A stretch of 64,000 nt of DNA. Source: Macrostomum lignano (lineage: Eukaryota). Where the stretch lies: contig NIVC01000924.1 of NCBI GenBank assembly GCA_002269645.1, forward strand, positions 62,001-126,000. Reading direction: 5' to 3'. Numbering within the stretch: the stretch's first letter is position 1; each line of letters opens with the position of its first letter. This document shows positions 1 through 64,000 of this stretch, piece after piece. Made by a program: the position numbers and the translations under genes. The notes under the pieces are model-generated. The model saw nothing but the letters and a program-made list of their open reading frames with translations. It ran no database searches and had not been told where the DNA came from.

Positions 1-918
1 TGCCTTTGCTTATCCGGGGTTTGCCTATTTTCCATTGTCCGATTAGAGAGCTGAGCCAATTGTGATACCGTAACTTTTTGCTGTATTTTACTCAATAGTG
101 AAGCCGCCTAATTGCCTAATGATTCGCCTAGAGGCCTAATTACTAACTACTAACTAACTTCATCATTATTCAATCTTTCACCATCATTTAACTCATGGCT
201 TGCTAAGCCTTTCTCCCGGGGTGGCAAAGCATAAGGAAGTTTGGGTAAGCTAATGGCCTCTCCCCGTGCAAAGCCCGCCTGTGTGAGTGCGTGCGGCGGG
301 TTCGTGAGTGCGTGCAGTGGAGGGTGATTAGCGAGTTTTGGCACAGAATGGCAGCAGGAAGGTTGCAACCCCATGCTAACGCGTCCCTTCGCCCTGAGCA
401 ATCTAAACTAGAGACAGTACATGTTCGCCTCATACTACTCTTAGTAATCAAAGTCGCAAGTCAGCCTCGCTCACAGCCACAAAGGATCCCCTGCTGAGAA
501 ATCCTCCAGGATTGAGCCCAGAGTTCCCGATCATGCCCCAAGCAGAGTCCCTGTACTTGGCTGCATGCGTCTCCCCTGTTAGCCTAAATCCCCTGGTAAC
601 CAATCCAGGCGGGGCTCTAGCCTCGAGAGGTCTGGTAGAAAGATCCAGGTGCGCCAGGTCACATAGAGTGGTGGCAGCCACTCGGTCATACCATGACCGA
701 GTGACCAACTATTGCACCTTGGCTACAGGTGGGGTCCATGTGGGTCCTTGGCCCTCTGGTCACGAAGCGCTACCAAAGCTACTAATCATGTGGGCGGGAA
801 GTCTGGTGCTGGAGGTCCGTCAGGTCATTGCCCGGTCATAGGCAGCCTACGGTCATTGCCCCCTCTAGCCAAGCGTTCGTCTCTCAATAGGAGCGGACAG
901 GCGACAAGGGCGGTTACA
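1..918. mobile_element. GC-rich segment ending in ...GGTTACA, possible LTR or retroelement end (runs off the window start)
   Basis: Sharp switch to AT-rich DNA after GGTTACA (912-918), a TG..CA-type LTR terminus. No recognisable protein, second LTR or TSD visible. Confidence 0.25.
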
Positions 919-1458
919 TCATAACGTGAAAGAGTCAGACAGATTCTAAATATTTCAACAATTGTAAAGTAAAATAAAGCTACCATTATATATGATATTT
1001 ATATAATCAGGTATCATTTACTCTCGTTTATTTAATAAATTTTTTAGAACTTTACAACCCATACCTGATCAAGATTTAGTAGTAGGCGAACCAGCGGACA
1101 TAACTCACTAGGGTTAGGGATTTCCCCGTAGACTTCTGGGATTTCCCCGCTCTCGGACCGCTCTAAGTAGCAAACTAAGCTTTTCAAACGCTTTTTCGCG
1201 CGCACTCCCAAAGACTTGTCTGCTGGGTGGTGGCCTGGGTGGACTCGATCCTAGCACCGTCCCTGATTCCACTTTTGGGTTGGCGGTGCCTTAGTCCATA
1301 GGCTTGGGTTAGTAGTAGTTCACACCCATCCCTAGCCAAGACGTTAGGGTCTAACAAAGTTTAGTGGGTATAGGCCCCTGGAAGTGCCCATCAGCGGCAG
1401 AGCCCCTCCCAGGGCTGATCCGCGGGTAGCCCCCGGCTTCCCATCCCCGTTTAACAAC

Positions 1459-1544
1459 AGGGTTAGGGTCAGGGTCAGGGTCAGGGTTAGGGTTAGGGTC
1501 AGGGTCAGGGTTAGGGTCAGGGTCAGGGTCAGGGTTAGGGTTAG
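1459..1544 (+). repeat. Interstitial telomere-like array of TTAGGG/TCAGGG
   Basis: 13 full hexamers from 1463 (5 TTAGGG, 8 TCAGGG) plus partial units. Confidence 0.95.
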
Positions 1545-2230
1545 TCCTAGTCTCGGGCCCCTGTTAGAGTAACAAAAGTAACAAACAGCTATATTAACAA
1601 TAATAATAATTCGTGGAATAAATCAGTTATTACAGGTAATAAACACAGATAAGTATCAAGGGTCTCGCCTCGTTAAACCTCTGTAAAAATAATAACTTTA
1701 TGTACACTTCAGTTTTGAAGAGACAAAAAATCTAGCATGGCTAAAAGTTTTCTATTAATTATAAAAATCTAACGTTGGCCGCAAAAAATATATAACAAAT
1801 TTATAACAAAAATGAACAGGAAATTCGCGTCAACTTTTATTTTCAGATAAAAAAGCATACTAATAAACGCAAAAAGTACTTGCCTATTAGAGTGAATTGA
1901 GACAGTAGACAGATTGGATTTTTTGTTCAAATCAGGAGATTTGAGATTGAGAAGGAACAGATGAAAAAAATAAAGCATATTATAGAAGTGTACCTATGCA
2001 AGTTATTATAATACGTTATTTTACAATACATAGCTATATCAGTAGGCACTTTATTCATATAAAAGTAGCAAGCAACTAAAACAAAGAAGCGTAGTTAAAA
2101 AAATAAATTACGAAGAAAGTTTGCAAGCTAAACAATCCTGACAAATCTATCAGTTGAAACACGGAAGTCAACAGGCAATTAGGAACAATCATTTAGCTCG
2201 ATCGTGCGACAATGTTGGAGGTAGAAAGAG

Positions 2231-4590
2231 ATTCAGGGTTGGTTTCTAACTATTCAGGAGTGGTTTCTAACTATTCAGGGGTGGTTTCTAACTATTCAGG
2301 GGTGGTTTCTAAATATTTAGGGGTGGTTTCTAACTATTCAGGGGTGGTTTCTAACTATTCAGGGGTGGTTTCTAACTATTCAGGGGTGGTTTCTAACTAT
2401 TCAGGAGTGGTTTCTAAATATTTAGGGGTGGTTTCTAACTATTCAGGGGTGGTTTCTAACTATTCAGGGGTGGTTTCTAACTATTCAGGAGTGGTTTCTA
2501 AATATTTAGGGGTGGTTTCTAACTATTCAGGGGTGGTTTCTAACTATTCAGGGGTGGTTTCTAAATATTTAGGGGTGGTTTCTAACTATTCAGGAGTGGT
2601 TTCTAACTATTCAGGAGTGGTTTCTAAATATTTAGGGGTGGTTTCTAAATATTTAGGGGTGGTTTCTAACTATTCAGGGGTGGTTTCTAACTATTCAGGA
2701 GTGGTTTCTAAATATTTAGGAGTGGTTTCTAACTATTCAGGAGTGGTTTCTAACTATTCAGGGGTGGTTTCTAACTATTCAGGAGTGGTTTCTAAATATT
2801 TAGGGGTGGTTTCTAACTATTCAGGGGTGGTTTCTAACTATTCAGGAGTGGTTTCTAAATATTTAGGGGTGGTTTCTAACTATTCAGGGGTGGTTTCTAA
2901 CTATTCAGGGGTGGTTTCTAAATATTTAGGGGTGGTTTCTAACTATTCAGGAGTGGTTTCTAACTATTCAGGAGTGGTTTCTAAATATTTAGGGGTGGTT
3001 TCTAAATATTTAGGGGTGGTTTCTAACTATTCAGGGGTGGTTTCTAACTATTCAGGAGTGGTTTCTAAATATTTAGGGGTGGTTTCTAACTATTCAGGGG
3101 TGGTTTCTAAATATTTAGGGGTGGTTTCTAACTATTCAGGGGTGGTTTCTAACTATTCAGGGGTGGTTTCTAACTATTCAGGGGTAATTTCTAACTATTC
3201 AGGGGTGGTTTCTAACTATTCAGGAGTGGTTTCTAACTATTCAGGAGTGGTTTCTAAATATTTAGGGGTGGTTTCTAACTATTCAGGGGTGGTTTCTAAA
3301 TATTTAGGGGTGGTTTCTAACTATTCAGGGGTGGTTTCTAACTATTCAGGGGTGGTTTCTAACTATTCAGGGGTGGTTTCTAAATATTTAGGGGTGGTTT
3401 CTAACAATTCAGGAGTGGTTTCTAACTATTCAGGGGTGGTTTCTAAATATTCAGGGGTGGTTTCTAAATATTTAGGGGTGGTTTCTAACTATTCAGGAGT
3501 GGTTTCTAACTATTCAGGGGTGGTTTCTAAATATTCAGGGGTGGTTTCTAAATATTTAGGGGTGGTTTCTAACTATTCAGGGGTGGTTTCTAACTATTCA
3601 GGGGTGGTTTCTAACTATTCAGGGGTGGTTTCTAACTATTCAGGAGTGGTTTCTAAATATTTAGGGGTGGTTTCTAACTATTCAGGAGTGGTTTCTAACT
3701 ATTCAGGGGTGGTTTCTAAATATTTAGGGGTGGTTTCTAAATATTTAGGGGTGGTTTCTAAATATTTAGGGGTGGTTTCTCACTATTCAGGGGTGGTTTC
3801 TAACTATTCAGGGGTGGTTTCTAACTATTCAGAGGTGATTTCTAAATATTTAGGCGTGGTTTCTAAATATTTAGTGGTGGTTTCTAACTATTCAGGGGTG
3901 GTTTCTAACTATTCAGGGGTGGTTTCTAAATATTTAGGGGTGGTTTCTAACTATTCAGGGGTGGTTTCTAAATATTTAGGGTGGTTTCTAACTATTCAGG
4001 GGTGGTTTCTAAATATTTAGGGGTGGTTTCTAACTATTCAGGGTTGGTTTGTAACTATTCAGGGGCGATTCCTAACTATTCAGGGTTGATTTCTAACTAT
4101 TCAGGGTTGGTTTGTAACTATTCAGGGGCGATTCCTAACTATTCAGGGTTGATTTCTAACTATTCAGGGTTGATTTCTAACTATTCAGGGTTGATTTCTA
4201 ACTATTCAGGGTTGATTTCTAACTATTCAGGGTTGATTTCTAACTATTCAGGGTTGATTCCTAACTATTCAGGGTTGATTTCTAACTATTCAGGGTTGAT
4301 TTCTAACTATTCAGGGTTGATTTCTAACTATTCAGGGTTGGTTTGTAACTATTCAGGGGCGATTCCTAACTATTCAGGGTTGATTTCTAACTATTCAGGG
4401 TTGATTTCTAACTATTCAGGGTTGATTTCTAACTATTCAGGGTTGATTTCTAACTATTCAGGGTTGATTTCTAACTATTCAGGGTTGATTCCTAACTATT
4501 CAGGGTTGATTTCTAACTATTCAGGGTTGATTTCTAACTATTCAGGGTTGGTTTGTAACTATTCAGGGCGATTCCTACCATTCAGGGGTG
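2231..4590 (+). repeat. 21-bp minisatellite (GGTTTCTAACTATTCAGGGGT / GGTTTCTAAATATTTAGGGGT; distal variant GATTTCTAACTATTCAGGGTT)
   Basis: About 110 tandem units read directly; gives the heptapeptide-repeat ORFs 2212-4020 and 3981-4622. Confidence 0.97.
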
Positions 4591-4993
4591 ATTTACTAAC
4601 TAATTTCAGGTGTAATTCCTAACTGAATATTGAGGGCCGATTCCTTACGATTTCCTATAAAATACTCATTACTATTAAGAAGCAAAATCTATATTAACGT
4701 TACAAGACCAATGCGGGACATGTTTATTTACCGATCACAGCTACTGTATTCAGAAGGCACTGAAAACTTGGTGACATAACAATTTTACAAATTAGAAGCA
4801 AAATTCAATAAGTAAAAACGCTTGAAAATTAAAAAGAAAGAAGAGCATCTCGGATCTCTGTCAAAGGGCTGATTTCAAAATTTTCATTTTGGCATTTTTG
4901 ACTTTCACGAAGTTGGGATAAACATGTACATCCCTGTCACCTGTAGGAGTCACCTGTTAACTGTTTTCGATTGAAGTTATTACAGACTGGTTG

Positions 4994-7900
4994 CTATGGC
5001 TGCGGCTGCTGATGCTGCTGATGATGCCTGCCTGCTGAGTCAGGGTGAGTTGGGACAATTATTGCCACCGTTGTGCAAACTATTAAAATTTGAAATCTCT
5101 CCCCATTATGAGGGACCAGGATTATTTCTCATGAGGGATCAGGATTCTTCCCCATTTTGAGGGATCAGGCTTCTTCCCCATTTTGAGGGATCAGGATTCT
5201 TCCCCATTTTGAGGGATCAGGATTCTTCCCCATTTTGAGGGATCAGGATTCTTCCCCATTATGAGGGATCAGGATTCTTCCCCAGTTTGAGGGATCAGGA
5301 TTCTTCCCTATTATGAGGGACCAGGATTCTTTCCCATTATGAGGGATCAGGATTTTTTCCTGATTTTGTGGGATCAGGATTCTTCCCCATTATGAGGGAT
5401 CAGGATTCTTCCCCAGTTTGAGGGATCAGAATTCTTCCCCATTATGAGGGATCAGGATTCTTCCCCATTTTGAGGGATCAGGATTCTTCCTCATTATGAG
5501 GGATCAGGATTCTTCCTCATTATGAGGGACCAGGATTCTTCCCCATTATGAGGGATCAGGATTCTTCCCCATTATGAGGGATCAGGATTCTTCCTCATTA
5601 TGAGGGATCAGGATTATTCCCCATTATGAGGGATCAGGATTCTTCCCCATTACGAGGGATCAGGAGTCTTCCCTATTATGAGGGATCAGGATTCTTCCCC
5701 ATTACGAGGGATCAGGATTATTCCCCATTATGAGGGATCAGAATTCTTCCCCATTACGAGGGATCAGGATTATTCCCGTATTACGAGGGATCAGGATTCT
5801 TCCCCATTATGAGGGATCAGGATTCTTCCCCATTATGAGGGATCAGGATTCTTCCCCATTATGAGGGATCAGGATTCTTCCCCATTATGAGGGATCAGAA
5901 TTCTTCCCCATTACGAGGGATCAGGATTATTCCCGTATTACGAGGGATCAGGAGTCTTCCCTATTATGAGGGATCAGGAGTCTTCCCTATTATGAGGGAT
6001 CAGGAGTCTTCCCTATTATGAGGGATCAGGATTCTTCCCTATTATGAGGGATCAGGAGTCTTCCCTATTATAAGGGATCAGGATTCTTCCCCATTATGAG
6101 GGATCAGGATTCTTCCCCATTACGAGGGATCAGGATTATTCCCCATTATGAGGGATCAGGATTCTTCCCCATTATGAGGGATCAGAATTCTTCCCCATTA
6201 TGAGGGATCAGGATTCTTCCCCGTTTTGAGGGATCAGGATTCTTCCCCATTACGAGGGATCAGGATTATTCCCCATTATGAGGGATCAGGATTCTTCCCC
6301 ATTACGAGGGATCAGGATTATTCCCCATTACGAGGGATCAGGATTATTCCCCATTACGAGGGATCAGGATTCTTCCCATAATGAGGAATCTAGAGTGCTT
6401 CTTAGAAAACGCACTCATCTTACCTGCGGCGGCACCTCCAGCTCGCGCCCTCGAGCCCGACTGCTGCTGTTTGCTGTGGTCAGCGCCAGCCGAGTTGCTG
6501 GTAGCTCCGCCGCCGCCAAACTTGAGCATGTTCCAATCGAACACGTAGTCATAGGTGAACCCCTCCCGGTGGAACAGGTTGCGGAACAGCTGCCTCAAAT
6601 AGCTATAATCAGGCTTGTCGTCAAACCTCAAGGAGCGGCAGAAGTTCAAATAGGTGACAAACTCAGCCGGGTAGCCCTGGCACAGGGACTCGACTTGGGT
6701 CTGCATTTTCTTCTCGCTAATCCGTTCGTACTTTTGTCGCTTTGTGTTGGCGCGCAGGCCTTGCCAGGGCAGGGCGCCGCGAAGGAAGTACAGGAACACG
6801 TAGCCTAGGGCTTCCATGTCGTCTCGTCTGGCTTGCTCTGATCAAGTGAATATTATATTCTTTTTGTATTGTTCATTTAGGCATTGAAAACATACGAGAC
6901 CTACCGCTAAGGAACTTGTATTAGTTATCTGGATCATCTCTGAAGCTAGAGCCCCATCACAGTGCTCAGCATCCCCTCTGTAGCTGGCAGCATCCCCTCT
7001 GTAGCTGGCATCACCCACTCTGTAGCTGGCATCATCCACTCTGTTGCTGGCATCATCCCCTCTGTAGCTGGCAGCATTCCCTCTGTAGCTGGCAGCATTC
7101 CCTCTGTAGCTGGCAGCATTCCCTCTGTAGCTGGCAGCATTCCCTCTGTAGCTGGCAGCATTCCCTCTGTAGCTGGCAGCATTCCCTCTGTAGCTGGCAG
7201 CATTCCCTCTGTAGCTGGCAGCATTCCCTCTGTAGCTGGCAGCATTCCCTCTGTAGCTGGCAGCATTCCACTCTTTAGCTGGCAGCATTCCCTCTGTAGC
7301 TGGCAGCATCCCCTCTGTAGCTGGCAGCATTCCCTCTGTAGTTGGCAGCATTCCACTCTTTAGCTGGCATCACCCACTCTGTAGCTGGCATCATCCACTC
7401 TGTAGCTGGCATCACCCCCTCTGTAGCCGGCATCACCCACTCTGTAGCTGGCATCATCCACTCTGTTGCTGGCATCATCCCCTCTGTAGCTGGCAGCATA
7501 TTCTCTGTAGCTGGCATCATCCCCTCTGTAGCTGGCAGCATTCCCTCTGTAGCTGGCAGCATTCCCTCTGTAGCTGGCAGCATTCCCTCTGTAGCTCGCA
7601 GCATTCCACTCTTTAGCTGGCATCACCCACTCTGTAGCTGGAATCATCCACTTTGTAGCTGGCATCACCCCCTCTGTAGCCGGCATCACCCACTCTGTAG
7701 CTGGCATCATCCACTCTGTAGCTGGCATCACCCACTCTGTAGCTGGCATCATCCCCTCTGTAGCTGGCATCATCCCCTCTGTAGCTGGCATCATCCCCTC
7801 TGTAGCTGGCATCATCCCCTCTGTAGCTGGCATCACCCACTCTGTAGCTGGCATCACCCCCTCTGTAGCTGGCATCACCCACTCTGTAGCTGGCATCACC

Positions 7901-9530
7901 CCCTCTGTAGCTGGCATCATCCCCTCTGTAGCTGACATCACCCCCTCTGTAGCTGGCATCACCCCCTCTGTAGCTGGCATCATCCCCTCTGTAGCTGGCA
8001 TCATCCCCTCTGTAGCTGGCATCATCCCCTCTGTAGCTGGCATCATCCCCTCTGTAGCTGGCATCATCCCCTCTGTAGCTGGCATCATCCCCTCTGTAGC
8101 TGGCATCACCCCCTCTGTAGCTGGCATCCAGCTGCCTTACTATCAGTAGTAGGCTGTAACACACGCACCAATTCCAAGGTGAGTGTTGACGCTGGCATAT
8201 CGCGCCGTGCCAGTGAGGTTCTTGTTCTCCCTGTACGGAATGTGCTGATGCGTTCTGGAGTCGCGGTACTTCTTAGCCAAGCCGAAGTCGATGATGTACA
8301 CCAGGTTGCCCTTCTTGCCCAAGCCCATCAGAAAGTTGTCAGGCTTCACGTCTCTGTGAAGAAAAGTTGCACAGAGCTAAAAACTAATCCGAAATTTATT
8401 TAAAATTTCACCCAGTGAAATTGGGGCATTTACACCTGAAATCTCACCCCATGAGATTGGGGCATTTACACTCGAAATCTTACCCCATGAGATTGGGGCA
8501 ATTACACCCGAAATCTAACCCCATGAGACTCGGCCATAACATCGAAATCTCACCCCATGAGATTCGGGCAATTACACCTGAAATCTCACCCCATGAGATT
8601 GGGGCATTTACACCCAAAATCTCACCCATGAGATTGGGGCATTTACACTCAAAATCTCACCCCATGAGATTGGGGCAATTACACCCGAAATCTCACTCCA
8701 TGAGATTGGGGGATTTACACCCGAAATCTCACCCCATGAGATTGGGGTAATTACACCCGAAATCTCACGCCATGAGATTCGGCCATAACATCGAAATCTC
8801 ACCCCATGAGATTCGGCCATAACATCGAAATCTCACCCCATGAGATTTGGGCAATTACACCCGAAATCTCACCCGATGAGATTCGGCCATAACATCGAAA
8901 TCTCACCCCATGAGATTCGGGCATAACATCTAAATCTTACCCCATGAGATTGGGGCATTTACACCCGAAATCTCACCCCATGAGATTCGACCATAACATC
9001 GAAATCTCACCCCATAAGATTCGGGCATAACATCGAAATCTTACCCCATGAGATTGGGGCATTTACACCCGAAATCTTACCCCATAAGATTTGAAGAATA
9101 AAACCAAAATATCACACTTAAGATTAGATCAAAAAGTAATATAATCTCACCTATGAATGAAATTCTTGCTGTGAATGAACTCAACCCTATTGAGCAGCTG
9201 GTCAGCCAACAGTAGCACAGTCTTCAGCCGAAATTTACGACCGCAAAAATTGAACAAATCCTCCAAACTGGGGCCAAGCAGCTCCATCACCATGACATTA
9301 TAATCACCTTCTGTGCCGCACCATTTAATAGTTGGTATGCCAACCCCACCTTGCATCAGCTTGTAGATCTTGCTTTCAATATGCAGCTGAGGATGCTTAG
9401 TGCGCACGCACTCCAGCTTGATGGCGACCTCTTCACCATTGGTAATGTCTGTGCCAAGGTAGATGTCGCCAAAAGAACCGCTGCCAATCTTTCTACCCAA
9501 CCTGTACTTGTTGCCAACCCTTAGCTCCAT
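4994..9530 (-). CDS. CSNK1D/E: Casein kinase 1 delta/epsilon (doubletime-like); exons 9530-9151, 8353-8169, 6837-6424 and probable last exon 5034-4994; about 339 aa
   Basis: [65 protein letters not shown] and LPWQGL motifs. GT/AG sites give consistent phases (2,1,1). The last exon is less certain. Confidence 0.95.
5100..6380. repeat. 26-bp minisatellite (GAGGGATCAGGATTCTTCCCCATTAT) in CK1 intron 3
   Basis: Period 26 checked at 5161/5187. Confidence 0.97.
6968..8128. repeat. 21-bp minisatellite (CTGTAGCTGGCA[GCATT/TCATC]CCCT) in CK1 intron 2
   Basis: Tandem units read directly; source of the MLPATEG/SYRGDAA ORFs. Confidence 0.97.
8410..9090. repeat. 36/34-bp minisatellite (GAGATTGGGGCAATTACACCCGAAATCTCACCCCAT) in CK1 intron 1
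   Basis: Period 36 at 8461/8497, with a 34-bp variant interspersed. Confidence 0.95.
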
Positions 9531-10503
9531 GGTGACCAAGTTGGTCAGAAATGGTTTTACAATGTACAAGACATCATTATATATGACATAATGACAAGGA
9601 GTTAGAAATAAGATACAAAAGATTTTACAGATATTAAAACTGCCTATGTTTGCTTATTGATACTATAAGTAGGCTCCTGGTACTCAACTGCCTTACTTAA
9701 GACAATTGACTCAATAAATAATAGAATATTCTGATAGAAAAAAATATTTTTATCAAGAATAAGGTTCTTTTTAGCTAAACTAGTTATATCATCAAAGTTG
9801 AAATATTGATTTTTTAAAGAATATCAAGCAAGTTATGGACAATACTTCAGATAAATTAATTTGAATAATCTTGTTTAGTCTTGCTCAACATTGAAAAATA
9901 TTAAGATCTTGATATTTATTCAGCCATCTTAAAAATAAATTTGATACTTTAGAACTTTAAAAATTATACTATTTTTAATTCTATAAATGATAATTTATAT
10001 GTTTGAAAAAAATATTAAACATTTCTATGCATAAGTGAATCTTAAAAAAATTATTACTAGGCCTATTATTTAGTATCATCTATATAATTGCTACCTTTAA
10101 AGCCAATGATTCTATTTTTTACAAATTTAGGCATCTTATTAATGATAGAAGTTTTATAAATACTATTGCATTATTATTAACTCATTGTACTTAATTACTT
10201 TATAGACTTCATTAAGAAGATAATAAACCAAGTATTTCCAAGCACTAGCAGCTTTGGCATCTATGTCCTTCTCCTTATAATAAAGCATCCTAGTATAGCT
10301 TACTAATTATTTGATAAATTACAAATTAAATAATCATATTAGAGATAGAGTTGACAAACACTACATGTATAAGTAAATGTGCCTCAAGAATATGATATAT
10401 GGCCTAAACTATTTATGGTATCAATAATGTCTATCTGACAGAATATTATATCTATGAAAAGCACTAACTTCCTGGTCATGGAGCTGGTATGGCATGGTGG
10501 TAG

Positions 10504-10657
10504 CAGTGGCGTAGCCAGGATTTCCTTCTGAGGGGTCACAGTCACAGGCTCACAGCGGCAACCGGGGGCAGGCAGGTGGTGCTAGGCCTCTGCGATGGGG
10601 AGGGGGGTGCTGAAAATTTGGCCTGGATCAGCCCCCCCCCCCTTGGCTACGCCCCTG
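10504..10657 (+). mobile_element. hAT-type MITE, family A copy 1 (154 bp)
   Basis: TIRs CAGTGGCGTAGCCAGG / CTTGGCTACGCCCCTG; 8-bp TSD GGTGGTAG / GGTGATAG (7/8). Confidence 0.85.
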
Positions 10658-12003
10658 GGTGATAGTGTTGCTATAATGCTATGCCTATAATGCTATATTA
10701 AAATTGGGGAATATTTATTCCCCCTATATATATTATTTTTCTCATTCAAAAAATCTTCGAAAAATAAACCCAATAAAAATCCAAGTGTCAAAGCACGATA
10801 AACTATAGATTAACTTCCGCTCCAATTAAAGTTATTACTAAATTTGCAATTTGCAATTGCTTCCACCATAAATATGTCATGGGCAAAGCACAAAGAAAAA
10901 AGATCTGACTAGTGTAGTGTGTTCATTCATCTTGTATATATATTAATTAAATTTAAAGTGCTTAGTGTTTTGAAGTTGAAATGCTGACAAAATGCAAAAT
11001 TTCTACATATTCCAAAGTCAAAGAATTGTCTATTGTGCTGTTTTTTGTACAATTCTATTAGCTTGGTCAACTTGCGTATAATATAGACATTAATTTTTCT
11101 TAGATTTTTAGACTTTGTTTTTCTAGACGAAATTTGCGAAAATACATTTTATACGAAATAAAAAAGAAGTTTATCTCTTTTATGCAAAAATTGCAAGGAC
11201 TTCGAGTGTTAGAGTGATATTTCTGGCCAGCATTTATTTTTGGTAAAAAAATGAATAAATTCAATCTAGCTTGCTATAATTGTAATTTTATGCTAATAAC
11301 TTTTAAGTGATATTTTTCAGATAATTCGACATTCGACTTTATTTTAATATCCAGAGCAGAGTCGCATACAGCTTTCATTGATCTATCGTCTATATCATAT
11401 TTTCTAGAAGGACTGGGCCGATTCTGTTATTTGTAGTACCTGAAAGTCTGTCATCTAGAGTATTAAACATAGCATTAAGGAAACTCAATGGTTTTGCAAC
11501 ACATGTGCAGTCGAATGCAACAAAGGCGCATCAATTTTAAAGACCAACACACTGGCAACATGGGCAACAAGGGAGTAAATTTATGTGCCAATCATTGACA
11601 ATCGATCAAGTTCAAGTAATTGAAATAGTCTATACAATTTTTTTTTCATAATAAAAAAATTTCACCAATTATATATACTTAGACATAGTTATTGTTAATA
11701 TGAATATTAAAATATTGCTTATAGACTATGACACTATAGGCAATGAGTGGCAGATCTAGAGTTTCATTTTGGGGGTGGGGTAGTCCAAGTTTAGGCGCCA
11801 ACATGAGAATAATGGGTGCCAATTTTTAAGTTAAGGGGCGCAAAAAATATATGTAGGGGCAAAGAATCAAGCTTATGGGTGCAAAAAATGTATCATATAT
11901 TTAAGGAGTGAAAAATCAAGCTTAAGGGCAAATGCAAAAAAGGCATTTGGAGGCAAAAAATCAAGTTAAGGGAGTGCAAATTTAGGTTTTTAGGGGGCAC
12001 AAT

Positions 12004-12464
12004 CAGGGGTATAGCCAAGGGGGGGGGTCATAGGGATTATGACCAGTGGCAGATCTAGAGTTTCATTTTGGGAGAGGGGGTCCAAGTTTGGGGTGCCAAT
12101 GCAAGTATAAGGGGCACCAATTTTTAAGCTAGGGGGTGCCAAAATGTGTGTATGGTGGGAAAAGTCAAACTTAGGTGCATAAAAAAAGCATTGGGGAGGG
12201 GGCGAAAAATCAAGTTTAGGGGGCGCAAACTCAGGTTTTGGGGGGCACAATATGTTCTTTCAAGCTTTTTGGGGGGTGGCTGCCCCCTGCCCCCCTCCTA
12301 AATCCAACCCTGGTCATAACACCCAGCCTGCTGATCCAGGCCAAATTTTCAGCACCCCCCCTCCCCTGTCACAGAGGCCTAGCACCCTCTGCCCCCGGTT
12401 GCCACAGTGAGCCTATGACTATGACCCCCCCCCCCCCAAGAAAGAAATCCTGGCTATGCCACTG
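12004..12464 (-). mobile_element. hAT-type MITE, family A copy 2 (inverted relative to A1), nested in B1
   Basis: Reverse-complement homology to 10504-10657; TSD GGCACAAT / GGCACAGT (7/8). Confidence 0.85.
12044..12312 (+). mobile_element. hAT-type MITE, family B copy 2, nested in A2
   Basis: CAGTGGCAGATCTAG ... CTAAATCCAACCCTG; colinear with B1. Flanks ATTATGAC / GTCATAAC fit a decayed palindromic GTCATGAC target. Confidence 0.8.
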
Positions 12465-13483
12465 GGCACAGTATATTCTATCAAGCTATTTTTTGGGGGG
12501 AAGGGAGAGATGGCCATTCCCCTTGCTTTCCCCCTAAATCTGCCCCTAACTATAGGTCTAAATTTGTGTTATAACTTTCAATGACACCTTTTGCTTCTTA
12601 GCAAAAGTATTTATTTTGTATATTGGCTATAATAATACAACTAATATCAGTGTTCACTTATTTGGTCTAGGTCACTAGGACTAGATATAAATTATTTAGG
12701 GTATAATAGAGATTAGAAATATTAAAATTTAATTATGATATAATTTAGCCTTTTTGTATTTGCTATTGGTATATTGCTAGGTCTTTGTATGATTAAATGC
12801 TAGTGCCTAGACCTACAATATTCAAAAAAGAAATCTTGAAATTTGACACAAATAGGTTTTGAAAATTCATACACAATAACTAATTGACTTAATAGATCTA
12901 GCTAGGTAAAGAAAAAGGCTGTTGGCCAAGGTAAGCTAGCAACAAAACCTACCCTTCCCTTAGTCAAAAATAAAAAAACAGTTTAAATTAGTTAGAGCCT
13001 GATGAAGCCAAGAAATAGGCAAGATATGAAGAAGATAAAGTAAAGTAAATACAAATATAGACAAGAGAAACAATAGCAAAAAGGAGAAGGAAAACATAAA
13101 AGAAGTTGCAACTGGACCACTATAGCAAGCTTAGTTATATTTGTGCAGATTAAAAGTTCATGAATGTGCATGCATGAAATTAATTCAAGTATCAAATTAT
13201 TAGACCTAGTAATGCTATTTAAAAATCAGCTATTTAAGTAGAAAAAGACTTTAGCACATAGGCCAATATATTATATATTTAATAAACTTTATTGTTGTTT
13301 AATTTTAAGTTGTTAAATATTTTAAAAGTTAAACTTTATCTTGTATACTATTGTAAATACTAAAACATTTTACTATTTAATTTTAACTTTTGTTAACAAA
13401 ACTGATATCCATATATTTGCATGCCAAAACATAGAGACCATTCGAGTTAACAATACATCTCAACTCAGAAGCATTCCCAAGTC

Positions 13484-16400
13484 ATGTCATTCAAGTACAT
13501 TGATTTATCAGAATTTGATCCTCTGTCTATTGCTGACAATGAAACTGCAACTGCACCAGAAACTTTACACTTCCAAGAGGATCATTATGGAGAGCAGCAG
13601 CAGCAGCAGCAGCATTCGCCTCAGGTTTGGCAACCTTTGGAGCAATGTTTAAAGTCATCACCGGCATCGCATAACTCTGATAGCAGCAGCAGCCACATTC
13701 AGCCCCTGGAGCTGCCCAACTCAGCTGACCTGCACTGGTTCTCAGCAGATGCCAATGGCGACAATCAGCGCGAGGCAAAGCGTCATTTACTGCGCGATTA
13801 TTTACGCGAACGTCAACGCGAATTCACCAACTATAGCGATCTGCTGGTCCACTGCGGCACTTGGAATGTCAACAATCAATTTGATGACTCATTCGACCTG
13901 ACCGAATGGCTGCAACCGCCAAGGGATCAGCGAGCGCCGGATATCTATGCATTGGGATTCCAGGAGCTGGACATGTCGCCTCTGAGTAATACCATGACTT
14001 ATATTACTCAGAGATCCGATCGGGAAGAAAAGTGGATCAGACTGTGCCAACGCTGCTTCCCAAGGTTAGCTGGATTCTTGAATTAAAAATGGCCAAAAAT
14101 TGTATTAAAAATTCACCATTAGGCTGTTTATACAGAATTGCCCATAAACTGTTTAAAGAATCGGTCCATGAACTGTTTACGGAATCGCCTATTAACTGTT
14201 TATATAATCGCCCTTTAAACAGATTAAAGAATCGCATATAAACTGTTTACAGAATCGCCCATAAACTGTTTCCATATAATCGCCCCATAGACTGTTTAAA
14301 GAATCGCCCATAAAATGTATATATATTCCCTCATAAACTGTTTAAATTATCGCCCATAAACTGTTTGAAAAATCGCCTATGAAATGTTTAGATATTTATC
14401 CCATAAACTGTTTAAAGAATCGCTCATAAACTGTTTACAGAATCGCCAATAAACTGTTTAGATATATTCACCCCATGAACTGTTTAGATATATTCACCCC
14501 ATAAACTGTTTACAGAATCGCCCATAAACTGTTTAGATATTCCCCCATAAACTGTTTACAGAATCGCCCATAAACTGTTTAGATATTCCCCCATAAACTG
14601 TTTACAGAATCGCCCATAAACTGTTTAGATATTCCCCCATAAACTGTTTACAGAATCGCCCATAAACTGTTTAGATATTCCCCATAAACTGTTTACAGAA
14701 TCGCCCATAAACTGTTTAGATATTCCACCATAAACTGTTTACAGAATCGCCCATAAACTGTTTAGATATTCCCCATAAACTGTTTACAGAATCGCCCATA
14801 AACTGTTTAGATATTCCCCCATAAACTGTTTACAGAATCGCCCATAAACTGTTTAGATATTCCCCCATAAACTGTTTACAGAATCGCCCATAAACTGTTT
14901 AGATATTCCCCCATAAACTGTTTACAGAATCGCCCATAAAATGTTTAGATATTCCCCCATAAACTGTTTACAGAATCGCCCATAAACTGTTTAGATATTC
15001 ACCCCATAAACTGTTTACAGAATAGCCCCATAAATGGTTTACAAAATCGCCAAGCTGAAAATAAACCTTGAAACGTTTATCTCTATCTCGCAGCTCGCAC
15101 TGCTACAGCATAGTGAAGACAGTACGCCTGCTCTCAACATTCCTGCTCGTGGCAGCAAAAGACTCGCTACGCAACGACATACACAGCATCCGGTTCGGCA
15201 CCCAAGCCACCGGTCTGATGGGTTTTGGTCCTAACAAAGGCGGAACCGCGGTCCGATTTCAACTGGGCGATACTCAGTTCACCTTTGTGAACTGCCACCT
15301 GGCAGCCGGTGAAGATAAGCTGGAGAATCGCTACAACGATTTTCGCGATATTCAACAGAAACTAAAGCTGATGTTTGAGGGCACGGCTGGTCGCTACGAA
15401 CTGCTTAGTCACGTTGGCGACGCGGTTGGAAGTCACGTGACTTTTTTCTTTGGCGATTTAAATTTCCGACTGTCTGGCGTCAGTAAAGAGGCTGTGGAGG
15501 CCAGACTGTTTGACACGGAGCGACCGGGTGCTGTGGAAGAGCTGCTGGCCCGCCACGATGAGCTCAGGAGGGCCAGGGCTCAGGCTCGATATGGGAATAT
15601 CTTTCTGGTGAGTTCAGAATTACTTAAAGTATTTCAATTATTTGTTTTAGCTAAATTTTTCATAAGACTGGCTATTGATGCTTGATAAACTGAGGGTTGA
15701 TGAACTGAGGGTTGATAAACTGAGGGTTGATGAACTGAGGGTTGATAAACTGAGGGTTGATAAACTGAGGGTTGATAAACTGAGGGTTAATAAACTGAGG
15801 AGCGATAAACCGAGGGTTAATAAACTGAGGGGTTAATAAACTGAGGGGTTAATAAACTGAGGGTTGATAAGCTGATAGTTGATAAACTGAGGGTTGATAA
15901 ACTGAGGGTTGATATACTGATAGTTAATAAACTGATAGTTGATAAACTGAGGGTTGATGAACTGAGGGTTGATAAACTGATAGTTGATAAACTGAGGGTT
16001 GATAAACTGAGGGTTAATAAACTGAGGATCGATAAACCGAGGGTTAATAAACTGAGGGGTTAATAAACTGAGGGGTTAATAAACTGAGGGTTGATAAACT
16101 GATAGTTGATAAACTGAGGGTTGATAAACTGAGGGTTGATAAACTGAAGGTTGATAAACTGAGGGTTGATAAACTGAGAGTTGATGAACTGAGGGTTGAT
16201 GAACTGAGGGTTGATAAACTGATAGTTGATAAACTGAGGGTTGATAAACTGAGGGTTGATAAACTGAAGGTTGATAAACTGAGGGTTGATAAACTGAGGG
16301 TTGATAAACTGAAGGTTGATAAACTGAGGGTTGATAAACTGAGGGTTGATAAACTGAGGGTTGATAAACTGAAGGTTGATAAACTGAGGGTTGATAAACT

Positions 16401-18001
16401 GAGGGTTAATAAACTGAGGGTTGATAAACTGAAGGTTGATAAACTGAGGGTTGATATACTGAGGGTTGATATACTGAGGGTTGATATACTGAGGGTTGAT
16501 AAACTGATAGTTGATAAACTGATAGTTGATAAACTGAGGGTTAAGTTGTAGCTGACTAGCAAGAATTTACGACTGTGTGAATTGTTTCGAGCTCGTGAAG
16601 CTTCGAGCTTGTGGAAGATTTCGACTTTCCAGGATGTGATATTTGTAATTCCGAGCTTATGAATGAATCGCATACCCCTATCCACAGAGCTACTCAGAAG
16701 CCAGCATAGACTTCTGGCCAACCTACAAATACGAGATTGGCAGTCAGAGATTCGACTCGGAGAAAGTTCGCGTGCCCAGCTGGTGTGACCGCATTCTCTA
16801 CCGAGCGGAGGATGTGCGCTGCGAGCCTCTAAAATATCGCAGTCAGCACAGTTATGTATACAGCGATCACAAACCGGTAACTTGCACATTCAACACCCAG
16901 GTGGCCAGAGTGGATGTTGAACGGCAGAAACGAACTATAAAACGTGGCGTGCAGTGGTTGGACTCGTTAGAGAATGCCGTACTGCCGCAGTGCACTCTGG
17001 AGCCCGGACACGAGGTGCAGTTTGGAGAGCTAAGCTTCTCTGATACTTATAGGGTGAGCTTCTCTGTTGCATTGATTTTTCCCTGCGGTTAGGGTAAGCT
17101 GCAAGGTGTGAACTAATCAAGGGTAATTAGATAAGCTACACAGGTGTGAACTAATCAAGGGTAATTAGATAAGCTACACAGGTGTGAACTAATCAAGGGT
17201 AATTAGATAAGCTACATAGGTGTGAACTAATCAAGGGTAATTAGATAAGCTACACAGGTGTGAACTAATTAAGGGTAATTAGATAAGCTACACAGGTGTG
17301 AACTAATCAAGGGTAATTAGATAAGCTACACAGGTGTGAACTAATCAAGGGTAAATAGATAAACTACACAGGTGTGAACTAATCAAGGGCTTAGATATGC
17401 TACACAGGTGTGAACTAATCAAGGGTAATTAGATAAGCTACACAGGTGTGAACTAATCAAGGGCTTAGATATGCTACACATTTCAGGCCACTTCAACGCC
17501 TCCTACCCCCCCCCCCCCACTAACCCAAACCAACCCAACAGGCCAGTCTGACCCTCCGCAACACTGGCCGGGTGTCAGCCAGCTGGCAGCTGATGCCAAC
17601 GCCTGGCGGCGAGTTCAGCGGCGTGCACGCCTCCCCGGTGGAGTCTCGCATCCCCATAGGCGGCAGCGAGACCATCATGCTGGACGCCACGCTGGGCCCT
17701 TGTCAGTGGCCGCAGGCGGTTCAGCGTTGGGCCGCCGGCAAGGCCGACTCAGCATTCGCCCCCGGCGACGTCCTCGTCATCGCCCTGATTGGCGGGCCGC
17801 ACATTTTTGCTGTGCCAAAGGGAGACATTGTGCCCAGCTGCTACGGCCTGCCTCTGGCCTGTCTGTGCCGGCTGAGGGAGCCCGTGCTCAAGACTGACCG
17901 GCAGAGCTTCAGGCGTCTGCTGAGGGACTGCTTGGAGTCCGCCAGCTCGTCTGAGACCTGCTCCAGTGAGTGACAGACAGACACACAGACAGACAGATAA
18001 A

Positions 18002-18076
<75 letters not shown>

Positions 18077-18176
18077 TAGAAGACAGACAGACAGACAGAT
18101 AGAAGACCGACAGACAGACAGACAGACAGACACACAGACAGATAGCAGACAGACAAACAGACAGACAGATAGACAC

Positions 18177-18209
<33 letters not shown>

Positions 18210-18224
18210 TAGACAGACAGACAC

Positions 18225-18317
<93 letters not shown>

Positions 18318-18456
18318 TAGAAGACAGACAGACAGACACACAGACAGACAGACAGATAGAAGACAGACAGACAGACAGATAGAAGACCGACAGACAGACA
18401 GACAGACAGACACACAGACAGATAGCAGACAGACAGACAGACAGACAGATAGACAC

Positions 18457-18489
<33 letters not shown>

Positions 18490-18556
18490 TAGACAGACAG
18501 ACACACAGATAGACAGACAGACAGACAGACACACAGACAGACAGACAGACAGACAC

Positions 18557-18589
<33 letters not shown>

Positions 18590-19329
18590 TAGAAGACAGA
18601 CAGACAGACACACAGACAGACAGGTAGACAGACAGACAGACAGACAGACAGGCAGGCAGACAGACAGACAGAGACTGCAGGTGTTTAAATCTAATAGAAT
18701 ACGCTGAATTGGAATATTCAACTTATTAGATGACGAGGAGACAGTGGCATTTACTAAAGCCGTTTACTCGAGATCATAAAAACTCGAATTCCCCCTTTGC
18801 AGACCTCGGGCCGCCCGTCCACCCGATCCCTGTCGAGGTCACCCGCCTGCTCGAGGCCACTGGGGACCCGGACTCGCCGCTGCTCCTGCCGGCCGACCCG
18901 TCAGAGGAGGACGCCTCGATGCCGTCCGACTCGCAGCTGGCCAGCATCGCCGACGCGCTCAGCCGTGGCGCCGAACTGCCGGCCAGGCTGCCGCCAGGCG
19001 CCATCCTGCAGGCGCTGCTGCTGCTGCTGCACATGCTGCCGGACAGGCCGCTACTGCCCGGGGCCAGGCAGAGCCAGCTGGCCCGCGACCTGCTGTCCCG
19101 CGTGTTCGCCTGGGCGAGGCGCCTGCTGAAGGGTCCGAATTGGCGCCACCGGGACGCGCTGGTGCTGAGGCTGGCGCGCGCACTGGACCGTCCGGTCGCC
19201 GGCTCTGCGCCACCATCGGAGGCAGCTATTCGGGAGGTACGGCGAGGACTTGAGCAGTCAGCAAACGGCGGTGCTCAGGGAGCTGCTCAGCCGCAGGCGT
19301 TCAGACAGCCGGATTTGATCCAGCTGTAG
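13484..19329 (+). CDS. OCRL/INPP5B: OCRL/INPP5B-type inositol polyphosphate 5-phosphatase with ASH and RhoGAP-like domains; exons 13484-14064, 15094-15607, 16688-17053, 17542-17965, 18803-19329; about 803 aa
   Basis: [45 protein letters not shown] and SDHKPV motifs; ASH-like LRNTG; C-terminal PIPVEV. Splice phases sum to an intact frame. Confidence 0.92.
14140..15050. repeat. 23+23-bp dimeric minisatellite (CCCATAAACTGTTTACAGAATCG / CCCATAAACTGTTTAGATATTCC) in OCRL intron 1
   Basis: Alternating units with a 46-bp higher-order period (14521/14567). Confidence 0.95.
15683..16543. repeat. 15-bp minisatellite (GATAAACTGAGGGTT) in OCRL intron 2
   Basis: Tandem units read directly. Confidence 0.97.
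17090..17480. repeat. 38-bp minisatellite (TAATCAAGGGTAATTAGATAAGCTACACAGGTGTGAAC) in OCRL intron 3
   Basis: Period 38 (17105/17143). Confidence 0.95.
17972..18675 (+). repeat. (GACA)n microsatellite in OCRL intron 4
   Basis: Starts immediately after the GTGAGT donor. Confidence 0.98.
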
Positions 19330-19494
19330 CGATCGTTGTGGCCAAGTTTATAGCGGTGAGACAGATGCCTATAGTAGTAGTGTACTTGTATATTATCCCA
19401 ATCTTTTATTTAGATTCCTAATTCCCAATCTACTTTAGATTCTACTTGCTATAAATCTATGATTCTATTGAATCTATCATCGATTATACTTTTA

Positions 19495-19940
19495 GCAAAA
19501 TCCCCGATCCTATTAGGGAAATCTCCGATCAAGGGGAATCCCTGATCCTATTAAGGAAACCCTGGTCCATATCCTTTTAGAATAATCCCCAATCCTATTA
19601 GAGGAATCCCCGATCCTTTTAGGGAAATCCCAATCCTATTAGGGAAAGTCCGATCCCATTAGGGAAATCCCCAATCTTATTAGGGAAACCCAGATCCTAT
19701 TAGGGGAATCCCCGTTCCTATTAGGAAAAACCTGATCCCATTATGGGAATCCCCGATCCTATTAAGAAAATCCTGATCCCTTTAGGGGAATCCCTGATCC
19801 TATTAGGAAAATCCTGATCCCATTAGGGGAATCCCTGATCCTATTAGGGAAACCCTGATCCCATTAGGGGAATCCCTGATCCTATTAGGGAAACCCTGAT
19901 CCCATTAAGGGAATCCCCAATCATATTCAGGGAATCCCTG
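19495..19940. repeat. Degenerate 20-21-bp minisatellite (ATTAGGGGAATCCCTGATCC) 3' of OCRL
   Basis: Tandem units read directly. Confidence 0.9.
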
Positions 19941-21296
19941 ATTTTACTTTAGGAATCTCCTAAGGTGCGTGAAAATCGAATAGTCTATGTGGTAATCCCC
20001 TTCCATGTAGGAACCCGCCTATTCCGCGTGATAATCCAATCCCTATACTAAAAATGGTTTTCCTATCTATAATAGTGCTCAATTTTACAACCTTTACAAT
20101 TTCCAGCTTATGTCAGCGATGGTCTGCCCAAATAAATGTTCAAGCGCCGTTTATTGAAACCAGCTTAATATATAACAAGTTTTATTGATATTTACTGAAC
20201 ATAACACATTACTGAAACAGCATGTTCTCATTAGCGACATAATATTCTGGATTTTTTTTGTTATATTCCCAGGAAAAAAGGTATAGGTGACATTTATAAC
20301 CTCTATATGCATATCTATCTACATGTGAACGCTAATAGAGATTAACAGCTTCAAAATGGACAGCTCTCTTGATACCTTTTACTTTCCTATATCATTTCTA
20401 TCATTCTATGGTTGTCGTGTTTATTGGCAATGAGTTCAAACTATCGCTACTATTAGTAGGGCATTTCTTGTTTCAATCTTAGCATAACTTATTTTTAGTT
20501 TATTGCGTGTTGAGTTATGAATATGTCTGTTTAGAGATTTCGGTTCAAAATTCAAGTCAATTCCTTTTAAAAGCCATGAAATGCCTTATTTGAGTATTTA
20601 AATTAATAATCATCAATCAATATTGCTTCAGGTGCGCAACATACCTGCCGTACTTAAATTTCTGAAAAATGAAAATATTTTTGTACTTTCAACAATAATA
20701 TACACTATGCATGCAAAAAACTTGACATTTATTTTATAAAAAGAAAATACCTATTATTTTCAATGAGCAGTGCCATAACTGCAGTTATAAAAATATTTGT
20801 GTTCTATTGTATTCAATGTTTTGTCAACAGTAGAAGCAGCCGCTGTGAGAGATGTGACCCGGTGTTTTTGTGATGAAGTTTAATGGCTTTTATCTTGATT
20901 TCGACTCCTTCAAATTGAAATTAAAGTTGGACATCACCTGGGCTGCCTCCCTGCAAAAATAATGCCAGGAATTATGGACTGGCATTCCATTAGGATGTTG
21001 AGTTGACAAAATACATATGTGATGTTTAAAACGATTTAAAGCCAATTGTCCAGCTTCCATGGAGTATTTTGAGATTATCTGAGTGGACTGGACTAAACTT
21101 AGCATGCGTACATAAGATGGGTAACTACGCGTTTCTGGGAAACTTTAGGTGGTAGGTTTTGCCGAAGAATGCACTATTTCATTTCATTTTTTGGTGAAGG
21201 GTTTTCATTTTTCAGCAGAATTGTTATTGATTTTGATACATCTTGCCTTCTTAAAGCTCTATTGATATTCATAGTTAAGAGTGATAAAATATATAA

Positions 21297-22689
21297 TCCA
21301 GAGTAGATGTCATTATGGGACTTTTGCGATTTCTATGCTTTTTTACTTTATCCCCCTTAGATCATCAACTACTAAAATCTATTTAAACATAATTAATTCC
21401 CTAACACCTAAAAGCAACCACCCCATCAAAATACTTACAACTACTAGTCTGAGGGGATTTTGTTTTTTTGTGCCAAAACCCCCAGTAAAAAATCAACACC
21501 CAACACCTGACACCCATCATCTGACAACCAACACCTAACACCCGACACCTAAACCCTAGAGCAATTTCTTTGCAGCTCTTTCTGCTTTTCGTCATTGCAT
21601 ACCACAGATACTATATAACTGTATATAGCATGACTTTGCATACAGAAAAGTCATACACAGGTCATCGCAGATGTCGTTGTTAAGCTCTTGAAGTATAAAG
21701 TCTGAGCGATAAATTTTCTGTCCTTTTAAGTAATTTCTTAGTTCTTCGGGTGGAGCTGTTCCATAGTTATCAGGTGTCAGGTGTCAGGTGTTAGTGTCAG
21801 ATGCTGGGTGTCAGATGTTGGGTGTCAGGTGTTGGTGTCAGATGCTGGGTGTCAGATGTTGGGTGTCAGATGTTGGGTGTCAGATGATGGGTGTCAGATG
21901 TTGGGTGTCAGATGATGGGTGTCAGGTGTTCGGTGTCAGATGATGGGTGTCAGGTGTTGGGTGTCAGATGATGGGTGTCAGGTGTTGGGTGTCAGATGTT
22001 GGGTGTCAGATGATGGGTGTCAGGTGTTGGCTGTCAGATGTTGGGTGTCAGATGATGGGTGTCAGGTGTTGGGTGTCAGATGCTGGGTGTCAGATGCTGG
22101 GTGTCAGATGTTGGGTGTCATGTTGGGTGTCAGATGATGGGTGTCAGGTGTTGGGTGTCAGATGTTGGGTGTCAGATGATGGGTGTCAGGTGTTGGGTGT
22201 CAGATGCTGGGTGTCAGATGCTGGGTGTCAGATGTTGGGTGTCATGTTGGGTGTCAGATGATGGGTGTCAGGTGTTGGGTGTCAGATGTTGGGTGTCAGA
22301 TGATGGGTGTCAGGTGTTGGGTGTCAGATGCTGGGTGTCAGATGCTGGGTGTCAGATGTTGGGTGTCATGTTGGGTGTCAGGTGTTGGGTGTCAGATGTT
22401 GGGTGTCAGATGATGGGTGTCAGGTGTTGGGTGTCAGATGATGGGTGTCAGGTGTTGGGTGTCAGATGATGGGTGTCAGATGATGGGTGTCAGGCGTTGG
22501 GTGTTGGGTGTCATCGCTTAAAATCCGCTTAGATTAGTAGTTGTAAGCATTGCGATGGGGTGGTTGGTTTTAGGTGTTAGGGCATTATGTTTAAATAGAT
22601 TTTAGTAGTTGATGATGTAAGGGGGATACTCGTAAAGTGAAAAAGCATCGAATCGCCAAAAGTCCCATGATGACATCTACTACCCTGGA
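21297..22689. mobile_element. Foldback-like non-autonomous TIR element with about 165-bp arms and an internal 14-bp array
   Basis: 21297-21460 is the reverse complement of 22519-22689. The 14-bp unit is inverted at 21498-21555 and expanded at 21774-22512. No TSD found. Confidence 0.8.
21774..22512. repeat. 14-bp minisatellite (TGGGTGTCAGATG[T/A/C])
   Basis: Tandem units read directly. Confidence 0.96.
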
Positions 22690-23149
22690 CTGCTACTCGT
22701 CGGTAGCACATTGCGAATGTATATACTAATTTTAGTTCTTGAGGAGACCTACTGATCCCAATTAGATTGCCAGGCCTTTAGCCAACTAAAAACAGTACAG
22801 GTAATCCAAAACAAATAAAATCAACCTCATTATTTAATAAAGTATAAAAGTACAAGTTACACTTTCAATATAGTGAAACTTTATTTTCAAAGCTTCGGTT
22901 TTGTTGATAAACAATATTGATACATAAGTTTATTATTATAATTATAAAACCATGTGTTTAACTACTTTAAATAAGTTGGTTGAAGATAAATGTAGTTCGC
23001 AAAAATACAATTAAATCAATAAAGAACGATTGAAAAAATACAGTCCACAGTTTAGCAGTTACAAAAGTACAAGTACAAAAATGCCGTTAAAAATACATCA
23101 ATTGTGAGTTACATAAAGATGAAAAGCAATGAGAAATAGACGCGGAACT

Positions 23150-23960
23150 AATCATGTAGACTCGGAACTCACGAGATTGAGAAGTAGACTCAGAACTCGT
23201 GAGATTGAGAAGTAGACTCGGAACTCGTGAGATTGAGAAGTAGACTCGGAACTCGTGAGATTGAGAAGTAGACTCACGAGATTGAAAAGTAGACTCTGAA
23301 CTCATTAAATTGAGAAGTAGACTCGGAACTCATAAAATTGAGAAGTAGACTCGGAACTCATGACATTGAGAAGTAGACTCGGAACTCATGACATTGAGAA
23401 GTAGACTCGGAACTCATGACATTGAGAAGTAGACTCGGAACTCATTAAATTGAGAAGTAGACTCGTGAGATTGAGAAGAGACTCATGACATTGAGAAGTA
23501 GACTCGGAACTCATTAAATTGAGAAGTAGACTCGTGAGATTGGGAAGAGACTCATGACATTGAGAAGTAGACTCGGAACTCATTAAATTGAGAAGTAGAC
23601 TCGTGAGATTGAGAAGAGACTCATGAGATTGAGAAGTAGACTCGGAACTCATAAAATTGAGAAGTAGACTCGGAACTCATAAAATTGAGAAGTAGACTCG
23701 GAACTCATGACATTGAGAAGTAGACTCGGAACTCATTAAATTGAGAAGTAGACTCGTGAGATTGAGAAGAGACTCATGACATTGAGAAGTAGACTCGGAA
23801 CTCATTAAATTGAGAAGTAGACTCGTGAGATTGGGAAGAGACTCATGAGATTGAGAAGTAGACTCGGAACGAATGACATTGAGAAGTAGACTTGTGAAAT
23901 TGAGAAGTAGACTCATGAGATTGAGAAGTAGACTCATGAGATTGAGAAGTAGACTCGGAG
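23150..23960. repeat. 28/21-bp minisatellite (GAGATTGAGAAGTAGACTC[GGAACTC]AT) in the LIG1 3' UTR/flank
   Basis: Periods 28 and 21; begins about 35 nt after the LIG1 stop. Confidence 0.95.
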
Positions 23961-23994
23961 CTAATCTGATGCAGGGTGGAGTCTCCAACAGAGC

Positions 23995-25928
23995 TCAGTA
24001 ATAATCCTCATCCTCATTCTGACCGCCGGCAGTGGCAGCGGCAGACTTGACCACCTCCTGGCTGCTGTACATCTCGGCCAGCTGGGCGGCCGTAGTCGCC
24101 TCCTCTGGCCGTTTGTCCTCGCGGCGGCGAACGAATCTGGGGAATCGGAGGCTGACGCCGCGGCGAGGGTCGGCCAGGCCGATGGCGGCCATGTAGGCGG
24201 GGCTGAGGCTCAGGTCGGCCGCCTTCACCTCCCAGACGATGGCCGGGTCGAACCAGACGTCGGCATTTGAAGCGCCGCCGCAGCGGACGTAGGGCTTCGG
24301 CGCGGCGACCCGGTGCTCGGCCAGGTCGCGGGTGAACGCGTCCAGATCTTCGTCGGAGAAGCCGGTGCCGATTTTGCAGACGGTCTGGTATTCTTCGTCG
24401 TCGGGATTGTAGCAGGCCAACAGGAAGCCCCAAGCTTGCCGGCCCGCTTCCCGGTGCCATGGTAACCACCGACAACCACGAGGTCGAGCGTGTCGCCAAC
24501 ACCGTCGACGTAGTCTTTTTTGAGCTTCAGCCAGCTGTGCGACCTGCGCGCGTTAAATTAATTGATTGATTTGCTTATTAGACTACTTATTAGATAAAGT
24601 TCGCGTGAGTAGGATGAAGAGCTTTGTGTCTAGGAATATTACTGCCAGTATGCGTGATAGGAAAAGCAGTTTAAAATCTGATACAAGCGTAAGAAGTGGA
24701 CACGGTAGATAGATGAGCTCGTAGTAGATCAGGTAAATAAGATAGATGTACATACATATGCTGACACTCATTTTTAGTATATTGGAAGTAGACAAGTTAT
24801 ACAGGTGACAAGTAGACAAGGTAGACAGATGAGAAGTAGACAAGGTAGATAGGTAAAATCAGATAGACAGGTGACAAGGTAGACAGGTGACACGGTAGAC
24901 AAGGTAGACAGGTGACACGGTAGACAAGGTAGACAGGTGACACGGTAGACAGGTGACACGGTAGACAGGGTAGACAGGTGACATGGTAGACAAGGTAGAC
25001 AGGTGACATGGTAGACAAGGTAGACAGGTGACATGGTAGACAAGGTAGACAGGTGACATGGTAGACAAGGTAGACAGGTGACATGGTAGACAAGGTAGAC
25101 AGGTGACATGGTAGACAAGGTAGACAGGTGACATGGTAGACAAGGTAGACAGGTGACACGGTAGACAGGCAATCCAGTGTTAAGTGTCTTGCTTAAGGGC
25201 ACAAATGGTTCCAAGTGGGTCGCGAATCGAACCTCCGACCTTTCAGTCGTAAGTCCGACGCTCTAACCACTAGGCTACAACCCCCAGGTAGTAGACCAGG
25301 TAGACAGGTGAGAAATAGACAAGGTAGACACATGATACTGTGCGCGCACCTCTTAGCAATCTCGTAGGTAGCCTCAGTGTCCAAGGCTTTAAGCATGAGT
25401 CCTTCGCAGTTTCCTCGAATAGCTTCATCCAGGAAGACCTGAATCTCCTCGGTGTCGGAGCAGTCCTGCCATTTGGCCAGGGCGAAGTGGCCCGCCTGCT
25501 CTGTCTCGGCAAAGTTGAACCCATCGCGCAGAACTTGGCGTCGCTGCCTTAATGATTTCTCAACCAGCGACTCGCCGTTGTAGTACAGAATGTCGAACAC
25601 AAACACGCACACCTGGACTTTGATTGAGCCCGCGTCAGCGTCTTTTCGCTTCCGGGTTGTTAGCACCTGGGGGGGGGTGCAGAAGGTGGAGTTTCTAAAG
25701 TCAAAAAAGGTATTAGCTAGTATGTAGCGCCACGAAAGTCAGGGTCACTGTGCACCCTGTGAGAGTGTGCGATTGCGTGCCTGCGTGCTGTATTGGCTGT
25801 CTGTCTGTCTGTCAGTCTGTCTGTCTGTGTGTCTGTGTGTCTGTCTGTCTATCTGTCTGTCATCTATCTGTCTGTCTGCCTGCCTGCCTGCCTATCTGTC
25901 TCTGTCTGTCTGTCTGTCTGCCTGCCTA

Positions 25929-25979
<51 letters not shown>

Positions 25980-28900
25980 GCCTATCCGTCTTTCTGTCTG
26001 TCTGTCTGTCCAGCTCACCTGGAAAGGCAGTATCTGTCGCTTCTCCGTATCGAAGGCCACAGCTTCAGCATCCAATATGAAGTCAACCGGCTCACGGCCA
26101 GCCAGCAGGTCGGGCACCCTGGCGGCGATGTCCGGGTACTTGCTGGTGTTGTTCTCCTGATTGCGCGAGTACACCCGAACGGAGCCGTCTGACAGACGGT
26201 GAATCTGAGCGCGCTCGCCGTCGTATTTGAACTCGCAGGTGAAGGCGCCGACGCTTTCGAATCGTTTGAGCACCTCTGCGACGCCGCGGGTTGGATGGGC
26301 CAGCATGGGCTTGAGGGGCAGGCCGACTTGAAGCTGACAGCGAGACAGAAGGCCGGACAAGTCGCCGGAGCTGCAGGGGGTCGAGTATGGAGTTCGAGCA
26401 TTGTTATTGATCGAAACAAGATCAAATTGGCAAATCAATTTCATCTTTTCTACGTTTTTTAACAATAAAAAATTGTTATGGAAAACCAGGTGGCTCTCGT
26501 AGCTTTGCCGATAGTAATAAACTTGTTTTCTGAGAACGCAATACGTTAAATTTTCAAGAATTATTTTAATTAATTAAAAATTCTTTTTCTAAGAAAACAC
26601 TTCCCATTTTCTAATAAACCTCTTCCTGTTTTCTAAGAATCCACTTCTCGTTTTCTAAGAATCCACTTCCTATTGTCTTATAAACCACTTCTCGTTTTCT
26701 AAGAATCCACTTCCCATTTTCTAATAAACCTCTTCCTGTTTTCTAAGAATCCACTTCCCGTTTTCTAAGAATCCACTTCCCGTTTTCTAAGAATCCACTT
26801 CCCGTTTTCTAAGAATCCACTTCCCGTTTTCTAAGAATCCACTTCCCGTTTTCTAATAAACCACTTTCCGTTTTCTAAGAATCCACTTTCCGTTTTCTAA
26901 TAAACCACTTTCCGTTTTCTAAGAATCCAATTACCGTTTTCTAAGAATCCACTTCCCGTTTTCTAATAAACCACTTTCCGTTTTCTAAGAATCCACTTCC
27001 CGTTTTTTAATAAACCACTTTCCGTTTTCTAAGAATCCACTTCCCGTTTTCTAATAAACCACTTCCCGTTTTCTAAGAATCCACTTTCCGTTTGCTAAGA
27101 AACCACTGTTGTACTTTTGTTTTCTAAGAAACGGTTTAATTGTTTTCCAAGATCTCATCCATTAGACCCTCCACAGAAACTTCTTAAACCAATAGTCCCG
27201 CTTTCTAAGAATTCTGTTTTAACGTCTAAGAATTCAAATGCCTTAAACAGGCTCACCAGTCTTCATCCCGAGTCTCCTCAAGCAGAGCGGCAACCAGCAA
27301 GTCATAATTGGGGCAGCGGCAGTAGGCGGTCCGCACTAGCAGAGCCGCTTCGTCTTGGCGTCGTTTCCAAGAATCCGCAGATTGTCCACGCGAAGCGTCC
27401 GGAGTTTTCAAATTCGGCGACCGGACAAAAGCATGGCCGAGAGCGGACAGGACGGAGAGCTCGGCCAGGCCGATTCTGAGACGACCGGACAAAGATCGGA
27501 TGAGGTATTTGGCTTCGCACTGGCGACAGGAGACTAGCAGGGATTGAATTTTTGACACCTGCGGGTTTTGTAAGAAACTTTGATGTGACAATTAACCACC
27601 ACAAATAGTCAACTCTATTACTAGCTGTGAGCCTACATTAGATACCACAGATGAGTAATTAGCTACCAAAGATACCACAGCTGAGTAATTAGCTACCAAA
27701 GATACCACAGCTGAGTAATTAGCTACCAAAGATACCACAGGTAGATAATTAGCTACCATAGATACCACAGGTAGATAATTAGCTACCATAGATACCACAG
27801 CTGAGTAATTAGCTACCAAAGATACCACAGCTGAGTAATTAGCTACCAAAGATACCACAGCTGAGTAATTAGCTACCAAAGATACCACAGGTAGATAATT
27901 AGCTACCATAGATACCACAGCTGAGTAATTAGCTACCAAAGATACCACAGGTAGATAATTAGCTACCATAGATACCACAGGTAGATAATTAGCTACCATA
28001 GATACCACAGGTAGATAATTAGCTACCATAGATACCACAGGTAGATAATTAGCTACCATAGATACCACAGGTAGATAATTAGCTACCATAGATACCACAG
28101 CTGAGTAATTAGCTACCAAAGATATCACAGGTAGATAATTAGCTACGATGGATACCACAGGTAGATGATTAGCTACGATGGATACCACAGGTAGATACTC
28201 GTAATTAGCTACCATATAGATACCACAGGTAGATGATTAGCTACGATGGATACCACAAGTAGATAATTAGCTATCAAAGTTACTGGTAGGTGTTAAGCAC
28301 CTTCTTCTGCTGCGCGGCATTCCCAGAGAGATCGGCCACCTCGCGTAGCCGCTGAAATACGCCGGCAACAGTCAGAGGTTTCGGCTGGCACATCACAGCT
28401 TGACGCGAACGTAGCGACTCGCTCACTGCGCCAAGATCGCCGACAACTTGAGCACGTTGGCGAATTTTATCTACAGTAGAGCCGGTGCTCAAAGCCATGG
28501 CTTTTATCAGCACGGAGTCACCGACGCCCAGTTCAACAGCCTCGTAAGCTGGCGCCAACTGATTCAAGCACAGATAGACGCACGGCAGCAAATCTTTAGG
28601 GCTGAGCAGACGAACTGAACGAAGAAAATTGCATAGCAACTCTAAGATTCTTAACCGGCCAGGCGTGGCCTCGATGGCTTCGAATGTTTTGGCCAGAGCC
28701 AAGTAGGGCACCGGCTGGCCGCTCGACCAGCTCGCATCCTCTATGGGATCGTAGCGAGCTTTGCCGGGATTATAACCCGATTCTTCCTTCGGCTGCTGCT
28801 CAGACGGCGCTTCAGCTGCTGTCTTCTTCTCCTGGTCCGATTTTTCAACCTCTTTTACTTCGGCGGCGATTTTGTTTGCCTGCTTCTTTTCCGGCTTACT

Positions 28901-29626
28901 TGTTGCAGATTTTTTCCTGGCTACTTTCGATTTTGCGTCAGATTTCGGTTTTGTGTCAGAGTTCGGTTTTGTGTCAGAGTTCGGTTTTGTGTCAGATTTC
29001 GGTTTTGTGTCAGATTTCGACGGTTTCGGTTTCAATTTAGATTTGCTTTTATCGGAAGCAGATTCGGAAGCGGCAGATTCGGAAGATGACGAGGAGGAAA
29101 TCATTCGGCGACGCTTGGCAGGCGGAGATGGAGAATCCTGTTGTTGCTGAGGCGACGACAAAGACTCATCGTTGGATTCAGAATCAGAGGAACCGGACTC
29201 AGACTCAGCCTTCTTTCGCTTGTTCCGCTTGTCTTGTTTATCTGGCCTATCTAAAGACAATTTATTTTCTTTCTTAATTGTCGAAGTCTCCGCTTTCGAA
29301 GTCGGCGACTTCACCTTCGCGTCGGTAGTAGTCTTTGTTGGCGGTGTGGTCGATAAAGGGCGTCGAGTACTATCGGTGATAATAGTACTACTATCTGACT
29401 GTGCCGCAGAAGAGGCGGCAGTTTTCGAGAAGAAAGAAGTGATGGAACGTTGTTGCTGCTTCTGGCTTCCATTTTGCTGTTGCGGCATTGCGCAGGGCGA
29501 GTTTAAGATAGATAGTATTGACGTTGTTCGTACAAACAATGGGCTTGAGCAATGAAGGAAAACAGCCGACACACCTTTCTGACGTATTAAGGATGGCGCT
29601 AGTAACGTTAATAAACGAGGTAGCAT
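23995..29626 (-). CDS. LIG1: DNA ligase I; exons 29626-28301, 27558-27257, 26370-26019, 25666-25350, 24543-23995; 1-nt frameshift at 24428-24431; about 948 aa if corrected
   Basis: PIP box [28 protein letters not shown], adenylation motif [26 protein letters not shown] and OB-fold SLRFPRF. Exon lengths sum to one base short of a multiple of 3. Confidence 0.93.
24800..25165. repeat. 25-bp minisatellite (GTAGACAAGGTAGACAGGTGACATG) in LIG1 intron 4
   Basis: Period 25 (25021/25046). Confidence 0.95.
25168..25285 (-). mobile_element. tRNA-derived SINE fragment in LIG1 intron 4
   Basis: Minus strand GGGGGTTGTAGCCTAGTGGTTAGAGCGTCGGAC...GGTTCGATTC (A and B boxes), then a non-tRNA body GTGCCCTTAAGCAAGACACTTAAC resembling a widespread SINE central domain (recalled, not searched). 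Confidence 0.8.
25796..26010 (-). repeat. (GACA)n microsatellite (CTGT on +) in LIG1 intron 3
   Basis: Read directly. Confidence 0.97.
26575..27100. repeat. 22-bp minisatellite (TTTTCTAAGAATCCACTTCCCG) in LIG1 intron 2
   Basis: Period 22. Confidence 0.95.
27640..28275. repeat. 30-bp minisatellite (GATACCACAG[GTAGATA/CTGAGTA]ATTAGCTACCA[T/A]A) in LIG1 intron 1
   Basis: Period 30, two interspersed variants. Confidence 0.96.
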
Positions 29627-29759
29627 GAAATGTGCCGCGTTACGTTTAAGATTTTCATGATAATATAAAGCAATTACTTTACACCAATTACTTTACTTTA
29701 CACTTTTTCTCCCATTAACAATGTATTTTTACACCAAATGTGCACACATTCCAATATTT

Positions 29760-31042
29760 AAGACCAACTAGCTCTATACCAAACTAGACCAAACACATTC
29801 CAGAACCTATGACCAACTAACTGTACACATATTCTAGAATCTATGACCAACTACACACATTCCTGAATCTATGACCAACGAAATGTACACACATTCCTGA
29901 ATCTATGACCAGCTAACTGTACACACATTCCAGAATCTATGACCAACTAAATGTACACACATTCCAGAATCTATGACCAGCTAACTGTACACACAATCTT
30001 TAACCTATGACCAACTAGCTGTACACACATTCTAGAACCTATGACCAACTAACTGTACACATATTCTAGAATCTATGACCAACTACACACATTCCTGAAT
30101 CTATGACCAACGAAATGTACACACATTCCAGAATCTATGAACAGCTAACTGTACACACATTACAGAATCTATGACCAACTAAATGTACACACATTCCAGA
30201 ATCTATGACCAGCTAACTGTACACACATTCCAGAATCTATGACCAGCTAACTGTACACAACACATTCCAGAATCTATGACCAACTAGCTGTACACACATT
30301 CTAGAATCTATGACCAGCTAACTGTACACACATTCTAGAATCTATGACCAGCTAACTGTACACAACACATTCCAGAATCTATGACCAACTAGCTGTACAC
30401 ACATTCTAGAATCTATGACCAACTAGCTGTACACACATTCTAGAATCTATGACCAACTAGCTGTACACACATTCTAGAATCTATGACCAACTAGCTGTAC
30501 ACACATTCTAGAACCTATGACCAACTAACTGTACACACATTCTAGAACCTATGACCAACTAGCTGTACACACATTCTAGAACCTATGACCAACTAACTGT
30601 ACACACATTCTAGAACCTATGACCAACTAGCTGTACACACATTCTAGAATCTATGACCAACTAACTGTACACACATTCTAGAATCTATGACCAACTAACT
30701 GTACACACATTCTAGAACCTATGATCAACTAACTGTACACACATTCTAGAACCTATGACCAACTAGCTGTACACACATTCTAGAACCTATGACCAACTAA
30801 CTGTACACACATTCTAGAATCTATGACCAACTAACTGTACACACATTCTAGAACCTATGACCAACTAGCTGTACACACATTCTAGAACCTATGACCAACT
30901 AACTGTACACACATTCTAGAATCTATGACCAACTAACTGTACACACATTCTAGAACCTATGACCAACTAGCTGTACACACATTCTAGAACCTATGACCAA
31001 CTAACTGTACACACATTCTAGAACCTATGACCAACTAACTCT
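29760..31042. repeat. 34-bp minisatellite (CTATGACCAACTAACTGTACACACATTCTAGAAC) between RGS and LIG1
   Basis: Period 34 (30661/30695). Confidence 0.96.
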
Positions 31043-31614
31043 ACATCATAGGTAACAGAAAAACATGTAGACAAATATACGTGTACTTATTAAATTGTGA
31101 CATTTATTAAATGACTTCAAAGGAAGGGGTGCGCTGATCTATTTGCAGAAATCCGTGAATTCACAATTTTCAGGTATTTAAGCAAAGCAAACACAAGGCT
31201 AACATTAAAAATGACTTGGACCAATTGACTAAGAAGTTAGCTTCAAATAAATGAATATATAGATAATAAATATCAACACTTATAAGAAATACTAAACTGG
31301 ATGCATTCAGACTAGAAGATAATGTGGATTAGATATGCTTTAAATGATATAAAAAACTATATATCTAAATTTGCATTTATAAAACTTGCCCCGCAAAGCT
31401 CTGGGATTCGTTAGCGACTGATATAATAGGGAAGAGAAACAGGGGGTTAAAAATACTCGCAACTTGCAATGAGTAACTGTTTTGTGAAATAAAATCAACT
31501 CAGAATACACCGATGCTAAAGCGATGATGGTGATATTCAATAATCAGGAAAATATGCAGAAGACACTTTATGAACGCTTTTTACATTCAATCTGTTTAAA
31601 TATTAAGCGAAAAG

Positions 31615-32265
31615 TGGTTAATCCGCTAGATTTCCACACAGGTTAATCCGCTAGATTTCCACACAGGTTAATCCGGTTGATTGCCACACACGTTAATCTG
31701 CGGGATTTCCACAGTTTAATCCGCAGGATTTCCACAGGTTAATTCGCAGGATTTCCACAGGTTAATCCACTGGATTTCCACAGGTTATTCCGCTGGATTT
31801 CCACACAGGTTAATCCGGTTGATTGCCACACACGTTAATCTGCGGGATTTCCACAGTTTAATCCGCAGGACTTCCACAGGTTAATTCACAGGTTAATTCG
31901 CAGGATTTCCACACAGGTTAATCCGCAGGATTTCCACAGGTTATTCCGCAGGATTTCCTCAGGTTAATCTGAGGGATTTCCACACAGGTTAATCTGCAGG
32001 ATTTCCACACAGGTTAATCTGCAGGATTTCCACACAGGTTAATCCGCAGGATTTCCACACAGGTTAATCCGCAGGATTTCCTCAGGTTAATCTGAGGGAT
32101 TTCCACACAGGTTAATCTGCAGGATTTCCACAGGTTAATCTGCAGGATTTCCACACAGGTTAATCTGAGGGATTTCCACACAGGTTAATCTGCAGGATTT
32201 CCACAGGTTAATCCGCTGGATTTCCACAGGTTAATCCGCAGGATTTCCACACAGGTCAATCCACA
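31615..32265. repeat. 23-25-bp minisatellite (CAGGTTAATCCGCAGGATTTCCACA)
   Basis: Period 25 (32041/32066). Confidence 0.94.
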
Positions 32266-32844
32266 GAATTTACGCTTCGTTAATCCCCTCTCCCACAACG
32301 GATTTAACCCGACCCGAGCAAAATAATAATTAAATACAAAAATATTGCGACCTGTGTGTTTGTTTAGTTGTTTGTTGCAAAAACTGAAAAAAAGTAGAAA
32401 AAATCGACTAGATAAACAAGTATCAGGTGACTATTTAAACAAAATGTATACAAAATACAAAAGGCTGAAGGTTAGGCCATTATACAATGGCATGCTTCAA
32501 GCAAAATGAAACGAATTCAAATTAACAGAGTGCATGCAATTAGCTAACTAAACGATTAGGAAATCACTACATACTCTCAGAAGCATAATGATTTGCATAG
32601 ACCAAAACAGGGCATTGGGCGTCGGAGGGCATAATAAGTACATTGGATGTGTACTTAAAAGACTTTTATCACAATATGAAACGTTGTGACAGTTAATCTA
32701 GATTATCGCTGTAAAACTAACGACCAATATATCCATATTTAGTCCTAGATTTTAGTATATAGGATATAGTTTTAGTCTTTAGAGTTATGAAAAAGAAAGT
32801 GCTAACGACTCATTTAGAATACTTGCCCAGATTTGGAATCTTTG

Positions 32845-33685
32845 GGATCTGATTTGGAAGTGGGGATCTGAGACTTTTTGAGTTGGGGATATGGACTTCT
32901 TGAGCTGGGGATCTGGGACTTTTTGAGTTGGGGATTTGGGACTTCTCTTGAGTTGGGGATCTGGGACTTTTTGAGTTGGGGATTTGGGACACTTGAGTTG
33001 GGATCTGGACTTTTTGAGTCGGGGATTTGGACTTTTTGAGTTGGAAATCTGGGATTCTTTGAGTTGGGGATTTGGGATTATTTGAGTTGGAGATCTGGGA
33101 CTTTTTGAGTTGGGGATCTGGGATTCTTTGAATAGGGGATTAGGGACTTTTTGAGTTGGGGATCTGGACTTTTTAAGTTGGGGATCTGGACTTTTTGAGT
33201 TGGGGATCTGGACTTTTTGAGTTGGGGATCTGGACTTTTTGAGTTGGGGATCTGGGATTCTTTGAATAGGGGATCAGGGACTTTTTGAGTTGGGGATATG
33301 GACTTCTTGAGCTGGGGATCTGGACTTCTTGAGTTGACGATCTGGACTTCTTGAGTTGGGGATCTGGGACTTTTTAAGTTGGGGATCTGGGGCTGTTTGG
33401 GTTGGGGATCTGGGACTTTTTGAGTTGGGATCTGGGGCTGTTTGGGTTGGGAATCTGGGACTTTTTGAGTTGGGGATTTGGGACTTTTGAGTTGGGATCT
33501 GGACTTTTTGAGTTGGGGATCTGGACTTTTTGAGTTGGGGATCTGGACTTTTTGAGTTGGAAATCTGGGATTCTTAGAGTTGGGGATTTGGGATTATTTG
33601 AGTTGGAGATCTGGGACTTTTGAGTTGGGGATCTGGGATTCTAAGAATAGGGGATCAGGGACTTTTTGAGTTGGGGATCTGCGAC
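32845..33685. repeat. 22-24-bp minisatellite (GGGATCTGG[G]ACTTTTTGAGTTG) 3' of RGS
   Basis: Read directly. Confidence 0.94.
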
Positions 33686-33958
33686 TTGAGGTCATAGGAT
33701 TCTGATCCCATGGTATTTTTTACATTTCGAATCATAATCATAAGCTAAAAAGTAAAAAATTAGGAATTGGGATAAATAAATCCCATTTGACTATTCTTTA
33801 TTTTAATTTCTGCGAATTAAATTCTGTAGACTAACAAAATTATTACCTATATCTTTAAGCCAATACAGACGAAAATCATTTTGACTAAAAAATCAAAATA
33901 TAAAACAAATACAACTCAATCAAAAGCTACTTAAAGTAGTGCTCGAGTGCACTTTTGT

Positions 33959-34818
33959 TTAATTTGCGGCGTCGGTCCCTTCGGCCCCGGGAATTGTTAC
34001 GGCGTCGACAGTTCCAGCGTCCCTCGATCGTCTGGCGGCCGCAGCGGACGCCGTGTTGACGTTAACGGCGTTGGTCGCCGCGTCGCTACTTGACAATCGT
34101 TGCTGCTTTTTGCTGCTTAATTTTTTCTTACCACTTGCTAACAATTGCCGGTAGAAGTCTGAGCGCAGGAATCTGCCGTAGGAGTCGGACTTCATCAGCT
34201 GAAATATGTGCTCCTCGGCCGCTTCGAATGCGTAACGATCAGCTGAGGCGGCTGTAGCGCTGGACATCCGTTTTCGGACAGCTTCGGCCACCGGGCCGGC
34301 CACGTTGACCGGCTCCGTAGCGTCCGGTCCAAGGAAGGTGTCGTAGATCCGATTGACCTCCTTGTGTACCTGACTGGCCGGGGCGTGGCGCAACCGTTGG
34401 CAGGCCTCCCAGAAGGCCAAATTCTCGGCGCTAACCTCTTTTAGTAGCCATTTCTCGAATTCCTGCCGGCCAGCCGGGTCGCGCAGCAGCTCGTGAATGC
34501 TGAAGCCCCAGCGCTTCACCCGCCTAGCCGGGACGTCCCGGGTTCGACGCTCAGATTCCCAATAGTCGGCGCTGTCCGATACCCACGGATTCTGGCTCTG
34601 GTCGGGCAGGCCGCCGCCAATGAATGCGTCAAATTCGGCATACTGCTGATAGTAGCATATGGCGCTCTCGGCCGCTTTGGACACTTTCACGCGACTGAGA
34701 GGGGGCGGGCGTTTGGAATCGGTGCCGCGATTGCCTCATTTCTGGTATACGAACTGGGCCTCACTGTCTTAGTGTCTGTCTGTCTGTCTGTCTTAGTGTC
34801 TGTCTGTCTGTCTTAGTG

Positions 34819-34871
<53 letters not shown>

Positions 34872-37800
34872 TAGTGTCTGTCTGTCTTAGTGTCTGTCTG
34901 TCTTAGTGTCTGTCTGTCTGTCTTAGTGTCTGTCTGTCTTAGTGTCTGTCTGTCTTAGTGTCTGTCTGTCTTAGTGTCTGTCTGTCTGTCTTAGTGTCTG
35001 TCTGTCTGTCTTAGTGTCTGTCTGTCTGTCTTAGTGTCTGTCTTAGTGTCTGTCTGGCTGTCTGTCTGTCTGTCTGTCAGCCGGTCTGTCACCTGAGACT
35101 AACTCACCGCCTAGCCAGTGCCTGCCGCAGTTTGTCAGCCTTCGCGGCTGGCTCACACGGCTCCACGGGACTGAGCCGGCCGCTCGGTATGGGGAAGGTG
35201 GCGGGCCTGGTGGCCACCTTCTTTGGCCGTTTAGCCCGGCACAGCTTGCGCATGTCGACCTCCGTGGCCACGACTGCGCCAGGCGGCGGCCTGTAGAGCA
35301 GCCAGAAGCCGCGCTCCTGACTCTCCAGCACCATGCGCTCGAGCCGTTCCAGCTTCCTGCACAGGTTGAGAGTGGCGGATAGAATGATTAATTAGCGTGT
35401 CTGTGGTGGTGTCTTTTGCAGTATCCGTTGTAGTGTCTGTGGTTGTGTCTGTGGTAGTGTCTAGTAGTGTCTGTGGTAGTGTCTGGTAGTGTCTGGTAGT
35501 GTCTGGTAGTGTCTGTTGTAGTGTCTGTTGTAGTGCCTGTGGTAGTGTCTGCTGTAGTGTCTGTGGTAGTGTATGTTGTAGTGCCTGTGGTAGTGTCTGG
35601 TAGTGTCTGTGGTAGTGTCTGGTAGTGTCTGTGGTAGTGTCTGGTAGTGTCTGTTGTAGTGTCTGTTGTAGTGCTTGTGGTAGAGTCTGTGGTAGTGTCT
35701 GGTAGTGTCTGTTGTAGTGTCTGTGGTAGTGTCTGTTGTAGTGCTTGTGGTAGTGTCTGGTAGTGTCTGTGGTAGTGTCTGTGGTAGTGTCTGTGGTAGT
35801 GTCTGGTAGTGCCTGTGGTAGTGCCTGTGGTAGTGTCTGTGGTAGTGTCTGTGGTAGTGTCTGTTGTAGTGTCTGTTGTAGTGCCTGTGCTAGTGCCTGT
35901 AGTAGTGTCTGTGGTAGTGTCTGTGGTAGTGTCTGTGGTAGTGTCTGTGGTAGTGTCTGTTGTAGTGTCTGTTGTAGTGCCTGTGGTAGTGTCTGTTGTA
36001 GTGCCTGTGGTAGTGTCTGTGGTAGTGTCTGTGGTAGTGTCTGGTAGTGCCTGTGGTAGTGCCTGTGGTAGTGTCTGTGGTAGTGTCTGTTGTAGTGCCT
36101 GTGCTAGTGTCTGTTGCAGTGCCTGTTGTAGTGTCTTTGGTAGTGTCTGTTGTAGTGCCTGTGGTAGTGTCTGTTGTAGTGTCTGTGGTAGTGTCTGGTA
36201 GTGCCTGTGGTAGTGCCTGTGGTAGTGTCTGTGGTAGTGTCTGTTGTAGTGCCTGTGCTAGTGTCTGTTGCAGTGCCTGTTGTAGTGTCTTTGGTAGTGT
36301 CTGTTGTAGTGCCTGTGGTAGTGTCTGTTGTAGTGTCTGTGGTAGTGTCTGGTAGTGTCTGTTGTAGTGTCTGTTCTAGTGTCTGGTAGTGTCTGTTGTA
36401 GTGCTTGTGGTAGTGCCTGTGGTAGTATCTGTGGTAGTGTCTGGTAGTGTCTGTGGTAGTGTCTGGTAGTGCCTGTGGTTGTGTCTGTTGCAGTGTCTGT
36501 TGTAGTGCCTCTTGGTGTCTGTTGTGTGTCCTAGTGTGTTTCAGTGTCAAACTTGTTGTCTGTGAATGTCGCTATGTATTAACAATATAATCCACGTGGT
36601 ATATTTGCAATTGAACACCGAAACACACACATACGCAATTTGCACTTTAGTCGCCCTAACTAAAGAGAAATAAAGGAAGTTACTCTAAAAAATTCAAACT
36701 AATATCTCTGCCACATTTGCTTGACAGACGAAAATCCTCTACTAAAAAATTTACAGACCGCTCGTAAGCAGAACAGAGGGCACTAAAAGCACAGCTGCTA
36801 CCCGTAAATGCACAGAACAATTTTATGTATTTAGGAATTAGAAAATTATTTTCAAAGCTGTCCGCTGCGTGACTAACGGGCCGGTCCATTGTTCCGGACT
36901 GCTGGCCCATGATAAGCGCAGAGGCGCCGCTGTCTCTCTTGCAACCCAAACTGCCAACTCCGATGCGACACTGTGAGAACTGCTGTCAATATCAGAGCTC
37001 AACTGGGTGCGAATATGCCTCTGATGTCTGCATATTGAGCAGCTGGAGGCGCAACTACTGATAATGTAAGCTGAGTGGCTGCTGCACCTGGGTCTGGGAG
37101 GGCGGTGGCTGAGCCTGGGATTTGGGAGGGCGGTGGCTGAGCCTGGGGTCTGGGAGGGCGGTGGCTGAGCCTGGGATTAGGGAGGGCGGTGGCTGAGCCT
37201 GGGGTCTGGGAGGGCGGTGGCTGAGCCTGGGATTTGGGAGGGCGGTGGCTGAGCCTGGGGTCTGGGAGGGCGGTGGCTGAGCCTGGGGTCTGGGAGGGCG
37301 GTGGCTGAGCCTGGGGTCTGTGAGGGCGGTGGCTGAGCCTGGGAGGGTAGTGGCTGAGCCTTGAGTCTGGGAGGGCGGTGGCTGAGCCTTGGGTCTGGGA
37401 GGGCGGTGGCTGAGCCTTGGGTCTGGGAGGGCGGTGGCTGAGCCTTGAGTCTGGGAGGGTGGTGGTTGAGCCTGGGGTCTGGGAGGGCGGTGGCTGAGCC
37501 TTGGGTCTGGGAGGGCAGTGGCTGAGCCTGGGAGGGTAGTGGCTGAGCCTTGAGTCTGGGAGGGCGGTGGCTGAGCCTGGGAGGGTAGTGGCTGAGCCTT
37601 GAGTCTGGGAGGGCGGTGGCTGAGCCTGGGAGGGTAGTGGCTGAGCCTTGAGTCTGGGAGGGCGGTGGCTGAGCCTTGGGTCTGGGAGGGTGGTGGCTGA
37701 GCCTTGAGTCTGGGAGGGCAGTGGCTGAGCCTGGGAGGGTAGTGGCTGAGCCTTGAGTCTGGGAGGGTGGTGGTTGAGCCTGGGGTCTGGGAGGGCGGTG

Positions 37801-38793
37801 GCTGAGCCTTGGGTCTGGGAGGGCGGTGGCTGAGCCTGGGGTCTGGGAGGGCGGTGGCTGAGCCTGGGGTCTGGGAGGGTGGTGGCTGAGCCTTGGGTCT
37901 GGGAGGGTGGTGGCTGAGCCTTGGGTCTGAGAGGGCGGTGGCTGAGCCTGGGAGGGTAGTGGCTGAGCCTTGAGTCTGGGAGGGCGGTGGCTGAGCCTGG
38001 GGTCTGGGAGGGCGGTGGCTGAGCCTGGGGTCTGGGAGGGCGGTGGCTGAGCCTGGGAGGGTAGTGGCTGAGCCTTGGGTCTGGGAGGGCGGTGGCTGAG
38101 CCTGGGGTCTGGGAGGGCGGTGGCTAAGCCTGGAGTCTGGGACGGTGGCGGTGGCCCAATAATTTGGCCTCATTTACGTGGAACTAAGATGATAGAGCTT
38201 GGTAATTCTACAATCCAAAAGATCCATTGTAACAAAAATAAAGCCGAAATCAGCTTTACCTATCAACCTTAGCCTCGGCCTCCGCCTGCAGGTAGATAAA
38301 CTCCCATTTGTGAGACAGTAGGCGCTGCAGCCTGGCCAAATTCTCAGCCTCATAATTGGCCAATTCCAATCGCTGCTTATTGAGCAGTGTTCGCTTGCAC
38401 AGGTAGACAGCATAGTCAGTGTTGTCCAGCCGATCTGGTGATTTACTGGGCCACAGGCAGGGCGTTTGAAATCGATAATAGGAAGAATCGTTGCGTACAA
38501 CCAGAGCCGTGCCTTCGACTGGGATGATGTAACCGTGAGCTGCCAGCATGCTGGCCACGTGACAGGCCTCCTGCGGTAATGGTCGGATCGGATAGTCATT
38601 AGTTAGCTAGTAGCTCGCATGTGTTTAGCAAATTGAATAAAAATTGACTGCTGCTACTGGTAGTAGCACTACCTACCTAGCCCAAGGCACTACCAACACT
38701 AATATTACTAAAACTACAACAAATATTACTACTAATAGTCCAAGTAATACTGCTAATAGTACACTACTAGCACTACTACTACTGCTACTACTG

Positions 38794-38831
<38 letters not shown>

Positions 38832-40316
38832 GTCTCCAAGTGAGAGGGAGTGAGAGGGAGTGAGAGGAAGCGAGAGTGAGAGAGTGAGAGGAAGCGAGAG
38901 TGAGAGAGTGAGAGGAAGCGAGAGTGAGAGGGACTGAGAGGAATCGAGAGGGAGTGACGGAGAGAGTGAGGGAGTGACGGAGAGTGAGAGAGAGTGACGG
39001 AGAGTGAGAGGGAGTGACGGAGAGTGAGAGGGAGTGACGGAGAGTGAGAGGGAGTGACGGAGAGTGAGAGGGAGTGACGGAGAGTGAGAGGGAGTGACGG
39101 AGAGTGAGAGGGAGTGAGAGGAAGCGAGAGGGAGTGAGATGGAGTGAGAGGAAGCGAGAGTGAGAGGGAGTGAGAGGGAGTGAGATGGAGTGAGAGGAAG
39201 CGAGAGTGAGAGGGAGTGAGAGGAAGCGAGAGGGAGTGAGAGGAAGCGAGAGGGAGTGAGATGGAGTGAGAGGAAGCGAGAGGGAGTGAGAGGGAGTGAG
39301 AGGAAGCGAGAGTGAGAGGGAGTGAGAGGAAGCGAGAGGGAGTGAGATGGAGTGAGAGGAAGCGAGAGTGAGAGGGAGTGAGAGGAAGCGAGAGGGAGTG
39401 AGATGGAGTGAGAGGAAGCGAGAGGGAGTGAGAGGGAGTGAGAGGAAGCGAGAGTGAGAGGGAGTGAGAGGAAGCGAGAGTGAGAGGGAGTGAGAGGAAG
39501 CGAGAGTGAGAGGGAGTGAGAGGAAGCGAGAGGGAGTGAGATGGAGTGAGAGGAAGCGAGAGGGAGTGAGAGGAAGCGAGAGTGAGAGAGAGTGAGAGGA
39601 AGCGAGAGGGAGTGAAAGTGAGAGGAAGCGAGAGGGAGTGAGAGGGAGTGAGAGGAAGCGAGAGGGAGTGAGAGGGAGTGAGAGGAAGCGAGAGTGAGAG
39701 AGAGTGAGAGGAAGCGAGAGTGAGAGAGAGTGAGAGGAAGCGAGAGGGAGTGACGGAGAGTGAGAGGGAGTGAGAGGAAGCGATCGAGGGAGTGAGAGGA
39801 AGCGAGAGGGAGTGAGAGGAAGCGAGAGTGAGAGAGAGTGAGAGGAAGCGAGAGTGAGAGAGAGTGAGAGGAAGCGAGAGGGAGTGACGGAGAGTGAGAG
39901 GGAGTGAGAGGAAGCGATCGAGGGAGTGAGAGGAAGCGAGAGGGAGTGACGGAGAGCGTAGAGGGAAAGACTCGATATGCCCTAACCTGAGCATCCTCTG
40001 CATCGGTGTTACGCAGAAGCCAGCCGCACAGCTCCGACCCAGTGAAACAAGACGGCTGACAGGACATAAAGGATTTAACAGTGCGCACAGAGATGCCTGC
40101 GTCTTCCTGTTGTAGCCGTTCTAATAGTCGCTCTAGTCGGGACCATTGGTAAGCGTTGGGATGCGGCGGGCGGCCAGCCTCAGTGGTGACTGGTGCTGTT
40201 TTTGCTTTAGCGTGTCTGGCGTGGTGTCGCATTACTGAGGTGGATGTTGCACTGCTGCTGCTGCTGCTGCCAGCACTGCCGGAGCTGCAGGCAGCCTGAG
40301 TCTGTTGCTGCTGCAT
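33959..40316 (-). CDS. RGS7: R7-family regulator of G-protein signalling (RGS6/7, EGL-10-like; DEP-DHEX-GGL-RGS); exons 40316-39987, 38570-38260, 35356-35108, 34694-33959; about 541 aa
   Basis: DEP (GISVRTVKSFMS...FTGSELCGWL, AAHGYIIPV, YYRFQTP), DHEX (NTDYAVYLCKR, SQERGFW), GGL (RVKVSKAAES...EFDAF) and RGS box (WGFSIHELLRDPAG, SAENLAFWEAC, LMKSDSYGRFLRS). Phases consistent; the 5' end could extend further. Confidence 0.92.
34765..35078 (-). repeat. (GACA)n-type microsatellite with TTAGTGTCTG interruptions in RGS intron 3
   Basis: Read directly. Confidence 0.95.
35400..36530. repeat. 10/12-bp minisatellite (GTAGTGTCTG[TG/TT]) in RGS intron 2
   Basis: Read directly. Confidence 0.96.
37075..38145. 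repeat. G-rich 28/21-bp minisatellite (CTGGGAGGGCGGTGGCTGAGCCTGGGGT) in RGS intron 2
   Basis: Period 28 (37141/37169) with a 21-bp deletion variant. Confidence 0.96.
38760..39957. repeat. (ACT)n microsatellite followed by a 1.1-kb GA-rich polypurine compound repeat in RGS intron 1
   Basis: ACT run about 38760-38830; GAGAGGAAGC/GAGAGGGAGT/GACGGAGAGT modules 38842-39957. Confidence 0.95.
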
Positions 40317-40599
40317 ATAGCAACAAGCAGTTGCCTTACGCTTTCAGGTCACTATCTATACTATTATTATTGTTCTCAAACTGATATATTCTTGGTGCAG
40401 GAACTCACTAGTGGTGACCAAGTGTAGAAATTATCAATTTTTATAGCTGAAACTAAGATTATTGATGACAAATATAGGCAAATATTTATTTCAGCTTAGA
40501 ATGAAATATAGCAAAAAAACATAATCTTTCATCAAACATATGAAACCTTAAAACTTAGTTTTAACATTTTTTAATTGAAATTGGTCAAATAATAGAGGT

Positions 40600-40965
40600 C
40601 CTGTTGGAAAAGTTATGCACCTGCATTGGCATAAAAGGTGAGCAAGGTGCACAAAAGAGACAATTTAGTGGCCTATTTTGGGTGTGTTTTGGAAATGCAC
40701 CTGAGCGCACCTTTTATGCATAAATGTCACTAATATTTTGAAAAGAGGCATGAAAAGTGCACAATCAGTGAAGTGGTCAGACATTGGGGGAATTGTCAAG
40801 TTTGATTGGTTGCGGAAATATGGGCATTAGAGGTGCATAAGGTGTATATGTATGGTGTAAATCTATGCATTTCCAAAATATGCACAAAATAGGCCATTAA
40901 AATGCCTCTTTTGTGCACCTTGCTCACCTTTTATGCCTACGCAGTTGAATAACTTTTCTAATGGG
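40600..40965. mobile_element. MITE with about 100-bp TIRs just upstream of the RGS start
   Basis: 40600-40700 matches the reverse complement of 40865-40965, including an identical block GGCATAAAAGGTGAGCAAGGTGCACAAAAGAG. Superfamily unresolved. Confidence 0.8.
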
Positions 40966-42401
40966 AATTAATAATAAAAAATTAACTAACAGCTACATAC
41001 TTATATATTGCAACCACAGATTGAACATAGAAAAAGCTTTATTTACATCCATACTAATTGCTGCTATCCCTTTCCTGATTCTGGCAAACCATGAAAGTAA
41101 ACATTCCCTATACTGATAAGTTCCAATGACTTTCAACAACTGAGGAAAAGTTCCAAAAAGTGGTGAAAAGTTTTGTATTAGTGAGGAAAAGTAGAGAAGA
41201 ACTTTCGCAAGTTAGAATGCCCCTTGCAGTGCCCACTGTGCACCTTTTGTTCAACTTTTGTGCCTCTAATGCACACTGTACATCTTTTATGCACTTTCAC
41301 TGTGGCACAACTTTTGTTCACCTTTCACTCTACCAATACCCCAATTCCTACTTTATTCACCTTTTGTGCTTCTAATGCACACTGTGCACTTTCAATACAC
41401 CTAATTCCTCTATGACATCTATGCCCCTATCAACTATTTTGTGCCTTAAATTCACCTTTTGACCCTACAGAAGCACTCAGGTAAACACACACTGCACAAA
41501 TAGAACAAAATAGGCATAAGAAAGGCAAAAGTAGGGTAGAATTTACTACCCTACTACCCTATTTACTTTTGTGTACAAGGTACAAAACTCTTTACCTTTT
41601 ATGCCTACCTTAAAAAAATCAAAATCCAATGGGGGTCACTAAACTTTTTGTACATGTATTTGTTAGCACTTTTGTAGGCCAGTGCATTTTGCCTATTTTA
41701 TACTTTGAAAATAGTTTTTATAACAAATATTTAAAGAGAAATTCAATTCTAGGGGGCTTAAAGCACAATGGAACTCAAAATAATATTTTTGCTACTTTTC
41801 TAGTGGCTAACTTTGTTTCAAATTTATTTTTTCTATTTGGAGTAAAGTAATGACAATATAGTTATAATACTAAATGGAAAAAATTGTTTTTTTGGCTAAG
41901 AAAAACAAAGAAAACCTATTGAAAAAAGTAAAGAGAATAGAAGTTTATTTTAAATTTGAAATATATATAAAATGAAAAATGAAAAATAGCCTAACCAAAT
42001 ATATTGGCTAATTAGCATAGCATTTTAAATGACTTTTGGCAATCCTTCTATATACCCTTGCTCTAAAAATTCCAAATGCAATTTTTTCAACTAAAAATGA
42101 TTTTTTAAAGTAAATTTAAGGTATAATCCCTTATTTTAAAATACAATTAGTTAATTGTATAATACAATAATTTATAATTTTAATTAATTTATTATTACTT
42201 ATTTAATTTTTCTAAAAATATATGCAAACATTATGTTTCAAAAATATACAAAAAAGCTTTAAAAAATTTATAACCACAGGCATAAAATTAAATAGCATTA
42301 AATTATATGAGGTAGGCCTTGTGCTTTAGAAATGTTTTTTAGAAAGTATTGTATTTGAAAGTATGCTAATTTGTTTAAATGCATATAATATTAAAAATAT
42401 T

Positions 42402-42692
42402 CATACATGTGCAAACCTCCAAAATTTGGTTGGCCATGTGACAGATCTAACAAAAATGTGACATAGTTTTTGGCCAAAAATGTGACTTACATGTAAAAAA
42501 CTTGAAGCAAAATTAATGCAACTTTGGGTAAACGGCGGGAGTAACTATGACTGTCCTATTAAATCAAAATGCCTCATCAGCTACTTAGAAATACTACTTG
42601 GGGTTTTGGGTGGGCATTTTTGCAACTTACCTAGTTGGCCACCAAATCAATCAGCCGGATTGGCCGACTTGGCCGACTGTTGCGCATGTATG
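42402..42692 (+). mobile_element. Small TIR element (MITE-like) carrying a 28S rRNA fragment, copy 1
   Basis: Ends CATACATGTGCAA / TTGCGCATGTATG; colinear homolog split across 61235-61329 and 63166-63345. Confidence 0.7.
42502..42588 (+). pseudogene. 28S rRNA-derived fragment (helix 69 / R2-I-PpoI target region), not a functional rRNA gene
   Basis: 42526-42552 GGGTAAACGGCGGGAGTAACTATGACT matches the universally conserved LSU sequence (from memory) at 27/27; after a correctly sized 14-nt spacer, AAATGCCTC...TTAG matches 19/22. Confidence 0.85.
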
Positions 42693-43028
42693 TAAATATA
42701 AAAAATACTATAAAATTTTTTTGTTTAAAATCATACTGAAAAGGTCTATAAATACACAAGCAGCTAGCAAGAGAGGAATCAACTTGCTTTGTGCTTAAGA
42801 CTTGTTCCATTCAAAACCTTGGGCAATACTACTTACTGACTTAGTTATTTAGAAGCATCAAAGCCCCAAGATTGGGAGAATTAGATCTGTTCTAAGAGAA
42901 CTATATATCTAGATTCAGAATCTAAGAAGTTGCCTTAGAAGGCAGAAATTCTACCACAGAATAGAGTAATCTAGATTAATGAGTCTAAAAAACTTGCCTC
43001 AGGGCAAAATACCTAGCAAGTAAGCTGT

Positions 43029-46000
43029 CCCTATGAAAAATTGGCCCGAATTTTCGCCCGAAAACATATGAAATTGGGCCCGGAACTTTAAATTTGCGGG
43101 TGAAAACTAAAAAGCAGTCGATTCACCCGGAAAGCACGCCAACAAAACAGTTGAAACTAAATCGGGCGAAAAAGTGGGGCTTTTGCCCAGAAAGTGGGGA
43201 AAGCAGAAACCCAGACGTGCGGGTCTCTAGCCCGTTTTTTTCTAAAAGCGTGTCCTGAGGGACTTTGACGTGACGATGCAGATTAAAAATGGGTTTAAAT
43301 CAATATAGATAAACGAGTAGGAAGCTAGGTGCCCAGGTTTCAAGATTCAACCGTACATGTATGTTTATTATTTTAAAAAGTACTATTATAGGAGTTTATA
43401 TATCGATCACAAATGGTGGGAAATAATGTGTCGAAATCATTTACAATTGCTTACTATAAATACCTGTTTCTGAATAAGCTATTCACAGGCTAAAATCTAT
43501 TTTTATTAAGTATTTGCTGTGCTTTTCACTCTTTCATTGCGCTGACCAATGTGAAAAAAGCTAGGAAACTATTTTGTTTGTTTTTTGTTACTTGAAAATT
43601 ATTTAAATTTCAGACGCCACATTTTCAGAACTTCGATATTTTATGTGCTAGCTAGTGAAGCGTGTTTTGTTTCTTTTGTATTAATTTATCATAATCTAAC
43701 AGACAAAGTTTATTAAACTTCAAAAATAGTCAATGGGAAGTATTTCACTAAATGAGTCAATAGCAAGGACTGACCCCCTGCCCCTGCCCTGGTTCAGGAA
43801 TTGGCAGTCACATAGTAAATTATAATTTAATTAAGTCCAGTAATTAGCCTATTTATTTCTTTCTTAAAGTTAGTAAAAATTGAAAATAATTTAGAAAACT
43901 TATCCTGATTAATATTTCACCTATAATAAAGATAGTATTGTATATGAGCACAGAGAGCTTGCTGAATGGTAAAAAGTTTTAGAACATAAGTAACAAATCA
44001 ATTTAAAAAATCATTTATAAAGTCCAAATATAGCTCGTAAAACTCTGAGTAGCATTAATATAATTTTTGCTTTTTCAAGTTTGTATAGTCTATATAGTAC
44101 TTTTTAGAAAGCTATGTATTCACATTATTTTTTAATGTGTATGCTTTTGTATTTTATTTAATATAATTTTGATAACTTATTATATTCTAAGGGAACCTAA
44201 AGCCTAGAACTGAGCATTTTTCAAGGAAGCTAATAACTTGAAAAAGTTTTGCAATTTAACATATTCCCAGAGATAAAGGCCCTTTAAATCTTATAAATAA
44301 GCCTTCTTTTTTCTCTTATATGAATGTTTTAGATCTAATAATCTGAATATGTTTTGTAGAATAAACATTTACCATCGGATTTAACATTCCAAGCACTGTA
44401 CTTATACCATTATAATTAAAGAAAAATTATTAATAATCAATTTAGTTGCCTTTTAATTTAGGTTTAGATTTTATTGATCAATAAACAGAATTTTAGCATC
44501 ATCATACCATGCTCCTAAGTCATTTATGCTATGTATACATGCCCTTCAGCCAAGTTTTCCTCTGGCCATTAATGTCTGATGACATTGGACTGCTAAGCGT
44601 CGTCGCCGGGACTATGCTGTGCGCTACAGGACTGGTGTTGGGCGACATACTCCAGCCCAAACAGTCTATTTTAAAGTCATGTAAAATCACAAGATCTGAG
44701 CTGCAGCGTGCCTACTCCCGATGCCGAGAGGGCCAACTACCGAGAAAGACCAGCGTCGCTAGAAAGGCGACGAAGACCAAACCAGGTGATGTTTTCATTT
44801 TTTTGTATTGTAGTGTTGTTTAAAACATTATTGACACTTTTCTGCAACTGCGCCCCCTTCTACTCCAGGTGCGCTGCTTCGAGTAGCTGGCCAGCAAGCC
44901 AGCCTAACTGGTGCTGCAGCATCTCAGCTGCCAGAATCTGCTGTTACGCCACCCAGTACCAGGCTCATGACCAGTGACACCGCTGACATGTTCAATCAAG
45001 CGCAGTATCGCATCCTGTCGCTCGCTGAGTTATAAATCTATACTTAAACTTTGAACTTATGAATTTCTATCGCATTTGCTTTTGTTCTAGCTACACTGAT
45101 TTGTTTTTTTCATTGCTTCGTAATGTGGCTGCGACGAAGGGATCTCGAAGTCACCTTAATTTACACCAGACCCCATTACTGATCTTGGTTCTTCCTATCC
45201 TTCCGAATGTTGCTATTTCCCCCTCACATCGTTTCTCTCCTTTCTCCGTGGTCGCGCTAATACTTTCCCTATCTTAGCTATTTCACATATGCATTCTGTG
45301 TGCACCCCTCTCCTTGCACTCTGTGCCTTAGATCTACCTCTTTTCAGTCGCAAACGTACTGGTATATTTGGTTATTTCTTAGCTGCAAATGCCCTATAAA
45401 TTCAGTTAGTTATTTCTCCTTTTTATGGTTTTCTGCAGCATTTCTCTACGTCTAGCCCCTTCATGTTATCTTCTTTACAACTTTGTTTGTTTCTGTTTCG
45501 ATTCTTTTCTTAACCCTCCTTTGCTTTTATTACTTTTATGCTATAATGCTTTTGCTTACTGAACATATTGAATGCATTCATTAAATATTTAAATAAACTA
45601 TCACACACACTTTTTCTTATTATGTGACCAAGTATTTATACATTTCTATCTAAATTTCTTATTGAATCCCTCCAGAATTGCCTTATTTTTCTTCTCGATA
45701 CATGTAGCTCTCTTGGAGGGGGTCATTTAGCTCGTACATGCAAAATCTTCCTATTCAACTAGATACAAGTTTTATTGCAGTATGAAAAGTAGCAGTCATC
45801 GTAAAGTTTATGCCTATGCCCTCTAAAAACGTACTATAATATCGTGCACTATCACTAAGACCAAAAGCAGGAAATATGACCAGCTCTTCGGGCCGGATTT
45901 GCAAGCAAAATATCGGTTAACTGGCCCGGATTTTTCGGCGCAAAATAATTCTGGGTGAATTGCCTGTAAATATTCGGGTAAAAATGCGGGTGCATGCACG

Positions 46001-46130
46001 GGTGCATCACCCGAAAAACGAACTTTTCGTAACGATTCCGGGCCAGTAGCCCGGCAATTTTTACACCCGCAAAGTGCTGACGATTTTGGGTAAAGAGTAG
46101 GGTGAAAATTTGGGCCAATTTTTCATAGGG
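43029..46130. mobile_element. Non-autonomous CACTA/EnSpm-like DNA transposon (3.1 kb)
   Basis: 31-bp TIRs CCCTATGAAAAATTGGCCC.AATTTTC.CCC (29/31); 2-bp TSD GT; subterminal CCCG/CGGG motifs; boundaries confirmed by an empty-site paralog at 47392-47430. Confidence 0.8.
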
Positions 46131-46260
46131 GTGACCCTCTAATCCAGGGAATGCCTAGGACTGAGAATAAAACTCCTTAAATGAGTATAAGGATAGACTA
46201 CACAGTGCCATAAGACCACTCAGGCTAGAAGTATAGTACATATATATATATATACACTAC

Positions 46261-46858
46261 TAGTACCAGGGTCAGGATTGTGTACCGCTGTACGCTGGAA
46301 CAAAAATTGCTTCCGTAGCTCATGCATGCCAATGTATGCCAAGGAACTTTTTATTGCATACAAAAATATGCCAAAATAAAAATTACAAATTACAACTAAT
46401 ATTAAAAGCTTGCAAAATTTTAATATTCAAACAACCTATGCTTTAAAACTGAAAATCTTTTTACTAAACTATAGAAAACAGTTAATTTTAATATTTTTGT
46501 TTTATTGTCACTTTCTTGAAAAAGTTAAACCCAGTTTTTTTATTTAGTTTTACATTTCTTTTTGTTAAGGGCCGGCTATTCTTTCTGATCAAAATTTTGC
46601 TACTCTAACTATATACATAGAAACTATGCCAAATGCAAACTTAATCATTTTTGTATGCTAATTATATAGATTGATTGTTGGGACTTGGAACTTTTGGTCC
46701 CACCTGCTGGTCTCGGCAATCTCTATATGCCAAGCTGTACGCCAAGAGGGCATGCCAGGCGCCTTTGTATGCCAAGTTGTATGCCAATGTGTAATCTAGG
46801 TCCCTCTGTATGCCAGAAAATTCCAGCATACATGTATATCATCTGAAGTCTGGTACTA
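46261..46858. mobile_element. MITE-like element rich in TGTATGCC motifs
   Basis: Short inverted ends TAGTACCAG / CTGGTACTA; shares TGTAYGCC(A/G)GAAAATTCCAGC with 52332-52818. Confidence 0.55.
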
Positions 46859-48387
46859 ATAGATAAATTCATGTTTTACTAATAACATATACATATAAGA
46901 AATTATCAATAAAAGTAATTATCAATAGAAATTATTAGAAATTATTAAGAAATTATCAATAAAAGTACAAGCACTATATGAGGAAGGGCTCTTGTAATAC
47001 AATATAAATGCTTTTGTTTCTACATTTTGTTTCTTAGAAAACTCTCTTTCAAATTCGCACAAAAATATGATTACTTTGTTTAAATGTTGTGAGTTATGAA
47101 AATATTCTCAAGATTTATTTTTGTTAAAAATTGTATCGAATCTTAGTATAAATAGAAGCCCTGGGTGGGCCAAGAAGACCAACTCATTTGTGTGCTCTAG
47201 CAATAGCTAAAACTTGATAAGAAAATTGTTCAAAGTGACTTATTCATTTCTATAGTAAAAACCCCTATATTGGGAGAGTTCCAGACCACTAATAGCAAGA
47301 AATCGCCTCAGGGCAGTAATTGTAAATTTGCTTCAGGGTAGGAGAACCGCCTCATAGCGAGAGAAGATTGTCTCAGGGCAGGGAAAGTATAAAGCTATGA
47401 CCCTCTGATCCTAGGAATGCCAGGACTGAGAGATATAAGAGTAGACAATGCCAATAGACTGCTCAGGCAAAAGGTACAGTACATTTACAACTGCTACCAT
47501 TAGATAAGTAGACGCTATCAATATAAGTAGATAAGTAGATGCTACCAATATTAGTAGTACATTTATGAAAAAGTACATTAAGTAGAGAGACAGAATTAAC
47601 AGACTTGCAACAACTTTGGTGGCAGCAACACAAGAATAATTAAGAGCCTTGGGACAGCTTTTGGTGGCATTTAGTGGGATTAAAATTGATAAAGCAGGAA
47701 GGAACACCACTAACACAGCTTGGTATCTTAGCGGTGAGATTCTCAGTATACAGGGAACACCACTAGCACATATAGGAGCTATAGCACAACCTTTGTGGCA
47801 GTTTGTGAGATTTCCTAGTGTATAGGAAACATGCCTATAACAACTTGGTGACAGCTATAGAATCATTTATAAAGACAGAAGAAAACCTTAGTTACATATA
47901 TTACAAATACTTTGGTATAAAATATTTTTTTGTAAAAATAAACAAGATAAAGTAGATTTACAAGTATTTTCAAAAAAAATTATTATAATTATACTATACC
48001 ATATTCTATGCTATCAAGCTATTCTATAGCAACTTATGCCATTATGCTATATACCTAAATGCACATTGATATATCCATTTTTGGCCAAACAAAAATGCAT
48101 GTATCATTTTTTGGCAGATGTATGCCAGAATTGTCTAGCATGATATATACCTTGTAGAGTATAATATAATGATGAAAATAAAAGGAAAAACTGTCTTTTA
48201 GTATAGTAGATATAATCTTGAGCTAGTAACTAACTTTGTATACTATCAAATTTAAATATGATAATATCATAGTTATCAATATTCACATAGTAACAAATCT
48301 TGAACTTTTTAAGATCTTATAACCAAGATTAAGGTTTAAAAAGTGCCAAGATCTTGATGATCAAGATCAAGATCTTATTTGACTCCT

Positions 48388-51300
48388 GGGTCGTTCGCAA
48401 ATTCTAGGAGGAGCAAAAATTTTAACAATTTTCCGAACATTTACTATTGTTACTGCCATATTGAAAATAATAGGACACTTTTATCTGTGAATAAAGATAA
48501 TTTTTGGGTTAAACTTTATCATGCAAAAGTGTTTTTTAATCATCTGGCGGTATTAAGCGATAATTAGCGATGAAAAAATTCAAATTCAATCATTTCACCG
48601 ATGTTAATTTTTGGTACTACAAGATGTCTGTAGCTAAAAAAAAGTTGTTGTTGTGTTGAAACCTTGCTATATTACATTTAAAATTAAAGCTTATATAAAT
48701 TTAATTTAAGATTTTTTTAAAGCTCAATAAACTGCACTATAAATGATTTTATAGACGCTTAACTGTACGCCTAGCATTTCTGGTGGGATAGCCTCTTTGC
48801 GTCTCACAAAATGTATTTTTTCAGCTGACGTCTAGAATGTGCGCTTAAAATGATACATTTTGATGCAGATAATTAGAAAAACATGTCTTTTTATCTTTTT
48901 GTAAAAAATTGTTATGAAATAGAGCACTATTGTTGATAAAAATAATTAAAAGCAACCATGCATCGCAATAAACTCCTACTTTGAAGCACAAAATAAATAT
49001 CCTGTAACCACACTAGCATTCTCCATGGAGCACCTTTTGAGCTGAAATTTTAAACAGATATTCAGTAAAGTAAACTGAGCAAATGATTTTTTTTGTTTTT
49101 GAAAATACTTCAATTTGGCTATGTATCAGTTAGTACATTGGACATATTTATTATATTTTTATTAAAATCCTTGTAACCAAGCTACAGAGAAACATGTGCA
49201 AAACTGGACCTTGAAATTTGACCTGAATGATCAGCAAATGTGTATCTCGAAATGATTTTTTTTGTTTTCATCAAGTCATTCTATGCTAATTTTTTCTGAA
49301 GGTAAAGATACCATATATTTAGAGTCAATAGGGGAAGCATTTAGACTTATTCAATAGTCATTAAAATTGCAACTATATTATTATAATATAGTAATAATAT
49401 TATACATGTATTATATAGTAATATTAACTTCTAAGATGCCCTTATAAATTTAAGTAAAGACAACAGGCCTTAATTAATTAATCAGCATTTTGAAGAAACT
49501 GACCTTATACAGATGGGCCCCAAGCTAAGAAATGAATGTAGAGCTTATTTCGTGTAAGGTATAAAAATCAATTTATTAAAATATTAAATACTTCTAATAA
49601 ATTGGTTAAATTAGTTATTTACCTTGAATTAATTTAATTTTAATAATTAAATATATAAATTTGTTTCACTTCTTACTGCATTTAAATAGAGTACCTCTCT
49701 ACTATACTATAGAAGTATAGTAAAAGTACATGGTAAAAAAGTATAGTAAAAAATTTTCTTTGGTTTAATCCCAGCTTGCCTCAGTTTTTTAGTCTTAATA
49801 CGAGCTAGATAGTAAGTGTTGATTAATTTGCTCCATCACCTTTTGCCACGGAAACAGCACATGTCGGACATGCAACACTCTTCCTGATCCCTGGATTCAA
49901 GATGACTGCTTCTGCTTCTTCAATGCTTGAAAACTGAGCTCATGGAGCTTTAGGTTATGCTGTCAGAGTGCTGCTGCCGGTGCTGTGTGTGTATGTGTGT
50001 GTCTTCTGCGGGTAGGTTCCATGTCCCTCAGTTTAGCCACTGTTGTGGGCTAACTGGAGGAATTGCCGTTGTCGGTGCTGCAGGTGGCACTGCATGGTAG
50101 TATTGACGCTGTCAGTGACGCTGGCAAAGGCTTGGACGAAGCTAGGTGCCGTCATTGTCAGAAGGACATGCGTGTGCTGCTTAGACCAGTGCGCACATTC
50201 GACTGGACTCGTATCTGGTGCAGTCTGGTGTATTCACTGAGATTGTGTGGATCTGCCTCCTCGCATCACCTCAACCAGGCTCAATTTCTTTTGTAGAATT
50301 TTCGTGCGCTGCTTAACTGCATCTTGTGCCTGCTGAGTGATGCCAAGAATTGTGCCACACAATAATTTGGCCCATAAACTACTCATATATTATACATATG
50401 TATGCACAGCACACACACACGCAGTTCATTCATATTAAATGTACTAGTTAATGGAATTCTCATCTCATGAGCTCTAGTCTATGGACAAACCTGAAATTAC
50501 TAGAATATCTAGATAGATCTAAACTTCTTTGAGCAGCGCGTTGCGCTGCGAGCAAAATACATGTAGATTCCTTAGCGCAACTAATTAATAGTGTAGTACA
50601 GTCTACAGCCTGAAGTAGCCTGTGTAAGATGCGGAGGGATGATTTTTGCATAGGAAGCCACTACGGTAAGGTTGATGGAACTATGGGGAGGTGAGAGATT
50701 CAAAGCGAGGGACGGAAGCCATGCATAGTTCGATCATAAGTTTGATTATTCCATGAGTCTGGGGATGCATTAACGAGAGGCGGACGAGAGCTTAGAAATA
50801 AAGCGGGCTAAATATATTAATACACAAAATTACATGTACTAGCTAGTAATTTCAGAATGGTCAGCGACTCCTCCGATTTGTATCCGCGACCGCGTGCCCA
50901 CAAATCCCCCGGCAGACCCTGTCGCAGTTGGTGGTTGTGCACAGAATACAATGTTAATTTTCGAGCTTCTCTGCAAAAAATGCGTGATGCACTCAAGATG
51001 CGTGCTATAGTCTACTTCTTTGATTGATGGCTGGGTTTTGCCTTTTCGCTTGTGATCATCAAAAGCTTGGGCGTCATTGCTACTGGTGTTTCAGTGTGCG
51101 CATTATGTCTGGTTATCATATTATGTGCATGTGCAGTGTCTTTTACCTACATTTTTGTTTGTCTCTGTTTCCTGCATGCTCTTTCGCATTTTTACACCTC
51201 GCACACCCTCATTTTTCTCAATTAACAAGTGAAATCTTTTTTTAAAGACTAACTGCTATTTTAGTTAAGCTAGTAGGTTTTTGGTAATTAAATAATTCAA

Positions 51301-52190
51301 TTTTGTCTATTTTCCAAAAAGTTTCAAAAAATGAATTGATTAAAATAAATTTGAATTATTTTAAGTTAATTGGAGTAAAATGTCTAATAAGTAACTATAA
51401 TTTTTTATTTTAAGTACATGCAGCTTTGGTATAAGTATTAATGTAATAAGTACTTAAAGTAAAATCAAGCAAGTTATAGTTTTCAGAAATTATGCTACAA
51501 ATAATCAAATATATACTAGAATCCGAATTCCTTTATTAAGGAACATGCAGTTGATATTAAATCCACAATGTGCTTTTTGGTGTTCAAGGATAGTTCCCTG
51601 ACTTTTTCTATTATTAGTTAGATTTTATTATATTTAATGTAAAAATGAACAATTCTATTCACCGTAAAAATGAACATTCTTTATTTGTCGAATCATCTTG
51701 ACTTTGAAAAGATACATAGTGAAAACTTGATTTTTAATTCAACTTTTCAAGACTTATTTAGACTTCTTAATTCAGTGATTAGTTAAACTGATCGAAGTCC
51801 TTTCGAGTGCATGCTATAATAATTTCGCACTTTTTCGCACACGATAATTTTAAATGTCTGGGATTTAGAGCAGAGTAACAAAATGCTGTGCTCAAAAACA
51901 TTTCCTTTGTCAATTTCTTGTTCTTTTATTTTTGCAAAAGAAATTTAACTGCATATTTAAAATAAAAATAGAAGAAAATTTTATTTTCTCTTTAATATTT
52001 TTGTCGTTTATTTTCCGCAACAAAGAATAACAAATAGCCTTGATTTCTTCTCAATTTCAAGTTTTCTTGTGGTTTTAGTAGCAGCTTCTTACAGAAATTG
52101 TCGAAATAATTTTTTTTGTACGATTATTGGTCGATGTATAAACTTTTTTTGCAATAACAAAAAGTTGTGACCTAGCTTTGAGAACGACCC
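48388..52190. mobile_element. 3.8-kb decayed TIR element with GGG termini and 4-bp TSD (Sola2-like by terminus rule only)
   Basis: GGGTCGTTCGCAAATTCTAGG / CCTAGCTTTGAGAACGACCC; TCCT on both flanks; GC-richer interrupted ORF remnants at about 49850-50350. Confidence 0.6.
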
Positions 52191-52331
52191 TCCTACCTGA
52201 CTCTTTATTTGACTCCTAACAAGGTTAGGCTATAGTAACAAGGTTGACAATGCACAAAATAGGCCTAGTCTAGGCCTAGGGTTTATTATAGCATGGTTTT
52301 CTAATTAGTTATAACTATAATAAGCTATATA

Positions 52332-52818
52332 CCATATTGCAGAAGGTTTTCTATGTACGGCGGACACATTTTCATTGAATTTTTAATTATACGCCAACAA
52401 ATTTTAAATGTATGCCAACTAATGTGCGCCAAAAAAACAAAAAAAGAAACTAAATATAACCAGAAGTCAGAATCAGAACAATGTATTATAATTATAAATG
52501 GTTTAATAGTATAAAATCAATGAATATTTAAATTTAAATTTAAATTACAAAAAATTGATAATAAAATGACTAATGTCATGACAATTTCAATAATTAAAAT
52601 GATTAGTAAATGAGAAAATAGTAGCAGAAAAAAAGGTTTTTGAAATAACTTAACACAGAAAAATGCACAAAAAATTCTTTAATATTAATTTGTACGCTAG
52701 TCATGTATGCCACACTGTACACCACTATACACAGACAAGAAATGTACGCCAGTGTATGCCACAGAACTCAAGTGTACGCCGGAAAATTCCAGCCTATACC
52801 CCTCCTTCTGCAATATGG
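52332..52818. mobile_element. MITE with 15-bp perfect TIR and 8-bp TSD
   Basis: CCATATTGCAGAAGG / CCTTCTGCAATATGG; TSD GCTATATA / GCTATACA (7/8). Confidence 0.8.
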
Positions 52819-55229
52819 GCTATACAAATTATAATTTATTCTTTAGTTGGTTATTACCATATAGGATAAAAAAATTGCATTCCAAATTTACTTTTAATTC
52901 ATTTAATCTTTATAAGCAAAAAATATTTCTTAATTTAATTGATAGGCCTACAACTTAACTTACAATACATTTTTGTGTTTAATTTTAAAATATATAGGCC
53001 TAGAAATTTCTAGGCCTTCACCTAAGTCTATTTTGTAAATAAACCCTTCTTTGTTTAATAAAATGATCTATAAAACTACTAAAGACTAAAGTACAAGGCC
53101 TAAGCCTAAGGCTACCTAAAAGGCTAAAATCTGCTTGACACTTTGGGTTAGGGGCCTAGTTAGTAGTTTTTTAGTTTAGGTCATGATAGGTAGGCCTAAT
53201 TTCCTAAATGAAATGCTGCTGAATTGCAACTCAAAAAATTATATCTGATGCACACTAAAACTAAGGTAAAAACTTCACACTGCCTAGAAAATAAAGTGAC
53301 TTGTAAGACATTAGAAATGTAAGATGTATCGAGCCCTTTGTGTCTATCGACTCGGGAGTCGAGTTGTCAAAAAAAAAGAATTTTGCAAAAACCTAGCCAG
53401 TAGCCTAGCCCGCCAGTCATACCTTAGCCAAGGACCTTGACCTTAGCCTTAAATTTTATTTCAAGATTTACTTCTTTTAAAACCATGAAATTCAATACTA
53501 CTAATACGACTGAGGCGCTGATTTATCACTATTTATTTATTTATTGTTTATCGTACGTACCAGTCACATTAATTACAAAGTTGATTATTTGAATAATAGA
53601 AAAAAAAATAAAAAACGGTCGAAAAGTTAAAAGTAAATAAATTCTGTCTAAATTATTGAGTTAAAACAAATCTTTAAAGTAAAATAAAAAAATGTATCAT
53701 CAAGCAAAACTTTTGCTCAAAAATGTAAAAAAAAAACCTGACGAAATTATTAATTTTAAAAAATATTTGCGGTGCACCTATTTTGCCTTGAAGGCACCCG
53801 TCCGCCTGTTGGAAAAAATGAACTCAATACTCAAGCGTTATGAAGTATATCCTACACTTTGAACATCTCCTCAGTCCTCACGTGAACTTTCAACTAGCTA
53901 TTGAAGCAAAACTTTTTTCTATGTATAAGAGGTTTTTTCTTAAGTTTATTTAGTCTAATCTAAAGTAATTAAAGTCTATATTCGCGTCGATAAGCCAAAC
54001 GTTCTTTACATGCAAGTTATTGTTTAGATTTTTTCCAATTTTCAGTAAAGTGAACATTTTAATCTATTAGCGAAAAAAGTGCAAAATAATAGCGCGTCAG
54101 TCATACAGTTTACACCAAAATAAAGAATGTTACAAAAATTATAACCCTATGGTTAAGTCTATAAGCGTCTAGGTGGACTTTCTGGCAATGTTCGTTGTTA
54201 CATGAGCCCGGAGCCGGAGCGGAAAGCGAAGTTTTTCCCCGTAGCGGACGAATAACTAGTGCAATTTTGAAAACCACCGATCTGTGTATCTTCTTGACAG
54301 TTTCTTGTCATCCACATAACTTAATCCCGGATTCGGAACATACTGAAAATCTGTGTGCATATGTAAACTATAGTCTCCGTCTGTTTACTTTTAGCAATAC
54401 ATTTTAGTACATGTATATGAGAACCACTACTAATCGATGTCAACATCACCTAAGCGGATTTGAAATGCAATACCGAGAATTACGAGCGTATTATCAATTA
54501 ATCAAACAGCTTATTGCATGCATCAGGAAAATAAGTGTAAAATGTGTTAAAAAAGAACACTTGTAGTTTAATAATTAAAAGCGATGGGCTGCTATGTCGG
54601 CTAGATATTGGTAACACACGGCTGAATTAGTTGATCCCGTTGTATTTGTTAGAATTTGAAAATTGGTTGTAAAAAATAACACAGAAATATTGATGTTGAC
54701 AGTTTAGTGAGTAAAAAAGACTACGCACAGTGAATGCAAAGTGCAGGATTTCCATATGTTCGATAGTATATGGTTAAATAAATACCAAATACCAAACCGG
54801 CAAAAAAGCTGAGTGTAGTCATGCGACTTGTAAAAACATAAATTAACTTACCAGAAAAGTAGTCTAAAATAATAAATAAATAAATACCAAAAGCAAACAA
54901 CTAATTAGGAACATTAAAATTGTGTAGTGCGTACGATACGACAATTTTTATAAACATATAATGCGTGAGAGTTATGATATAGTCAGGTAATTAAATAGAA
55001 AAAATAAATATTAGTAAAACAATAACAAAAAACCGAGCACGAAAGCTTTAATTTAAGTAATTGTCCGGATATTAGAATACGGAGCCAACTTCACAAAAAA
55101 ATAATAATGCATTTTAGAAACACGCACAGACACAAACTCACGATTGCACAACACTTTTCAATTAAATAATCACTTTTTAATATTTGTCCAGTTTTTAACA
55201 TCAAGTCCGTTATGAGTTTCAGTTCAGTT

Positions 55230-56505
55230 TAGGGGTGTTCGGGGTTCGGGGTCGGGTCGGGTTTCGGGTCGGGTTTTGGTACCGGGTTCGGGGTTCGGGG
55301 TAGGTGTTCCGGGTCGGGTTCGGGGTTCGGGGTAGGGGTACCGGGTTCGGGGTTCGGGTCGGGTTTGGCCACCGGGTTTTCGGGGTTTTCGGGGTTTTGA
55401 ACAATTATCATTCTCAAGAATATTTTCAAGCACTTTTTACTCCTTATGCAAAATCCACAATACGAAAGATATGCATTGAGTTTCAGGTACAACTTAAGTT
55501 ATATTTTACATACAATTTGAAACGGAAATAGCAGATAGAACCATGGATTCATTTACACTTTCTGGTAAATAACGATTGTAGTTTTTCGACCCATTCAGTC
55601 TTGCAGTTGATGATTTAAAAAATTACGTTCAGTAATAATTTTGCATGTGCTACGTGTAACATGGTCTGAACTTCTGGATTGGATGAGGAAGCTTAAAATG
55701 TATAAATACACTATTATTCTCCACGCATCAGTCGCCAATCAATTATCACAATGATTACCTACTCATATCAGCATACAATTTTATGTAAAGACGTCACTTT
55801 AGTTTTTACATAGCAATTCTGTTATACCACTACTGACTTACTGTTAACTGTAGTCAAAAGTAAAAATAAATAAATATTTGTGATTAAGTCTCCTGTTTCA
55901 TTGTATCATTGTTTTATCTGTGCTATCTCTATCGCTCTAGTTCTATCTCTACTGATATCTACACTACAGGGTATAATCTAATTTTATTGTACTCTATTTT
56001 TGCAGCTTAAATAAGCTCATAGATGTAATATTACTATGAAAGCAATTTCGTTGTAAGTATAGGTACGAAATGGTCCTGATTTTAGTTGTGAACTTTCATG
56101 TATCTTACTATTAGATCTTGGGTCTTGGTATTCCTTCCATCTCAATCCCAATCCCATTGCAAGAAGTGTTTCATATTTCTTTTCCTAGTTGTAGAGTAGC
56201 TAAGGGAAATAAAACCACAAGGCTAAGTGGTTGAAGCTGTTAAGGCACATCTCAATATATAAAACTGAATTTAAAACTGAAATTCAAAACTAAAAACTGA
56301 AAAATTGAAAACTGAAAACTGAATTTATTAAAATGATTGACCAAAATAAGCGTGAAAATGTTCGGGGTCGGGTCGGGTTTTGGTACCGGGTTCGGGGTTC
56401 GGGGTTGGAAGAAATGTTCGGGACGGGGTTCGGGGTTCGGGGTAGGGGTACCGGGTTCGGGGTAAACCCCGAACCCCGAAAAAATGGCCGACCCGAACAC
56501 CCCTA
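55230..56505. mobile_element. Non-autonomous hAT element with (GGGGTTC/GGGTC)n subterminal arrays
   Basis: TAGGGGTGTTCGGG termini; perfect 8-bp TSD GTTCAGTT at 55222-55229 and 56506-56513. Confidence 0.9.
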
Positions 56506-56522
56506 GTTCAGTTCAAACTCTC

Positions 56523-58294
<1,772 letters not shown>

Positions 58295-59179
58295 CTGGCG
58301 GCGGTTGGTTGAGTTAAAAATTAATGAAAGTAACAGAAAGTAACTAGATCTGATGGATGACTTCGCGCTAGAGCAATCAATAATAAAAGGACTTGGTAAA
58401 TAATTAATTTATTAGCATCAGGAAAAGCGAGCCTCAATAGTCAACAAGAAGACTTAAGACCAGGTAACAAACTGGATACAAGGGAGGTTGAGGTTTACAG
58501 CAAACAAGACCATATGGCAATTTATTGAATAATATGATAGCTCATACACTGATAACTCGTACACTGGCTTTAAACTATTGAAGGTCACAAGGAGCTCAGT
58601 TTATTAAATGTTAAGGTCATATGGAGCTGAGTTCACTAAATAAACATGGAGCTAGTGATGGATTGAAATTAAATTTTGAAGTCGATATTTGAGCCTTATT
58701 TTGAATGGAAATAATTTTGATTTTGGTTTTGAATTTTGGCACTTTTCATTAAGAATCATTTCAAATTTTTATTTATGTTAAACAAAAAGTTAGTGTTAGG
58801 AAAATTCAGATTTCCATCCCCCATTTTGTTAGACTGTACTTGCATGCGTGTCATTATTTTCTAATAATCTTGATCACCTACAGCATGACTAGGGTGGATT
58901 GAAATTAGGAAAGCTAATTACAACATACATATGGCAAGACTGCATTGTTCGCACATTAGGCAACACGCTAATAGCTAAGCTGCCTCAAACATTCAATAAT
59001 GAGTGCAATAGGCCAATGGGTTTATGGATGTCTATAGGGTAAGTTGGGCATTTAAATTTGCACTCATCCAGGAAGCCCATTGGCTGAACTCATCAGGTTT
59101 TAATAATTGGCTAAAGACCTAGTCTTAATGAAATTGATCTTTATAGATCTCCAATTTAAACAATGGTAAATTTAAACAA

Positions 59180-61050
59180 CAGCAATAAGATTGCATCATA
59201 AGGCCAAGATCCCAAGAAAGCCCTTAAATAGTGGCATGATCCTTTATCTTAAGAATCATCACAGTGGTCTGGAGTCTGTGCTGTGCATCTGCAAACCAAA
59301 GACACTAATTGCAAGTGGCAATTGGAAGAAGCTGATAGCACCCGCATGCAGGAATGCAAGTTGCAGCCAACACTAGAAGAGTTTTCTGTTTGACAGCAGA
59401 AATGGTCAGATGATGACACAAAGACACAAGAATTGACATGCACTATTGGTTTGTCATATTGTATTTCTTTTAATTATTTTATATACTACATATTTTGAAT
59501 ATGCTTTCTAATTTGATTCTTTTTAACTTTAATAAAATTCAAACTTAAATGCCTTTAATGAAGATGATTGCAATCAATTTTTAGCCTTTCTTAGTCGTGG
59601 AACACCCTGGCTTTCTGCAGCTTATGGCAAAAGCTTTGCCAAAATACAGAGTGCCTGGCCAAATTTTTTTTGCTGAAAAAGTTATCCTGGACATCTACTG
59701 CAAAGTCTGTCAGCATGTACACAAGAGCCACTTGATGAGGCTAAATACATTGCCACTGCCAGTACAAGTGCTGAATAGATATCCATGAAGAGAAAAAGGT
59801 CAGTAGTTAGTTTAATTGCTTACTTTATGATCAACTTCTCAATTCAGAGTGTAGTGTTGCTATGCAATGCACCTATTGAAAGAGTATCAACTAGTGTAAA
59901 CATTGCTAAGGCCCTTAATGAAGCCATTGACCAGTTCAATGTATGCCAGAAGATTGTCACCATCACAACAGATAAGTGATCAATATCATAAATGTGAATA
60001 GCTCTTCAGGAACTGGAAGTTCCAAGGCAGTCTTGTGTCATTCACAAATTGCAAAACTGCATCCAGGACAGTATTCTAGATGATGCTAAGACATCACCTG
60101 CTTAGCATTCCATTAAAGATGCAATTGGCAAATGTTGTTTAATTGTGTATCACTTTTTTTACTTCTCTAAAGGCTCATCAAGAGTGGCCAGAGCTCTGCA
60201 TTGAACTTGGTGCTAAGTCAATGAAGTCCCTCATTTAAGATTTGTAGACATGCTGGGACTCCTAGCTTGCCATGCTTGAGTTGTTTTGCAACCAAAATCT
60301 TGTTGTCTAAATGTGCTAGAAACAGTGCTAGATATTACTTGCTAGTAGCACTTAATCAAGCAGACTAGGATCTTATTGATGCTATTATCTATAGCCTGAA
60401 GTCTTTCAAGGATATTGCAACTGCCATCTCCAATGTTATCTACAAGGGGTGTCCAAAAAGTAGTAGGAATTTTCAATGTAGTTCATACCTAGAGTCAGAT
60501 ATATAAATGGCATTGACATTTCATGAAAGCGGCTTTATCTATCTATGCAAAACATTTTGAATTATGTTAATATCTACTGGCATTTAAAAGTTATGAGCAA
60601 TTTAGTGCAGTTCCCAAGGTTATAACTTACAAAAAATGTCTTTGCCTAGGTTTTAAGCTTCACTTTATACTTTTGACACACCATGTTTATGTGAAGATGC
60701 CAACAGATATGGTAACACATGCCTATGGGCTGAATACCAAAACTATGAATATATGTAGCATAATTATCAAAGCCAGGCAATGCTAAGCTTTATATGGATA
60801 GCACAGCTCAACCAGACATCTTGTCAGCTTGCGCTTCTGAAGCAACCAAGTTTGTACCAACATGTCAAATATCCACTCAAAAGAGGGGCAGCACCGTGTC
60901 ATTTTTACTCTATGGAGCCTTGGACTTAATGGATTGGAGATTTTAAGTAAACTATAACACATCCATCATCCATAGACAGCATGTAGTGAGCAAAAGCACG
61001 GTTTACTAGTGGATTGAGGATGTTGTCATGCTTTGTTTTTATGACTACCT
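59180..61050 (+). pseudogene. Decayed hAT (Ac/ZBED-like) transposase
   Basis: Interrupted translations KMIAINF*PFLVVEHPGFLQLMAKALPKYRVP, ITITTDK, SCVIHKLQNCIQD and TCWDS match hAT motifs (PFS.VE..GF, TTDNG.N, C..H.L.L, TRWNS). Many stops and frameshifts. Confidence 0.75.
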
Positions 61051-61537
61051 GTTAAAAGTTTCTATAAGTTATACCCTAGAGAACTGCACTAAATTGCTCA
61101 CAACTCTTGAATGCCTTCTATACACTACTTTGCATCTTGGACTCTGGCTTACTATAATAGAACTAGGATTTACCTAGTCATGATCATTATTATAAACAAA
61201 GAGATTAATTAGGCATTTATTTATTTAGGCAAATCATACATGTACAACCCCCTGATTTACACTGGCCATGCAATTTACTTTTTGACCAAAAATGCAACTT
61301 ACCTATGAAAGAAACCCTGAAGCAAATTATGTTACCCTTGCCACTGTGTTGGTGGTAAGGGCGTTTAAACTGCAAGGGGAGGGGCTCGCTTGGCTGGGGC
61401 GGGTGCGTGCAGGGTGGCGTGTGCTGCGGGGGGCGGGGGGTCGCGGGGGTGCTAGCTTGATTTCTATTTAGTCCGGTCCTTTGCTTGTTCGCCGTGCGTT
61501 CGTGTTTGCTCAGATTTTTTTCTCAGCCACAATCAAT

Positions 61538-62623
61538 ATGGCCACCTCTAGTCAGCTGCAATCAGTCACCAATCTGAGCGTGCCTCAACTAAAGACGGCA
61601 TTGCAAGCGCGCAAATTACCAACAAAAGGTAGCAAGGCTGCCCTACGTACTTGTCTGTGCGACGCGATTCTCAACAAGCGTCTAGCTGCTGACACCGCGA
61701 ACAGGACTTCCCACAGGGAGCCACCGTGGGATTCTGACGGCTCGTCCAATGGAGGGAGCAGCCGGCGGTCCAAGGGGGGTGGCACCTCTTTGGGTGGCGC
61801 GGCTCTGGATGAGGAGATCCAGCTCACCCGATGGCGCATTGAACTGCTAAGGCTGCAGAAAGAAGAGGCGGAGCTGCAACGGTCGGTGGATAAGGCACCA
61901 GATAATCGCGGTAAGCTACCAGAATTTTTGAGCCAGTCTGCTTGCGCTGAGTCTGATAGGTGGTCCAATGATAGTGAACTTGATGCTGCTATTTTTGCTC
62001 CAAGCAACGCTAGAGTTATATCCGGGTGGCTGCTTCGTATTTGCGACTTCATTGATGCCCCTGGCCAGGCTGACGAGCTTCTTGCGCAGGGTGAGACAGC
62101 CAAGCAGAATCTCAAGAGCAGTAGACCAAAATCTGTAGACTCTGTGACAGTCGGCCAATGGATTTCTGCCAATGCTAAAATTATGTATGCCATGCTGCAA
62201 TCCGGACAGCTAGCGTCTCACGACACCGATAGTGAGCCAAAAAGTCTCTTGGACTACTTGCAGCACGTTATCCACATCGGCGATTTGCTTGATGGGGGGT
62301 ACGACTGGCAAGTCCTTCTTCGTTATGATGACGACCTGCATAAGTTCCAGCATGCAAACGCCTCCAAGTGGTCCCAGCCGCCTTTGTCTTTGATTTGTAA
62401 GCACCTTATGGCCCCAAAGAACCTTCATAGTCGGCAAGCCAGCCAGACTGGCCGCGGAGGCCGCCAACAATTCGCTTCGCGAGGCCAAGCGGTCTGTGGA
62501 CTGTTTAACAGCGCTACCGGATGTCAGAGAGACACCTGCAACTATCTGCACTGCTGTCGGATTTGTGGTGGCTCACATGCTGCTGCTAGCCACACCAACC
62601 ATGCTAATCAAGCAAAAAACTGA
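61538..62623 (+). CDS. Gag-like ORF1 with N-terminal SAP motif and C-terminal zinc-finger-like cluster (361 aa from ATG 61538)
   Basis: LSVPQLKTALQARKLPTKGSKAAL (SAP-like); WQVLLRYDDDL; CGLFNSATGCQRDTCNYLHCCRICGGSH. Confidence 0.75.
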   Translation: MATSSQLQSVTNLSVPQLKTALQARKLPTKGSKAALRTCLCDAILNKRLAADTANRTSHREPPWDSDGSSNGGSSRRSKGGGTSLGGAALDEEIQLTRWRIELLRLQKEEAELQRSVDKAPDNRGKLPEFLSQSACAESDRWSNDSELDAAIFAPSNARVISGWLLRICDFIDAPGQADELLAQGETAKQNLKSSRPKSVDSVTVGQWISANAKIMYAMLQSGQLASHDTDSEPKSLLDYLQHVIHIGDLLDGGYDWQVLLRYDDDLHKFQHANASKWSQPPLSLICKHLMAPKNLHSRQASQTGRGGRQQFASRGQAVCGLFNSATGCQRDTCNYLHCCRICGGSHAAASHTNHANQAKN

Positions 62624-63168
62624 GAGAAGCGTCGCATGCAGATTCCATCGCCTGCGACGCCTTCTCTTTTAACTTCCTGCCTGCCCGCGACATCGCCCAA
62701 CCTGCCTGCCTGCCTGCCTCCGACGTCGTTCAACCTGCCTGCCTGCCTGCCTCCGACGTCGCTCAACCTGCCTGCCTGCCTGCCTCCAATGTCGCTCAAC
62801 CTGCCTGCCTGCCTGCCTCCGACGTCGCTCAACCTGCCTGCCTGCCTGCCTCCAACGTCGCTCAACCTGCCTGCCTGCCTGCCTCCAACGTCGCTCAACC
62901 TGTCTGCCTGACTGCCTCCGACGTCGCTCAACCTGCCTGCCTGACTGCCTCCAATGTCACTCAACCTGCCTGCCTGCCTGGCTCCGATGCTACCAAACCT
63001 GCCTGCTTGTCGGCCTCCGTCATCGACCCTGCCTACTGGCTAGCTAACGACTGTCCTCCGGTCAATCCCCGTCAGTGCAGCGACCTCGTCGTGGCTGTCT
63101 GGGAGGAGCGTCTTTGTGGAGATCCGGATAAGAATTTCCTTGTTGACAGTCTTCGTGCTAGTTTTTGA
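62608..63168 (+). CDS. Pol-like ORF2 N-terminus in the -1 frame (186 codons, no own ATG; missed by the ORF track)
   Basis: Stop-free from 62608 to TGA 63166-63168; contains about 9 QPACLPASDVA repeats, then YWLANDCPPVNPRQC... Confidence 0.65.
   Translation, partial: SSKKLREASHADSIACDAFSFNFLPARDIAQPACLPASDVVQPACLPASDVAQPACLPASNVAQPACLPASDVAQPACLPASNVAQPACLPASNVAQPVCLTASDVAQPACLTASNVTQPACLPGSDATKPACLSASVIDPAYWLANDCPPVNPRQCSDLVVAVWEERLCGDPDKNFLVDSLRASF
62614..62667 (+). promoter_or_regulatory. Predicted -1 ribosomal frameshift signal: A_AAA_AAC slippery site plus 14-bp hairpin
   Basis: Heptamer 62614-62620 is in X_XXY_YYZ phase directly before the ORF1 TGA; stem 62623-62636 pairs with 62653-62667 (one C bulge). 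Confidence 0.7.
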
Positions 63169-63749
63169 AGCAAATTAACACAATTTTTGATAAACAGCAG
63201 GAGTACCTATAACCTTATTATAAAGGGCTAAATGCCTTGTCATCTAATTAGTACTACATCTGTATTCTTTGGGGTGGGAATTTTTGCGACTTATCCCTGG
63301 TCTACCACAATTTACAATGGCCAAGTTGGCTAGCAGTTGCACATGGGGAAATCCAAAAATCGGGGGCAAGTTTTATGAAAATTCGTTTTTTGGCAATTTG
63401 AAAGCAATAAAGCTATAAAATAAATTTATTCAAGTTTTTAAAAAGTAAAAAAGTCTATTAAAGCACAAATTATTTTCGTATAGCTTTATTTTTAATAAAA
63501 TGATTTGTTAAAACGGTAAGTTTAATTACGACCTAAAATGAGTCTAATGAAAATGATTGAAAAGCTATAATAATGTATTTTATTAACTTTAACTATATTA
63601 TAATGTTACACTCTATAATTCTACAACATATTTAACATTATTTTAAGGTTTTATTTGTTTATCACTTTCGTTACTCTTGACAACGTGTATTTTGTAGAGT
63701 TCGTTTGCAATAAATTGTATTCAACGTAAGTTTATTATTTAAACATACA

Positions 63750-64000
63750 AATTCCCGTAAGGGTCGGAAAATTGCATTTTACTCAGCTTCTACTGAAGCG
63801 ATTTGGAAAATTCTTTTTTTCCTGCATACACGCCGCGATGATACATGTTTTAGTGTAATTTCATTGTTCTTCGTCGCTTAATAAGCATACAGTAAGCATC
63901 TGATTTGGAAGCCGGGTAACACATTGGAATTCCCATAAGGATTGGAAAATTGCATTTTACTCAGCTTCTACTGAAGTGATTTGGAAAATTCTTTTTTTCC
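63750..64000. repeat. Start of an approximately 178-bp tandem repeat (about 1.3 copies before the window end)
   Basis: GGAAAATTGCATTTTACTCAGCTTCTACTGAAG.GATTTGGAAAATTC recurs at 63766 and 63944. Confidence 0.6.

Follow-up and report, generated by a model that had tools for sequence, protein, structure and literature searches.

A two-start DNA ligase I gene in the flatworm Macrostomum lignano with a candidate mitochondrial presequence ahead of its PIP box

In the vertebrate-derived textbook answer, LIG3 is the mitochondrial DNA ligase, and to our knowledge every eukaryote with mitochondrial DNA, every animal included, requires a ligase in that organelle. A ligase of any kind can serve mitochondria if it bears a targeting sequence, and yeast LIG1, plant LIG1 and vertebrate LIG3 each use alternative in-frame starts to produce a mitochondrial and a nuclear form. 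A locus in M. lignano raises the question of whether an animal LIG1 gene does the same. The window analysed here, a stretch of 64,000 nucleotides to which all coordinates refer, contains on its minus strand a ligase gene that opens with two in-frame ATGs, separated by an extension of 46 codons. We consider it probable (roughly 0.6) that M. lignano LIG1 is a dual nuclear and mitochondrial ligase that arises by leaky scanning, with one mRNA giving rise to two proteins.

The gene is Macrostomum lignano DNA ligase I (LIG1). The closest match in a protein search was M. lignano DNA ligase 1 (A0A1I8HIP1, 98% identity), which differs from the protein encoded in the window by a single residue across the aligned parts. 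Using relatives as guides, we built a five-exon model of 948 aa, all exons of which are on the minus strand: the coding part of exon 1 (28301-29626, with the donor AAG|GTGCTT), exon 2 (27257-27558), exon 3 (26019-26370), exon 4 (25350-25666) and exon 5 up to and including the stop codon (23995-24543). All splice sites of this model are intact, and the open frame that begins with the ATG at 29626 runs for 448 codons to a stop within the first intron. A Pfam search of the spliced 948-aa model identified the DNA-binding, adenylation and OB-fold domains in the expected order (PF04675, 9.5e-47; PF01068, 3.1e-63; PF04679, 2.9e-23), and no other Pfam domain was detected on it, neither zf-PARP nor BRCT. 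Against the human ligases, the bit scores were 766 for LIG1, 153 for LIG3 and 124 for LIG4; the three domains and the score of 766 bits confirm the original prediction that the gene encodes DNA ligase I. The catalytic lysine motif K-Y-D-G-x-R is present in exon 3 as KYDGERAQ (residues 591-598, 26228-26205), and two basic clusters within 29102-29230, KRNKRKK (residues 133-139, 29230-29210) and AKRRRM (residues 170-175, 29119-29102), are candidate NLSs on the basis of their composition.

In exon 5 the frame is broken at a G-run (24431-24428) that consists of four Gs, while the near-identical protein A0A1I8HIP1 needs five. Because the public protein implies five Gs, we read this break as a homopolymer assembly error, and the 948-aa model contains one G inserted at this position. 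The public model A0A1I8HIP1 is itself defective: its N-terminus is missing, exon 1 is 13 residues short at its end, exon 2 is truncated by its final residues, and exon 3 is absent altogether. The two-start layout is therefore invisible in the current annotation, since this model has neither the N-terminus nor the exon that encodes the catalytic lysine.

The two starts were found to the base where they had been predicted. ATG1 (29624-29626) has the weak context catttcATGc, with a T at -3 and a C at +4, and ATG2 (29486-29488), the presumed start of the nuclear isoform, has the better context tgcgcaATGc, with a G at -3. Upstream of ATG1 the reading frame ends at a TAA stop (29695-29693), and ATG1 is therefore the first possible in-frame start. 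The extension from ATG1 to Ala46 (29489-29626) is, by its composition and its place in the layout, a candidate mitochondrial presequence. It is followed by the PCNA-binding PIP box QRSITSFF (residues 59-66, 29452-29429), which conforms to the motif Q-x-x-[ILM]-x-x-F-F and whose Gln sits 12 residues past Met47, in agreement with the distance claimed beforehand. The 46 residues of the extension include 10 Leu, 7 Ser, 4 Pro, 3 Thr, 3 Arg, 1 Lys and 1 His. The extension had been described as free of Asp and Glu, which is correct (none was counted), and as rich in Leu, Ser and Arg, which is so for Leu and Ser but somewhat overstated for Arg. The 135 nt that separate the two starts contain no ATG in any of the three frames; about 1.8 would be expected, and the probability of finding none is about 0.16. 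At the DNA level, the gene thus has the weaker first AUG and the AUG-free spacer that are characteristic of dual-targeted ligase genes. The extension occurs once only in the window; it is not a repeat and does not belong to the neighbouring minisatellite.

How often such an extension occurs by chance can be read from the window itself. On its two strands together there are 1864 ATGs. For 253 of them (13.6%) the next 46 codons are open, and 25 of these 253 open frames (10%) are without an acidic residue. Given these frequencies, each feature of the extension taken alone is not rare. When a net charge of +3 or more is required in addition to the absence of acidic residues, only 4 of the 1864 ATGs (0.2%) remain, and ATG1 is among these four. 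The layout of the extension thus exceeds chance expectation.

We then compared the N-termini of other LIG1 proteins, which were obtained by an exhaustive search with the exon 1 open reading frame as the query. This search returned distant LIG1s only and no relative of Macrostomum; a protein query limited to the N-terminal 145 residues gave no match even at E <= 10. In most of the 47 LIG1s that have a start Met and a recognisable PIP box, the PIP box lies within the first few residues, and in several relatives its motif is identical to QRSITSFF. A minority of the compared proteins begin with 29-49 residues that are basic and poor in acidic residues, followed by a Met located 1-2 residues before the PIP box. 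These are the gene models of the trematodes Paragonimus westermani (KAF8566375.1; 49 residues, with a degenerate PIP box, QKSIANSS) and Dicrocoelium dendriticum (CAH8504730.1; 29 residues), the whipworm Trichuris suis, a nematode (KFD45518.1; 32 residues, the weakest case, with 3 acidic residues and a net charge of +1), the moth Anticarsia gemmatalis (XP_075985103.1; 40 residues), the butterfly Pararge aegeria (XP_039765458.1; 45 residues) and the tardigrade Paramacrobiotus metropolitanus (XP_055334441.1; 38 residues). The model of a third trematode, Echinostoma caproni, begins at the PIP box. Two of the three trematode models, and models from further phyla, thus carry extensions that are analogous to that of Macrostomum but not alignable with it.

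For five of these species (all but Pararge) the genomic DNA was compared as well; neither the start context nor an AUG-free spacer had been a criterion for their selection. All five, like Macrostomum, have a pyrimidine at -3 of ATG1 and a purine at -3 of ATG2. Five of the six species (four of the five others, and Macrostomum) lack an ATG in all three frames between the starts, for which the chance is about 0.12-0.18 in each case; by our own arithmetic, the probability of at least five AUG-free spacers among six is about 3 in 10,000. The extensions of Anticarsia and Pararge have MNT...RIVL in common, which argues that the lepidopteran extension is conserved as protein. These models, all of them gene predictions, resemble Macrostomum in the succession of an acid-poor basic extension, a Met and a PIP box. 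They differ in that the second Met is separated from the Gln of the PIP box by 1-2 residues instead of 12, and their extensions share no sequence with that of Macrostomum and are more Arg-rich. The prediction of a two-start 5' end, arranged as in ligase genes that serve both nucleus and mitochondria, has thus held up, and the layout recurs in other invertebrate LIG1 models. The rarity implied by speaking of a metazoan LIG1 that doubles as the mitochondrial ligase was overstated, because the layout is present in several invertebrate phyla. In our reading, these gene models point to a leaky-scanning layout that recurs under selection among invertebrate LIG1 genes, and the Macrostomum gene fits it.

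Whether the extension resembles a mitochondrial presequence was assessed by simple computed measures, which are crude: charge, motifs and the hydrophobic moment in an 11-residue window. As is typical of presequences, the 46 residues combine the absence of Asp and Glu with a positive net charge, here +4. Three TOM20-type motifs of the form phi-x-x-phi-phi (LLTLL, VSAVF and ILSIL) are present, together with one R-2-type cleavage site, RTT|S at Arg33, while no R-3 or R-10 site was found in the 46 residues. The maximum hydrophobic moment, on this crude measure, is 0.47 and is reached in residues 1-13. A hydrophobic core follows the short basic N-terminus, a feature that a predictor might call a signal peptide. 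With features that are moderate (3 Arg, 4 Pro, a moment of 0.47), the extension appears compatible with a mitochondrial presequence without being a striking example.

The main alternative is that the extension does not belong to the protein at all. Transcription would then start, or the spliced leader would be added, downstream of ATG1; the open frame would be a chance occurrence in the promoter or outron, LIG1 would be nuclear only, and LIG3 or another enzyme would act in the mitochondria. We regard this as a possible but rather unlikely explanation, and codon usage speaks in its favour. The log-likelihood ratio for synonymous codon usage is -13.8 for the extension, compared with -17 +/- 9 for non-coding windows and +18 +/- 9 for coding ones. 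When windows of the LIG1 gene were scored with each window left out of the training set, the extension scored below all 16 of them (minimum -0.4). GC3 is 0.37 in the extension versus 0.59, and TTA and CTA, both rare in the LIG1 gene, make up 8 of its 10 Leu codons. Read from the 5' end, the held-out LIG1 windows score 2.1, 7.3, 6.7, 10.7 and -0.4, and then up to about 30; the low values of the 5'-most windows (2.1 to 10.7) soften the contrast without removing it. The synonymous codon usage of the extension thus looks non-coding-like and speaks against coding status, although it would suit either an untranslated stretch or a young, weakly constrained leader. The ease with which acid-free open frames of this length arise in the window, as given above, also favours this alternative, and so does the frequency of trans-splicing: 38.8% of M. 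lignano genes are trans-spliced.

Several observations stand against it. The features of the extension are jointly rare, the same layout with the same asymmetry of start contexts is found in five other invertebrate LIG1 genes, and the stretch between the starts is free of ATGs, as would be expected for a scanned leader. In addition, the exon-like composition starts upstream and not downstream of ATG1. About 15 nt upstream of ATG1, the G+C content rises from 0.28 to 0.43 and the observed/expected ratio of CpG from 0.5 to 1.46 (exon, 1.2; intron, 0.18), so that the composition turns exon-like at about 29640. Finally, there is no consensus acceptor in or near the extension. The M. lignano spliced leader is 35 nt long and ends in ATG, and trans-splicing affects roughly 30-39% of the genes, conserved and stem-cell genes especially. 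The trans-splice motif is [T/C]TNCAG (PMC8629364), and no match to it was found inside the extension or within the 200 nt upstream of ATG1. Taken together, the exon-like composition from about 29640 and the lack of a consensus acceptor are indirect signs that lean towards inclusion of ATG1 in the mRNA.

The region upstream of ATG1 is short and bounded by a minisatellite of 37 copies of a 34-bp unit (29793-31045), degenerate units of which reach about 29733. A scan for promoter elements in this region gave a TATA-like match only and no E2F consensus, and we give it no weight. The TATA-like element, TTTATATTA (29661-29669), is a consensus match within an A+T-rich stretch and lies about 25-30 nt upstream of 29640; its position would imply a very short 5' leader, which would itself favour leaky scanning. 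The only other ATG nearby, at 29658, is out of frame, has an A at -3 and opens a 16-codon uORF across ATG1 (29608-29658). This uORF would be relevant only if transcription begins upstream of 29658, in which case it might divert ribosomes to ATG2. The predicted RNA folding of the leader is unremarkable (z = 0.84). Exact look-ups gave no contig for either the 448-aa exon 1 open reading frame or A0A1I8HIP1. The RGS gene upstream is an unlikely operon partner, since 4.3 kb of minisatellites lie between it and LIG1.

A different objection is that this LIG1 copy is a decaying duplicate, so that its 5' features would say nothing about function. Its basis is the 1-bp frameshift at the G-run in the last exon, and M. 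lignano is described as a hidden polyploid (PMC10468722). Against this, the frameshift is the sole defect in 948 codons, the protein is one residue apart from A0A1I8HIP1, and every splice site is intact. The frameshift also sits in a homopolymer. Frameshifts in homopolymers are typical of long-read assembly errors, and we consider decay of this copy very unlikely.

The extension could also be translated and yet not be mitochondrial, acting as a signal-peptide-like sequence or membrane anchor, or being a neutral N-terminal tail. The hydrophobic core behind a short basic N-terminus and the only moderate amphipathicity would suit such a role. However, the equivalent position holds a mitochondrial signal in the LIG1 of yeast and plants and in the LIG3 of vertebrates, an organelle ligase is needed wherever mitochondrial DNA exists, the extensions of the other invertebrates are more Arg-rich, and we know of no role for a secreted or ER-located DNA ligase; we therefore hold a non-mitochondrial extension to be extremely improbable. 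The same low standing applies to trans-splicing at the sole CAG acceptor-like site in the extension, acgtCAG|AAAGG (29578-29584, cut at 29579/29578), by which the ATG at the end of the spliced leader would start a shorter leader peptide, instead of or besides leaky scanning: the site is preceded by 64% pyrimidines and falls on the Gln16|Lys17 codon boundary, which would place that ATG in the LIG1 frame, but an in-frame position is a one-in-three chance, the hexamer CGTCAG mismatches [T/C]TNCAG (PMC8629364), and the shortened leader would be without residues 1-13, the most amphipathic part.

We thus return to dual targeting by leaky scanning, for which we infer that ATG1 is contained in the mRNA, that translation begins there and that the product is imported into mitochondria and cleaved. 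AUG1, in its poor context and probably with a very short leader ahead of it, would be used by a minority of ribosomes. Its product would be a precursor whose first 35-46 or so residues act as a presequence, and import and cleavage would yield the mitochondrial ligase. The majority of ribosomes would skip AUG1, traverse the 135 AUG-free nucleotides and initiate at AUG2. Initiation at AUG2 would yield the replicative ligase of the nucleus, in which the PIP box is close to the N-terminus and the basic localisation clusters lie downstream.

Such a scheme is already known from CDC9, Arabidopsis LIG1 and vertebrate LIG3, and M. lignano LIG1 is a predicted addition to it. The CDC9 gene of Saccharomyces cerevisiae is, like M. 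lignano LIG1, a single LIG1 gene with two in-frame AUGs. The stretch between its AUGs is reportedly a short, acid-free presequence rich in Arg, Leu and Ser, and its second Met is said to lie about a dozen residues before the PIP box. The CDC9 extension is reportedly about 23 residues long, compared with 46 in M. lignano, and we take the two to have no sequence similarity. CDC9 is a fungal gene proven by experiment, whereas the flatworm case is a prediction from DNA. Predicted mitochondrial leaders on LIG1 in species without LIG3 have reportedly been noted before. Arabidopsis thaliana LIG1 is reported to make mitochondrial and nuclear isoforms from alternative translation starts (Sunderland et al. 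2006). In that plant gene localisation was established by experiment, whereas it is a prediction for flatworm LIG1. In vertebrate LIG3, an upstream AUG that accounts for about 10% of initiations adds a mitochondrial signal, and the downstream AUG gives the nuclear enzyme. LIG3 (LIG3-alpha) shares the two-AUG mechanism with the M. lignano gene, but it is the other paralogue, with zf-PARP and BRCT domains.

The distribution of LIG3 bears on how far a LIG1 of this kind might be needed in mitochondria. According to reviews, LIG3 is spottily distributed among eukaryotes, with repeated losses; many non-vertebrate LIG3s seem to bear a targeting signal, and yeast mitochondria use LIG1. A human LIG3 query, itself 98% identical to primate LIG3, gave 1664 matches, and the best 120 of these were all from vertebrates. 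Our literature search on flatworm LIG3 returned one second-hand statement only: LIG3 is reported missing from the planarian Schmidtea mediterranea, and the same text claims its presence in Dugesia japonica.

M. lignano offers transgenesis as well as public tracks of 5'-end and spliced-leader reads, which make the dual-targeting claim cheap to test. The six gene models from other species suggest that dual-targeted LIG1 may be common in protostomes, and the breadth of the two-start layout among protostome LIG1 genes may be under-appreciated. A wider and more speculative view, which we offer tentatively and consider doubtful, is that LIG1 and not LIG3 is the mitochondrial ligase in flatworms and in much of the protostomes, that a two-start LIG1 was ancestral in animals and that vertebrates swapped in LIG3; leaky scanning and the 16-codon uORF across AUG1 would then jointly determine the proportions of the two isoforms in M. 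lignano. The ligase literature has asked why vertebrate mitochondria depend on LIG3 and not on LIG1, and a dual-targeted protostome LIG1 would bear on this. If flatworm LIG1 does serve both compartments, the solution found in yeast and plants would persist in animals.

The public M. lignano LIG1 protein, A0A1I8HIP1 (P0001), which is the best match to the gene in the window, is truncated and mis-spliced relative to the minus-strand locus at 23995-29626. Comparison with this locus revealed that A0A1I8HIP1 lacks the N-terminus, its first residue corresponding to residue 238 of our 948-residue model. It also omits 13 residues from the end of exon 1 and the final residues of exon 2, and exon 3, which bears the catalytic lysine, is entirely absent. 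In the last exon, the LIG1 reading frame is broken in the sequence as assembled, at a run of four Gs (24428-24431, minus strand), where the near-identical A0A1I8HIP1 requires five (GKLGGFLL). This run is probably a homopolymer assembly error, though it could be a true lesion in one copy of the LIG1 gene.

Minisatellites make up most of the LIG1 introns and of the 4.3-kb intergenic region upstream (29793-31045, 31616-32271, 32861-33687 and 28000-28273), with units of 34 bp (37 copies), 25/48 bp, 23/45 bp and 30 bp. The repeats also include a GACA-type microsatellite, and repeat-derived ORFs are present at 24774-25214 and 25750-26160. Only about 105 nt of unique sequence lies 5' of ATG1 (29626), the first codon of the 46-residue candidate mitochondrial extension. 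A 16-codon uORF (29608-29658, minus strand) begins further upstream at an ATG that is out of frame but well placed for initiation, with A at -3. This uORF runs across ATG1 and stops 120 nt short of ATG2 (29488), the presumed start of the nuclear isoform. If transcribed, this uORF could move initiation from ATG1 to ATG2.

LIG1's neighbour on its upstream side, likewise on the minus strand (33959-40316), is an RGS gene of the R7 type. Its first exon has a weak DEP match and its last exon contains the GGL and RGS domains; the long repetitive stretches in between give rise to spurious ORFs. On the plus strand, 13484-15685 and 61481-62623 hold ORFs carrying the endonuclease/exonuclease/phosphatase family 2 domain (5.5e-27), as well as a SAP-domain ORF; these are probably exons of two more genes.

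For LIG1 of the trematode Dicrocoelium dendriticum (locus L002, 1501-1660), the annotation splices out a very short intron within the N-terminal extension. The exact extension is uncertain, because the unspliced reading is likewise open up to the second Met (47 codons).

An N-terminal extension, MNT...RIVL..., is conserved between the LIG1 models of the moth Anticarsia gemmatalis (P0175) and the butterfly Pararge aegeria (P0320), and in both it precedes a Met and the PIP box. A limited literature search found no discussion of a dual-start LIG1 in Lepidoptera. The extension common to these two models suggests that a dual-start LIG1 is present in an insect order.

Follow-up and report, generated by a model that had tools for sequence, protein, structure and literature searches.

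How does a piece of the 28S rRNA gene come to lie inside a short repeat outside rDNA in the flatworm Macrostomum lignano, and does it do anything there? The window, that is, the whole stretch of 64,000 nucleotides analysed here, had been given a first-pass annotation made from its letters. This described a DNA-transposon derivative that captured the 28S target region of R2, I-PpoI and Pokey and spreads it outside rDNA, where it would serve rDNA-specific elements as a landing pad or decoy, or would give rise to small RNAs that match rRNA.

Ends and copies of the element

The unit had been described as 291 bp long with 13-bp inverted ends, together with a second copy at 61235-63345. The sequence that had been quoted from it was found in place, and the inverted ends were confirmed, 12 of their 13 positions being complementary. 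The second copy also exists, but it is split by an insert of 1836 bp that had been overlooked. The features of the two copies are as follows.

42402-42692 (+): copy 1 of the MITE-like element, uninterrupted, 291 bp, homologous to copy 2 from end to end
42402-42414 (+): left terminal inverted repeat (TIR) of copy 1, CATACATGTGCAA
42680-42692 (-): right TIR of copy 1, reading TTGCGCATGTATG on the + strand, complementary to the left TIR at 12/13 positions
42430, 42470 (palindromic with 42472), 42635, 42660 and 42669: subterminal TTGGCC motifs, candidate transposase-binding repeats
61235-61329 (+): left arm of copy 2, with its left TIR CATACATGTACAA at 61235-61247, ending in the first 12-bp repeat
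61318-61329 (+): left copy of a 12-bp direct repeat, TGAAGCAAATTA, within the 28S-like core
61330-63165: insert separating the arms of copy 2
63166-63177 (+): right copy of TGAAGCAAATTA, a perfect match to the left one
63178-63345 (+): right arm of copy 2, in which the 28S-like core runs to 63251

The two copies lie 19 kb apart in the same orientation. With the insert removed they aligned end to end at approximately 70% identity, the left terminus being common to both at 12 of 13 positions and the right terminus over TTGCRCATG (9/10 over its inner part). The right inverted end of copy 2, TTGCACATG, occupies 63337-63345, conservation being lost over the final 4 nt of the terminus. The homology ends at the inverted termini: the 200 bp beyond each end were dissimilar between the copies, with alignment scores of 12 and 17 compared to approximately 11.7 +/- 1.8 for shuffled sequences. 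On each side of the 28S-like core the copies have about 100 bp of non-28S sequence in common. Identity was 71% and 69% in these arms and 67% in the core. The first-pass annotation would have given up its reading if the inverted ends had not been shared and only two copies existed; the ends are common to both copies, and two copies are all that the window holds.

A search of the 64-kb window for further copies by blastn and with a two-copy nhmmer profile returned only one marginal match of 50 bp. This match, at 48075-48124 on the minus strand, may be the heavily decayed left arm of a third copy, belonging to this family or a related one, or may be due to chance (nhmmer E = 0.3). It has a TIR-like CATACATCTGCCA followed, approximately 35 nt on and at roughly the correct spacing, by TTTGGCCAAAAATG, and it is without a 28S-like core and without a right end. 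Two family-specific sequence blocks, used as patterns, gave no matches in a metagenome collection, and a scan of a viral collection was likewise empty; neither collection is expected to contain flatworm DNA.

The TTGGCC motif is strongly concentrated in copy 1. Its 291 bp contain 6 of the 40 matches in the whole window where 0.18 would be expected (P ~4e-8), an enrichment of about 30-fold; the motifs lie near both ends, and some are kept in copy 2. Together with the short inverted termini, these repeats resemble transposase-binding ends and are candidates for such a role. The element has no coding capacity, neither copy 1 (291 bp) nor copy 2 (about 263 bp) containing an ORF, and no transposase ORF or autonomous partner was detected in the 64-kb window. 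A poly(A) or A-rich tail is absent from the element. At gathering score Rfam gave no matches across the window, and the element has no tRNA-, 5S- or 7SL-like head. Apart from the pairing of the ends, DNA folding of the element was unremarkable (z = -2.05).

Copy 1 is flanked by ATATT/CATAC on the left and GTATG/TAAAT on the right, and copy 2 by GCAAAT/CATAC, the slash marking the edge of the element. No clear target-site duplication surrounds copy 2 and no convincing one surrounds copy 1: AAATAT occurs on both sides of copy 1 only when the ends are moved by 1 nt, in an AT-rich context. The ends of the element are not flanked by a TTAA duplication.

The 28S-derived core and its target site

Two features of copy 1 are needed for the analysis of the rRNA-like part.

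42503-42588 (+): 28S rRNA-derived core of copy 1, about 86 bp, from the helix 69 to the helix 71 region
42553-42566 (+): degenerate counterpart of the R2/I-PpoI/Pokey target, GTCCTATTAAATCA compared to CTCTTAAGGTAGCC in 28S, 8 of 14 positions changed

The corresponding core of copy 2 consists of 61318-61329 and 63178-63251. By cmscan, 42473-42594 aligned with positions 2200-2312 of the Rfam model LSU_rRNA_eukarya (16.5 bits, E=0.11). The score is below the gathering score, as is expected for a fragment of about 90 nt against a model of 3.4 kb. Within this match, the 27 nt of GGGTAAACGGCGGGAGTAACTATGACT (42526-42552) are identical to the model consensus, which occurred in none of 100 shuffles and for which about 6e-12 occurrences are expected by base composition. 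Copy 2 did not match the LSU model even in E-value mode, and it was therefore compared with the consensus by pairwise alignment. Aligned locally to the Rfam consensus, copy 1 scored 45 and copy 2 scored 33, compared to 8.8 +/- 1.3 for shuffled sequences. Thus, the 28S match of the first-pass annotation is borne out by the Rfam alignment, by the exact 27-nt run and by scores approximately 18-27 standard deviations above shuffles, and on these alignments we regard the 28S homology in both copies as real.

According to the structure line of the model alignment, a stem-loop, GGGAGUAACUAUGACUCUC, lies inside the LSU match. This stem-loop is helix 69, after which comes CUCUUAAGGUAGCC, the site for R2, I-PpoI and Pokey. 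A weak extension of the homology leftward to 42473 is suggested by cmscan. Local alignment to a longer 28S stretch gave no homology past approximately 42503-42588. When copy 1 was compared with a phage collection by blastn, its core matched bacterial records annotated as 23S (87.5% over 32 nt), an uninformative result.

A three-way alignment of both copies with 28S indicates how the core arose. Copy 1 has 27 of 27 28S bases in the upstream block, and copy 2 has 21 of 22 in the downstream block. As each copy retains 28S bases that the other has lost, their ancestor was nearer to 28S than either copy is today. Both copies also depart from 28S in the same way: an additional C follows GAAG, GCGC has become YTTT, and the R2 site is occupied by a patch that contains TAT. 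These shared derived changes point to a single capture of 28S sequence, and the common non-28S arms of about 100 bp exclude two independent rDNA scraps.

The element was said to carry the R2/I-PpoI/Pokey target. The corresponding region is indeed carried, but the 14-nt CTCTTAAGGTAGCC itself is intact in neither copy, copy 2 reading CTTATTATAAAGGGCT at this position. In copy 1, 8 of the 14 target positions are changed compared to 3 of 49 in the flanking, universally conserved 28S positions; such clustering has a probability of ~1e-5 at the flanking rate and of 3e-3 at the rate of copy 2. As the patch is partly common to both copies, the site was probably already broken in their common ancestor. 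That the damage is so sharply confined to the R2/I-PpoI site is the one feature that is still odd.

The identity of the core between the copies (67%, compared to 69-71% in the arms) indicates no extra constraint on the 28S part. Of 11 substitutions in the conserved 28S blocks, 4 are transitions at the three CpG sites located there, and this share of CpG transitions is a pattern of passive decay. We thus consider the 28S piece a likely passenger with no sign of function, and a functional role is not supported. All three CpG sites in the blocks 42526-42588 and 63192-63251 are changed (CG>CA or CG>TG) in one or both copies; they hint at CpG hypermutability of the genome, in a tiny sample.

The insert in copy 2

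The insert lies within the 28S-like core of copy 2 and has the following parts.

61330-63165 (+): insert, 1836 bp, 5' part of a DIRS/Ngaro-like tyrosine-recombinase retrotransposon, with a GC-rich leader, ORF1 and the start of ORF2
61538-62623 (+): ORF1 of the insert, 361 aa, intact, gag-like, with a SAP domain (E 5e-7) and a C-terminal Cys/His motif
62608-63165 (+): ORF2-like open frame, cut off at the 3' edge of the insert
62676-63019 (+): 33-bp tandem repeat, 10.4 copies, within the ORF2-like frame

The sole relative of ORF1 found among 5.8 billion proteins was P0001, from an ENA metagenome contig (32% identity, E 2e-23). ORF1 is also homologous to the ORF1 of the element L002 (E 6e-13). 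In both relatives, the last 27 aa of the ORF2-like frame can be aligned with the beginning of ORF2, immediately ahead of the reverse transcriptase, and in L002 ORF2 runs on into RVT_1 (E 2.5e-13). ORFs further downstream in L002 have weak but correctly placed matches to Phage_int_SAM_4 and Phage_integrase (E ~0.08) and an HxxR...Y-type motif. L002 (6858-10637 of a 530-kb contig, ENA ERZ25084522) and L001 are related, apparently complete DIRS/Ngaro-like elements on long eukaryotic metagenome contigs, each with a gag-like ORF, RVT_1 and a probable tyrosine recombinase. Judged by this homology, the insert is the 5' 1.8 kb of a DIRS/Ngaro-like retrotransposon and not an R-element, the assignment to the DIRS order resting on the relatives L001 and L002 while the insert itself comprises ORF1 and the first residues of ORF2 only. 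The R2-like insertions for which the first-pass annotation had proposed to look at the copies are therefore not what is found: in the two copies inspected, this fragment is the sole insertion. The 33-bp repeat (90% matches) keeps the reading frame and gives the second ORF an N-terminus with PACLPASDVAQ-like units.

With its gag-like ORF1 followed by ORF2, which in the relatives continues to RVT_1 and a probable tyrosine recombinase, the insert resembles DIRS/Ngaro-like elements. It differs from them in that it comprises the first 1.8 kb only and is flanked by a 12-bp duplication. Canonical integration of the DIRS1 type creates no target duplication (PMC3266345). The 12-bp duplication and the presence of a 5' fragment only thus indicate a non-canonical event, which may have been a template switch in the course of repair or the uptake of a fragment into a staggered break. 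The point of insertion corresponds to the 28S position between GAAGAAATT and C, approximately 40 nt upstream of the R2 site. Copy 1 is colinear with 28S across the point at which copy 2 is split, indicating that the uninterrupted form is ancestral and the split form derived. The same colinearity through the junction rules out a reading in which copy 2 is a DIRS-like element with inverted ends that has suffered an internal deletion and copy 1 has arisen from it by deletion. With an intact ORF1 and a GC-rich sequence in an AT-rich setting, the insertion looks much younger than the element that it interrupts.

Origin of the repeat, related elements and genomic setting

Taken together, we think it fairly probable that a MITE-like repeat, with a piece of 28S carried outside rDNA, is present here as two old, diverged copies. 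The copies (~70% identical) would belong to a short non-autonomous DNA transposon of Macrostomum, mobilised by a transposase that is encoded elsewhere and recognises the termini of about 13 bp and the subterminal TTGGCC motifs. Before the copies separated, the element would have gained a 28S piece of 86 bp, possibly about 120 bp, in its middle, perhaps by template switching or by filler capture during break repair, as is usual for DNA transposons. The R2/I-PpoI site would have been scrambled in the common ancestor, and the 28S piece would then have decayed at the rate of the rest of the element until, later, copy 2 presumably gained the 1836-bp 5' retrotransposon fragment in its 28S-like part together with a 12-bp target duplication. 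Direct repeats around the core were considered as signatures of capture and rejected as too short and too AT-rich.

As expected of a MITE, the TIRs lie at the exact limits of the repeat, and the unit is small and non-coding; it is present in two copies in 64 kb. It has neither a Pol III-type head nor an A-rich or LINE-derived tail, the marks of a SINE, nor the TTAA of Pokey and piggyBac. The shortness of the TIR, the degenerate right tip of copy 2, the limitation to two copies and the failure to find a convincing target-site duplication or an autonomous partner were counted against the MITE reading. The annotated notion of a DNA-transposon derivative that holds a 28S hotspot outside rDNA thus stands as far as the shared inverted ends and the single capture are concerned, but the hotspot site is degenerate.

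Descent from a DNA transposon resident in rDNA, a flatworm counterpart of Pokey, would be an unlikely alternative. The 28S piece would then have been trapped between two nearby insertions or taken from the rDNA unit, and the patch at the target would have been left behind by repair, or favoured by selection as resistant to cutting by site-specific nucleases. The clustering of changes at the target in copy 1, partly shared with copy 2, agrees with such an origin, as does a weak TIR-like TACATGTAAAAAACT directly left of the core, and Pokey, with its pieces of rDNA derived from IGS and ITS2, offers a precedent (PMC3849761). However, the ends of the Macrostomum element are without TTAA or any other specific flank, the inner TIR-like match covers only 12 of 15 positions in AT-rich sequence, and two copies are too few to reconstruct the ancestral patch. 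In a slightly more doubtful form of this idea, the family would be the remnant of a flatworm DNA transposon living in or beside 28S rDNA, in which the scrambling was a repair scar or a selected 'immunity' change against site-specific nucleases or retrotransposons. If this were true, the scrambled site would document how mobile elements have fought over a single rDNA hotspot.

It is similarly unlikely that the unit is not mobile at all, but an rDNA pseudogene scrap copied with its surroundings by local segmental duplication, the inverted ends having arisen by chance. The presence of only two copies, 19 kb apart and in the same orientation, the lack of a clear target-site duplication and the scarcity of other dispersed repeats in the window are consistent with this. 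Yet in copy 1 the homology is bounded by a 12/13 inverted repeat, whose left terminus is also the left limit in copy 2, TTGGCC clusters occur in both arms, and a divergence of about 30% combined with unrelated flanks is contrary to what a segmental duplication predicts.

That the unit belongs to some other type of repeat, for instance as a solo LTR, as a SINE or as the terminal part of a larger element, is less likely still. The size would fit an LTR or a SINE, and TG...CA can be read within the ends (TGTGCAA...TTGCGCA). However, the bases outside TG...CA are inverted, not direct, and are common to both copies; a poly(A) or A-rich tail and a head resembling tRNA, 5S or 7SL are both lacking, as is any Rfam match at gathering score; and the arms occur nowhere else in the window. 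Solo LTR, SINE and Helitron readings were ruled out on the structure of the ends.

Finally, a role as landing pad or decoy for rDNA-specific elements (R2, Pokey-like elements, homing endonucleases), or as the origin of small RNAs that match rRNA, as the first-pass annotation had suggested, appears highly improbable: the fragment spans the hotspot region, one of two copies has an insertion within the 28S-like core and flatworms host R2 lineages (PMC5035012), but the cut site is scrambled in both copies, apparently since their ancestor, the core has diverged as fast as the arms, and the insertion is a DIRS/Ngaro-like fragment, not specific to rDNA, that lies about 40 bp upstream of the R2 site in a core that makes up about one third of the element and so lends no weight to the idea.

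The MITE-like reading can be set beside several known systems in which mobile elements carry rDNA-derived sequence. A 2024 review lists 5S-derived SINE heads, Cassandra, Ajax, SINE28 (28S) and the IGS repeats of Pokey/mPok (PMC10946416). Elliott et al. described an ITS2-derived piece in Pokey and showed that Pokey uses a single TTAA of 28S, flanked by sequence that agrees with its preferences in the genome (PMC3849761), and Kojima et al. reported seven R2 families with a 28S-like stretch in the 3' UTR (PMC5035012). The statement of the first-pass annotation that no equivalent had been described was therefore too strong in view of Pokey/mPok (PMC3849761), SINE28 (PMC4994717) and the R2 3' UTRs (PMC5035012). 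Literature searches turned up neither a TIR element that contains a fragment of the 28S gene nor any MITE described from Macrostomum.

Pokey/mPok of Daphnia (piggyBac superfamily) comes close as a DNA transposon and MITE family with sequence derived from the rDNA unit (PMC3849761; PMC10946416), and its 28S insertion site falls in the very region of 28S that the Macrostomum element carries. The passengers of Pokey, however, are derived from IGS and ITS2 and not from the 28S gene, and Pokey creates TTAA duplications and inserts into 28S, whereas the Macrostomum element is not flanked by TTAA, differs in its terminus and gives no evidence of residence in rDNA. Mammalian SINE28 (PMC4994717) is likewise a short non-autonomous repeat whose body is derived from 28S rRNA; it is a retroposon, whereas the Macrostomum element has inverted termini, subterminal repeats and no A-tail and is 28S-derived in its middle third only. 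The R2 families with a 28S-like 3' UTR have also acquired a piece of 28S from near the R2 site, which was kept internally and diverged. In contrast to the Macrostomum element, they are autonomous non-LTR retrotransposons residing in rDNA, and their 28S-like piece comes from downstream of the insertion site. The piece described here spans the site and lies within a TIR element outside rDNA.

Transduplicating DNA transposons of the Pack-MULE type capture fragments of host genes. The Macrostomum element resembles them in that it is non-autonomous and encloses part of a host gene between TIRs, and copy 2 holds a second foreign fragment flanked by a short duplication. It differs in that it contains only one short rRNA fragment, the mechanism of whose capture we infer.

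If the family is confirmed genome-wide, a DNA-transposon example with a 28S gene fragment would be added to the short list of elements with rDNA-derived parts, which comprises 5S-headed SINEs, SINE28, Cassandra, the spacer repeats of Pokey and the R2 3' UTRs. Such elements account for dispersed rRNA-like matches outside rDNA and can confuse the mapping of rDNA, R2 and small RNAs in a repeat-rich model flatworm. With two decayed copies and a broken target site, the family has no evident biological role, and its value lies mainly in repeat annotation.

The window has a GC content of 42%, with 29-37% across most of 40-56 kb and 48% at 56-58 kb, and its intergenic DNA is AT-rich. The genes recognised in it are listed below, all having been identified by reading their translations and LIG1 confirmed by a protein match.

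6344-6817 (-): casein kinase 1-like gene
13484-15685 (+): phosphatase-like gene
25193-29626 (-): DNA ligase 1 (LIG1)
33959-40316 (-): RGS/DEP-domain gene
57959-58243 (-): 14-3-3 gene

The long LIG1 exon (28280-29626, minus strand) matches M. lignano DNA ligase 1 with 98% identity, the next-best matches being molluscan (52-59%). Copy 1 is set in AT-rich sequence with few genes, approximately 2 kb away from where the RGS-like gene has its 5' end. Many long arrays of mini- or microsatellites are present, at 2212-4650, 6842-8164, 16044-16889, 17749-18721, 27592-28215, 37055-40003 and 56909-58182, several of them in or beside genes, where they give rise to long spurious ORFs. A different repeat of 130-140 bp, starting CAGTGGCGTAGCCAGGATTTC, forms an inverted pair at 10504-10632 and 12330-12464; its two members are 83% identical and about 1.8 kb apart, and each might be a MITE copy, or the two together the long termini of another transposon.

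What the first reader, a model, noticed from the sequence alone, without database searches (positions are those of the whole stretch)
62605..62667. Canonical -1 programmed frameshift signal joining gag and pol in a DIRS/Ngaro-like element
Seen: ORF1 ends GCA AAA AAC TGA, an A_AAA_AAC heptamer in exact slippage phase. The -1 frame opens only 6 nt earlier (after TAA 62605) and stays open for 186 codons to an RT-proximal motif. A 14-bp stem (AGAGAAG-CGTCGCA / TGCGACG-c-CTTCTCT, 16-nt loop) follows immediately. Known: A_AAA_AAC plus a downstream structure drives -1 frameshifting in retroviruses such as MMTV; how YR retrotransposons express their overlapping ORFs is, to my knowledge, poorly characterised. 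Inference: retrovirus-style Gag-Pol fusion in a YR retrotransposon.
Basis: partly seen in the sequence, partly recalled or inferred. Interest (0 to 1): 0.8.

Follow-up and report, generated by a model that had tools for sequence, protein, structure and literature searches.

The report
Frameshift signal in a truncated Ngaro-like retrotransposon
The window holds the front end of a dead tyrosine-recombinase ("Ngaro-like") retrotransposon, and its gag gene ends in a ribosome-slippage signal that twelve diverged relatives also keep, so this class of mobile element most likely makes a Gag-Pol fusion the way many retroviruses do.

Summary
ORF1 (61538-62623) ends GCA AAA AAC TGA, with the heptamer (62614-62620) in X_XXY_YYZ phase. 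The -1 frame opens at 62608 and runs 186 codons. A -29 kcal/mol hairpin (62622-68) follows directly.

Caveats:
- The window has no RT or recombinase; the element is cut off at about 63165.
- About 121 of the 186 codons are a 33-bp minisatellite with no stops in any forward frame.
- The hairpin is not homologous in relatives.

- A profile of relatives' pol N-termini matches only the -1 frame piece.
- All 12 independent lineages with pol in -1 carry an in-phase A_AAA_AAY heptamer 0-1 codons before the gag stop. The amino acid before it varies, but that codon's third base is always A.
- Two relatives have uninterrupted gag, RT/RNase H and tyrosine-recombinase ORFs.
- Relatives have no methyltransferase and no inverted repeats; one has split direct repeats. 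This fits Ngaro-like, not DIRS1-like.
- Sister lineages use an in-frame stop or a +1 overlap instead.

Verdict: a real, conserved, canonical -1 frameshift site that is a fossil at this locus. It is a new member of a known kind, of moderate interest.

The parts
61340..63165 (+). 5' fragment of a Ngaro-like tyrosine-recombinase retrotransposon. The 5' bound is approximate. The 3' bound is where homology and G+C content end.
   Evidence: G+C is 0.5-0.62 here against 0.24-0.4 in the flanks. Gag and pol N-terminal homology to relatives lies inside these bounds. No RT or YR is found anywhere in the window.
61538..62623 (+). gag-like ORF1, 361 codons plus TGA, uninterrupted
   Evidence: ORF list. Homologous to P0001 at E 2e-23. 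A two-sequence profile finds 1709 cluster representatives at E<=1e-3.
61565..61645 (+). SAP domain of Gag
   Evidence: Pfam PF02037, E 5e-7, above the curated cut-off. The family profile hits SAP-domain structures in the PDB. The domain is shared by relatives.
62495..62578 (+). C-terminal Cys/His finger region of Gag (C-x8-C-x4-C-x3-H, then C-x2-C-x3-H)
   Evidence: C320, C329, C334, H338, C340, C343 and H347 are invariant in an 11-sequence alignment. There is a weak ZAP-like CCCH Pfam hit in relative L004.
62605..62607 (+). TAA that closes the -1 frame upstream. It limits any shift into pol to 62608-62620.
62614..62620 (+). Slippery heptamer A_AAA_AAC in X_XXY_YYZ phase of gag
   Evidence: Conserved in 12 of 12 lineages with pol in -1. 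RNA-level constraint shown. It is the only AAAAAAC in the element fragment.
62621..62623 (+). gag stop codon TGA, directly abutting the heptamer
   Evidence: The same NCA AAA AAC TGA arrangement is found in the five closest relatives, L018-L022.
62622..62668 (+). Hairpin: lower A/G-rich stem, one bulged C, G+C-rich upper stem, 16-nt loop that adds a few internal pairs in the MFE fold
   Evidence: -29 kcal/mol, z -4.97, 0/200 shuffles. 0 of 477 G+C-matched windows of the element are as stable. It is one of 6 such places in 64 kb. No pseudoknot partner was found and there is no Rfam match.
62608..63165 (+). pol fragment in the -1 frame: 186 open codons, no ATG, ending at the truncation. It contains the linker, the minisatellite and the first ~30 residues of pol homology.
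   Evidence: Translation. A profile of relatives' pol N-termini hits only this piece among 75 six-frame pieces, E 4e-5. BLASTP against L001 pol gives E 2e-5.
62673..63035 (+). 33-bp (11-codon) minisatellite of about 11 units, in frame, inside the Gag-Pol linker
   Evidence: TRF reports 62676-63019, period 33, 10.4 copies, 90% matches. The unit-by-unit register shows decaying edge units. The unit has no stops in any forward frame.
63067..63165 (+). pol N-terminal motif (the conserved W..E.L..D.D..F region that precedes RT in relatives)

Best explanation
The feature is the gag-pol recoding cassette of a Ngaro-like tyrosine-recombinase retrotransposon. It survives in a copy that has lost everything after the first ~30 residues of pol homology.

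Proposed mechanism in intact family members:
1. Ribosomes translate gag, which encodes a SAP domain, a coiled region and a Cys/His finger.
2. Most ribosomes stop at the stop codon that sits on or one codon after the heptamer.
3. A minority slip back one base on A_AAA_AAC. The P-site Lys-tRNA moves from AAA to AAA and the A-site Asn-tRNA from AAC to AAA.
4. A stable RNA structure just downstream helps. In this copy it is the 62622-62668 hairpin, whose G+C-rich upper stem lies 8-9 nt from the heptamer.
5. The shifted ribosomes read on in the -1 frame through a short linker into RT/RNase H, giving a Gag-Pol fusion at a fixed low ratio.

Shown: the heptamer, its phase, the hairpin, the -1 frame homology to pol, conservation of the heptamer at RNA level, and intact relatives with this layout.

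Inferred: that ribosomes actually shift there, that the hairpin is the stimulator, and the size of the shifted fraction.

At this locus the signal is a fossil, because no pol enzyme lies downstream.
For: 1. Anatomy. The heptamer is in phase, the overlap is only 13 nt, the hairpin is present, and the -1 ORF has no ATG.

2. The pol N-terminus lies in the -1 frame (E 2e-5, the only hit among 75 six-frame pieces, E 4e-5).

3. Junction census. Twelve independent lineages have pol in the -1 frame: the window, L002, L004/5, L006, L007, L010, L011 and L018-L022. All 12 carry A_AAA_AAY in phase.
- Z is C in 11 and T in 1.
- The gag stop follows directly in 9 (TGA in 6, TAG in 3) and one codon later in 3.
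- The overlap is only 7-22 nt in five of them.

4. RNA-level constraint. The residue before the site varies (A, S, T, P, E), yet its third base is A in 12/12 and Lys is AAA in 12/12. The G+C-rich gag genes otherwise prefer AAG (window 6 AAA to 12 AAG; L022 2 to 13) and have 4-30% third-position A. The product of the per-locus probabilities is 10^-14.3.

5. Protein-level echo. Of 130 gag representatives that end soon after the finger, 25 end in KN, KNx or KNxx. Ten of the 12 closest to the window gag end in KN.

6. Intact relatives. L006 is a 5051-bp unit, and L006 and L007 both have gag, pol in -1 open for more than 260 codons, and YR, all uninterrupted.

7. Downstream structure. The 55 nt after the heptamer fold more stably than G+C-matched windows of the same elements. 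The Fisher combined p is 7e-5, or 2.7e-3 without the window.
Against: - No measurement of frameshifting exists.
- The hairpin is not homologous between lineages. L002, L004, L011, L021 (over 55 nt) and L022 show no significant local fold, so covariation cannot be tested.
- The spacer to the base of the window's stem is 1-2 nt, shorter than the usual 5-9 nt (my knowledge of -1 frameshift sites).
- The six-A run could also support polymerase slippage.
- Sister lineages manage without the heptamer. They use an in-frame stop (L001, L008, L009, L014) or a +1 overlap (L023).
- L015 has pol in the -1 frame without a canonical heptamer.
- The loci are homologous, so the 10^-14 figure overstates independence.
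- This copy is truncated and carries a minisatellite in the linker.
Confidence: 0.75

Rival explanations
1. Polymerase slippage rather than ribosomal slippage. RNA polymerase II or the element's reverse transcriptase adds one A in the six-A run. A subset of transcripts or copies then carries gag and pol in one frame.
For: The site is a run of six A. Homopolymer slippage by reverse transcriptase at a retroviral shift site is documented (abstract of PMC5737442, listed).
Against: - The run is exactly six A in 12/12 lineages and never longer. Slippage would favour longer runs.
- The run is always in X_XXY_YYZ phase and always followed by a pyrimidine that makes an Asn codon. Those are ribosomal-site rules (my knowledge) and are irrelevant to a polymerase.
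- Stable folds are enriched just downstream.
Confidence: 0.08
2. The K-N ending is conserved for a protein reason. Pol is expressed independently of gag, through an internal start, reinitiation or splicing, and the heptamer is a by-product.
For: K360 and N361 are invariant in the alignment of 11 gag proteins. Some relatives have an ATG in the linker: L002, L004, L011 and L022.
Against: - Synonymous and neighbouring-codon choices are fixed at RNA level: AAA rather than AAG, and third base A across five different preceding amino acids.
- The window, L018, L006, L007 and L010 have no ATG between the site and the pol motif.
- The -1 frame is closed just upstream of the heptamer in several lineages.
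Confidence: 0.07
3. Coincidence. The long -1 ORF is an artefact of a stop-free tandem repeat, and the heptamer and hairpin sit next to it by chance in decayed DNA.
For: About 121 of the 186 codons come from a unit with no stops in any forward frame. The opposite strand and the 0 frame are also open over much of the array. The window is full of such repeats.
Against: - The non-repeat parts are open in -1 and carry pol homology.
- The heptamer is the only one in the fragment.
- The hairpin is one of 6 comparably stable sites in 64 kb.
- The same junction recurs in 11 other lineages.
Confidence: 0.03

Closest known systems
gag-pol (or gag-pro) -1 programmed ribosomal frameshift sites of retroviruses and LTR retrotransposons
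   Same: An X_XXY_YYZ heptamer of the A_AAA_AAC type sits at the very end of gag. Pol overlaps in the -1 frame, and a stable RNA structure lies just downstream. The presumed purpose is a fixed low Gag-Pol to Gag ratio.
   Different: - The host element is a tyrosine-recombinase retrotransposon. It has no detectable protease or DDE integrase.
- Gag has a SAP domain and a CCCH-type finger, with no match to a retroviral capsid or nucleocapsid domain in Pfam.
- The gag stop codon abuts the heptamer in 9 of 12 lineages.
- The downstream structure is lineage-specific, and no pseudoknot was found.
- There is no Rfam frameshift-element match.
Ngaro superfamily of tyrosine-recombinase retrotransposons (order DIRS)
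   Same: Relatives have gag, then RT/RNase H, then YR in that order. They have no methyltransferase. One has split direct repeats, and none has inverted repeats.
   Different: [quoted passage not shown] Here gag and pol overlap with a defined shift site.
- I found no description of a SAP/CCCH Gag for Ngaro in the papers read.
- No named Ngaro reference sequence could be compared with these tools.
DIRS1-like retrotransposons
   Same: A tyrosine-recombinase retrotransposon with a gag-like ORF1 and overlapping ORFs.
   Different: DIRS1-like elements have a methyltransferase domain after RNase H, and inverted terminal repeats with an internal complementary region (PMC3266345). Neither is present in the relatives.
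In-frame stop-codon readthrough at gag-pol (gammaretrovirus type)
   Same: Sister lineages L001, L008, L009 and L014 have gag and pol in one frame separated by a single stop. L008 and L009 share the same TAG context, and L009 has a stable fold after it, z -3.26.
   Different: This is not the arrangement in the window. No readthrough-stimulating structure has been established, and decay of a single long ORF is not excluded for single copies.

Membership tests
Canonical eukaryotic -1 programmed ribosomal frameshift signal | Heptamer X_XXY_YYZ in the phase of the upstream ORF | tested here: met
   GCA AAA AAC at 62612-62620 in the gag frame
Canonical eukaryotic -1 programmed ribosomal frameshift signal | The heptamer lies inside the overlap between the end of the upstream ORF and an open -1 ORF | tested here: met
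   The -1 frame opens at 62608 and gag stops at 62621. The overlap is 13 nt.
Canonical eukaryotic -1 programmed ribosomal frameshift signal | The -1 ORF encodes the functionally linked downstream protein | tested here: met
   Only the -1 piece matches the profile of relatives' pol N-termini, E 4e-5. BLASTP gives E 2e-5. Only ~30 residues of homology survive.
Canonical eukaryotic -1 programmed ribosomal frameshift signal | Stable stem-loop or pseudoknot about 5-9 nt downstream | tested here: inconclusive
   A strong hairpin is present, z -4.97. Its base starts 1-2 nt after the heptamer and its G+C-rich upper stem 8-9 nt after. There is no pseudoknot.
Canonical eukaryotic -1 programmed ribosomal frameshift signal | Heptamer conserved in relatives beyond what coding requires | tested here: met
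   12/12 lineages carry it. AAA for Lys and third-base A before the site run against local codon usage, product 10^-14.3.
Canonical eukaryotic -1 programmed ribosomal frameshift signal | Downstream structure conserved with covariation | tested here: inconclusive
   The structures are not alignable between lineages. There is only an excess of stable folds at the position, Fisher p 7e-5, or 2.7e-3 without the window.
Canonical eukaryotic -1 programmed ribosomal frameshift signal | Measured frameshifting | not testable with these tools
   No expression or translation data are available.
Ngaro-like YR retrotransposon | RT/RNase H pol | tested here: inconclusive
   Absent from the window. Present in relatives: RVT_1 at E 4e-16 and 2.5e-13. 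Window membership rests on gag and pol N-terminal homology.
Ngaro-like YR retrotransposon | Tyrosine recombasine ORF after pol, with H-x-x-R and a catalytic Tyr | tested here: inconclusive
   Absent from the window. In relatives the ORF carries the HS[FM]RRGGA... and ...Y motifs. Its best PDB match is Cre recombinase, E 8e-4. The Pfam hits are only weak.
Ngaro-like YR retrotransposon | No methyltransferase domain | tested here: met
   In relatives the YR ORF overlaps the end of the RT/RNase H ORF, and no methyltransferase family was hit.
Ngaro-like YR retrotransposon | Split direct repeats (A1 ... B1 A2 B2) | tested here: inconclusive
   L005 has A1 at 8314-8508 and A2 at 13029-13223, with B1 at 12632-12931 and B2 at 13779-14078. 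About 550 nt separate A2 from B2. L004 shows only the A pair. This cannot be tested in the truncated window copy.
DIRS1-like retrotransposon | Methyltransferase domain, and inverted terminal repeats with an internal complementary region | tested here: not met
   There is no methyltransferase hit and no inverted repeats in L004, L005, L006 or L007.
gag-pol stop-codon readthrough | pol in the same frame as gag, separated by one stop | tested here: not met
   In the window pol is in -1. The feature is met only in sister lineages L001, L008, L009 and L014.

The most novel reading that the evidence does not exclude
A large clade of Ngaro-like tyrosine-recombinase retrotransposons with a SAP/CCCH Gag (1709 cluster representatives at E<=1e-3) uses a strictly conserved A_AAA_AAC-plus-stop -1 frameshift cassette to make Gag-Pol. 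As far as the searchable literature shows, this clade is uncharacterised.

Sister clades of the same Gag family have swapped this cassette for an in-frame stop or for a +1 overlap marked by a conserved PPRFR peptide. The DIRS order would then contain, within one Gag family, all three recoding solutions known from retroviruses and LTR elements. None of them has been documented for this order.
Probability: 0.5. Interest if true: 0.6.

Novelty: new member of a known kind. Interest (0 to 1): 0.45.

Why it matters
How tyrosine-recombinase retrotransposons express their overlapping ORFs is essentially undescribed. The papers I could read only say that the ORFs overlap or are 'frameshifted'. No paper in the searchable library links DIRS or Ngaro elements with a slippery site or with programmed frameshifting.

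- A conserved canonical heptamer at gag-pol gives a concrete, checkable answer for one large clade.
- It improves annotation. Gag and pol of these elements are currently called as separate, unnamed genes.
- It shows that the Gag-to-Gag-Pol ratio problem was solved in the same way outside the LTR and retroviral lineage.
- The co-occurrence of -1, in-frame-stop and +1 junctions within one Gag family makes the clade a natural comparative set for how recoding signals are exchanged in evolution.

Tried and rejected
- **RT and YR in the window.** tblastn with relatives' RT, YR and pol N-terminus found nothing beyond gag. The DIRS/Ngaro label cannot be drawn from the window alone.
- **Exact-protein look-up** of the window gag found nothing on record.
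- **Single-sequence indexed search** gave only one homologue. The alignment-based indexed search returned only two. The exhaustive profile search was what opened up the family.
- **Viral-contig scan** gave no confirmed relative.
- **Rfam** on 61000-64000 at E<=1 gave no match.
- **Pseudoknot search.** Testing the hairpin loop against 70 nt downstream gave at most 4 bp, which 95% of shuffled loops also reach.
- **Covariation of the stem** was not attempted. The downstream regions are not alignable between lineages (26-48% protein identity) and no close copies were available.
- **Whole-region z-scores** of relatives' downstream 80 nt are mostly weak. A position-specific rank test against G+C-matched windows was used instead.
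- **Pfam hits of the -1 ORF** (Colipase-like, Mucin-like, DUF4705) were rejected as low-complexity matches to the minisatellite translation.
- **The primary Ngaro papers** (Goodwin and Poulter 2004; Poulter and Butler 2015) are not held. Prior mention of a shift site there cannot be excluded.
- **Host organism.** No attempt to identify it was completed.
Full report

Yes. ORF1 (61538-62623, 361 codons) ends GCA AAA AAC TGA.

- The heptamer occupies 62614-62620 in X_XXY_YYZ phase.
- The -1 frame is closed by TAA at 62605-62607 and then stays open for 186 codons, to 63165. Any shift into it must therefore occur within 13 nt.
- The hairpin pairs 62622-62668. Its MFE is -29 kcal/mol over 80 nt, with z -4.97 and 0 of 200 dinucleotide shuffles as stable.
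- Only six places in the whole 64-kb window hold a 50-nt tile as stable, and none of 477 G+C-matched 55-nt windows of the element does.
- AAAAAAC occurs 27 times on both strands of the window against 21 expected, but only once in the element fragment.
- Under uniform composition, three in-phase positions times about 1/512 gives roughly a 0.6% chance of a canonical heptamer in that 13-nt overlap. This figure is my own estimate.

**2. What weakens the observation as stated**

- The stretch 62673-63035 is a 33-bp tandem array of about 11 units (TRF: 62676-63019, 10.4 copies, 90% matches). Its edge units decay in identity.
- The unit has no stop in any forward frame, and the opposite strand is open too. 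About 121 of the 186 open codons therefore carry no information.
- The informative parts are the 22 codons before the array and the 43 codons after it.
- The -1 ORF contains no ATG.
- The Pfam hits of its translation (Colipase-like, Mucin-like) are low-complexity artefacts.

**3. What the window holds**

A G+C-rich island at about 61340-63165 sits in A+T-rich DNA. It contains three things.

- An uninterrupted gag-like ORF. It has a SAP domain (Pfam PF02037, E 5e-7; the family profile hits PDB SAP domains) and a C-terminal Cys/His finger (invariant C and H columns).
- The gag-pol junction.
- About 30 residues that match the pol N-terminus of relatives.

Counting breaks: gag has none. Pol is truncated once, losing everything after its N-terminal motif, and carries one in-frame tandem-repeat expansion in its linker.

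No RT, RNase H or recombinase homology exists anywhere in the window. After 63165 the sequence is unrelated A+T-rich DNA with its own 80-nt direct repeats.

**4. What kind of element it is**

Relatives were reached in four steps.

- The single indexed hit P0001 and its contig L001.
- The pol N-terminus of L001, used as a query.
- Contig look-ups.
- A metagenome scan.

They show the following features.

- The gene order is gag, then a pol with RVT_1 (E 4e-16 and 2.5e-13) and an RNase H-like tail, then an ORF with the H-x-x-R and Tyr motifs of tyrosine recombinases. That ORF's best PDB match is Cre recombinase, E 8e-4.
- The recombinase ORF overlaps the end of pol, so there is no room for a methyltransferase, and none is hit.
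- L005 has split direct repeats in the order A1, ORFs, B1, A2, B2.
- No relative has inverted repeats.

This fits the Ngaro description and not the DIRS1 description given in PMC3266345. L006 is a 5051-bp unit with identical 127-nt ends. L006 and L007 have all three ORFs uninterrupted.

Other copies are decayed.

- L002 has each of its three genes interrupted at least once.
- L003 is heavily degraded.
- L004 has pol interrupted at least once.
- L005 has gag interrupted once and pol at least once.
- L011 has several interruptions in gag and pol.
- L018 has one frameshift in pol.

**5. Junction census**

I located the gag C-terminus and the pol N-terminus by tblastn, then read each junction as it stands.

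Pol is in the -1 frame in twelve independent lineages: the window, L002, L004/L005, L006, L007, L010, L011, L018, L019, L020, L021 and L022.

| Feature at the junction | Count |
|---|---|
| Third base of the preceding codon is A | 12/12 |
| Next codon is AAA | 12/12 |
| Following two bases are AA | 12/12 |
| Last base (Z) | C in 11, T in 1 |
| gag stop directly after the heptamer | 9 (TGA in 6, TAG in 3) |
| gag stop one codon later | 3 |

- The overlap within which a shift is possible is 7-22 nt in five lineages.
- The five lineages whose gag is closest to the window (26-48% identity) share the exact arrangement NCA AAA AAC TGA.
- Where the contig is long enough, the pol motif follows in -1 after 17-35 codons, or about 50 in L021.
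- The window needs 162 codons, of which about 121 are the array. Its non-repeat linker of about 41 codons is therefore of family-typical length. This is arithmetic only; nothing was excised.

**6. RNA or protein constraint?**

- The residue before the site varies (Ala, Ser, Thr, Pro, Glu), but its codon always ends in A.
- Lys is always AAA, although the G+C-rich gag genes prefer AAG (window 6 to 12, L018 3 to 11, L019 2 to 11, L022 2 to 13).
- These genes use third-position A in only 4-30% of codons.
- Multiplying each locus's own probabilities gives 10^-14.3. The loci are homologous, so this overstates independence, but at 26-48% protein identity synonymous sites are saturated.

At protein level, an exhaustive profile search found 1709 cluster representatives at E<=1e-3.

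- Of the best 150, 130 end within 45 residues of the finger.
- Of those 130, 19 end in KN, 5 in KNx and 1 in KNxx.
- Ten of the twelve closest to the window gag end in KN.

**7. Downstream structure**

The window's hairpin is by far the strongest. It is not homologous to anything in the relatives, so covariation cannot be assessed.

For each locus I compared the MFE of the 55 nt following the heptamer with G+C-matched 55-nt windows elsewhere in the same element.

| Locus | Fraction of matched windows at least as stable |
|---|---|
| window | 0 of 477 |
| L006 | 0.008 |
| L019 | 0.02 |
| L007 | 0.047 |
| L010 | 0.07 |
| L018 | 0.08 |
| L002, L004, L011, L021, L022 | not significant |

- The Fisher combined p is 7e-5, or 2.7e-3 without the window.
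- Over 80 nt, L021 has an 18-bp long-range stem, z -2.25.
- The window shows no pseudoknot partner and no Rfam match.
- The base of the window's stem starts 1-2 nt after the heptamer, closer than the usual 5-9 nt. Its lower seven pairs are A/U- and G/C-mixed. Its G+C-rich upper stem begins 8-9 nt downstream.
- A ribosome positioned on the heptamer would have opened the lower stem and would face the upper one. This last point is inference from general knowledge of -1 frameshift sites.

**8. Mechanism proposed**

Ribosomes translate gag. Most stop at the abutting stop codon. A minority slip back one base on A_AAA_AAC, helped by the downstream fold. They then read through a short linker into RT/RNase H, giving a Gag-Pol fusion.

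- Shown: the sequence anatomy, the homology, the conservation, and intact relatives with this layout.
- Inferred: the slip itself, the role of the fold, and the ratio.
- At this locus the signal is a fossil.

**9. Rivals**

- **Polymerase slippage on the six-A run.** This is disfavoured. The run is never longer, it is always in ribosomal phase, and it is always followed by a pyrimidine that completes an Asn codon. It is not excluded.
- **Protein-level conservation of K-N with independent pol expression.** This is contradicted by the synonymous-site pattern and by the lack of any ATG in the linker of five lineages.
- **Coincidence created by the repeat.** This is refuted by the comparative data.

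**10. Comparison with known systems**

- The site works like the gag-pol -1 frameshift sites of retroviruses and LTR retrotransposons.
- It meets the sequence-level criteria for that kind of signal, except that structure conservation and spacing are inconclusive and function is unmeasured.
- The element family fits Ngaro and fails the DIRS1 criteria.
[quoted passage not shown] PMC9210276 notes that all ORFs overlap in two Xenopus Ngaro-like families.
- No paper in the searchable library combines DIRS or Ngaro with slippery sites, programmed frameshifting or readthrough as a mechanism.
- The original Ngaro papers are not held, so prior mention cannot be ruled out.

**11. Diversity found on the way**

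- Sister lineages L001, L008, L009 and L014 have gag and pol in one frame separated by a single stop. L008 and L009 share the same TAG context, and L009 has a stable fold after it, z -3.26.
- A third gag subgroup has a conserved PPRFR peptide near its end (14 of 130 representatives). In the one locus read, L023, pol is in the +1 frame.
- Pol-to-recombinase junctions also vary between +1, -1 and 0, with long overlaps and no canonical heptamer noticed.

**12. Verdict**

The feature is a canonical -1 frameshift cassette in a clade of elements where it had not been characterised, preserved here in a truncated copy.

- Novelty: new member of a known kind.
- Interest: 0.45. It is useful for annotation and for the comparative study of recoding, but mechanistically unsurprising.

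Noticed in passing
window 62673-63035; L019 1252-1323: An in-frame minisatellite sits in the Gag-Pol linker just after the shift site. In the window it has 33-bp units (11 codons, about 11 units). In the closest gag relative, L019, it has 21-bp units (7 codons) running to the contig end. The hairpin's 3' arm resembles the core of the window's unit (10 of 12 bases), which suggests that the array grew out of the native linker.
   Followed up: partly
L001 1478-1480; L008 1257-1259; L009 1725-1727; L014 495-497: In these sister lineages gag and pol are in the same frame, separated by one stop, and there is no heptamer. L008 and L009 share the context AGG TAG GAT AT. L009 has a stable fold after the stop (z -3.26). 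This may be a readthrough type of gag-pol junction.
   Followed up: partly
L023 1780-3787; gag representatives: Fourteen of 130 gag representatives carry a conserved PPRFR peptide a few residues before their stop. In the one locus read (L023), pol overlaps in the +1 frame. This may be a third recoding type in the same Gag family.
   Followed up: partly
L002, L004-L007, L010, L012-L014, L016 (pol-YR junctions): The recombinase ORF is +1 relative to pol in six lineages, -1 in L004/L005 and in frame in L012/L013. In most of the frame-shifted junctions (L002, L004/L005, L006, L007, L010) the overlap is about 100-600 nt, and no canonical heptamer was noticed. A conserved H-M-S near the pol end recurs in L004, L006 and L010.
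   Followed up: partly
L006 1-127 and 5052-5178: This metagenome contig has identical 127-nt ends with a 5051-bp period and three uninterrupted ORFs. It is either a circular or tandem assembly of a complete element, or possibly the circular intermediate expected for recombinase-based retrotransposons.
   Followed up: no
L012 4-9, L013 711-716, L015 1975-1980, L016 1-6: In this clade (sample Ga0307400) a stop codon followed directly by TGT G.. is conserved some 20-30 codons upstream of the pol N-terminal motif. L015 in addition has pol-frame sequence in -1 relative to gag without a canonical heptamer. The junction type is unresolved.
   Followed up: no
window 61756-61810: A second hairpin as stable as the one at the shift site lies inside gag. 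It is among the 6 most stable 50-nt tiles of the window.
   Followed up: no
window 61396-61449: A G-rich 16-nt tandem tract (GGGGCGGGTGCTGCGG, 3.2 copies) lies about 90 nt upstream of the gag start codon, in the presumed 5' untranslated or repeat region of the element.
   Followed up: no
window 60579-60635 and 61059-61115: A pair of 57-nt inverted repeats, 86% complementary and 423 nt apart, lies just upstream of the element. It looks like a small inverted-repeat (MITE-like) element.
   Followed up: no
window 63743-63822 and 63921-64000: An 80-nt direct repeat (91% identical, spaced 178 nt) lies in the A+T-rich DNA that replaces the rest of the element. This could be another repeat family inserted at or next to the truncation, so the rest of pol might lie beyond the window end.
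   Followed up: no
window 57052-57750; 57959-58243 (-): A (TCTG)175 microsatellite lies next to an exon-like ORF with 14-3-3 protein signature residues. The host is a eukaryote with casein-kinase-I-like (6344-6817 -), DNA-ligase-I-like (25193-29626 -) and RGS-like (33959-34690 -) coding pieces.
   Followed up: no
window 2212-4622, 6842-8164, 16044-16889, 17749-18721, 27592-28215, 37055-40316: The window is unusually rich in long stop-free minisatellites that produce spurious ORFs of 150-600 codons on both strands. Any 'long ORF' argument in this genome needs a repeat check.
   Followed up: no
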